Shown one piece after another: positions 1-64,000 of a DNA stretch of 64,000 bases. Both the position numbers and the translations under genes were made by a program. Positions within the stretch are counted from its first letter, which is position 1, and every line of letters starts with the position of its first letter. Location: contig NIVC01003872.1 in assembly GCA_002269645.1 (NCBI GenBank), positions 1-64,000 on the forward strand. The letters are read 5' to 3'. The notes below the pieces were generated by a model that was not told the DNA's origin, made no database searches, and was given only the letters and a program-made list of their open reading frames with translations. The DNA comes from Macrostomum lignano. Taxonomy: Eukaryota.

Positions 1-2500
1 TCTCACACTCAATCCCACACTCAATCCCACACTGAATCCCACACTGAATCCCACATAGAATCCCACACTCAATCCCGCACAGAACCCCACACTCAATCCC
101 ACCACAGAACCCCACACTCAATCCCACACAGAACCCCACACTCAATCCCACACAGAACCCCACACTCAATCCCACACTGAACCCCACACTCAATCCCACA
201 ACTTAATCCCACACAGAACCCCACAATCAATCCACACACTGAATCCCACACTCAATCCCACACTCAATCCCACACTGAATCCCACACCGAATCCCACAAC
301 GAATCCCACACTGAATCCCACACTCAATCCCACACTCAATCTCACACTCAATCCCACACTGAATCCCACATAGAATCCCACACTCAATCCCACACTCAAT
401 CCCACACTCAATCGCACACTCAATCCCACACTCAATCCCACACTCAATCCCACACTCAATCCCACACTGAATCCCACATAGAATCCCACACTTAATCCCA
501 CAAAGAACCCCACAATCAATCCCACACTGAATCCCACATAGAATCCCACACTCAATCCCACACTCAATCCCACACTCAATCCCACACTCAATCCCACACT
601 GAATCCCACATAGAATCCCACACTGAATCCCACATAGAATCCCACACTGAATCCCACACAGAACCCCACACTCAATCCCACACAGAACCCCACACTCAAT
701 CCCACACAGAACCCCACACTCAATCCCACACAGAACCCCACACTCAATCCTACACTGAACCCCACACTCAATCCCACACTCAATCCCACACTCAATCCCA
801 CACTCAATCCCACACTGAATCCCACACCGAATCCACACTGAATCCCACACTCAATCCCACACTCAATCTCACACTCAATCCCACACTCAATCCCACACAG
901 AACCCTACAATCAATCCCACACTGAACCCCACACTCAATCCCACACTGAATCCCACACTGAATCCCACACTGAATCCCACATTCAATCCCACACTCAATC
1001 CCACACTCAATCCCACACCGAATCCCACACTGAATCCCACACTGAATCCCACACTGAATCTCACACTCAATCCCACACTGAATCCCACATAGAATCCCAC
1101 ACTTAATCCCACACAGAACCCCACACTCAATCCCACACTGAATCCCACACTGAATCCCACACTCAATCCCACACTGAATCCCACATAGAATCCCACACTG
1201 AATCCCACACTGAATCCCACACAGAATCCCACACTCAATCCCACACTGAACCCCACACTCAATCCCACACAGAACCCCACACTCAATCCCACACAGAACC
1301 CCACACTCAATCCCACACTCAATCCCACACTCAATCCCACACTCAATCCCACACTCAATCCCACATCCAATCCCACACTCAATCTCACACTCAATCCCAC
1401 ACTGAATCCCACACTGAATCCCACACAGAACCCTACAATCAATCCCACACTGAACCCACACTCAATCCCACACTGAATCCCACACTGAATCCCACACTGA
1501 ATCCACATTCAATCCCACACTCAATCCCACACTGAATCCCACACCGAATCCCACACTGAATCCCACACTCAATCCCACACTGAATCCCACACTCAATCCC
1601 ACACTCAATCTCACACTCAATCCCACACTGAATCCCACATAGAATCCCTCACTGAATCCCACACTCAATCCCACACTCAATCCCACACTCAATCCCGCAC
1701 AGAACCCCACACTCAATCCCACACTCAATCTCACACTCAATCCCACACTGAATCCCACACTCAATCCCACACTCAATCTCACACTGAATCGCACACTGAA
1801 TCGCACATAGAATCCCACACAGAACCCGCACTCAATCCCACACTCAATCTCACACTCAATCCCACACTGAATCCCACACTCAATCCCACACTCAATCTCA
1901 CACTGAATCCCACACTGAATCCCACACTGAATCCCACACAGAACCCCACACTCAATCCTACACAAACCCACACTCAATCCCACACAGAACCCCACACTCA
2001 ATTCCACACAGTACCCCACACTGAACCCCACACTTAATCCCACACTGAACCCCACACTCAATCCCACACTCAATCCCACACTCAATCCCACACTCAATCT
2101 CACACTCAATCCCACACTGAATTCCACATAGAATCCCACACTGAATCCCACATAGAATCCCACACTGAATCCTACACTGAATCTCACACTGAATCCCACA
2201 TAAATCCCACACTGAATCCCACACTCAATCTCACACTGAATTCCACATAGAATCCCACACCGAATCCCACACTCAATCCCACACTGAATCCCACACTGAA
2301 TCCCACACTGAATCCCACACTGAATCCCACACCGAATCCCACACTCAATCCCACACTCAATCCCACACTGAACCCCACACTCAATCCCACACTGAATCCC
2401 ACACTGAATCCCACACTGAATCCCACACTCAATCCCACACTCAATCCCACACTCAATCCCACACTCAATCCCACACTGAATCCCACATAGAATCCCACAC
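1..2500. repeat. 12-bp minisatellite (CACACTSAATCC and variants), intronic, open at window start
   Basis: Over 200 tandem units such as cacactcaatcc, cacactgaatcc, cacatagaatcc and cacacagaaccc. They produce the artefactual CGIE/VGLS ORFs and abut a minus-strand GTGCGT donor near 2504-2509. Confidence 0.97.
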
Positions 2501-2509
2501 CGCACGCAC

Positions 2510-8592
<6,083 letters not shown>

Positions 8593-9289
8593 CAAAGTCC
8601 GGCTAATCAGGATGCGCAGTGTTGATTAATTTAATTCCGACTTTATTTTCTTGAAATCATCAATCACAAATCATTGCAGCACTCATCGGGCACGGGCCAC
8701 ATGAAGCCACTTGCTTGCTGCGGCTGTGCTTTGTCGTTTGTGTCACACAACCGGCGAGAGGCATTGCTGCCCATTCCGCCGACTCCCCCGAGCAGGCACA
8801 CAAGCGCGCGGATACGTACGCAGTCATCCATGAACACACTCACACAAGAGTTACGGCAGTCCCAACTTTATTTATCGTTAGGCATGTACACTTCACTGCG
8901 CCTTGGGGGTTGCCCCTCAAGGCCGTTAATTGCAAGAGCAGAGCCAAGCCGAGATTCCAATTCAGCCCCAAATTAATGTGACTGCACTTGGAATCGAGCC
9001 TGGGCCGCTGGCACACCAGAGCACCGCGCCAGACCACCACTGGGCTACCTTTGGCCACTTGAAGGCCAACCTTCTGCCTAGGGCTGCTGTTTTATGAGAA
9101 GGAGCGCACAATTTATTGATTCTGTGCTCCAGAGAAATCGAGATTTTTCTATTGCACATTTATTCGACATCGGTCTCGCAACTATTTGATAGCCCCGTAG
9201 TAGCTGTCGAACTGTACAATATTGCTGACAAATTTCCTGAAAATACATTTCAAAATACGACTAAGAAAGGTCGCAGCCTGCACTGGCAG

Positions 9290-9770
9290 ACTGTCAGTAT
9301 GATGACAAAGCTGAGTGACTAATAGGCTACTGTCAGTATGATGACAAAGCTGAGTGACTAATTGGCTACTGTCAGTATGATGACAAAGCTGAGTGACTAA
9401 TAGGCTACTGTCAGTATGATGACAAAGCTGAGTGACTAATTGGCTACTGTCAGTATGATGACAAAGCTGAGTGACTAATAGGCTACTGTCAGTATGATGA
9501 CAAAGCTGAGTGACTAATTGGCTACTGTCAGTATGATGACAAAGCTGAGTGACTAATAGGCTACTGTCAGTATGATGACAAAGCTGAGTGACTAATTGGC
9601 TACTGTCAGTATGATGACAAAGCTGAGTGACTAATTGGCTACTGTCAGTATGATGACAAAGCTGAGTGACTAATTGGTTACTGTCAGTATGATGACAAAG
9701 CTGAGTGACTAATAGGCTACTGTCAGTATGATGACAAAGCTGAGTCACTAATTGGCTACTGTCAGTAGTG
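9290..9770. repeat. 39-bp minisatellite, about 12 copies
   Basis: Unit CTGTCAGTATGATGACAAAGCTGAGTGACTAATWGGCTA. Confidence 0.97.
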
Positions 9771-9945
9771 ATGCACACAAAGCCTACCCAGCTTTCAGAG
9801 CCTGGTTATTTGACAACGCTTGGAGCAGTTTATGAGGCATTTAACAGGCCAAATCCGACGACTACCCTCTGTCTCAGTAATGTGCGTTTTGTTTTATGCA
9901 CCCCAACCCCGCCCGGTTGCATATGCGCACAAGTAAAGCTTTAGC

Positions 9946-11570
9946 TCAGTCAGTCAGCTCATTCAGCTCAGTGAGTCAGCTCATTCAGTCAGCTCAGTCA
10001 GTCAGCTCATTCACATACATGCGCAACAGTCGGCCGAGTCGGCCGATCCGGCCGACCGATTTGGCGGCCAACCAAGGAAGTCGCAAAAATGCCCACCCAA
10101 AAAAACACCCAAGTAGTAGTACTAAGTAGCTGACGAGGCATTTTGACTTAATAAGACAGTCATAGTTACTCCTGCCGTTTACCCAAAGTTGCGTTAATTT
10201 TGCTTTAGGGTTTTTTTACATGTAAGTCGCATTTTTGGCCAAAAACTATGTCGCATTTTGTTAAAACTAAGTCGCACGGCCGACCGAATTTTAGAGGTTG
10301 CGCATGTATGCTCATTCAGCTCAGTAAGTCAGCTCATTCAGTCAGCTCAGTCAGTCAGCTCATTCAGTCAGTGAGTCAGCTCATTCAGTCAGCTCATTCA
10401 GTCAGTGAGTCAGCTCATTCAGCTCAGTGAGTCAGCTCATTCAGTCTGCTCATTCAGCTCAGTGAGTCAGCTCATTCAGTCAGCTCAGTCAGTCAGCTCA
10501 TTCAGCTCAGTGAGTCAGCTCATTCAGTCAGCTCAGTCAGTCAGCTCATTCAGTCAGCTCATTCAGTCAGTGAGTCAGCTCATTCAGTCAGCTCATTCAG
10601 TCAGCTCATTCAGTCAGTGAGTCAGCTCATTCAGTCAGCTCAGTCAGTCAGCTCATTCAGTCAGCTCATTCAGCTCAGTGAGTCAGCTCATTCAGCCAGC
10701 TCATTCAGTCAGTGAGTCAGCTCATTCAGTCAGTGAGTCAGCTCATTCAGTCAGTGAGTCAGCTCATTCAGTCAGTGAGTCAGCTCAGTCAGTCAGTCAG
10801 TGAGTCAGCTCATTCAGTCAGTGAGTCAGCTCATTCAGTCAGTGAGTCAGCTCATTCAGTCAGTGAGTCAGCTCAGTCAGTCAGTGAGTCAGCTCATTTA
10901 GTCAGTGAGTCAGCTCATTCAGTCAGTGAGTCAGCTCATTCAGTCAGTGAGTCAGCTCATTCAGTCAGTGAGTCAGCTCAGTCAGTCAGTGAGTCAGCTC
11001 AGTCAGTCAGTGAGTCAGCTCATTTAGTCAGTGAGTCAGCTCATTCAGTCAGTGAGTCAGCTCATTCAGTCATTGAGTCAGCTCATTCAGTCAGTGAGTC
11101 AGCTCAGTCAGTCAGTCAGTCAGCTCAGTCAGTCAGTGAGTCAGCTCATTCAGCTCAGTGAGTCAGCTCAGTCAGTCAGCTCAGTCAGTCAGTGAGTCAG
11201 CTCATTCAGTCAGTGAGTCAGCTCAGTCAGCTCAGTCAGTCAGTCAGTGAGTCAGCTCAGTCAGTCAGTCAGTGAGTCAGCTCATTCAGTCAGTGAGTCA
11301 GCTCAGTCAGTCAGTCAGTGAGTCAGCTCATTCAGTCAGTGAGTCAGCTCAGTCAGTCAGTGAGTCAGCTCAGTCAGCTCAGTCAGTCAGTCAGTGAGTC
11401 AGCTCAGTCAGTCAGTCAGTGAGTCAGCTCATTCAGTCAGTGAGTCAGCTCAGTCAGTCAGTCAGTGAGTCAGCTCATTCAGTCAGTGAGTCAGCTCAGT
11501 CAGTCAGTGAGTCAGCTCAGTCAGTCAGTGAGTCAGCTCATTCAGTCAGTGAGTCAGCTCATTCAGTCAG
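9946..11570. repeat. Complex TCAG-based satellite (GTGAGTCAGCTCATTCAGTCA), interrupted by a MITE
   Basis: Tandem TCAG/TGAG/CTCA modules; insertion at 10014-10310. Confidence 0.95.
10014..10310. mobile_element. hAT-type MITE, copy 1 (297 bp), containing an antisense 28S rRNA-like segment
   Basis: Perfect 14-bp TIRs CATACATGCGCAAC...GTTGCGCATGTATG; 8-bp TSD CTCATTCA (10006-10013 and 10311-10318); subterminal AAGTCGCA-like repeats; related copy at 38977-39259. Confidence 0.9.
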
Positions 11571-12294
11571 CCACAGGTCTTCCCCAGTTCCGTGATATTT
11601 TCGGTAATAGCACTGGAGCGTTCAGTTTCGGCAATCAGACTATTTAGACAAACAGACATTGCCCAGCGCTGTGCGCTCCTAAAATACTTGCAGGTAGATG
11701 GCTGGCGGCTCAATGAACAAAAGCGAGGCTGCGTGGCAACTGCTGACAAATGTTGAGAAAAAGGCTAAGCTGAGCCAATTAAAAAACTTGAACGCAGAGC
11801 TTGTAAATTTATTGGGTAAACAGAAAACTGCATAAATAATGAGGCTTATAGCTATAAGATACCTGCTAAAAACACAGGCTGGGGCATCCGATGCCCGAAC
11901 GAAATGTGCAAAATAATTATCAGTATAAAAAAGCTAAACAAAAGATGAGCTGGGAAGAGGTAAAAACGGCAGTGCAAATATCTGTATCAGCCAGTGAAAT
12001 CTCTGCTCCAATCAAGACTGAAGCAGCTCCGTGAGCAGGTGAATCGCCTGTGGAGACCCGGGATACCGCATTACTCGCTTAGCTGCTCCTCTGCTCCCAA
12101 AGCCACAATGCAGCGACCAAAAACAGCAATTTAAGGAGATTGTGACCGAAATTACAAAGTAAAAATGAGTGACCGCAAGAGTAAAAGAGTGCAGCTCATT
12201 GCAAATCATCGAGGGCAGTAGGTGCAGGCGGTGCGCCTCAGGCTGAGCTTGCGACTGGGATTGTGGCATCTGTGCAGGACTTTTAATAGCAGAT

Positions 12295-12582
12295 GTACAT
12301 TGGGAGTGGCTGGGGGTCAGGGGATGCACATTGGGACTGGCTGGGGGTTAGGGGATGCACATTGGGAGTGGCTGGGGGTCAGGGGATGCACATTGGGAGT
12401 GGCTGGGGGTTAGGGGATGCACATTGGGAGTGGCTGGGGGTCAGGGGATGCACATTGGGAGTGGCTGGGGGTCAGGGGATGCACATTGGGAGTGGCTGGG
12501 GTTAGGGATGCACATTGGGAGTGGCTGGGGGTCAGGGGATGCACATTGGGAGTGGCTGGGGGTCAGGGGATGTACATTGGGA
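12295..12582. repeat. 31-bp G-rich minisatellite, about 9 copies
   Basis: Unit GGGATGCACATTGGGAGTGGCTGGGGGTCAG. Confidence 0.95.
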
Positions 12583-13256
12583 GCAGTCCCACTAACACCA
12601 ATAGGTGAATAAAAAGCAAAAGTCAGGCAGAGCTGACGCCGCAAAAAGTTTATATTTACCAACAGTTATCTGCACATGCACATGTAGTTATAAATACTGC
12701 ATGTTAAATAATTTCCAGATAGAACGGACAGATCTGTCACGCGTGGGTTGGCCAGAGAATTTCACAGTGGAAAGTGCGAAAAGGTCGAATATGAAAATCG
12801 AGCAGGTCGGGGAAGCGGCCAAAAAGATGGATTTCCCGAAGGGATTGCTGAGCAGTGCAGCACACTGGTTGCTAGGGTGAACCGCACAGGTAAGCACAGG
12901 TGCGCGGGGAAGACAGATGAGAGGGAATCAGTTTGTTGCATGCGATGTGCGCCTGCTTAATGTACTGTAGCCATTGGCTATGATCGAGTAGAGCATGAGG
13001 GCGGTGCGGACTAGGCAGAGATCAGTGCTGTACACGCAAATAGCTAATATTTCTAAAAATACTACTGCCTCGGGTCAGTAGTGCATTACGCATATGACGA
13101 GAAAAATCTTGCACATCTTAAAAACGCTTAAATGAACTGTGCGCATTAATGGGCTGACTGATAAAAGACATTTGCTGAGCTTCAAGTCACCTCCAGGGTG
13201 CTTTCATACAGAACCTACCGGAAATGCTAAGGCTGCTAAGAAACGAGCTGAAGACA

Positions 13257-13547
13257 ACCTGAAGGATTCCCAACAGTACAATCTGAAGGCAGCCTGAAGG
13301 ATTCCCAACAGTACAATCTGAAGGCAGCCTGAAGGATTTCCAACAGTACAATCTGAAGGCAGCCTGAAGGATTCCCAACAGTACAATCTGAAGGCAGCCT
13401 GAAGGATTCCCAACAGTGCAATCTGAAGGCAGCCTGAAGGATTCCCAACAGTACAATCTGAAGGCAGCCTGAAGGATTCCCAACAGTACAATCTGAAGGC
13501 AGCCTGAAGGATTCCCAACAGTACAATCTGAAGGCAGCTAGCCTGAA
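13257..13547. repeat. 35-bp minisatellite, about 8 copies, just 3' of the TESK stop
   Basis: Unit CTGAAGGATTCCCAACAGTACAATCTGAAGGCAGC. Confidence 0.95.
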
Positions 13548-13631
13548 GGTGACCCGAAGTTGATCTCAGAAAGTTAACTCTAAAAGGAAGTAACCAATAT
13601 GGAGATCGCTACGCAAAGGATGGGCCGAGGC

Positions 13632-16600
13632 TCAGGCGAAGCTGCAGTCCCCCAGGGTGTCTATGGAGGAGGACAGGCAGGACACGCAGGACACCCCGGA
13701 GTCGTCGGTGACGCCGGTGCCCTCGCCGCAGGGCCGGCAACGGCGCGCGATCTCGAGGAACTCGATGAGGTCCTGAGACAGGTCCGGGTAGGACCAGGCC
13801 CGGTTCAGGCCGGAGGGCGAGCGCAGCTCGGGACCGGTGGGCAGCAGCAGGGCGGGGCCGTGGCGGCCGGCCTGCAGGCAGGACTTGTTCCGCTCCCAGC
13901 GCACCGTCACGAACGGGTTGTGCTTCATGCCGGGGTTCCAGCAGCGCTGCTGGTGCCGCCGCTCCTGCCAGCTCGCGTCCAGCCGTCGCTGCTCCACCAG
14001 CTCGTCCGCTTCGATGTCGGCGTCGGCCGTGGAGGCGACGTCGCGAACCGTCTCTACGGCGACGCCGGCCTCCAGCTTGTCGAGCAGGCGCATCAGGGCG
14101 CCGGCCAGGTCGGCGAAGCTGGGCCGCACCGCCGGCTCCTGGCTGCAGGCCGACAGCGCCAGCTGCAGCAGCGGCCGCGGGCAGTCGGGCGGCACCAGCG
14201 AGGACTCCAGCGCGGCGGCGTCGATGCCGAAGTCCGGCAGGCGCGGCAGGAAGTCGGGGTCGGCGGGCAGGCGGGTGAGCAGCTCGCACAGCACAATGCC
14301 GTAGCTGAACACGTCAGCCTTGGTGCTGAAGCCGCAGCCGCGCATGCACTCGGGCGCCATCCAGAACGGGCTGCCGACGCACTCCAGCAGGCGCTGCGTG
14401 GCGTAGCGGGGCATCTTGATGGCCAGGCCGAAGTCCGCCACCACCGCCTGGTAGGGCCGGGCACCGCCCGCGTCAGTGCGGATCAGGATGTTCTTCGAGG
14501 CGATGTCGCGGTGGAAAAAGCCCTGCGAAGGAGGGGGGCGTATCTGGTCACTCAATACTGCGTAATCACTCGTCTGGTCACTCAATACTGCGTAATCACT
14601 CGTCTGGTCACTCAATACTGCGTAATCACTCGTCTGGTCACTCAATACTGCGTAATCACTCGTCTGGTCACCCAATACTGCGTAATCACTCGTCTGGTCA
14701 CTCAATACTGCGTAATCACTCGTCTGGTCACCCAATACTGCGTAATCACTCGTCTGGTCACTCAATACTGCGTAATCACTCGTCTGGTCACTCAATACTG
14801 TGTAATCACTCGTCTGGTCACTCAATACTGTGTAATCACTCGTCTGGTCACTCAATACTGTGTAATCACTCGTCTGGTCACTCAATACTGCGTAATCACT
14901 CGTCTGGTCACCCAATACTGCGTAATCACTCGTCTGGTCACTCAATACTGCGTAATCACTCGTCTGGTCACTCAATACTGTGTAATCACTCGTCTGGTCA
15001 CTCAATACTGTGTAATCACTCGTCTGGTCACTCAATACTGTGTAATCACTCGTCTGGTCACTCAATACTGCGTAATCACTCGTCTGGTCACTCAATACTG
15101 TGTAATCACTCGTCTGGTCACTCAATACTGTGTAATCACTCGTCTGGTCACTCAATACTGTGTAATCACTCGTCTGGTCACTCAATACTGTGTAATCACT
15201 CGTCTGGTCACTCAATACTGTGTAATCACTCGTCTGGTCACTCAATACTGTGTAATCACTCGTCTGGTCACTCTAATTGCCAATGAAACAGATATGGTCA
15301 TTATATTCGATAATGAGACATATTTGGTCACTCGAATCAACAATGAGACCCATCTGGCACTCCAACAATCAACAATGAGACTCATCTGGCACTCCAACAA
15401 TCAACAATGAGACCCATCTGGAACTCCAATCAACAATGAGACCCATCTGGAACTCCAATCAACAATGAGACCCATCTGGCACTCCAACAATCAACAATGA
15501 GACCCATCTGGCACTCCAACAATCAACAATGAGACCCATCTGGCACTCCAACAATCAACAATGAGACCCATCTGGCACTCCAACAATCAACAATGAAACC
15601 CATCTGGAACTCCAATCAACAATGAGACCCATCTGGCACTCCAACAATCAACAATGAGACCCATCTGGCACTCCAACAATCAACAATGAGACCCATCTGG
15701 CACTCCAACAATCAACAATGAAACCCATCTGGAACTCCAATCGACAATGAGACCCATCTGGAACTCCAATCAACAATGAGACCCATCTGGCACTCCAACA
15801 ATCAACAATGAGACCCATCTGGAACTCCAATCGACAATGAGACCCATCTGGCACTCCAACAATCAACAATGAGACCCATCTGGAACTCCAATCGACAATG
15901 AGACCCATCTGGCACTCCAACAATCAACAATGAGACCCATCTGGAACTCCAATCGACAATGAGACCCATCTGCCAACACACCTGTCCGTGCACATAGGCC
16001 ATGGCCCGGGCAACATCCAGCGCCAGTCCCAGCCGCACCCTCCAGCTCAGCCGCCTGCCGGGCTCTGCCAGCAGCTGCTCCAGACTGCCGCCCTCGATGT
16101 AGTCGAACAGGCAGTGCAGCCGGCCGCCGTGGATGCAGACGGCGTGGTAGCGCAGCACGTTGGGGTGACTGAGCTTGGACATGATCTCGTGCTCGCGATA
16201 GGCAGAGCGCTGGTTCGTCTCCCCGTTCATCTTCAGGGCCATCTGACGGCCGCTGCGCTCCAGGGTCACTCGGTACACGTTGGAGAAGAAGCCCTTGGCC
16301 AGCAGCTGCACGCTGCTGAAGTCCTGCAGGCTGTAAATCTCCTTCACCGCCAGCAGCAGCGCCGTGTTCAGCCCCGAGCGGGAGCGGCGGCGCTTGCCGG
16401 GGGGCGGCGAGCAGCGGAGGAGGTCCACAGCCACCGCCTTGCTCAGCCCGTTCAGGCGCAGCCGCTGAAGGCGCTCCGACAGCGAGCTGTCGACCTAGCG
16501 GGTGATGGGAAGAGGAAATGGTGAAGGATCGTGCAGATTAAAGGAACGCGGATTATCGAAATAAATATAGAGGATTTGTTGGACTAGCACCGTGGATTGT

Positions 16601-19600
16601 CGGACTAAAGCACCGTGGATTGTCTGACTAAAGCACCGTGGATTGTCTGACTAAAGCACCGTGGATTGTCGGACTAAAGCACCGTGGATTGTCTGACTAA
16701 AGCACCGTGGATTGTCGGACTAAAGCACCGTGGATTGTCGGACTAAAGCACCGTGGATTGTCGGACTAAAGCACCGTGGATTGTCGGACTAAAGCACCGT
16801 GGATTGTCGGACTAAAGCACCGTGGATTGTCGGACTAAAGCACCGTGGATTGTCGGACTAAAGCACCGTGGATTGTCGGACTAAAGCACCGTGGATTGTC
16901 GGACTAAAGCACCGTGGATTGTCGGACTAAAGCACCGTGGATTGTCTGACTAAAGCACCGTGGATTGTCGGACAAAGCACCGTGGATTGTCGGACTAAAG
17001 CACCGTGGATTGTCGGACTAAAGCACCGTGGATTGTCGGACTAAAGCACCGTGGATTGTCGGACTAAAGCACCGTGGATTGTCGGACTAAAGCACCGTGG
17101 ATTGTCGGACTAAAGCACCGTGGATTGTCTGACTAAAGCACCGTGGATTGTCGGACTAAAGCACCGTGGATTGTCGGACTAAAGCACCGTGGATTGTCGG
17201 ACTAAAGCACCGTGGATTGTCGGACTAAAGCACCGTGGATTGTCGGACTAAAGCACCGTGGATTGTCGGACTAAAGCACCGTGGATTGTCGGACTAAAGC
17301 ACCGTGGATTGTCGGACTAAAGCACCGTGGATTGTCGGACTAAAGCACCGTGGATTGTCGGACTAAAGCACCGTGGATTGTCGGACTAAAGCACCGTGGA
17401 TTGTCGGACTAAAGCACCGTGGATTGTCGGACTAAAGCACCGTGGATTGTCGGACTAAAGCACCGTGGATTGTCGGACTAAAGCACCGTGGATTGTCGGA
17501 CTAAAGCACCGTGGATTGTCGGACTAAAGCACCGTGGATTGTCGGACTAAAGCACCGTGGATTGTCGGACTAAAGCACCGTGGATTGTCGGACTAAAGCA
17601 CCGTGGATTGTCTGACTAAAGCACCGTGGATTGTCGGACTAAAGCACCGTGGATTGTCGGACTAAAGCACCGTGGATTGTCGGACTAAAGCACCGTGGAT
17701 TGTCGGACTAAAGCACCGTGGATTGTCTGACTAAAGCACCGTGGATTGTCGGACTAAAGCACCGTGGATTGTCGGACTAAAGCACCGTGGATTGTCGGAC
17801 TAAAGCACCGTGGATTGTCGGACTAAAGCACCGTGGATTGTCGGACTAAAGCACCGTGGATTGTCGGACTAAAGCACCGTGGATTGTCGGACTAAAGCAC
17901 CGTGGATTGTCGGACTAAAGCACCGTGGATTGTCGGACTAAAGCACCGTGGATTGTCGGACTAAAGCACCGTGGATTGTCGGACTAAAGCACCGTGGATT
18001 GTCGGACTAAAGCACCGTGGATTGTCGGACTAAAGCACCGTGGATTGTCGGACTAAAGCACCGTGGATTGTCGGACTAAAGCACCGTGGATTGTCGGACT
18101 AAAGCACCGTGGATTGTCGGACTAAAGCACCGTGGATTGTCGGACTAAAGCACCGTGGATTGTCGGACTAAAGCACCGTGGATTGTCTGACTAAAGCACC
18201 GTGGATTGTCGGACTAAAGCACCGTGGATTGTCGGACTAAAGCACCGTGGATTGTCGGACTAAAGCACCGTGGATTGTCGGACTAAAGCACCGTGGATTG
18301 TCGGACTAAAGCACCGTGGATTGTCGGACTAAAGCACCGTGGATTGTCGGACTAAAGCACCGTGGATTGTCGGACTAAAGCACCGTGGATTGTCTGACTA
18401 AAGCACCGTGGATTGTCGGACTAAAGCACCGTGGATTGTCTGACTAAAGCACCGTGGATTGTCGGACTAAAGCACCGTGGATTGTCGGACTAAAGCACCG
18501 TGGATTGTCGGACTAAAGCACCGTGGATTGTCGGACTAAAGCACCGTGGATTGTCGGACTAAAGCACCGTGGATTGTCGGACTAAAGCACCGTGGATTGT
18601 CGGACTAAAGCACCGTGGATTGTCGGACTAAAGCACCGTGGATTGTCGGACTAAAGCACCGTGGATTGTCAGACTAAAGCACCGTGGATTGTCGGACTAA
18701 AGCACCGTGGATTGTCTGACTAAAGCACCGTGGATTGTCGGACTAAAGCACCGTGGATTGTCGGACTAAAGCACCGTGGATTGTCTGACTAAAGCACCGT
18801 GGATTGTCGGACTAAAGCACCGTGGATTGTCGGACTAAAGCACCGTGGATTGTCGGACTAAAGCACCGTGGATTGTCGGACTAAAGCACCGTGGATTGTC
18901 GGACTAAAGCACCGTGGATTGTCGGACTAAAGCACCGTGGATTGTCGGACTAAAGCACCGTGGATTGTCGGACTAAAGCACCGTGGATTGTCGGACTAAA
19001 GCACCGTGGATTGTCGGACTAAAGCACCGTGGATTGTCGGACTAAAGCACCGTGGATTGTCGGACTAAAGCACCGTGGATTGTCGGACTAAAGCACCGTG
19101 GATTGTCGGACTAAAGCACCGTGGATTGTCGGACTAAAGCACCGTGGATTGTCGGACTAAAGCACCGTGGATTGTCGGACTAAAGCACCGTGGATTGTCG
19201 GACTAAAGCACCGTGGATTGTCTGACTAAAGCACCGTGGATTGTCGGACTAAAGCACCGTGGATTGTCGGACTAAAGCACCGTGGATTGTCGGACTAAAG
19301 CACCGTGGATTGTCGGACTAAAGCACCGTGGATTGTCGGACTAAAGCACCGTGGATTGTCGGACTAAAGCACCGTGGATTGTCGGACTAAAGCACCGTGG
19401 ATTGTCGGACTAAAGCACCGTGGATTGTCGGACTAAAGCACCGTGGATTGTCTGACTAAAGCACCGTGGATTGTCGGACTAAAGCACCGTGGATTGTCGG
19501 ACTAAAGCACCGTGGATTGTCGGACTAAAGCACCGTGGATTGTCGGACTAAAGCACCGTGGATTGTCTGACTAAAGCACCGTGGATTGTCGGACTAAAGC

Positions 19601-21097
19601 ACCGTGGATTGTCGGACTAAAGCACCGTGGATTGTCGGACTAAAGCACCGTGGATTGTCGGACTAAAGCACCGTGGATTGTCGGACTAAAGCACCGTGGA
19701 TTGTCGGACTAAAGCACCGTGGATTGTCGGACTAAAGCACCGTGGATTGTCGGACTAAAGCACCGTGGATTGTCGGACTAAAGCACCGTGGATTGTCGGA
19801 CTAAAGCACCGTGGATTGTCGGACTAAAGCACCGTGGATTGTCGGACTAAAGCACCGTGGATTGTCGGACTAAAGCACCGTGGATTGTCGGACTAAAGCA
19901 CCGTGGATTGTCGGACTAAAGCACCGTGGATTGTCGGACTAAAGCACCGTGGATTGTCGGACTAAAGCACCGTGGATTGTCGGACTAAAGCACCGTGGAT
20001 TGTCAGACTAAAGCACCGTGGATTGTCGGACTAAAGCACCGTGGATTGTCTGACTAAAGCACCGTGGATTGTCGGACTAAAGCACCGTGGATTGTCGGAC
20101 TAAAGCACCGTGGATTGTCGGACTAAAGCACCGTGGATTGTCGGACTAAAGCACCGTGGATTGTCGGACTAAAGCACCGTGGATTGTCGGACTAAAGCAC
20201 CGTGGATTGTCGGACTAAAGCACCGTGGATTGTCGGACTAAAGCACCGTGGATTGTCGGACTAAAGCACCGTGGATTGTCGGACTAAAGCACCGTGGATT
20301 GTCGGACTAAAGCACCGTGGATTGTCGGACTAAAGCACCGTGGATTGTCGGACTAAAGCACCGTGGATTGTCGGACTAAAGCACCGTGGATTGTCGGACT
20401 AAAGCACCGTGGATTGTCGGACTAAAGCACCGTGGATTGTCGGACTAAAGCACCGTGGATTGTCGGACTAAAGCACCGTGGATTGTCGGACTAAAGCACC
20501 GTGGATTGTCTGACTAAAGCACCGTGGATTGTCGGACTAAAGCACCGTGGATTGTCGGACTAAAGCACCGTGGATTGTCGGACTAAAGCACCGTGGATTG
20601 TCGGACTAAAGCACCGTGGATTGTCAGACTAAAGCACCGTGGATTGTCGGACTAAAGCACCGTGGATTGTCGGACTAAAGCACCGTGGATTGTCTGACTA
20701 AAGCACCGTGGATTGTCGGACTAAAGCACCGTGGATTGTCGGACTAAAGCACCGTGGATTGTCGGACTAAAGCACCGTGGATTGTCGGACTAAAGTACCG
20801 TGGATTGTCGGACTAAAGCACCGTGGATTGTCGGACTAAAGCACCGTGGATTGTCAGACTAAAGCACCGTGGAATGTCGGACTAAAGCACCGTGGATTGT
20901 CGGACTAAAGAGCCGCAGATTTCCAGTATCACAGAGCAGCTGCTCACCTGAATATTGGGCAGCCTAGACTTGCAGGTGAAGCAGATCTCGGTGGGGTCCA
21001 CATTATCGATATCCTTGGGCTGCTCGCAGCCGCAGCCGCCGCCGCAGGCGCCCAACTCGTGCAGCTGTTGTTGCTGAAGCGGTTTGCCAGACGACAT
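13632..21097 (-). CDS. TESK: TESK/LIMK-family (TKL group) protein kinase, TESK1/2 or Drosophila cdi-like, 517 aa
   Basis: Exons 21097-20948, 16494-15982 and 14522-13632, all phase 0 with GT..AG introns. Motifs KGFFSNVY, MALKMN, HPNVLRY, HRDIASKN, DFGLA, VGSPFWMAPE and PADPDFLPRLPDFG. The last motif resembles the PADPDYLPRTEDFG signature I recall for TESK/LIMK. Confidence 0.9.
14543..15272. repeat. 30-bp minisatellite, about 24 copies, TESK intron 2
   Basis: Unit CTCAATACTGYGTAATCACTCGTCTGGTCA. Confidence 0.97.
15340..15972. repeat. 29/32-bp minisatellite, TESK intron 2
   Basis: Unit AATGAGACCCATCTGGMACTCCAA(CAA)TCRAC. Confidence 0.95.
16580..20910. repeat. 23-bp minisatellite, about 188 copies, filling TESK intron 1
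   Basis: Unit ACTAAAGCACCGTGGATTGTCGG, nearly invariant over 4.3 kb. Confidence 0.98.
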
Positions 21098-21849
21098 GGC
21101 CTGGATAGTCGGCCAGCTGGAGAATCCGATGGCTGCTACTGCAACACACAGATGCGGGTTGAGTCAGTATGGCAGAGCAGAGAGCACAATAAGGGGGCCG
21201 GCTTGGCCAGTGTGCGTGTTTTTCTATGCTGGCGCCACTCACTGCGCTGTTGTGCCGCCCACACACGTGACTATGGGCTACACTTACAGGCAGCGAATGC
21301 CCCCCTGCCCCAGCGTGAGTCAGTGCGCGGCCAGCCAATGCCAGCCCGCATGCATTATTCACCGCCTTCGCCTCTAATGAATTCGACTTCATTAACTGCA
21401 GCCGCGAGCCCCGATCGAGGAGAAAACTTGCTGAATAATTAATGAGGCCAGCAGCCTGCGGCTTGAACACAGATAACAGTAATTAAACTACAGCTACACG
21501 GAATGAGACCGAGATGCGGGAAGGTGCACCGCTAAATTTGCACTTTTACTCGCAGCTGAGCCTGGTCCGCACGGCAATGAGAACTTTATTTCTAAACTGC
21601 AGAGCTCTGCTCAATTAGGCACAGCCGCACTTTTGAGTGCCGCACGGCTGACGTCAGCGTTGAAATGAAACAAGACTTTACAAGATTGAACGGGCGGGGA
21701 AGGGAGAATTCCCCAAGCGCCAAGAGAGGCCGGTCTCCCCTCTCTTGGCGAGGAAGGGAGAACATTTGGTTCCTAATGATGCGGAGGGGCAAAGGGGACA
21801 GACAGGGCAGAAAGGAGAAAGAGCAGAGGGGGAACAGAGGGGAAGGAGG

Positions 21850-23780
21850 GGACAAGGGGGACAGGGAATCAGAGGGGACAGAGGGGACAGGGGAGCAGAG
21901 GGGACAGGGGAGCAGAGGGGACAGGGGAGCAGAGGGGACAGGGGAGCAGAGGGGACAGGGGAGCAGAGGGGACAGGGGAGCAGAGGGGACAGGAAAGCAG
22001 AGGGGACAGGGGAGCAGAGGGGACAGGGGAGCAGAGGGGACAGGAAAGCAGAGGGGACAGGAAAGCAGAGGGGACAGGGGAGCAGAGGGGACAGGGGAGC
22101 AGAGGGGACAGGGGAGCAGAGGGGACAGGGGAGCAGAGGGGACAGGGGAGCAGAGAGGACAGGGGAGCAGAGGGGACAGGGGAGCAGAGAGGACAGGGGA
22201 GCAGAGAGGACAGGGGAGCAGAGGGGACAGGAAAGCAGAGGGGACAGGGGAGCAGAGGGACAGGGGAGCAGAGGGACAGGGGAGCAGAGGGGACAGGGGA
22301 GCAGAGGGGACAGGGGAGCAGAGGGGACAGGGGAGCAGAGGGGACAGGGGAGCAGAGAGGACAGGGGAGCAGAGAGGACAGGGGAGCAGAGGGGACAGGA
22401 AAGCAGAGGGGACAGGGGAGCAGAGGGGACAGGGGAGCAGAGGGGACAGGGGAGCAGAGGGGACAGGAAAGCAGAGGGGACAGGGGAGCAGAGGGACAGG
22501 GGAGCAGAGGGGACAGGGAGCAGAGGGGACAGGGGAGCAGAGGGGACAGGGGAGCAGAGGGGACAGGGGAGCAGAGGGACAGGGGAGCAGAGGGGACAGG
22601 GGAGCAGAGGGGACAGGGGAGCAGAGGGGACAGGGGAGCAGAGGGGACAGGGGAGCAGAGGGGACAGGGGAGCAGAGGGGACAGGGGAGCAGAGGGGACA
22701 GGGGAGCAGAGAGGACAGGGGAGCAGAGAGGACAGGGGAGCAGAGGGGACAGGAAAGCAGAGGGGACAGGGGAGCAGAGGGGACAGGGGAGCAGAGGGGA
22801 CAGGGGAGCAGAGGGGACAGGAAAGCAGAGGGGACAGGGGAGCAGAGAGGACAGGGGAGCAGAGGGGACAGGGGAGCAGAGGGGACAGGGGAGGAGAGGG
22901 GACAGGGGAGCAGAGAGGACAGGGGAGCAGAGAGGACAGGGGAGCAGAGGGACAGGGGAGCAGAGGGGACAGGGGAGCAGAGGGACAGGGGGGCAGGGAA
23001 TCAGAGGGGACAGGGGGGCAGGGAAGCAGAGGGGACAGGGGAGCAGAGGGGACAGGGGGCAGGGAATCAGAGGGGACAGGGGGGCAGGGAAGCAGAGGGG
23101 ACAGGGGAGCAGAGAGGACAGGGGAGCAGAGGGGACAGGGGAGCAGAGGGGACAGGGGAGCAGAGGGGACAGGAAAGCAGAGGGGACAGGGGAGCAGAGG
23201 GGACAGGGGAGCAGAGAGGACAGGGGAGCAGAGGGGACAGGGGAGCAGAGGGGACAGGGGAGCAGAGGGGACAGGGGAGCAGAGGGGACAGGGGGGCAGG
23301 GAATCAGAGGGGACAGGGGAGCAGAGAGGACAGGGGAGCAGAGGGGACAGGGGAGCAGAGGGGACAGGGGAGCAGAGGGGACAGGGGAGCAGAGGGGACA
23401 GGAAAGCAGAGAGGACAGGGGAGCAGAGGGGACAGGGGAGCAGAGGGACAGGGGAGCAGAGGGGACAGGGGGCAGGGAATCAGAGGGGACAGGGGGCAGG
23501 GAAGCAGAGGGGACAGGGGATCAGAGGGGACAGGGGGGCAGGGAATCAGAGGGGACAGGGGGGCAGGGAAGCAGAGGGGACAGGGGAGCAGAGGGGACAG
23601 GGGAGCAGAGGGGACAGGGGAGCAGAGGGGACAGGAAAGCAGAGGGGACAGGGGAGCAGAGGAGACAGGAAAGCAGAGGGGACAGAAGGAGACAGGGGAG
23701 CAGAGGGCAGGGGGACAGGGGAGCAGAGGGCAGGGGGACAGGGGGACAGGGGAGCAGGGCAGGGGGGCAGGGGGGACCAG
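21850..23780. repeat. 17-bp polypurine G-run minisatellite (GAGGGGACAGGGGAGCA), intergenic
   Basis: Over 100 units with variants; source of the 742-aa and 696-aa pseudo-ORFs. Confidence 0.96.
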
Positions 23781-24579
23781 GATACGAGAATGCAAAATTG
23801 CAGAGAAAAGCTGCAAGCAGAAAAAGCCCCGATAAGCAATCGAGAAGCCACAGAGGCGGCTGTCACGCGGGCAGCCAAGCCGCTATCAGATGAACGCAGC
23901 GGGTTTATCTGCCTAGCAACGGTACGGGTGAACTTCTAGGTTAAAAAAAAATGAACAGCCAAAGGCAGTGGAGTCAATCAAAAGCCACACAGGCCCCAGC
24001 AACGCTGGTACAGTTTAATTAGTGAATTCGGGAGCGAGTTGGCAGGGCATTTAACACAGCAGTAAAAATATGCAAATAAAAATGGGCACTTTAATTAGCA
24101 GGTGGGCAGTTGGACCATCAGATGGGAATGCCTGGCGACAATCTCAAGCTGCAGAGCTGCATCACGGAACAGCCGGGCACGCGGCGGAAAATGGGAAAAA
24201 ACAAAACTGATGGAGTGCCTGGCATTTGGTCTGAGCAGCACCAAGGAGGAAAATCTGTTGATTTGCAAAAAAGACGGACAGCAAAAGCAGAGCGCAAAAT
24301 AAGGCGAATCGGACTTACAGAAATTGAGCTTTAGGAATCATCTCAGTAACTTCAGGGCCAATATTAGACATCTCAGCGGCTGCGCTTGCGAAAACTCTGA
24401 GGACACTTGGCTCAAAAAAAGCACATTGGAGGCTCCGGGCCTTTTCGATGCTTAAGGGGGGCACTCAATTCACACTTCAGGCTAAAGCTAAAGCTTCAGG
24501 ATCATTAAGACAAACTTTAGGGCCTACGTGTACATTTAACCTAAGCTTCAGGGTACTCATCTGAAACTTTAGGGATAAC

Positions 24580-25058
24580 TCATTTGAAACTTCACGGTGA
24601 CTCATTTGAAACTTCAGGGGTGACTCATTTGAAACTTCAGGGGTAACTCATTTGAAACTTCACGGTTAACTCATTTGAAACTTCAGGGGTGACTCATTTG
24701 AAACTTCAGGGGTGACTCATTTGAAACTTCAGGGGTAACTCATTTGAAACTTCAGGGGTGACTCATTTGAAACTTCACGGTGACTCATTTGAAACTTCAG
24801 GGGTAACTCATTTGAAACTTCACGGTTAACTCATTTGAAACTTCAGGGGTGACTCATTTGAAACTTCAGGGTGACTTATTTGAAACTTCACGGTTAACTC
24901 ATTTGAAACTTCAGGGGTGACTCATTTGAAACTTCAGGGGTGACTCATTTGAAACTTCAGGAGTGACTCATTTGAAACTTCAGGGGTGACTCATTTGAAA
25001 CTTCAGGGGTGACTCATTTGAAACTTCAGGAGTGACTCATTTGAAACTTCAGGAGTCA
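24580..25058. repeat. 22/23-bp minisatellite (TGACTCATTTGAAACTTCAGGGG), about 21 copies
   Basis: Tandem units directly visible. Confidence 0.95.
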
Positions 25059-25761
25059 TTTCTCAAAAGCCTGAGGGGCAATTTATTTATAAATTGAGTA
25101 GACACTCAGGCAAAGCATCAGTCAGAACAAAAAGGCTAAAAGCAAAGCAGGCCGGTCCCCAAAAAGTGCTGGATTTTGAGCCTAAAAAGAGTCTTACACT
25201 TACGATTTTGCAACACAACACGTAAAAACTAAATAAAAAAGGTAAACACAGAATACAAAGAACTCAATTTGATAAAAAAGCCAGTGAGCGGTGAGCAGTG
25301 TGATGAAGGCGGCACGCGGGCCAGCCCAATAGCTTCAGGAATACATACAAAGGAATTCAACAAGCGCTGAGCAGGCTGCTGAGCACACGAGCTTAGGTAT
25401 GTACATGAGTGACAGTTGGCAGTAGGGCCGCAAAGGCAGCTGGAATGAGCGACATGACGGCAGTGCAGGTATGTACAGTTGGCGAGCAAGGCTCGGTAAA
25501 GTAAGACTCTTTGTTCGCTTCGCCTAGTCCGCTATTCTGATAGGTCAAAGGTGGAAGATTTCGGCTGGAATTCTTGCCGTGAGCTGTCAGGCAAGCGAGG
25601 CGAACAAAGAGTCTCCCTGTGGCCCGGCACGAACTCCCAGTTTGAGCAGTTCACAGTGCTCTGTGACCGAATATAGCAAGCAAACCAACGCAGCCACTCT
25701 CGAGAGGCTGCACATCAGTAAAACCCTAACTCAGAACGTCAATAGGACAGTCAGCAGCCGG

Positions 25762-28700
25762 TCAGCAGTGCGTGGCGGCCTGGTGCAGCTGGTAGGTGAG
25801 CGAGCTGAAGCCAGGCCTGTCCGCCCGCGCCTGGGCCCAGCAGGCCCGCATCAGAGCCCACACATTGTCTGGCGCTCTGTCCGGCCTGGGCAGCAGGCTG
25901 GGCGGCTCCTGCAGCTTCATGTCCCACACCTGCTCAACTGAGTAGCCGGTCCACGGCTGCTCGCCCATGCTGAACAGCTCCCACAGCAGCACGCCGAAGG
26001 CGTACACGTCCGACTCCGGGTAGAAGCGGCTCTCGCGCACGGTCTCGGGCGCCAGCCAGCGCACGGGCAAGCACTCCGACCCCGACACCACGTAGGCCGC
26101 CCGGTTGCCCAGCGGCAGTTTGCGGCACATGCCGAAGTCGGCCAGCCGGATATCGTAATCGGATGTGACCAGGATGTTGCGGCTGGCCAGGTCCCTGAAC
26201 ACCAGGCCCCGCTTGCTGATGTAGCTCAGCGCGTTCGCCACCTGCGAGCCCATGCGCAGCAGGTCGGCCAGCTGCAGCGGCCGCAGCTGCGACTCGCCCG
26301 GCGCTGCCGCCGAAGGCACCGTCGCAGCCTCGGCAGAAGTGCCGGCCACGGAGGTCGTGAGTTCGATAGCCTCGGAATTGGCGGCCGGGTCAGCTGTAGG
26401 CCGGCCGTTGGGAACGGCCGAGTGCTGCTCCGGCTGGCCGAACTTGCCTTTGGCCGAGTTGCGCAGCAGCGTCTGCAGATCGCCGAACTCGCAGTACTCC
26501 ACCAGCAGGCAGAACGGCCGCGTGCTGGCGCAGATGCCGAACACCTGCGAGGTGTTTTGCAGTGGAGATGAATGCTCACTCTTGGGTGGGATCAGCTTTA
26601 TGAGCATGGGACTTAATATTCCTGCATCATGTATATTTATCCCACTGCTCAGTTTCCCCTGCCCATCTCACTGCTCAGCCTCATCAATGCTCCATCTCAC
26701 TGCTCAGCCTCATCAATGCTCCATCTCACTGCTCAGCCTCATCAATGCTCCATCTCGCTGCTCAGCCTTATCTCATTGCTCAGCCTCATCAATACTCCAT
26801 CTCACTGCTCAGCCTCATCAATGCTCCATCTCACTGCTCAGCCTCATAAATACTCCATCTCACTGCTCAGCCTCATCAATACTCCATCTCACTGCTCAGC
26901 CTTATCTCATTGCTCAGCCTCATCAATACTCCATCTCACTGCTCAGCCTCATAAATACTCCATCTCACTGCTCAGCCTCATCAATGCTCCATCTCACTGC
27001 TCAGCCTCATCAATACTCCATCTCACTGCTCAGCCTTATCAATGCTCCATCTCACTGCTCAGCCTCATCAATGGGCCATCTCACTGCCCTTATCAATCAG
27101 TGCAGTTCGAATGCAGCAAGAACAGGAGTCAGGCAGAATAGCAGCAACTATTTGTCAGTGAGTATATTTACACAGCGCAATGCAAGAATAAGTATTGTGC
27201 AAGTTTATTTTCAGTCAGGACTGTGCAATAATAAATCTGCCTTGTGCAGCAACTGATGCAAATCTACTAAGGCTGCACTGTTTAAAACCTGCGGCTGTTT
27301 ACAGGGCGCACAAAAGAGCCGATGGCAGATGCCCTGACAAGCGCATAAACTGCGCAGGCCCCAAGCATCAACAAGAGGGTCAAGCCAGATCTATTTTTAG
27401 CACAGCACGCGTACTGAATTAAACACTGGAAACTGGTCAGGGGCACAGCACCGCACAGACTTGCATCCGCGTGCGAGAAACGGAAGTTCGATGTTTATGA
27501 GCGGCAAGAGATTGTGGCAAGCTATCTGAGGATGAGATATTCCATAGCAGAATGTGGGGATATTCTATGGCAGAATGTGGGGATATTCCATAGCAGAATG
27601 TGGGGATATTCCATAGCAGAATGTGGGGATATTCCATAGCAGAATGTGGGGATATTCCATAGCAGAATGTGGGGATATTCCATAGCAGAATGTGGGGATA
27701 TTCCATAGCAGAATGTGGGGATATTCCATAGCAGAATGTGGGGATATTCCATAGCAGAATGTGGGGATATTCCATAGCAGAATGTGGGGATATTCCATAG
27801 CAGAATGTGGGGATATTCCATAGCAGAATGTGGGGATATTCCATAGCAGAATGTGGGGATATTCCATCGCAGAATGTGGGGATATTCCATAGCAGAATGT
27901 GGGGATATTCCATAGCAGAATGTGGGGATATTCCATAGCAGAATGTGGGGATATTCCATAGCAGAATGTGGGGATATTCCATAGCAGAATGTGGGGATAT
28001 TCCATAGCAGAATGTGGGGATATTCCATAGCAGAATGTGGGGATATTCCATAGCAGAATGTGGGGATATTCCATAGCAGAATGTGGGGATATTCCATAGC
28101 AGAATGTGGGGATATTCCATAGCAGAATGTGGGGATATTCCATAGCAGAATGTGGGGATATTCCATAGCAGAATGTGGGGATATTCCATAGCAGAATGTG
28201 GGGATATTACATAGCAGAATGTGGGGATATTCCATAGCAGAATGTGGGGATATTCCATAGCAGAATGTGGGGATATTCCATAGCAGAATGTGGGGATATT
28301 CCATAGCAGAATGTGGGGATATTCCATAGCAGAATGTGGGGATATTCCATAGCAGAATGTGGGGATATTCCATAGCAGAATGTGGGGATATTCCATAGCA
28401 GAATGTGGGGATATTCCATAGCAGAATGTGGGGATATTCCATAGCAGAATGTGGGGATATTCCATACCAATGATGCTCCATCAGGACTGGGCATACAAAT
28501 GGCACACAGGCAGCGGGCCCTGAGCAAGCAGCAGCTCACCTGCATCACATATCGGTGCTCCATGCCCAGCAGCAGCTCAGCCTCGGAGAAGAATGACTCC
28601 ACAATCTGGTCATCGGCGGTCTCATCCAGCACTTTGAGCGCCACCAGCTTGGGCATATCGGGCCTGGCCTCCTTGTACTTGGTGGTCTCAACCAGGTGCA

Positions 28701-31622
28701 CGGTGAAAAATGCGCCCTTACCGATCATCTTGCCCAGATCGGCGAAGTCGTCGTGCGAGTAGGCTAGCCGCTCGAGTCTTCGAAGGTCGAAACGGAATGA
28801 GGATGCGTTCTCAGAGTTCTCAACATTGATTTTTAATATATTACTAATAAATTCGGCACATTTTAAACCACGGGTCAATAACAGCTGCTATATTCATGCA
28901 TTTCTACTGCAGGTTCAACTTCCAGTAGTGCAATATGAAAATTGCCAGTAAAACAAATGGAAACTGAGTGGCTTTTTAGGGCGTCTAAACAGAGCCAAAA
29001 GCCTTAAATGGACAGTTTCTAGGAAACAGTCGCACAAGAGCCGGCTAAAAATAAACCCATTGCACATGCCTAATTTGAAGCCTGTTTTTTAATTCCCAGA
29101 GAGTAATAAGAGGCAGATAAAATGCAGAAGCTTGGCTCGCTGCCAAATTAAGTCAGGAGGGGGGAATCTCGGGGAAGGCTCAAGCAGGGACCACCCGCGA
29201 TGAGCTGCTCTGAGTCCGCTGTGTGCACTGAGATAAGCGCTATCAGAGCGGCCCCAGGGTCTCTTCCAAGAGCAGCAGAAGCCCCTAGCGGTTAGTTACA
29301 AGCCATGTCTCCGAGCAAAACCGCGCCCAAAATCAGTGCACCCAGTTCCTTGAGGATTTTTATACGCAAACTGCAAAGTGCTCCCCTGGGGCAGGTAACT
29401 TTTGAAGGTCGGTTCGGTTCGCAGGCTTGAAGACTTGCTACTCAGCTCGTACTGCAGAATAAAATGCATCTTTTAGCTTTTTAACTCAGTCCCATCGTTT
29501 TCAACACCTTCAGCTTATTGTGAGCTCCGTGTCTCGTGTGCAATCGGGGGAATTCTAAGGGCCTCAGAGACGCAAGCATGTTGCGCAGTTCATGAAATCG
29601 CTTCTTCAGAAAGCCAGCATCAACCAACTTCAGTTATTAGCAAGATTAAAAATGCAAACATGAGATTGGGTCTTCAAGTTTTCCTATTCGAATTCTACAA
29701 AGTTTATCTTTGACTCCCATCAATGAAGAACCCCACACTGACACAGCTGCACTCATTTCCATAAGCAGGCTAGAATCCAATTCGCTCCGTATCCAAGCAG
29801 GCTGAGCAGCGGCTGAAGTGGCCTCGCTTATGCCCCCCCCCCCTGCTCAAAGTGCTAATAAGCCAGCGAACTCTGGGGCTGCCTGACTGCGCTGCACTGC
29901 TACCGGCCTCACTTCATCACTTTACTCGAGCCCAGCCTCCTACAGCCCGTGCACCTGGCTCTGCTTCATCAAAGCCTCTCTGACCTCAGCGCTATTATCT
30001 GCAGCTCTCATTGTCATCATTGCAAAGCTAATTTTTTCTCTCTTCAATTCTAAAATGCGTTGACCCGCAAAGAATTGCAAAGCGGCTCACATTGCAGCTG
30101 GCGGCTGCGCCAGGCATTTCAGTCAGATTTCAGCTGTGCGACTGAGCACTGCTCATGCCAACTCAGCTGATCACCAGCTGCTGTGTCTGACCTCTCAGCC
30201 AGCCCTATCCCCTGTCTAACCCACCCTATCCTCTTGTCTAACCCACCCTATCCTCTTGTCTAACCCACCCTATCCTCTTGTCTAACCCACCCTATCCTCT
30301 TGTCTAACCCACCCTATCCCCTGTCTAACCCACCCTATCCTCTTGTCTAACCCACCCTATCCTCTTGTCTAACCCACCCTATCCTCTTGTCTAACCCACC
30401 CTATCCCCTGTCTAACCCACCCTATCCCCTGTCTAACCCACCCTATCCTCTTGTCTAACCCACCCTATCTACCATGTCTAACCCACCCTATCCTCTTGTC
30501 TAACCCACCCTATCCTCTTGTCTAACCCACCCTATCCTCTTGTCTAACCCACCCTATCCCCTTGTCTAACCCACCCTATCTACCATGTCTAACCCACCCT
30601 ATCTACCATGTCTACCCACCCTATCTACCATGTCTAACCCACCCTATCCCCTTGTCTAACCCACCCTATCCCCTTGTCTAACCCACCCTATCTACCATGT
30701 CTAACCCACCCTATCTACCATGTCTAACCCACCCTATCTACCATGTCTACCCACCCTATCTACCATGTCTAACCCACCCTATCTACCATGTCTACCCACC
30801 CTATCTACCATGTCTAACCCACCCTATCTACCATGTCTAACCCACCCTATCCCCTTGTCTAACCCACCCTATCTACCATGTCTAACCCACCCTATCCCCT
30901 TGTCTAACCCACCCTATCTACCATGTCTAACCCATCCTATCTACCATGTCTAACCCACCCTATCCCCTTGTCTAACTCACTCTTTCCCTCTTGTCTAACC
31001 ACACTATGCCCTTGTCTAAGACCTAGAATTTCACGGCGGGCAGAGTGAGAGCTGCCCACCCGCAGTCCAATACTAGTCTCTTAGAAGTCCATGACGGGCA
31101 CAATTCAGCTCCGGGGCTTGTGACCCACCTTGAGGCGACAAGTGCATTCTTTTCTAGGAAAGGAGCGAGGTTCCCAGAGTTGGAGTGCCTGGAGTGCCAG
31201 CCCGAGAATCTGCGCACCAATCAGCCGTCAGATTTCCTAGAAAGGCTGCAGATCCAACAGGCCCAGAAATACCGCAGCAGCTTTTGTTCATTCCGCCCTG
31301 CATAGAGTATTAGAATGTCAGTCTGCCCTGTATAGAGTATTAGAATTAATGTCCGATTGCCCTGCAGAGCCATTCCACAGCACTCACTTCGGGTAGGTTT
31401 TGGCCAGGTGGGTCTTCTGTCCGAATTTCACGTTGCGCTGGATGATCATGTTGGGGTCGCCCGGGTCGCCTGACAGCAGCTGGTGGCTCTGGGCCAGGCT
31501 GACCGACTCCTCACACTGGTCCTGCGGGGTGGGACTGGCTGCTGAGGACTGGCTACCTGAATGGCAGACAGGCAGACAGACAAGCAGAGAGACAGACGAC
31601 AGACAGAAAGACAAACAGACAC

Positions 31623-31657
<35 letters not shown>

Positions 31658-34600
31658 CTCAGTACTTGATCAGGGATTTATTACCCCTCGCGGGTCAGCA
31701 TAGAAGCTGCCTTGAGCCACAACAGACGCGAGGATTTATTACCCCTCGCAGGTCAGCATGGAAGCTGCCTTGAGCCACAACAGACGCGAGGATTTATTAC
31801 CCCTCGCAGGTCAGCATGGAAGCTGCCTTGAGCCACAAACGACGCGAGGATTTATTACCCCTCGCAGGTCAGCATAAAAGCTGCCTTGAGCCACAACAGA
31901 CGCGAGTATTTATTACCCCTCGCAGGTCAGCATAAAAGCTGCCTTGAGCCACAACAGACGCGAGGATTTATTACCCCTCGCAGGTCAGCATGGAAGCTGC
32001 CTTGAGCCACAACAGACGCGAGGATTTATTACCCCTCGCAGGTCAGCATAAAAGCTGCCTTGAGCCACAACAGAAGCGAGGATTTATTACCCCTCGCAGG
32101 TCAGCATAAAAGCTGCCTTGAGCCACAACAGACGCGAGGATTTATTACCCATCGCAGGTCAGCATAAAAGCTGCCTTGAGCCACAACAGACGCGAGGATT
32201 TATTACCCCTCGCGGGTCAGCATGGAAGCTGCCTTTAGCCACAACAGACGCGAGGATTTATTACCCCTCGCAGGTCAGCATGGCAGCTGCCTTTAGCCAC
32301 AACAGACGCGAGGATTTATTACCCCTCGCAGGTCAGCATAAAAGCTGCCTTGAGCCACAACAGACGCGAGGATTTATTACCCCTCGCAGGTCAGCATAAA
32401 AGCTGCCTTGAGCCACAACAGACGCGAGGATTTATTACCCCTCGCAGGTCAGCATAAAAGCTGCCTTGAGCCACAACAGACGCCAGGATTTATTACCCCT
32501 CGCAGGTCAGCATGGAAGCTGCCTTGAGCCACAACAGACGCGAGGATTTATTACCCCTCGCAGGTCAGCATGGAAGCTGCCTTTAGCCACAACAGACGCG
32601 AGGATTTATTACCCCTCGCAGGTCAGCATAAAAGCTGCCTTGAGCCACAACAGACGCCAGGATTTATTACCCCTCGCAGGTCAGCATGGAAGCTGCCTTG
32701 AGCCACAACAGACGCGAGGATTTATTACCCCTCGCGGGTCAGCATGGAAGCTGCCTTGAGCCACAACAGACGCTCAACAGACGGCAGACAGACAGCAGAC
32801 ACATAGACATACAGAAACCAACCTTGGTGCTGCTCTTTGCCACATTTCTCCTATGCAGCATGATTCCGAGGATGATGCAGCACAGCAGGATCACGAAGGC
32901 CACAGCGGCAACAATGACGGCAGTCCTTATGGGGTCGGACATGCCTAGGCCGGACAAGCCGAGCGGCAGCTGGTCCTCCGGACACTCCAGCACCGGACAG
33001 GTGATGAAAAACCTTTGGGGGAGTCGACAGTTAAGAATTGAGTTAAGAGGGAAGAGGTAAGATAGAAAAGCGCAGCGCCAAATCTTCACCACCCTCACCG
33101 AGTGTCCGATTTGTCAACGCACGACGGCCGGGGGAACTGGGCGCCCGGGTTGCGGCACTCGCTGCCGGCGTCTCGGAGGCTGGCGAAGTAGTCAGCAGAC
33201 AGCAGGCGGTTGGCGGCGGAGCTCCACTTGGCGCAGCCGGACTGCACCGCCTGCGGGAAGGGGCGAGGAGCTGGTGTGGGTGTCTGGGTCTGCCTTCGTG
33301 GCTGTCTGTGCATCTGTAACTGCTTTTCTGTTTGTGTCTGTCTCTCTGTAGTACTTTGTGTCTGTTTGTCTGTCTCTCTGTAACATTTGTCTTTTGTACC
33401 TGTTCCTGTAATTGCTTTTGTCTGTTTGTGTCTCTCTGTAATTGCTTGTGTCTGTCTGTAACAGATTGTGTCTGTATCGACCTGTCTGTCTATATCTGCT
33501 AGCCTGGCTGTACTTGTCTGTAACTGCCTGTCTGTCTGACTGCTGTACGCGTCTCCGCCTCCGGCCCACCTCAGCTCTGTCGCTCGGCTCCCTGTAAAAC
33601 AGGCCCCGCCAGAAGTCCCTCCTGGAGAAGCAGCCTCTCGTATTGGTGCTGTCGTCGGACTCGAGCGCACCAGACGCTGGCCGCGCGTGCCGCAGCATGA
33701 CGGCCTCCAGGTCGAAACGGGCGTGACAGCCGGGCTCGGAGTCGGCGTCCGGAAAGAGCTCGCAGTCGGGGAAGCGGCGGAGCAGCTTCACCTCCGAGGA
33801 GCAGACGTGATCGCGCACCAGCAGGCAGTGCTGCCGGCAGGGCTTGTCGGAGCACAGGGCGGATGAGCACAGCAGAGCCTGCGGGGGGGAAGAATGATTG
33901 CTCAGTGAGATTGGGTCTGCTGATTGGATCAGGGAATCCAGCCTCATCATGATGGGAGTGGGATGTGGGAATCCAGCCTCATCATGATGGGAGTTGGATG
34001 TGGGAATCCAGCCTCATCATGATGGGAGTTGGATGTGGGAATCCAGCCTCATCATGATGGGAGTGGGATGTGGGAATCCAGCCTCATCATGATGGGAGTT
34101 GGATGTGGGAATCCAGCCTCATCATGATGGGAGTGGGATGTGGGAATCCAGCCTCATCATGATGGGAGTGGGATGTGGGAATCCAGCCTCATTATGATGG
34201 GAGTGGGATGTGGGAATCCAGCCTCATTATGATGGGAGTGGGATGTGGGAATCCAGCCTCATTATGATGGGAGTGGGGTCTGGGAATCCAGCCTCATTAT
34301 GATGGGAGTGGGGTCTGGGAATCCAGCCTCATCATGATGGGAGTGGGATGTGGGAATCCAGCCATATCATGATGTGAGTGGGATCTGAGAATCCAGCCAC
34401 ATCATGATGGGAGTGGGATCTGAGAATCCAGCCTCATTATGATGGGAGTGGGGTGTGGGAATCCAGCCTCATCATGATGGGAGTGGGGTGTGGGAATCCA
34501 GCCTCATCAACACACCTGAGCCAGCGCAGTGCAGTGGGTCATGTGCGGATCGAGCACATCGGCGGAGTTGGCCGCGGCCTCGGGCAGCACCGCTGACGAG

Positions 34601-37354
34601 TTCAGTAGCCGCTCACGAACAGCCCGGGTCCCGTTGGCAGCCAGGTGTCCCAGGTGAGGCCAGCAGCCGTGGCTCTTGGGCAAAAACGAGCTGAGAGGAT
34701 GGCAGGTCTCTATAACTGGCGCTGTTGTTGTCAGAGTCTCTGGCGGCGGCGCCAAGATGATGTCAAAGGTTCCGACTGCGGAATGCGGCGCATACAGCAG
34801 CACGGGATTCAGTTCTATCATCGTAGGCCCAGTGAGAGCTCGGAGGCGGCACAAAACCTGCATAAATTCAGGTTGTAGAAAATGAATTGCAGAAGACTCA
34901 GCACCTTACTCAGTCCATACAGCACCCAACTCAGTCCATACAGCACCCTACTCAGTCCCTACAGCACCCTACTCAGTCCCTACAGCACCCTACTCAGTCC
35001 CTACAGCACCCTACTCAGTCCCTACAGCACCCTACTCAGTCCCTACAGCACCCTACTCAGTCCCTACAGCACCCTACTCAGTCCCTACAGCACCCTACTC
35101 AGTCCCTACAGCACCCTACTCAGTCCCTACAGCACCCTACTCAGTCCCTACAGCACCCTACTCAGTCCCTACAGCACCCTACTCAGTCCCTACAGCACCC
35201 TACTCAGTCCCTACAGCACCCTACTCAGTCCCTACAGCACCCTACTCAGTCCCTACAGCACCCTACTCAGTCCCTACAGCACCCTACTCAGTCCCTACAG
35301 CACCCTACTCAGTCCCTACAGCACCCAACCGAGCAGAGAGCAACAGACCTGCACTCGAGATCCGACTCGCACAATCCTCGTAACTTTTTTGGACCGCCCG
35401 GCAGACTGCTGAAATTCCAGCCTGTATGCGCTGGGTTTCGAGTGCCACACCAGGGAGGTCAAGAGTCGCTGCACATCTGTGCCCAGTTGCAGCTTCTCTG
35501 CTTCGGCGCCATCAATGCGGATCAGCCTGCCGGGTTGGATGAAGACAGAGCTTTGAATTAACTTAGCTGAGTCTCAGAGACATCAAAGACTCAGCCTAAT
35601 TTGAGTTCTATTGGGATCAGACTCAGCCTAATTTGAGTTCTATTGGGATCAGACTCAGCCTAATTTGAGTTCTATTGGGATCAGACTCAGCCTAATTTGA
35701 GTTCTATTGGGATCAGACTCAGCCTAATTTGAGTTCTATTGGGATCAGACTCAGCCTAATTTGAGTTCTATTGGGATCAGACTCAGCCTAATTTGAGTTC
35801 TATTGGGATCAGACTCAGCCTAATTTGAGTTCTATTGGGATCAGACTCAGCCTAATTTGAGTTCTATTGGGATCAGACTCAGCCTAATTTGAGTTCTATT
35901 GGGATCAGACTCAGCCTAATTTGAGTTCTATTGGGATCAGACTCAGCCTAATTTGAGTTCTATTGGGATCAGACTCAGCCTAATTTGAGCTCCATTGGGA
36001 TCAGACTCAGCCTAATTTGAGTTCTATTGGGATCAGACTCAGCCTAATTTGAGTTCTATTGGGATCAGACTCAGCCTAATTTGAGTTCTATTGGGATCAG
36101 ACTCAGCCTAATTTGAGCTCCATTGGGATCAGACTCAGCCTAATTTGAGCTCCATTGGGATCAGACTCAGCCTAATTTGAGTTCTATTGGGATCAGACTC
36201 AGCCTAATTTGAGCTCCATTGGGATCAGACTCAGCCTAATTTGAGCTCCATTGGGATCAGACTCAGCCTCATTTGAGCTCCATTGGGATCAGACTCAGCC
36301 TAATTTGAGTTCTATTGGGATCAGACTCAGCCTAATTTGAGTTCTATTGGGATCAGACTCAGCCTAATTTGAGTTCTATTGGGATCAGACTCAGCCTAAT
36401 TTGAGTTCTATTGGGATCAGACTCAGCCTAATTTGAGTTCTATTGGGATCAGACTCAGCCTAATTTGAGTTCTATTGGGATCAGACTCAGCCTAATTTGA
36501 GTTCTATTGGGATCAGACTCAGCCTAATTTGAGTTCTATTGGGATCAGACTCAGCCTAATTTGAGCTCCATTGGGATCAGACTCAGCCTAATTTGAGCTC
36601 CATTGGGATCAGACTCAGCCTCATTTGAGCTCCATTGGGATCAGACTCAGCCTAATTTGAGCTCCATTGGGATCAGACTCAGACTAATTTGAGCTCCATT
36701 GGGATCAGACTCAGCCTAATTTGAGCTCCACTGGGATCAGACTCAGCCTCATTTGAGCTCCATTGGGATCAGACTCCGCCTCATTTGAGCTCCACTGGGA
36801 TCAGACTCAGCCTCATTTGAGCTCCATTGGGATCAGACTCACCAATCCAATTCGAATGAGCATGAGCATTGGCCACTGCAGTACAGCTCAGCCTCATAGC
36901 CCGGCTTGAGCTCCTGCCGATACGAAAAGGTGTTGGACACCTTCCCAGTCTCCATATGCGGCGAGAAGACGGGAGGGTAGAAGGGCACGAAGAGAACGCT
37001 CCCCTTGAGAACGGTGCCATTAAGTAGCTTGGCGTGGCACCACACGTCGCCATAATTCACGCCCACCCTGGTGAAGACCAAAGTCCCGTTGCCGAAATCC
37101 AGCACCGGGGTTACGTCTGAGGAGTTGCTCAGCGCCCCGTATCTCCATGAGAAGTAGATTTTGGTCACTTGATCGGCAATCTCGGCACTCGGGGTGCACT
37201 GAAGCACAAAGTTCTCGTCGAACAGGATAGGAAAATTGCGGGTCACCAGGGTCACGTTCAGCTGGTCGTTGCCCTTATTCTCGTCGTTGTCCAAAATGGC
37301 CAAAGCCGATTGAACTGCAAACAGCAGGAGCAGCCAAATCAATTTGGTAGCCAT
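25762..37354 (-). CDS. Ror/MuSK/Nrk-type receptor tyrosine kinase (signal peptide, Ig-like, Frizzled CRD, kringle, TM, tyrosine kinase), 995 aa
   Basis: Phase-consistent exons 37354-36843, 35550-35349, 34857-34516, 33878-33549, 33250-33099, 33012-32819, 31556-31388, 28843-28540 and 26544-25762, totalling 2988 nt; the 35550, 32819 and 28843 boundaries were chosen for phase fit. Signal peptide MATKLIWLLLLFAVQSALA; Ig-like VLQC..FSW..VWCH; CRD-like KPCRQHCLLVRDHVC..FPDC; kringle CAKW..ECRNP; TM AVIVAAVAFVILLCCIILGIML; kinase GKGAFF, VALK, FRDLASRN, DFG and LPVRWLAPE. Confidence 0.88.
26640..27090. repeat. ~29-bp minisatellite, RTK intron 8
   Basis: Unit CTCCATCTCACTGCTCAGCCTCATCAATR with variants. 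Confidence 0.92.
27535..28465. repeat. 23-bp minisatellite, about 40 copies, RTK intron 8
   Basis: Unit GGATATTCCATAGCAGAATGTGG. Confidence 0.97.
30195..31020. repeat. 21-23-bp minisatellite, RTK intron 7
   Basis: Units GTCTAACCCACCCTATCCTCTT and GTCTAACCCACCCTATCTACCAT, with a gradient of variants along the array. Confidence 0.95.
31565..32815. repeat. 58-bp minisatellite (about 19 copies, 31675-32775) flanked by (CAGA)n-type microsatellite, RTK intron 6
   Basis: Unit GCTGCCTTGAGCCACAACAGACGCGAGGATTTATTACCCCTCGCAGGTCAGCATRRAA. Confidence 0.96.
33930..34508. repeat. 35-bp minisatellite, about 16 copies, RTK intron 3
   Basis: Unit TGGGAATCCAGCCTCATCATGATGGGAGTGGGATG. Confidence 0.95.
34905..35330. 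repeat. 21-bp minisatellite, about 20 copies, RTK intron 2
   Basis: Unit CTACTCAGTCCCTACAGCACC. Confidence 0.97.
35586..36842. repeat. 32-bp minisatellite, about 39 copies, filling RTK intron 1
   Basis: Unit GACTCAGCCTAATTTGAGTTCTATTGGGATCA. Confidence 0.97.
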
Positions 37355-38976
37355 AGAGACAGCAAGTTAACGATCCGGCAGTGAGTTGCCCTGTGAGTTG
37401 ATGCAGGCCGCTCTTGCTGCTCAGCTGGCAATTTCTGGCTGAAATGGGATTTGGGAATCTAGCTGAGATTCTGCCAGGGAGTTATGAGGGGTTTGGCGCA
37501 ACCAGGTCAACCATGGCGTACCTGGAGCTGGAGCAGCAGGGGGAGCAGCAGGGGGGGGGGCAGGTAAAGAGCAGCCAACAACCCTGACATCCACCTAGAG
37601 TTGCTGTGAGAGTGTCACACATTGTTACAAGGAGGATGAAATCTCTTTTTTTAAGAGTTATATTGTTGCCAGCTTCCCAGAAATTAATGCACTAGCTGTG
37701 AGACAACTTGAGCTGCTTTTTTAGGCATGCATCCAATTTGCAATTAAACATTTTAACCAATAATATGCCCTCTGCTGACAAACTTGAGATAGCCATTCTA
37801 TGACAGTGAATGAGACTCTTCTCTTACAAAGCAGTTTTGTGAAATTTGTTAGTCAAAAGTAAGTTGTGCATATTTTTGCAGCTTGGAAACATACTTGCTT
37901 GGCTAAAGCACTGTCCCAAGATGTTCTCAGTACATTAATACCCATGCTTTTTAAGGGCGTTAATGGGAAATCAGAGGGCGCCGTGTGTCCAGATTTGCGA
38001 CTTTGTTTCTCCCAATTGTGACTTAGTTCCTCTCGATTTCAACTTATTTTCATTTTGTATATGACCTTTCTTGCCTTTTTCTCTTTTCTTCTCTTTCTCT
38101 TTCTCTTTCCTCTTCCGCTCTCTCTCTTTTCTCCCGCCTTTCTTTTCCTTTTCTCTTTCTCTCCTTTCTTTCTTTCCCCCAATTTTATTTTTTGCATTTT
38201 CGATTTTGCAACTTACCTTGGCTGGTGGCAATTTCACCTGTCTGGTTTGGATGGGTTGGACAGGTGTTGGGCATATATGATTAGTACTATTTGCTACATG
38301 CTCAAAGGAGTTAGAGAATGCTAACTAGAATTTGTCCTCAATTTTAGAAAACAAAACAAACCTCGAAGAGGATACCATTGATGAGAAATCTGTGTACAGC
38401 AAGCTGAGTTGTTGGAACAGTTGAGTCTTTTGATCATAGAAAGAAAAAATGTGTATATTCCTAAGAGCCATTTGTGAACGCATATTAATTCAGCACCATA
38501 GTCCTACCATCTACAAGTTCTTTCTATTGTCTAACACTGTCAATTTTCAAGTGTTAGCCATTTACAACAATTGTTATCAGGTCTTAGCAATGATCCTAAC
38601 CCCAAAGCTAAAAGGCTTAAAGCCTGGCTAAAGGCTAAAGCCTGCAGCTTACCAGAGTCTAAGAGGGTGGCTCTATTTGTAATTGATAAAATTTACTCTT
38701 CTAAAAAATAGAAGTTATTAGAAAGCATTTTTTGGAATTGATAGTGATATTAAAACTAATGACTTGGCCAAATGATATGTACATTTTAAATAAAATCATT
38801 ACATAGTGACTTCTAAGAGGTTGCTTAGCTTTTCTTATTCTAAAAAGTAACTTAAATGCATAAGAGCTTCATAAGCATCTCCATGACTTCAAGGAAACAT
38901 GCGTGTTTTAAACTATTATAATAAGAGAAAATTATAATATTAATTTATTAAATAACAAAGTTCTCAGCCTTCTAAA

Positions 38977-39259
38977 CATATATGCGCAACTGCTGGCCGA
39001 CCTGGCCGATCTGGCCACCGTAAATTGTGGTGGACCAGGGGTAAATCGCAAAAATGCCACCCCAAAGAATATGGACGTAGTACTAATTAGATGCCGAGGC
39101 ATTTAATATTATTAAATGATAATACAGTCATAGTTACTCCTGCCGTTTATCCAAAACTGCGTTAATTTTGCTTTAGGGTTTCTTTTGCAGGTAAGTCACA
39201 TTTTTGGTCAAAAAGTAAGTCGCATGGCTGGTGTAAATCAGGGGGGTTGCGCATGTATG
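38977..39259. mobile_element. hAT-type MITE, copy 2 (283 bp), containing an antisense 28S rRNA-like segment
   Basis: TIRs CATATATGCGCAAC...GTTGCGCATGTATG with 1 mismatch; perfect 8-bp TSD CTTCTAAA (38969-38976 and 39260-39267) in non-repetitive DNA; colinear with 10014-10310. Confidence 0.92.
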
Positions 39260-42200
39260 CTTCTAAATGTATTTATTTGTATCTAATTTCATAGGAAAAC
39301 ATAGGCAGAATGAGTGGTTTGAGAGAGGCCCTGAGACTAACCTTGTACAATGCCCCCTTGCCCAATGTTACTTCTTAAAGAGTATAATAAGCCAATAGGA
39401 TTTCTTGCAAAAAAAAAGCATTATGAATATCAAGAGCTATAAGGTTTAAAAAGCAAAATATATTAAAAGATAAATATCAGGATATGCTTACCTACTATCA
39501 AAATTACAAAAGTTACAAAATTAGCAATAACAATTTTGTGCTGAAAAATGAAAACTTTCTATCTCTATTATAGTATATTCCTTCAAAAAACCTGCCTCCC
39601 ACAATTTAAAAAAAAACAAGGTTTTTTATCTGTCTATATCAATAGACTTTACTTTTTATATGCTTACCAATATCTTATTTTTATTAGAAAAAAAGCTTCC
39701 TAATATATATACATGCAACTAAATTTTATTTCTTTCTTAGGAAGTCATTTTATCTGCTTGAAGATAAAAAGGTAATAGACAAAATGACTATAAAATTTTT
39801 GTTTTAATTTTTGTTCATAATTTATTTTATAATGGAAAAAAATTAGGCCTTCTTGAACTTTAGGTACATAAAATACTTCCAATTTTCCTTTTTCGATGAA
39901 ATTTTTGCCAGTTTTAAAGGCTGTCCAAAATGATAATAAAGCAAAAAAAACTGCAAAAAATTATCCTTAGAGGTAACAGGAGCTTGATTTGTTAACCTCC
40001 TATGTAACTAGTGGTAATTTGATCTAAGCAGTTTTGGAAAATTGTGTGTTTGAAAGTTGAACTTTTTTAGAATCATAACTTTTTAATTTAATTTTTTTCC
40101 AAAACTTGATGAATTTATTCTAAAAAACATTTAGAGGGTTCAACTTTTATCTCTTAAAAATAGTGTATATTCTATTTTTTTTTCATTCAATTTGTTCTAG
40201 TGCAATGAGAGTGCCATGTCAGTTTACTTTTTTTAAAAAATGCTAACTAATGGGTTCAAGAGTTCAAGAAAACCAATAATTAAGCCATAGATAAGGACCA
40301 TATGACTATCATACATAAGATAATAATATATAAATTGGTATATACAAAAATGTAGGCATGTATACCAGAAATTTCAAAGGTGTACTCAAGAAATTTGGCA
40401 TATATGTTGATATACAAAAAATTATTTTGGGCTTTTGATATACATATTTAATATTTTGGTATGTGACATACTTATGCTGAAAACAAAAGAATACATTATC
40501 AGTAATGTCAAAATAGTCAAAATAGTTGTCTATGCAATATAATTAAAAAGTTTGATAACCATTTAAGGCAAAAGTCATTTGCATGTTTTTTACAAGAAAA
40601 CAATTTGAAATTTTAACAAAAATGCATAAATTTTATTATTGTTCATTATATATATAAGACATAATTTTATAAATATAATTATCATTAGTTTTTAACCTTA
40701 TTTAATTAAGCCATAGTTTGGAAGGTGACATATATGCCAGGATTTACCAGTATATAAAAAAGGTCTTACCAATTTTCAACATATATAAAAATATAATTCA
40801 GTGTACATGATATAGCAAATGCATTGTATCAAATTATATATTTTTTGTATTGGTACACAAACCTAGCATACAAATGAGGTCTTGCTATTTTTTCTGACAT
40901 TAAACCTACTATATACTAGTATATAATCCCAATTATGCCTGGATAGTAGGCCTTAAATATTTAAAAATTGACAATTTGAAGCTTTGCACAATATAATATA
41001 TTTGGTAAACATTAGTATAAACCAAAAAAATTGGTTGTTTTTTCTAGGGTATATAATATAGTATTTTGAACTATAGATAAAGTATTCCAAACTATGGACT
41101 AAGAGCCTTACATTAGGCCTATTAGGCTAGGCCCCCTATCTTACTTAGGTTAGGTTAGGAATCAGGAGTGCATATACTTGTACACACAAATGACAGTTGT
41201 TTTATCTGCAATTTTTTTGCCTACAATTGTAAAAATATGATGTAATCTTTTTGTTTACCATAGAACATTAAGACTAAGGTATGATGCTAATACATATAAT
41301 ATTAAAACAAATATCTATAAATATTAAAAAGTACTTATAGTTATAAGTGAGAATAAATAACTCAATTACAAATACAAGTATAGGCCTATGTGTATCCCAT
41401 ATTGCGGAAGGTTTTCTGTGTATACCGGACACATTTTTATTGAATTTTCAATTGTACGCCAATAGATTTTAAATGTACATCAACTTAAAAAATGGTAAAA
41501 AAATCAACAAATATTTAAATTTAAATTTAAACTACAAAAAATTGAGAACAACATGACAATTGTTGTGACAACTCCGGAAATTAAAATGATTGGTAAATGG
41601 GAAAATAGTAGCAGAAAAAATGGTTTTTGAAATAACTTAACACAGAAAAAGCACAAAAAAATTTTTATATTAATTTCAACGCCAGTCGTCATACACCACT
41701 GTACGCTACACTGTACACAGCCAAGAAATGTACGCTGGTGTGCACCATGGAAATCAGTGTACGCCGGAATTTTTTGGCATATATCCCACCATCCACAAAA
41801 TGGTGTGTATCTAAAATATTAATTTTCCCCAAGTGACCCAAATATTGACTTATAGGCTATACTCGGCCTATACTAACTTTTTGTTTATAACGAATAAACA
41901 TTTCAATAAAGACAGCAAATACATTATCATTATTGGATTGGGCTCATAATAGCCAGCTGATGGTAGTAGGCCTATTCAACTGCAAACTCTGCCTAGGTCC
42001 CTATATTATTTTTCTTAAAAATATTATGATAAACAAAATTACACTTGCAAAAAATAACATTGTATCATAGATTCTTTTTAGTTTGGCATGAATTATTACA
42101 TCTAATTTTGAAAAATTAGCTTTACAAGCTATATAGCTAGGCATATACTTTCATTTTTCTTTTTTTAAGTTTTGTTTGCCAGTAGACAAAAAAGTAGCAG

Positions 42201-43708
42201 ACGAAATGACTGTGCACCACACACACTAACAGTCAACACAGGGTGTATAGGGGCTCTGACTTTCTAATCGTCAGGCATGTATGCACACTCTCTCTCAACT
42301 CTCAAGACAAAACTTGCACATCTACAAATAAATCAATTTTTGACAAATTAACTTTTGGCATATCAACTTTTGTTTTAGCAAATAGTATAGAAATAGGTAG
42401 GCCCCTCCCCTATATTATGATAACTAAAGTCAAAGATGATGATATTAACTTGCTACAAATTAGAATGTATTAGATAATTTTTGGCTAGGCCTATGCTTTG
42501 TAGTTTGTAATTTTCTTATTCTAATAAAAGTAAACTTCTTAGGGCCTAATCAAATCATAAGTTTAGTTTATGTAAATAATCCAACAGCTCTAGCTATAGG
42601 CCCTAGCCATCAGGCATCAGGCTCGACACTTATGACTTAAACTTATTTTATGGATTTGGACCTACCTTTCACTTTCAGACAGCAAAGCATGGACTCTAAC
42701 TTCGTTTAATTAACTACTTAGTTACAGCTGTCTGTAGCTGTTGGACCACTCTAGCTAGCCAGACAACCAGTAACAGAGAGGTATAATTTAAAAAAAAGTA
42801 GACGACAGACGGTACTCAAGTCAAGACACAAACGCGGACCCCGTCGCGACTCGCAGGAGTCGCAGGGACTGACGACATAATTATGACCGGTTTTTCAGTT
42901 CCAGTTCCCAAATCGTACTTTAAAATCCCGCCGTAACGGAATATGTTACAACGCATATTAAAACAAATGTTTACTGCTTTAAGAATGAAGTTGACATTAA
43001 TGTTTTAAAAAATGAATAAAATACAATATTATTCAAACGTTTTCTTATTTTATTTATATTTAGAAAACTATTATAGAGGCGAATATTCAAAAAACCACGG
43101 TTCGAAATCGGAGTCAACTCGATCTATCATTATCGTTGTATGTGATAATGTGACGATAACAATATGAAGTAAGAATTCTTCTAAATATGATAAAACTAAA
43201 AAATTAATATGTAGAATGAATAAACAAAGAAACTAGTAGACAATTATAAAAAATTTTTCGTTCTTTTTACACTTGATAAAGACAGTAGTTAACTACAATT
43301 AAGTTAACTACAATTACTTTGAACTCAAAAATATTGTGGTAAATTAATAAATTAACTAATAGCAATTCAATTAATGGTTTCAATTGACGCTAAAAAAATT
43401 CAAAAGTTAAAGGTCCTTATAAAACATGGGTTTTGAATATTACATGTGAAATAAAAAATTGAGATAAAAATATAAGATGGGATACATGTAATTTATAAGA
43501 TTATGATGTTACTTCTCCAGAAGAATGCATGTAATTGTCGTAAAAATTCTATCAATAACTTAATACAGAAAATACGTAGTTTAATCCAATAGTGCACCTT
43601 GAATTGATTAATTGTAATTTCTCTACAGACCTTACAAATCTAATTGATCAAATATTAAACATGTAAATATTTTGCACAATTAGATGCAATTCTTAACTTG
43701 CATGTGAT

Positions 43709-45102
43709 CAGGGGCGTGAGCGCGTCGCTATGGATTTTATGGTGGGGCACAAAGTTAAGAATTCTAAGTGACGAAATTCCTACATTTTTATGTCGGTGTT
43801 TTTAACACTCAATTTTATTGCCAAACAGACACTCATTTTGTTCGCTTTTTCATAGCTTTCACTCAGACCAGGGGGGACATGCACAGTTGTCCCGATGTCA
43901 GCCCCTGTCCCGCGCGGTGACGCGGGCCCTTGCATGTGATTATGCATTTAAAGGTACAATTTCGTAAAATGAAACAATGTACAAGCTGAACCTCGGAAAA
44001 ATAGGAAATTAAAGGAGTTACAACTCCGAGGAGCCGAGACCTTTCACGACTCTGTGAAAGGTCTCGGCCTTTACTCGGCATTTTTTAGGGTTTTTAATTA
44101 TTATGGCATTTGATTCAGTGCTAAGAGTAACACTTTCTTCTGTCCTACGAACCTGTCGAGTCCCCAGCAGCTACATGTAGTTGACGCCATCATATCGCTG
44201 TATGGTGATATGTCAGCTCCGCCTGGGATATCGGCTCGCTGGTCATGACAGCGCCTCGGTTTTTCAGCGTGTCGACAAATAGGCCGACGCTTTGATGCCA
44301 CCTCGACCAACCTTAATCTAGCGCTGTGCGCCATCAACAGTTGAGGACAGGAGTGTGAGGTCGTCGGCGTAGCCCAGAACCGCTCAGGCGCTTCTCGTTG
44401 TGGCGGCGACCGATGTGTCTGCGCAGCAGGAAGCCGTCGCCTGCTGAAGGGGGTCCGTTCCGAAGCTGCACAATCCATGCCAGGAGCAGCACGAAGAGGA
44501 ACGGTGCTAGAATGTGTCGCTTCTGTGTAGCACTCCTAAACGAAGTTTCAGACAGGTCAGACAAGCCGTCTGCCGTCACCACAGCGTAATGCCGCGGCGC
44601 AGACGGGCAGACGACCAACCTCGCGCGCTGTCAGCGGTTCACCTCGACGGTCTGATGCCCAACGTTGAGGACGAAATTCGGCGACGCAGATCTAGATCGA
44701 GAGGACTTGCCTGGACGGCCTACCGGTCGATTCGCGCCATCCTTCAGTCCAAAGCGCTGCCTGATCGTCAGAGGGCTCGGCTGTTGAGACCGTGTTGCTC
44801 GACAACGCTGCAGAGACGTGGATGTTCAAGGGACGCTAGAATTCGCGCTACTGGATTTTGCGCTAATTGTCTTCTGCGCACCAGGATTTTGCACGAATCG
44901 GATGATTTTAGGCGACTTGAAATTGAATTCGACTGCATCATTTCTCGCGACTTACTTCAAGCGACTGGATTTCGCGCGACTGAATTTCGCGCAACCGGAT
45001 TTCGATCGACTGGATTTAAATCTTAAAAGTAATGTAGGAATTTAGTCATATAGATTTCTTGGCTTTTGCCCCCCACCATAAAAATTCATGGCGACGCCCC
45101 TG
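43709..45102. mobile_element. Non-autonomous DNA element with ~75-bp imperfect TIRs (CAGGGGCG...CGCCCCTG)
   Basis: 43709-43786 is the reverse complement of 45031-45102 with several mismatches and a small insertion. No TSD found and no transposase. Confidence 0.7.
44160..44815. mobile_element. Degenerate non-LTR retrotransposon RT fragment (RTE-like), internally inverted
   Basis: The minus strand of about 44612-44160 reads ..ILAPFLFVLLL..GFLLRRHIGRRH.. then, after a frameshift, LGYADDLTLL and KTE. The plus strand of about 44625-44815 reads ..NVEDEIRRRR..LAWTAYRSIRAILQSKAL.., the segment that normally follows. Confidence 0.75.
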
Positions 45103-48100
45103 CACATCCACATGGTGGCCTCTTCTGTGTCTGGGCGGAGCTGGTCGTCGAGTCGCAGTCGCATGTAACGGAGCAGGAATTCGGTGGTCTAACCGGAAAG
45201 CCAGCTAGCGATGTCGCAGTTGATGACGCGAGTCCGGATCCGTTTAGCGACGTTCTGCCCTGTGAATTATGTACACTGCACTTACAGTTCAGTCCGCGTA
45301 ATGCATGCCATTTAGCGAAAAGCTCCCTATTTGGCCTTCCTCACACGCCTAAAACCGAAGCACGTGTACACGCGCATCAGTAACATACAAGCATGTATAT
45401 CTTATTTGTAAGATTAGATCCTCTGCGAAAGTATTTTACCGCTGTGCTTGTGGTTATTCAGCTGTGATTCACGATTACAATAGTTGTGATAATTGTGTAA
45501 CGTTACATATTGTACCGCAGGTGTGATGTCATAGGCATTCTTTTATTGCATTTGCACACATACGACAGTACAGTACGTACTGATACGGGAGTCCTTTATC
45601 GCTGGATTTCACCTAAGGAGACCTCCCACCTAAAACAACGAAGCAAGGCTAAAAGTTGTACTTGTGGTGCCAAATGTGACAGCTAGAACCGAGCGGAACG
45701 CAGGGCACGTGTAATTGCTTCCGTGAGTATAGCGCAAAAGTTTGACCACTTTAAACCCCATTTAACTCGTACATCTGCATTGACAAGTGATAATTTGCTT
45801 AGCCGATGGTCTGTCTACCTTAGCATTGGGCAAGGTGATTAAAGTTTGCTATTAATCGCAGGGAATGCACAGTCAGGCCATATTTCTTCCCTAACAGATC
45901 CATTCTTCGCTAACGGCGCCAGGATCCTCAAGGCTGCCCCTGCAAGTCGCCGGGCTCATGATGGATGAGGCACCGCTGTGACGCCACGCTGCTCTAATTG
46001 TTGGGAGTATCAGCGACCCTTAAAGAATAAACAGCACCATAATCACCGCGCTTGTGTGCACAAATCCCTTCGCAGACGGGCCCAGGTCGGCTGCCAGTCT
46101 TCAAGCCCGAGCGAGCCCCCCCCCCGCCTTGGCGACAGAAAGTTAGCTCATGTCAGCCAAGGAAATTGCCACGGCCGATTGCAGCCGCGCCCCAAACTGC
46201 TCAAGACGCCGCCCGCACCAGCCTCCTCCTCCTGCTCCCTCACCCACCAAACAAGCCGGGCAGCCTCGCTCGCGGCCGCTGCCGACGCCCTCGGCGTGTG
46301 AAGAAACCGCGGCCACGGAAGCGAACTGCAGACTTTCCCGGAAGCGGCCTCCACTTCCTCCGCCTTCTCCTTCACCCTCCTTCTTCTCCGCGGCAGAGTG
46401 GACCGCTTCATCTTGCCTCTCCGCCTCCTCATCGCTGCTACATTGTTGCCAGCGGCGGCTCTCAGCTTTGCTGCTTCTTTTTCCACTTGAGGCTCCGCGG
46501 CGGAGAGATGGGGGTGAGGATCAGACTGGGCCAGCGGGGGACCAATTGTGCGGCGGAGGGAGAAACGGAGAATGCGGAGGGGAGCCGCCGGGCCAGCCAG
46601 TGCCGGCCCACAGTATCGCGCTGTGTGCCATAAATTAGCAGCTGGGGTCATAATTTCCAACTCTCAGATTTCTATTCTCAGCATCGGGAAGTGCAGCAGA
46701 ATATCGGTTGTCGCAGATTGTCCGCCAGAGCCCAGCAGCAGTCAGTGGCGGCAGCATGCGGCAGCTGGCAGCTTGCCTCATCTGTTGTGTTATTCTTTCG
46801 TCGAGCTTCGTGGAAGGTGAGCGAAACAAGCGGTAGAGATACTTTGGTACCAACTTACCTTTTTGAGCAGTACTGATTTTTTGGGGGATTTTGCCAACAA
46901 AAAGTGCCAAACTCCATGCTCTTCACTGAAATCTACCTGTACATGTACATGCTTGTACTTGGTAATGTATAAGTGCACTGAAAGGCCTTTTATATCCTAC
47001 CCATAATTTAATCATTCACAAGGGAAAGCCTGACTGCAAGGTCATCTCTATTGGGGCCATTGTCCTTGTACTTCTTGTGTAGTACTTGTTTCGTACGAGC
47101 TACTAAGTCTATTTAAGCTACTTTTCATTTTTATAGAGTCACAGGGCCGCTAGAACAAAATTACAAGTAGATTAACTCTGAAAAACAATTAGTACAGATA
47201 AATCACCGAGTTGCGCTTGCAGCAGACCTACCGGTATTGTGGTAAAAGCAGCTTCAGAAAGGCAGCACGCCAGCCAAAATGCGGTCTGATTCGCTCACCA
47301 AGGCAAATCAAAGAGCTGACGCGCCGATTAGCAGAGGAGCCTGAACTATTTCGGGGGCAACCCAAGCACTCAGGCAGCAGGGATGTTCCACACTGATGAA
47401 GGGGCTTGGATGAAGAGATGCGCCAGATTGGTAACTCCGCCAGCACTCCGCAGAATCTGGAAAATCCGCAGCAGGGTAGGCAGATAGCATCAACTCTGGA
47501 CAGCCGACCAGAGCCTGCAATAATAAAAGAGCACGGGACGGACTTGCCACGGGCTGAAGTCCCGGCAGTCAGCTGGGTAAATTCGACTAGAAAGCTCTTC
47601 GAACTGCAGGGCTGGCAAGGCTGGGTGGCGGCGGCTTGTGGGAGAGGGCAATAAAGCTTCTTACAAGACGGCATGGCAACACTCTTGTCTTGACCCTTGC
47701 TGGATTGCACCTGTCTGCACTGGTGACACACATCGTTACTTCTAAAGCCCTTGTCGCGCTTGTCCAACTACAGAAACTCCGGCGGCAAAGTGTCTGCGCT
47801 GTGGCCTGACATTTCGGTTCATAAAGGTGGGAGAGATGGGGAAGCAGGGCTGCGACCGCGGCACCTCACTACCGCATTGGCATTGTCGTATTGTCGCCTA
47901 GACGCCTCGCTCTCAAGAGGCAATTAGGACTCACCGAGGAAATTGCCAGCGTCCAAAATCTGGGCCGCAACCAGCAGTACAGATGCCTTTGATCACAGCA
48001 GCCCAGCAAATTTCCGGAGTCGCAGGAGCTGAAAGGGACTCATGCCTCGACGTTTTCGACGTTGCAAATGACTGCCATTTGCTTAAGTCTGTAGAAATTG

Positions 48101-49923
48101 AACCTCGGACCCATAGGCTCAGCTGTGGAATAAACTTCAATTAAACTGGATTTTCAATTACATCTTTCTCGGATTGGGGTTGCCGGGATAATTTGAGCTG
48201 CCCTGAGAATTTACGGAAAGCTACTCAAAACACGAGCTGCCTCATGAAGGAACTCGGATCAAGTAATAAATTGTTCTGAAGTCAAACTGATTCAGCTGAT
48301 GATGGCATCGATAAATAGAAGGAAGACAAGATATGAAGCATTGCCGGAAATGAGTTATCTGAAGAAGAAAAGTGCAACTATCTTGAAATATTTTATGAAA
48401 GGCGCAATTTAATGCTATCAAAATTGCATTCCCGTCTTCGCATGGGGCTGAGAAATAGACGGCGATGAAAGGGGCAGCATCGAACTCACTCATTCTTCTG
48501 CTCACGCAGAGCTCTAGAGCAGCTCAGCTATAATGCTTACCGCTCCAGCCCCAGAGTGCACCATAGCGCTCACCTGCCCGCTTAGCAGAAAGGCTCAACA
48601 CGGCAGTGCAGTAGTCAGGCGGTCTTGTTGCCGGTACGCTGAGCACTGAACACGGGAGGCTGCCAACTCAGGCGGCAGGATAGTGCAGCGGCCCAGACAG
48701 TCTCAGCCGGGCGGCACAGCAGGGAGACGCTTTCCTCTCTCCCCGACCTGGCAGCTGGTGGGCCGCCTTCGCCCACTTCTGCAACAGCAGCAGCAGCAGC
48801 AAAACGGGCGGCCTCCGCGACCTCTGAGCCGGACTCGAGAGGCGCCGCAAGTGGAGAAGGAGAAGAGGTCGGAGACAAGGACGGCGAAGGGAGGACGGGA
48901 GGGCAGACAAAGGTTTGAAGCGTTTGACTCTCCGCTCCGTTACCCGCCTCCTTATCCAGCTCCGAGAGATCCGGGGGATCAAAACACAGCGCGAGTCCCC
49001 AGCGATTGCGTGCTGGCGCAGCGCCCGCTACTGGCAGGCCGTCAGTGCCGCCCTGTCTCTCAAAAAATCCGCCTATTATTGCGGGAGGAAGCTCATGCGG
49101 CACAGAGAGAGGATGCCGTGAAAGAGCAGGCAGCAGCAGAAGACGAGCCAGAGGCAGCGAAGCCGCCCTACTCTCTGGGCCCGGAGCTGATTCTCGGAGT
49201 GGCACTGACCCAAACACAGCTTGAGTCCCCCAATCAAAGCACTTTCAGAGGCTGCTTTAGCCAGGCCTGGGGTTGTAAGGATGGGGATCCGCTGTCAGGA
49301 AGCGCCCGCCCCCCGCTACTGCGCCTCCTTGTCCCTCACCATCTGCAGCCCTGCCTGCCTCTGTCGAGTGGTCGCACAGCGGCCTACTGCGCTGTTTGAA
49401 AGAAGTTGCCATTTTATCTGACATTTTCCCTGTCAGGCGATTCCACTCTCAGGTCGGCGCGTGGAGGGGTGACCCCGAAGGTTGTCAGTCAAGGGCCGGC
49501 AGCTCCGGACTCATTCCACCTGGCGCTCTCAGGGTAGACGCTGCGAGTCAAAGAGGTTTAGCAGTCGCGCAGAGGGTCAGTTTCAATTGGGTGACAAATT
49601 GCTCAGCAATTATTCTCCCCGCCCCTGGGTCTAAAAGGGCAAAGTGGATGGCTATTACCATGACAATGGCCTGCACTGCTACCCGTCGGTCCAGGAGCAA
49701 CTCTCAGCCTGGACTGTTAGAGCACAATAGCGCCAACCTGAAGCTGAAACTTAAATTCAGTCAATAAACCCTGGACTGTGAATGCAAGCTCTGAACACTG
49801 AGCCCTGAAACCCGAGTTCAGAAGCATCACTACTTGAGTCTGAAGCATGAACTAGGATCGATTCTAGTGTCTATAAAACAAGCGAGAAAAAACAAGCATA
49901 AGAAGAAGCCATTTGCTTTGCAG

Positions 49924-51388
<1,465 letters not shown>

Positions 51389-51411
<23 letters not shown>

Positions 51412-51857
51412 AGAGCAGAGCACAGACCCAGCTGAATGACCTGGCCTAGAGAGCAGAGCACAGACCCAGCTGAATGACCTGGCCTAGAGAGCAGAGCACA
51501 GACCCAGCTGAATGACCTGGCCTAGAGAGCAGAGCACAGACCCAGCTGAATGACCTGGCCTAGAGAGCAGAGCACAGACCCAGCTGAATGACCTGGCCTA
51601 GAGAGCAGAGCACAGACCCAGCTGAATGACCTGGCCTAGAGAGCAGAGCACAGACCCAGCTGAATGACCTGGCCTAGAGAGCAGAGCACAGACCCAGCTG
51701 AATGACCTGGCCTAGAGAGCAGAGCACAGACCCAGCTGAATGACCTGGCCTAGAGAGCAGAGCACAGACCCAGCTGAATGACCTGGCCTAGAGAGCAGAG
51801 CACAGACCCAGCTGAATGACCTGGCCTAGAGAGCAGAGCACAGACCCAGCTGAATGA
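51389..51857. repeat. 38-bp minisatellite, about 12 copies, whose unit includes the stop codon of the BAMBI-like gene
   Basis: Unit CCCAGCTGAATGACCTGGCCTAGAGAGCAGAGCACAGA. Confidence 0.97.
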
Positions 51858-52743
51858 AACGTACTGCATGTAATTAGATGAAATTGGATGTTAAAATCTG
51901 TTAAGACATCAAAATCCGTATTTTTCTTGTCCATGTACAGTGTAGCAATGCACAAATCCGTATTTCGCTACTTGAAGTAATCAGGACGGACATTCGAATG
52001 TTCGGTACAGATTTTAAATGGCAGTCTAATACTGCTTGCTGTTCCTAGACTGATCATTGACCATCCCATAACCCTTTTGGTGTCCCAAATTTGCATTGAA
52101 ATCGTTGATCAGTCTTGTTCACAATCGCGCTTTTCTCCGTGACATTTTGGAACTCAAATTAAACTTGTGAACACAAAAGCAAACGCAAATGAGAGTAGTT
52201 GCTGCTTTAAGAAATAATTTGCTGCCAGAGTTACGGGGGGAGGGGCTGGGAGGATTAGGATTTAGCCGTGGGACAAACTGAAAACAATGGAACTAGCTCG
52301 TATTTCTCCTTTTTTGTCATTTTTTCTACTAATAAAACTGCGCCTGAGGCCGTCGGAATGTGCGCATTGAAATTTTCCATAAAAAACCAGTCGGCAGCTT
52401 CGTAAAGATGAAAAAGGGTTATATTTTGTCAAGGGACACCGCATTTTGGGTCTGGGAGCCTGTGTGAAGCCACATTAATTTAACAATTTTGACGATATTC
52501 GGATGGGAGTAAGTCACAGCTGCTCTAACCCCTATGTGATCGTGTGCCTGCCTACCAGTGCATTCGTGTGTGTGATTACTCATGCTGTCGCTATGCTCTC
52601 GTTAGGGTAGATTCAGGCATTTCTATCATATTGTAATAAGCCACAAACCTCTTCAGGAAACCCTGGCTAAATAGCAGTGAGTAGTACGAGATCCGTGTAT
52701 GTATATTAGCTGGGAAAATCATGCTTCGTGAATTTTTAGAATT

Positions 52744-53968
52744 GTGGCCGGCCTCCCTAAATCCACTCCAGAGGAGGCCGTCTACCTCGAACTCGGAACC
52801 GTTCCCATTTCCGTTGAAGGACACAGAAGAGCCCTGCTGGCTGTCGAGAAGGCCCTCCGGCGGCCAGCCCACGACCCTTGGCGCAGCCTTTGCGAAGACC
52901 AAGGCCGGCGCAGGCTCAAAGCTAACAAAGGTCTCCGGGATCAAGCCAAGCTGGAATCCGAGCAGATTCTGCATTGCCCACGCCGGGAATCGAACTGAAT
53001 CAGAAACAAGCCCTGGCTTAAGAGAATCGAGGATCGGGTCACCTTTTGCGAACACCTGACTCAGCCGATCTCCAGGAACGATCCGCCAGAGACCAGGCGG
53101 TCGGCGACGGAAGACACCATTAAATCATGGGGCGACCGCAAGATCCACTATTTCACCGACGGATCTGCATCCGAAGGAACGGAGAACGGAGGGGCAGCCT
53201 GTGTGGCAGTCGCCCCTACTTCGGGCCAGGTGATTTGGATTGAGGGAGCTGCTACCGGGCGCTGGTGTAGCTCGTTCCAAGCTGAACTCTCAGCTCTGCA
53301 CCTCGCCCTGGACCACATCCTTGAGACTAAGCAGGACTCTGCCCTGATCCTCACCGACAGCCAATCGGCCATTGCGGCGCTCAAAGGTCGGCAGCACTCC
53401 CTGAACCCTCTGCTCGAGTCGCTCAAGCGCAAGCTGACGCAGGTGGAGAGCCACGCCGACGTGGTCCTGCAGTGGATCCCAGGTCATTCTGGGACTCCCG
53501 GTAACGAGAGAGCCGACACCGAGGCAAAGAACGCCTGTCTGCTCGCCCAGGACCTTCTAGGGATCGACATCGAGGCCGCCCGAAGCCGCATACGCCGTCT
53601 CATCAACTATAAGCCTCTCCTGAATGACCGGCTGAAGCGGGTCTACAGCAAGACCCCCTCGATGCCTGCTCGCCCTCGCGCGCTTCAGGTTTCCATAGCT
53701 CAAATGCGTGCCGGTCACGATCCCTCTACGGCGTACTATCAGCACCGAATTGGCACTAGGGAGGATAGCAGATGCCTCCGGTGCGACCTCTTTGAAGACA
53801 AGGACCACTTCCTCGAATGTCCGGCCCTGGCCGGAGCTCGGCACGCGACGGACCTACACCAACTGGAGGACTTGGCCGATGGCGATCTGGTGGCTAGGTT
53901 CTTGGACTGCCTGCATAGGCAGCCCTAGACCACCTTCCGCAAACAACAACAACAACAACAACAATAAC
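52744..53968 (+). mobile_element. 5'-truncated non-LTR retrotransposon (I-group-like) with RNase H, C-terminal CCHC motif and (AAC)n tail
   Basis: The frame runs from the post-RT region (one stop at 52996-52998) into YFTDGSAS, SSFQAELSAL, ILTDSQSAI and QWIPGHSGTPGNERAD, then CLRC..H..C. Stop at 53928; (AAC)n at 53942-53968. Confidence 0.9.
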
Positions 53969-54740
53969 AAAGTACACAGCCCCTGTAAGTCAGTGGAGGA
54001 GCGTCAGATGGCGCGCCGAAGCGCCAGCGGAAGAACAAAGTCCGGCCCATTGTGTGGTGTCGGGCGCCCCAGCGTCACTCCGGGTGCAGTCCACGTATCT
54101 CCCGGTCCTCGCTTGACCCCGCCTGAACGGTCCGGGTAAATAGAGCAAGGCATCCTGGAGGGGCTGGAGGCTCGCATTCAGCGTGTTGATGACTAGGCCG
54201 AGGCTTGATGTCACCTCGACAAAACTGTCAATGTGGGAAAGGATCTGGAAGTGACAAAGACTACCAACAGTTAGGAATTTAGTAGGACTTGGATATCGGA
54301 GCGGCCACCCATCTGCATGAGACGGACATCGATAGCAGTTCCGATGGCAAATCCAATTTGTCACGCTCGAATAGACATTTTAATTAAGCCCAGAAAAGGA
54401 TGTCGCCAACACTTGAATACGAGCGTAATTACCTGCGGCAATTATGTAACTAATACATCGCGTGCGATTGGCTGAACTTTGGAAAGCAACAAACACCCGC
54501 AGTTGGATCCGAGAAGCATCTCAGCCATGGGCATCAATAAATCAGGGTCAGTGAAGCAGAGTTGTGGCAGATAACAAAGCAGATAGATCGATTAGGACTC
54601 GACCGCAGCCATGCTAGGAGATCATTAGTCTGTTTGCAAGGCTAGAATATCATTTTGATAGCGGGTATAATAGCTCACTGCTTTTTGGTATCCTGCTGGA
54701 CTCAACTCTCAATGGAAAACTCTAGAAAAATAGCGCAGGT

Positions 54741-57700
54741 ATGAAGCTTCTGTGGGTCTCCGTGTATCTCCTGGTGCAGCTGCTTCTCTGCTTCGGCTCA
54801 GCAAGCGCGAGGCGCATCGCAGTGCTGGCTCAGACAGGCAGCGCCGACAGGTCCCTGGTGGAAGCTGCTGTGAGCAAGCTGGTCAACGGGCACTGGGTCT
54901 TCCCGCTGTTCAAGACGGAGCCTCTGAATTTCGAGTGGCTACAAGTTGCCGACGCTTTGGAAGCGGTTCAGAGAGGTGTTCAATTTTTCCACTGCAACTC
55001 TTTTATCACCTCAAAAATCAATTTATCACCACAGATTTCAAGACAAAACGAGTGCAGGAGACGGTGCGACATAAGGCTAACCGCAGTTTCGTGTTAGATT
55101 GACGCTAAAATAATTAGGCTGAGGTATTGGGTGGCCCGAGAATTACTAGTAGGCGTTACGTTACGCGGATCATTAGCATCTGTACTGTTTGGTATGACAG
55201 GGGTTGGATCTGAATCACACAGGTACAACGATACATTGTTCGGAGTCTTTCAACCAGCAAAGCTTTGTGCTTTGCTAACAAACCAGGTGAAATTGACAAC
55301 TTTAACTTGTACTTTTAGCATGCAGCTCACCTACTCTCAGTGGCACGATTGTGATCGGGAACTGCGCATTTGTCTCAGATGTAATGAAACTGTCTGACTA
55401 CATCAGCGTTCCTGCCATCACGCTCTCCAGTGACCTCTGCCAGCTTAGCAGCACCGGTAACTTTCTGAGCTTTGACATGTCCACTGATTTATCTCACTGG
55501 TTTTCGCTACCAGAAATCGCAAACCGAAACAAACTTTGCAGGTTTGAGCCTCGCATCAACGTCCAACGCGACGGGCTTTTTAGAAGCCGCAGCGGCAGTT
55601 TTGCAGCGGGTTGCGGCACCAGTGGCCGCTGTGCTCCACGACGAGTTCCAAGGTAAGTCCGAAGTTTCCCGATTAAAAATGAACTAGCCCATCAGATTCA
55701 GAAAGGATTTCACTCGCGCTTCAGACCACAAGCTCGTTGAGGAATTGCAGCTGGAGCTCTCCGCCAAAGGAATCGCTAGCTCAACTTTTCAGATAAATAA
55801 TTCCGTCGGTAATCTGAATCTCACGTTGACAAACATGATCAAAGCTAAAATTAGAAACATCGTAGTTCTGTGCGACCCAGGCACTGTTTTAAATATCGTT
55901 AACTTGGTAAGCTTTGAACTGCTTCAGTTTTGAGCATTCTGTTTAAAATGATAGAAGAATTTTTCCAGGCCCAGAAAACAGGAACTCTGCAGCCGAACTA
56001 CTTCTGGACAGTGATCGACACAGGAGTTCGACTTGCGTCGATCGAGGACCTGCTTCCTGCAAACGAGTCTGCAAACATTCTTGTGATCCGAGAGTCGGCC
56101 ATCGACCTGAAAACGGCCTCAGCCGGTTGCACCTCACAGCTCAAGACCGTGTTTCCGGACTGCCAAACAAGCAGATACTCGGTAATAAGCCTTTATCTAC
56201 AAACTTCTTGACAGATCTTAGTCGCTGTCGCTACCAAAAGACCCCTGAACATACCCGCAGATGCTGGAGCTGAAGGCGGTAGAGGCCGTGCTGTCGTTCG
56301 CCAGCGCTACGCATAGCTTACTAGACAGTTCCGGTCTTCCTGCCAGCAACGTGTCGTGTCGGCCGTTGCAGCCGTGGTCGGCGGGTCCCGCACTGGCTGC
56401 GCAGCTGAAACAGGTACGGATTGAACAGGTGCTCAATTGATGATCTTCTTTGCGTTCAGATCTAATGTATTGACCTGTGCTGCACCTTATCCCCTTCTAA
56501 TCTACTTTTATTTACTCTATCAACACAGCAGCAGTATCGATCATGATAGATTACAAAATCTGTCTCAGTCTGCTCAGTCGTACCCGTTCACCTTTGTGTA
56601 GCTGCGACAGCCGCTGTCAGCTGGGAGCAGCTGGACACCCAGCGACTACTTCCTGGAGGTGCAGGCTACGTTCCACGATGAGTTCTCCGACCCGGTCCGC
56701 TTCGTCAACAGCGGCCGCTTCTTTGTAGGGAACGGCTCTCTGGAGGTCAGCTTCCGCTACAGAGGTCGGAGCCTCATCTTCCCCAACACGTTTATCGACT
56801 TTAAAAATCGCACCTTAAGAGTCTGTGCGCCTGCGGTAAGCGTAGTGCGAGGTTGCGTTTGATTTCGTCTGTCGGGGGGGGGGGGGGGCTGCTCTCTTAT
56901 TACTTGCATGTTGTAATTTACTCTTTGCATGCCGCCACCCCAGTCGGGTCAGTTATTTTAACCTTTTGCTGGCCATTTGACTCTGAATTCTCGGCTCTTA
57001 CAGTAGTTTAGTTTATTGAAATTAAATAATGAGGCTACATGGTTTTCATAGTAGCATTCACATTTCAACTTTAGTCGCGGCCGTACATGCAGTACTCAAA
57101 CGGAACGGTTGGCATTCCTGGTGCAATTTCCACCGACATCATTCACTTTCTCTCACTGCATCTGAACTATTCGTAAGTTACCTGAAATACACAAATGGGC
57201 TGAAATAGTAAGTTCCCAAGAATTTCCTGTCCACACCCTCGCAGCTACTCGCTGTTCGCTCCTGCGGACAATCAGTTCGGAGCGCCAGACCCGGCCTCGG
57301 TCTATTACACGGGCTGCATTGGCATGATTCAAAGAGGCGTAAGAAATATTCACTTTTTAATCAGAATGTTTTGAAAAAATACTGGCTTCGAAGAGGGTAC
57401 CCCCTGCTTTGCTCTGATTTGCAGGAAGCAGACATCACCATTCCCATGGCTATTAACACATTTCGATCCAAGGTGATCGACTACTCTCAGGAGTACATGT
57501 TCTCATCGAATGCCATCTTGGTCAAGCGGCCGAATTCCGAGTCCAAGCTGTGGAATGTGTTTACGCCGCTTGCCTGGGACACGTGGCTGCTGATAGTCTG
57601 CATGCTCCTGTTGGTGCCGGGTGTCATCTTTCTGTTTGCCAGGCTCAGCCCGTTCTCCGCCTGGAACCTTGGTCTGCGATTCGCGTTTGCGGACGAGGTC

Positions 57701-59759
57701 TGGCTGAAGGAGTACATCTGGTCCGCCATAGGCAGCTTCATGCAGCAGGGCCAGGATTTCTATCCATTCGCCATGAGCCCCCGGACTGTTTTGGCGTTCT
57801 GGTGGATGCTCACTGTGATCATTTTTGGCACCTATACAGGTAAGTGTAGTGAGTGAAACGAGACTAGACTGCTTGTTGTATAGGACTCGTTATTCTGCGC
57901 AAATCTGCGCTTGCGTGCGCATTTTCGCGAACTACAGGGTTGCTGTAGTTTGTTTTTGTTGTTGTTGTTGTCGTTGTCGTCGATAGTTGCCGAAAGCTTG
58001 CAGGCGAGAAGAATTGCGATCAGTATATTTATTGAGTAATTGAGCTGAGTCAAGCTAAAGTCGCACCATGCACATTTGATATTGTACGCATAAGGGGAGA
58101 GCTAGCAGAATCACGCGGCGCAGCCGCTAACAACCGCCCCAACACACACGATAGTAGGCGCTGCCTACAGTAAGTGTTCGAAAAGCCTTTTTGAGGCAAA
58201 CGCTTTGTAGCTCGTATAGAAACATGAGCACAGTTTGTTTTTTAATGCCGCTATAAACTCCTATATCCGTCCCGATGAAGGCGATTTGACCTCAAAACTG
58301 GCCGTGACGGTTTCCAAGTACCCAATCGAAAGCCTGGAACAGCTGGTGTCCCTGCCGCAGTACAAGGCCATGGTGCCGCTCGGGACCAACATCTACTCTT
58401 CGATGATGGCCGCCACAGAGGGACCGCTGGTCAAGCTGCGGCAGATGAAAGTGCTGACGCAGTCCTTTGACACCTGCGCCATGAGTGTGAGCTACTAGCG
58501 CCAGCTGTACAAGCGCATTTGCACCAAACCACAGTTCATTACACAAGCTTAAGCTGCAATCAAACTGCTTTCAATTCTTTCAGCTGATTACCAGCACGGA
58601 TCCTTACCTGGTGTGCATCTCTGACGTGAACGTGAACCTTCTGTACGCCAGCCGGTACTGCCAGTACGTGTACAATGTTTACAACTACTTCAATCCGTAC
58701 TACATTGCAATCGCCTTTCCAAAGGACTCATATTATATCGATGCATTCAACTTTTTGTAAGTAAAACTTCATTCTGACGCTTTGCGATGCTCTTTAATGC
58801 GTTTATATTAGTCTCAAAACGAAAATCTGAAACGAAAGGCAAAATGAACTCTTGGATTGGCAAATGGTGCTTTCAAGTAGCTTGTACTTATAATTTGTGG
58901 TTCACGCACATCAGTAAAACAAATTTAACTTTATTCAAATTTCAAAAATTTTATGAAAAGCAGCTGTAAGTTATTATCCAAAAACTAAACTATTAAAACT
59001 GACTAAACTTAGATGTTGCAGTAACACGTGGGATGCATTTGCATGTATTAACAGCTAGAAATTTTTTCTGCTTGAATCGAATACTTCTAGTTAATATTTG
59101 GTATTGTCTTTAAGTGACTAATGGTACTATATTTAAATTCGAAAACTTCTTATTGTTATTTTAGGTTCTTTTCGTAAATCTATGCGTATAATTTTTGGCC
59201 TACGAGCTACAATGTTACGACGTTAAGACGAAAGAACGTCATTAAGAAAACGTAAAAAATTAGCAAAACAATTAGATCTCTGGGAAATAAAGCCAGGTGT
59301 CATCGTTATATTTCACCGTTATATTTTAGTTTAGCCCTAAATACCAATTAAAGGCAAATTAAAATTTCGCTAATGAAACTAAGAAACTTTTGATTCAATA
59401 ATCATACAGACTTTTTAATAACTCTTTATTAATATTATCTTATCTTTTTATAATAACTCATACTTATTATTCTGGGTACGAAAGCGTAAAGGCAGCATTT
59501 GCCTGCCAATTGCAGCATTCAGCGTGGCAAAGCTGCGGGCGTGGTCGACCTGATCAACAGCAAGTACATTCCACTGACCTCAGACTGCGGCACGGGCGCC
59601 ACAGCGGCTGCCGAGGCGGCGGCCATCCCGCTGGAGGGCGTGGGAGGCGCCTACATCCTCAGCTTGGGGCTGTACGTGTGCGGCTTCCTCATCCTGCTGG
59701 TGGAGCTGCTCTGGGTGATCCTCATGAAGAAGGAAACGCTGGATTTTCCAGGATTTTGA
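54741..59759 (+). CDS. Divergent ionotropic glutamate receptor-like subunit, paralog 1 (ATD, S1, M1-M3, S2, M4), 831 aa
   Basis: 13 phase-consistent exons: 54741-54975, 55319-55456, 55542-55652, 55725-55906, 55969-56181, 56261-56413, 56602-56835, 57075-57172, 57245-57338, 57425-57839, 58281-58486, 58584-58756 and 59516-59759 (2496 nt). Signal peptide; EADITIPMAINTFRSKVIDYS; pore SFMQQG; M3 WWMLTVIIFGTYTGDLTSKL; M4 LEGVGGAYILSLGL. Confidence 0.92.
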
Positions 59760-60030
59760 GACTGCTCAGATCTCCGAATACTTTTCATTTGTGGTCTGCT
59801 CTGATATTAGACTTGCAGTGAAGTCTACAAATGCACCTATTAATTCGCACCTGAGCTCACGTCTACGGTAGAGTGAGTCTGATGCGCTACAAGACAAGCA
59901 CTTTATTCCCACACGTACGCTCGTACCACAGATATAGGGAGCAAAAAAAGTCATTTAATTTGGATTCAACTCTAAGGTAACCCCACGGCATAGAGTAATG
60001 TTTTCTGACTGCGTCACACCGGCTCGATAG

Positions 60031-60066
<36 letters not shown>

Positions 60067-61129
60067 AAATTTTTTTTAAAAATATCGATCCATCCATCTG
60101 TCGGGTTTTTAGGTGACTCTGAATATAACAGAGCATTCGCGCTTGAACTGCCAATATCGATTCTTGGATCCCTGATTAATTGAACAGTCTGCAGTTAATT
60201 GGATGCCGTAAATTATCAGAGATTTTCTATATTCTTGCTATCAATATTGAGTCCTCAGATGTAGATTTTGACATAAAACGAAATACATTTCCGTTAATGA
60301 AATGGTGAGTCAGCTGTCTCAACACCAAGCAGCTCAAGAATATTCGCTTTATACCACTAGTGACGAGCTTAGTATATGAACGAAGCAGTGCCTCAACTTC
60401 TCAAAAACTTCCTCTTTAAAAGGATGAATCAAAAGTGTTGTGAAGAAGATGATTTCAATTTTTGCAGCGTAACTAAAAGCAGGTATTAAGAAAGCTAATT
60501 ACTATTACAGAAATATTCACTATGGGCCAAGATGTCTTTTTGTGTCCTTTGCCCATCTGAAAGCGGCTGTGGCTCACTGTGAAACAGCCGTGTTTGCTAC
60601 TCTGCCAAAGCTGCTCATGTGCAACGTGAGCTGAACATGGAATCGAACATGGCAACGCCATTAATTTGCAGATTACTTTAAAAAGAACAGAAATGGTCAA
60701 TCCTATTGATAAATCGACCATGACCCATCGAAAACGACGTAAAGAGCCCCTTCGGATCATCTTGCATAACCATCAAAAATGCGACACCATGTAAAAACAA
60801 GCTATTCGCGACACAACAAGACTGCCAAGGGCTGGTAACGCAAACCAAAGAAGAATTTCTTGAAAAATGCAGTCTGTCCTCCAAGGCAAAGCATCTTCGC
60901 CAAAGCTCTTAATTAACGCGAATCAATGCATTGGATATTCAAGTTTACAAGGGGACTCGCCATGAGAAAATGGAGCTTTTCCTAATAACGAGGCCAATAA
61001 TTAGAATGCATCAGCTTTCCTGAGTAGTCCGTCAGAGGCCCCCAGTATAAAAATCTGACTGTAGCGTCGAATTCTCCAATCTGCCCGAAAAAATCTACGC
61101 TCGAAACAACAACAAATCTAGCCAGTGAG

Positions 61130-64000
61130 ATGCCTGATACTAAAGCTTCTGACCGAGCTGTCGCCGCGCCGCTCTGCGCTCTCCTCGCGCTGTCCACCTG
61201 CGCAGGAGCCGTCAAACTGGCGGTGGTCTCTCAGAACGGCAGCATTGGAGACTTGGCCGTGAGCCGAGCCATCGACCTGCTCATCAACAACTACTGGAAG
61301 CTGACGGCATTCAAGACAAACCCCATGACGCACGTCTTTGTTCAGGCCAGCGATGCTGTCGAGGCTATGCGAGCTGGTACGCGTGCGCTGGTATACTCAC
61401 TGCATCGCCAGTTAATGCAGTATAATTTTGAGCCACGGAGCGAACCATTTCAACCCCAATTTTTACGGAAGGTAGCCGAATTTTAGGTTTAGGTACAAAT
61501 GATTTTTTCATGTCCGTAAAATTCCAGTGTGCAACACACCCGGCCTGCACGGAGTAGTCGCCGTGGGCTCCTGCGCCTTCGTGACCGACGTTCTGGCCGT
61601 CTCCACCTCAATCAGCGTGCCGGCCGTCGCTGTCTTTCGCGATCTCTGCTTCATCAACAATACCAATCGTATTTATATTTATTAAACTCTGTCTTTATGG
61701 CATGTGCTCCATGAAACAGTCAGTTAAAGAGTTTGCATTCCTCACAATTTTGCAGCCGTGACTCTAATCTCGAACCCGGACGTCGGAACTTTCCTGGAAG
61801 CTGCTGCGACAATCGTGAGTCGGCTCGAGCAAAAGGCCATCGTTGTCTTTTACGATAAGTATCAAGGTAAGTCTCAAAGGTGCACGTACAGCTTTGCAGT
61901 GTGAGTCTCACAAGCTCTCTAATCTGATTGCAGATCACCGTCTTCTGGAGAAGCTGCAGCAACTGCTATCGGATAAAAGCATCCCCAGCCTGACTTTCCA
62001 AATCGATGACTCAGCAAGCAACCTGACCAGCATACTGAGAAACGTCGTTTGGAAGCGTTATCGAAACACATTGGTTCTGTGCACGCCTGAAAATGTCAAC
62101 GCCGTTTTACGAGAGGTGCGAATTCATAATTGTTTTTGGCACACTTTATACCTATCCTGGCATTCACTAAGAGCATGTTAATTCATTAGAGCCTTTCTCA
62201 ACACAGGCTCGGAACACGGGCACACTGAAACTCAACTACTTCTGGACAGTGATCGACACGGGAGTTCGACTTGTGTCCATCGAGGACCTGCTCCCTACAA
62301 ACGAGTCTGCAAACATTCTTGTGATCCGAGAGTCGCCCATAGACTTGAAAACGGCCTCAGCCGGTTGCACCTCACAGCTCAAGGCCGTGTTTCCGGACTG
62401 CCAAATGAGAAAATACTCGGTAAGCCTTTATTTACACACTTCTGCAATAGATTCTAGGCGCTGTCACCAGCCCCAGACTCTGATCATGACTGTAGATGCT
62501 GGAGATGAAGGCAGTAGAGGCCGTGCTGTCGTTCGCCAGCGCTACGCAGAGCCTACTGGACAGTTCCGGTCTTCCTGCCAGCAACGCGTCGTGTCGGCCG
62601 TTGCAGCCGTGGTCGGCGGGTCCCGCACTAGCTGCGCAGCTGAAGCAGGTACGGATCGTACCGGAGCAGGTGCTCATGGATGATGTCGTCTGTCTCAGTC
62701 TGCTCAGTCGAAACCGTTCACCTTTGTAGCTGCGACAGCCGCTGTCAGCTGGGAGCAGCTGGACACCCAGCGACTACTTTCTGGAGGTGCAGGCGACGTT
62801 CCACGACGAGTTCTCCGACCCGGTCCGGTTCGTCAACAGCGGCCGTTTCTTTGTAGGGAACGGCTCTTTAGAGGTCAGCTTCCGCTACAGAGGTCGGAGC
62901 CTCATCTTCCCCAACACGTTTATCGACTTTAAGAACAAGACTATTCGGATTTGTTCTGTTGCGGTTCGTTGATTTTTCTTGTTAGTAAACCAACTGTCGT
63001 GTCCTCTTTGTTTCGCATTTGTTTCGCATTGTTTCGCATTTTAGACGAAACCACAAACTGAGTACTCAAACGGAACTTTTGGCGTTGCCTCGGGTATCAC
63101 TGCTGATCTGGCAGCTTTCTTTTCAAAACATCTGAATTTTAGGTAATGCCGAGTTAAGAGATGTTGATGTTATTTAAGTCGAACAGCTGAATCTCAAATT
63201 TTTATTTTAATCGGAAACACTTTTTTACTTTCAGTTACACGATTTTTACGCCCCCAGACAACCAGTTTGGGGCTCCAGTCCCTGGCTCGCTCTTCTACAC
63301 AGGCTGTATCGGAATGGTTCAGAAGGGAGTGAGTGCCCTTGTTTTTTCCTTTTGCGAGAAATAAATATGCTGAATAGAGACTACATTAAGCTGGAAACGG
63401 TCCGCGGACGAATTGCAGGAGGCCGACTTTGCTACGCCCTTTGCCACCACGTTGATCCGGTCGCAGGTGATTGACTATTCAGAAGAGTTTATTTTCTCCT
63501 CCAACACCATTCTGGTGAAAAGACCCATGGCCGAGTCCAAGCTGTGGAATGTGTTTGCGCCGCTCTACTGGGATTCCTGGACTCTAATTGTGAGCATGTT
63601 TTTGGTAGTGCCGCTTCTCATCTACGGGTTGGCTAGCAGCAGCTCATTCACTGGCTGGAACCTTCAACTCAGCTTCGCCTTTGCTGACGAGGTCTGGCTG
63701 AAGGATTACATTTGGTCAGCGATTGGCAGCTTCATGCAGCAGGGTCAGGACTTTTATCCCTTTGCCATGAGTCCTCGAGTGGTGATGGCTTTCTGGTGGA
63801 TGTTGACGGTTATCATATTCGCTTCGTACACTGGTAAGTTTGGTGCGTCTGTGACTTGTCAGCAATGCATGAAACCATGCAGCAATACAGGGACTCTCAT
63901 TTGCAGGTGACCTCACGGCCAAGCTGGCAGTGACTGTGGCCAAGTACCCAATCCAGAGCTTGGACGATCTCATCTCCAAGCCGCACTACAAGGCCATGCT
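61130..64000 (+). CDS. Divergent ionotropic glutamate receptor-like subunit, paralog 2 (3'-truncated by the window)
   Basis: Exons 61130-61376, 61528-61668, 61756-61866, 61934-62115, 62207-62419, 62496-62648, 62730-62963, 63045-63142, 63235-63328, 63419-63833 and 63907 onward. Exons 3-10 have the same lengths as in paralog 1. Motifs SFMQQG and ASYTGDLTAKL. Confidence 0.92.

Follow-up and report, generated by a model that had tools for sequence, protein, structure and literature searches.

What is a piece of 28S rRNA sequence doing inside a small transposon-like element of Macrostomum lignano, and could it still act as a target for the rDNA-specific elements that use this site? The question is raised by positions 10014 to 10310 of the 64-kb stretch of DNA analysed here (the window). 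Our preferred answer, to which we give a probability of roughly 0.7, is that the element belongs to a family of class II MITEs, most likely mobilised by a hAT transposase, in which a fragment of the host 28S gene was captured as filler or passenger.

A preliminary description of the window had recognised two diverged copies with 14-bp TIRs and 8-bp TSDs, and both copies stand up to closer analysis. The features of these copies, and of a third relative, are as follows.

10014 to 10310, plus strand: MITE copy 1, 297 bp, lying within a 21-bp minisatellite, with perfect 14-bp TIRs and an 8-bp TSD.
10014 to 10027, plus strand: left TIR of copy 1, CATACATGCGCAAC, the exact reverse complement of the right TIR at 10297 to 10310 (14/14, 0 mismatches).
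10006 to 10013 (left) and 10311 to 10318 (right): TSD of copy 1, CTCATTCA (8/8).
10078 to 10085, 10224 to 10231 and 10269 to 10276, plus strand: subterminal repeat AAGTCGCA in copy 1, with the variant ATGTCGCA near 10249.
38977 to 39259, plus strand: MITE copy 2, 283 bp, surrounded by unique AT-rich sequence.
38977 to 38990 and 39246 to 39259: TIRs of copy 2, CATATATGCGCAAC and GTTGCGCATGTATG (13/14).
38969 to 38976 and 39260 to 39267: TSD of copy 2, CTTCTAAA (8/8).
About 37960 to 38279 (right boundary approximate), minus strand: decayed third relative, with left end CATATATGCCCAAC and AAGTCRCA motifs.

The element ends, given as CATAYATGCGCAAC ... GTTGCGCATRTATG, are flanked by duplications that are constant in length (8 bp) and unlike in sequence (CTCATTCA versus CTTCTAAA). 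Despite its minisatellite setting the TSD of copy 1 is genuine, because deleting the element together with one duplicate restores the register of the array: past the right-hand CTCATTCA the minisatellite continues GCTCAG..., its normal sequence after GCTCATTCA. Stops interrupt all reading frames in both copies, which are non-coding; copy 1 contains no gene, its longest stop-free frame being 67 aa. Since it has TIRs and 8-bp TSDs, encodes nothing and occurs more than once, the element is of MITE type (class II), and the presence of TIRs and perfect 8-bp TSDs at two unrelated sites supports its being a transposon. There is no rRNA gene within the 64-kb window and neither copy has rDNA as its insertion site.

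The alignment of copies 1 and 2 covers 257 bases at 78% identity (E 9e-50) and includes perfect runs of 26 and 24 nt; CpG decay in copy 2 accounts for only 8 of the 60 differences between them. That the ends and TSDs are intact in spite of this divergence implies subfamilies that are diverged yet mobilisable, not decay following insertion. In the third relative the middle is taken up by a GA-rich microsatellite, and the 28S 5' arm (see below), a clear right TIR and a TSD are all absent from 37960 to 38279, but the score of its collinear alignment exceeds those of 300/300 shuffles. The window thus holds two good copies and one decayed one. Motifs resembling GGCATATATG at 40.4 and 41.8 kb were considered as elements but did not resolve into any.

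The motif AAGTCRCA occurs two to three times per copy, always in one orientation relative to the element, and seven of its ten matches in the window lie inside the three copies. These motifs resemble the AAGT subterminal repeats of Hermes, whose BED domain binds AAGT-containing subterminal repeats (PMC10368747); repeats of this sort are not exclusive to hAT elements.

The 28S-like part of each good copy consists of two arms around a short core, all on the minus strand.

10121 to 10143, minus strand: 28S 3' arm of copy 1, reading AAATGCCTCGTCAGCTACTTAGT in the 28S sense and agreeing with the Rfam LSU consensus at 21/23.
10144 to 10151, minus strand: scrambled core of copy 1, TTAAGTCA where 28S has AGGTAGCC (1/8 ungapped), at the R2 nick position.
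10152 to 10184, minus strand: 28S 5' arm of copy 1, GGGTAAACGGCAGGAGTAACTATGACTGTCTTA (31/33 to the consensus).
10185 to 10200, minus strand: upstream stretch that may be a decayed continuation of the 28S piece (model 2228-2243), a weak match in a truncated-mode alignment.
39082 to 39104, minus strand: 28S 3' arm in copy 2, agreeing with the consensus at 22/23.
39105 to 39119, minus strand: core of copy 2, also scrambled and 15 nt long, TCATTTAATAATATT.
39120 to 39152, minus strand: 28S 5' arm in copy 2, agreeing with the consensus at 29/33.

The reverse complement of 10121 to 10184 aligns without gaps to positions 2244 to 2307 of the Rfam LSU_rRNA_eukarya consensus at 53 of 64 positions (binomial tail 4e-22 per placement), and 10121 to 10200 matches at 62/80, again ungapped. 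The preliminary description had given exactly this string and the same gap-free 53/64 count against a quoted 28S core; that core is identical to the printed Rfam consensus and to the 28S oligonucleotides used as R2 substrates in PMC13000458. When the 83-nt Rfam consensus was compared by BLASTN with the entire 64 kb, copies 1 and 2 were the only significant matches (E 4e-15 and 4e-9), which answers the LSU significance check that had been proposed. In cmscan both copies fall at identical model positions and on the identical strand, a narrow search giving model 2228/2244-2310 at 31.5 bits (E 1.5e-6).

Could the likeness be a chance or low-complexity match? The cmscan scores, at 9.6-31.5 bits, lie under the family gathering score of 50, with nothing at that threshold, but this is expected of a short fragment (about 64-83 nt) as opposed to a gene. 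The differences between the copies speak against chance as well. The 33-nt and 23-nt arms are 91-93% identical to 28S, and at each of the six arm positions where the copies differ, one of the two keeps the 28S base, which places the arms of the inferred ancestor at 54/56 identity to 28S. Such a pattern is as expected of true descent from 28S, and only two differences from 28S are common to both copies (G to A in GGCGGGAG and C to G in GACTC). Given the BLASTN E values, the absence of any other match in the 64 kb, the 53/64 identity, the shared model positions and the six of six differences that resolve to the 28S state, we regard chance resemblance as refuted, its probability being close to nil. 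The segment is genuinely of eukaryotic 28S rRNA origin and, as the preliminary description had proposed, spans the target region of R2, I-PpoI and Pokey. On our reading of the Rfam structure line, the 3' arm of copy 1 corresponds to helix 71 and the 5' arm to helix 69 (H69). Changes in the H69 stem are uncompensated ('v' marks in the alignment to the Rfam model), indicating that the piece is not maintained as an rRNA-like structure.

Matters are different in the core. In 28S, AGGTAGCC holds the R2 nick, which we placed between AAGG and TAGCC from the cleaved-strand oligonucleotides of PMC13000458, and adjoins the TTAA of I-PpoI and Pokey (for the Pokey TTAA, see PMC3849761). The intact cleavage and insertion core, CTCTCTTAAGG followed across the break by TAGCC, is absent from both copies and has been replaced, and neither copy matches the 15-bp I-PpoI site anywhere at better than 8-9/15. 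With its core destroyed the segment cannot function as a target for R2, I-PpoI or Pokey, and the suggestion that it might act as a decoy or landing pad for rDNA-specific elements falls accordingly. The 28S piece is most likely a passively captured passenger.

Alteration is much heavier in the core than in the arms (Fisher p=4e-6), and the core differs between the copies, with 8 nt in copy 1 and 15 nt in copy 2, neither of which is predicted by plain neutral decay. This raises the question of whether the captured piece came from, or later turned into, a target that was cleaved and mis-repaired. Either the donor rDNA unit would already have been disrupted at the R2/Pokey/I-PpoI site, leaving an insertion remnant or scar, or intact sites would have been dispersed and cut repeatedly by an rDNA-specific nuclease, with only the copies with destroyed cores surviving. 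Replacement of the 8-nt core that includes the R2 nick, between arms 91-93% identical to 28S, is what such events might leave, and cores of unlike length suggest more than one event at one spot. In copy 2 the core and the start of the 3' arm form a perfect 19-bp palindrome (39100 to 39118; self match 39118-39100), the type of junction expected where a break has been repaired through a hairpin or fold-back, whilst the core of copy 1 can be read as the native CTTAAG with a TTA duplication and small deletions. Set against this, AT-rich palindromes slip unaided and the native CTTAAG is itself palindromic, the comparison involves two copies and a single site looked at post hoc, and the 64-kb window yielded no sequence of R2, Pokey or a homing endonuclease. 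Furthermore, the decayed third copy seemingly retains AT-rich core remnants like those of copy 2, pointing to inheritance over repeated events. We therefore judge a mis-repaired target rather unlikely. Its stronger form, in which the MITE once dispersed intact R2/I-PpoI/Pokey targets and an rDNA-specific nuclease cut them again and again, leaving the differing cores as scars, strikes us as more improbable still. Were it true, the family would be a natural record of parasite activity away from rDNA, or would once have provided such parasites with additional landing pads, and if a census found the core recurrently destroyed and the arms persisting, the family would become a read-out of rDNA-specific nuclease outside rDNA.

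Which transposase moved the element? Amongst animal MITEs, 8-bp TSDs come by far most commonly from hAT elements; they are found also in P and some other superfamilies. The ends of hAT elements begin CAG or TAG (YARNG type) and those of P elements CATG. The ends described here start CATACATG and read CATAC, not CAG or TAG, a comparison that carries low weight. In hAT elements the TIRs are 10-25 bp and the TSDs 8 bp, ranges that include the 14-bp TIRs and 8-bp TSDs seen here (PMC3942097). The Ac/Hermes group prefers nTnnnnAn targets (PMC10368747); CTTCTAAA fits, whilst CTCATTCA has T at position 2 and C at position 7, so that across just two sites the preference is fully matched in one and the T at position 2 is present in both. 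A search of the 64-kb window for an autonomous partner revealed no transposase ORF and no long repeat pair with these ends.

The same element with the same passenger might thus have been mobilised by a P-type or other transposase giving 8-bp TSDs (Merlin, Zisupton or some Mutator-like elements, for example). The form of the ends, the single full match to nTnnnnAn and the lack of a hAT transposase in the window all lean this way, and we rate such an origin as a real but lesser possibility. The T shared by both TSDs, the combination of 14-bp TIRs with several short AAGT-containing subterminal repeats, which suits hAT architecture, and the general predominance of hAT as the source of 8-bp TSDs in animal MITEs point back to hAT. 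The label 'hAT-type' used in the preliminary description is therefore plausible as regards the TSDs, the short TIRs and the AAGTCRCA repeats, but sits less well with ends reading CATAC and a window lacking a transposase partner.

If the piece is neither a decoy nor an rRNA-like structure, its arms might still be kept for a function. The plus strand of the element is antisense to 28S, and transcripts or small RNAs from it might pair with rRNA or with junction transcripts of rDNA parasites; in a variant of this idea the segment could aid the element's own propagation. The internal block at 10152 to 10257, which includes the 28S 5' arm, is about 91% identical between the copies, compared with 35-67% in the subterminal regions (permutation p=0.001). 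This is the reverse of the usual MITE pattern, and constraint could conceivably lie behind it, the block being the best-conserved part of two 22%-diverged subfamilies and the copies sharing the perfect 26-nt and 24-nt runs noted above. However, the conserved block runs well past the 28S part and, with two copies, conservation is indistinguishable from shared ancestry or recombination between subfamilies. Weak plus-strand Rfam matches to C/D snoRNAs that target the same rRNA stretch (GlsR7 and snR63; E 0.8-6) lie far under threshold and rest on an antisense 12-mer only, with C/D boxes not rightly placed; we rejected a snoRNA-like reading of the antisense strand, these matches being at chance level. 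Folding brings out nothing past TIR pairing (z about -3), and a long hairpin or small-RNA precursor was likewise rejected, the fold being driven by the TIRs only. Retention of the arms for function appears improbable.

Searches outside the window added little. A pattern with both TIRs found nothing in JGI metagenomes, where a MITE-specific 25-mer had one match, on contig Ga0126337_10024160; this we rejected as a family member, as it is an orphan 28S fragment lacking TIRs. Neither the 25-mer nor a non-28S 24-mer matched the viral or prokaryotic genome collections. A protein search with the element's open frames, which are broken into stretches of 17-47 aa, was judged unsuitable because conserved words would match spurious ORFs in genuine 28S. 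Protein searches with two coding pieces of the window found only distant relatives: a kinase exon matched flea, barnacle and sea cucumber proteins at 37-40% identity at best, and an RNase H ORF reached no more than 45%, with a metagenome protein. A literature search turned up nothing relevant on either the TIR sequence or any MITE already reported to contain a 28S core.

Returning to the captured passenger, we picture the family as non-autonomous cut-and-paste elements about 280-300 bp long. A transposase acting in trans, most likely of hAT type, would make 8-bp staggered cuts and recognise the 14-bp termini and the AAGTCRCA repeats. An ancestor would have gained about 64 nt (possibly 80-100 nt) of the host 28S gene, covering helices 69-71 of domain IV, in antisense to the written orientation of the element. 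Likely routes are filler copied during gap repair after excision, or rearrangement of an element in or beside rDNA, and the piece would since have been carried as a passenger. Both 'family-wide' and 'passenger' are extrapolations from two good copies and one decayed copy. In practical terms, such copies give scattered 'LSU-rRNA' matches in repeat annotation and can mislead searches for rDNA loci, rDNA-specific elements or rRNA-derived small RNAs.

How does this element compare with known systems? The 28S part of SINE28 comes from the 3' end of 28S, not from the helix 69-71 core. This mammalian SINE is likewise a mobile element with 28S-derived body sequence (PMC10946416) but is a retrotransposed class I element, whereas the present one is class II, with TIRs and TSDs. 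In structure the closest parallels are the hAT-derived MITEs of animals, such as Mar and the BuT2-derived elements of Drosophila, which are also short and non-coding, with short TIRs, 8-bp TSDs and subterminal repeats, and are mobilised in trans (PMC3942097; PMC3517528); the present element differs in having ends without the usual hAT motif and an interior made up of an rRNA fragment in place of transposase-gene remnants. The isolated 28S piece on Ga0126337_10024160 comes from the same region, measures about 65-70 nt (model 2207 to about 2275) and also lies in a non-rDNA context, yet it resembles the MITE only over a 28-nt stretch and turned up only because that variant base was built into the search pattern.

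Pokey and mPok of Daphnia (piggyBac) are again a DNA transposon and MITEs with rDNA-derived sequence, and are linked to this 28S site (PMC3849761; PMC10946416). Pokey, however, carries IGS repeats, not 28S, makes TTAA duplications and inserts into the 28S site, whereas the present element has 8-bp TSDs, lies outside rDNA and holds a copy of the site with a destroyed core. The Cassandra and Ajax TRIMs and the 5S-derived SINEs are similarly non-autonomous with an acquired rDNA module (PMC10946416), but their modules are 5S genes kept for the Pol III promoter and no promoter or benefit is evident here. In Pack-type capture (transduplication) a host fragment is likewise amplified between transposon ends (PMC8903248; PMC13317346); such cases mostly concern plant elements with protein-coding fragments, whereas the present host is an animal and the fragment a very short one of rRNA. 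Transposons are known to capture rDNA modules, which is ascribed to modular reshuffling and mostly judged to bring the element no benefit; the only entries in the table of a 2024 review are 5S modules, SINE28 (for 28S) and Pokey with its IGS repeats (PMC10946416). The element described here adds a class II MITE to this short list of mobile elements that carry rRNA gene sequence, as a new instance of a known phenomenon.

The element is present in the window as two copies and a third, degraded family member:

10014-10310 (297 bp), MITE copy 1, left end CATACATGCGCAAC, right end its exact reverse complement
38977-39259 (283 bp), MITE copy 2, ends matching at 13/14 positions, flanked by a perfect CTTCTAAA duplication
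~37960-38279, minus strand, decayed relative with left end CATATATGCCCAAC and AAGTCRCA motifs

The 14-bp terminal repeats and 8-bp target-site duplications reported for the two copies in the preliminary description are present, the repeats matching at 14/14 and 13/14 positions and both duplications being perfect. Copies 1 and 2 have no coding capacity, with all six reading frames broken. Copy 1 sits within a 21-bp minisatellite (9943-11570), with CTCATTCA on either side as its duplication. That this duplication is an artefact of the minisatellite, possible in principle, is ruled out by the register of the array: following the second CTCATTCA the array reads GCTCAG..., which is what normally follows GCTCATTCA in the rest of the array, so that excising copy 1 with one duplicate restores the register. 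The insertion site of copy 2 is unique AT-rich DNA. Positions 38000-44000 form an AT-rich island (GC 28-33%, against ~50-67% in the rest of the window) that contains both copy 2 and the decayed relative.

Copies 1 and 2 are 78% identical (E 9e-50). Since they retain perfect duplications and intact ends despite 22% divergence, that divergence is mostly older than insertion, and they would belong to different subfamilies that were still mobilisable when inserted. Conservation along the element is uneven (permutation p=0.001, copy 1 versus copy 2), with 27/28 positions identical in the terminal repeats, ~91% identity in the internal block 10152-10257 and 35-67% identity in the subterminal regions. 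CpG decay in copy 2 makes up 8 of the 60 differences and accounts for part, though not all, of the low subterminal conservation.

The 28S origin of the internal segment was assessed against the Rfam LSU_rRNA_eukarya consensus as printed (positions 2228-2310), which agrees with the 28S oligonucleotides serving as R2 substrates in PMC13000458. The 28S core quoted in the preliminary description proved to be that of the consensus, the reverse complement of 10121-10184 was exactly the string originally given, and the 53/64 ungapped identity was reproduced (binomial tail 4e-22 per placement). When the 83-nt consensus was compared with the whole window by BLASTN, only copies 1 and 2 matched (E 4e-15 and 4e-9), with no further match below E 0.5. 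Both copies were placed by cmscan at identical model positions on the minus strand, and a narrow covariance-model search gave 31.5 bits (E 1.5e-6); as no match reached the Rfam gathering score, the segment is a fragment rather than a gene. It matches eukaryotic cytosolic LSU and, as we read the structure line given by Rfam, takes in helices 69 to 71 within domain IV. Homology possibly extends, weakly and not securely, upstream to model position 2228, perhaps to 2207 with a 10-nt deletion.

A three-way alignment of 28S and the two copies divides the segment into two arms and a core:

5' arm, 33 nt: 28S GGGTAAACGGCGGGAGTAACTATGACTCTCTTA; copy 1, 31/33; copy 2, 29/33
core, 8 nt: 28S AGGTAGCC; copy 1 TTAAGTCA, 1/8; copy 2 TCATTTAATAATATT, 15 unrelated nt
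3' arm, 23 nt: 28S AAATGCCTCGTCATCTAATTAGT; copy 1, 21/23; copy 2, 22/23

At all six arm positions that differ between the copies, one copy keeps the 28S base, giving a common ancestor with arms 54/56 identical to 28S, which is what would be expected from real descent from 28S and unlike chance resemblance. A 28S-derived fragment from the R2/I-PpoI/Pokey region does, then, reside in a real MITE. Arms and core contrast sharply (Fisher p=4e-6, copy 1). The replaced octamer holds the R2 first-strand nick, AAGG|TAGCC, whose position is given by cleaved-strand oligonucleotides (PMC13000458), and borders the Pokey TTAA (PMC3849761); neither copy contains a match to the 15-bp I-PpoI site better than 8-9/15. 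Although the segment spans this target region, it is unusable as a target, and the destroyed core contradicts the earlier proposal of a decoy or landing pad.

Two features are not predicted by plain passenger decay, namely the scrambled core and an interior better conserved than the subterminal regions. The arms are altered far less than the core, which is also scrambled in a different way in each copy; in copy 2 a perfect 19-bp palindrome, CATTTAATAATATTAAATG (39100-39118), lies exactly at the expected 28S core, and half of it is the beginning of the 3' arm. The segment may have been captured from an rDNA unit previously scarred or occupied at this site, or repeatedly cut by an rDNA-specific nuclease and sloppily repaired; together these readings are unlikely. 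Instability of the native CTTAAG palindrome is also possible, as is chance, given only two copies and a post hoc look. A functional, antisense or constraint reading of the segment appears very improbable. Both copies carry the same two changes to the stem of helix 69, which are non-compensatory, and the segment has therefore not been retained as an rRNA-like fold.

The ends of hAT elements are typically CAG/TAG-like, whereas those of the MITE read CATAC; P-element ends start CATG, and P likewise makes 8-bp duplications. hAT elements have terminal repeats of 10-25 bp and 8-bp duplications (PMC3942097), and the BED domain of Hermes binds short subterminal repeats containing AAGT (PMC10368747). 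The MITE resembles hAT in duplication length, terminal-repeat length and subterminal repeats: the octamer AAGTCRCA occurs two to three times per copy in constant orientation, 7 of its 10 matches in the 64-kb window falling within ~0.9 kb of MITE family sequence. GC-rich TCGGCCG repeats lie directly inside both ends. Set against the Hermes target preference nTnnnnAn (PMC10368747), one of the two duplications is a full match, and position 2 is T in both. The CATAC ends count against the assignment to hAT made in the preliminary description, as does the lack of an autonomous partner in the window. The assignment is plausible but unproven, and hAT is the likeliest superfamily, with a probability of roughly one half to two thirds.

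The decayed relative in the window has a collinear alignment score that exceeds those of all 300 shuffles. Its middle is a GA-rich microsatellite, and it is without the 28S 5' arm, a clear right end or a duplication. A pattern with both terminal repeats had no match in JGI metagenomes, and MITE sequence patterns had none in viral and prokaryotic collections. A MITE-specific 25-mer matched a single metagenome contig (Ga0126337_10024160); that this contig shares the G-to-A variant merely reflects the pattern used, which demanded that base. On its minus strand (1239-1303) this non-rDNA contig (42% GC) holds an orphan 28S fragment of ~65-70 nt that matches Rfam model positions 2207-2249 at 42 bits, with homology running on to ~2275 and stopping at ...ATGACT, a few bases short of the R2/Pokey site; there are no transposon ends around it and no further similarity to the MITE.

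The window also holds more than 30 minisatellite arrays (1-37000 and 50221-51857), several between or within kinase exons. Examples of these arrays, and other features of the window, are:

4-2500, minisatellite, 12 bp x208
16586-20910, minisatellite, 23 bp x188
21873-23757, minisatellite, 17 bp x112
31674-32773, minisatellite, 58 bp x19
50221-50688, (GATA)117 array
13632-16434 and 25762-28878, minus strand, tyrosine-kinase-type exons of at least two genes (Pfam PK_Tyr_Ser-Thr); best outside matches receptor kinases of flea, barnacle and sea cucumber, at only 37-40% identity, which points to a metazoan host lacking close relatives in the protein collection
57371-57856 and 63413-63910, plus strand, two paralogous ionotropic glutamate-receptor-type channel exons (Pfam Lig_chan), ~6 kb apart, which look like a tandem duplication
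53203-53928, plus strand, ORF of 241 aa whose RNase H domain is of the non-LTR retrotransposon kind; best outside match 45% identity
43735-45083, separate ~1.35-kb element with imperfect ~50-nt inverted repeats (TTTTATGGTGGGGCACAAAG... / ...CTTTTGCCCCCCACCATAAAA); no Pfam match in its ORFs

The structure of the element suggests that a transposase recognising the ends and subterminal repeats would move it in trans. The 28S piece most likely represents host sequence that an ancestral element took up, either by template switching in gap repair following excision or by rearrangement of the element within or next to rDNA, and by whichever route would then have been amplified together with it. Our literature search found no paper on a MITE with a 28S core fragment. 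A 2024 review of rDNA-derived modules (PMC10946416) lists 5S in SINEs and in Cassandra/Ajax TRIMs, a 28S module in SINE28 and IGS repeats in Pokey/mPok, and ascribes such modules to modular reshuffling, mostly with no benefit to the element. No class II MITE bearing a piece of the 28S core appears in that list; the element described here adds a new case to a known phenomenon, the presence of an rDNA module in a transposon.
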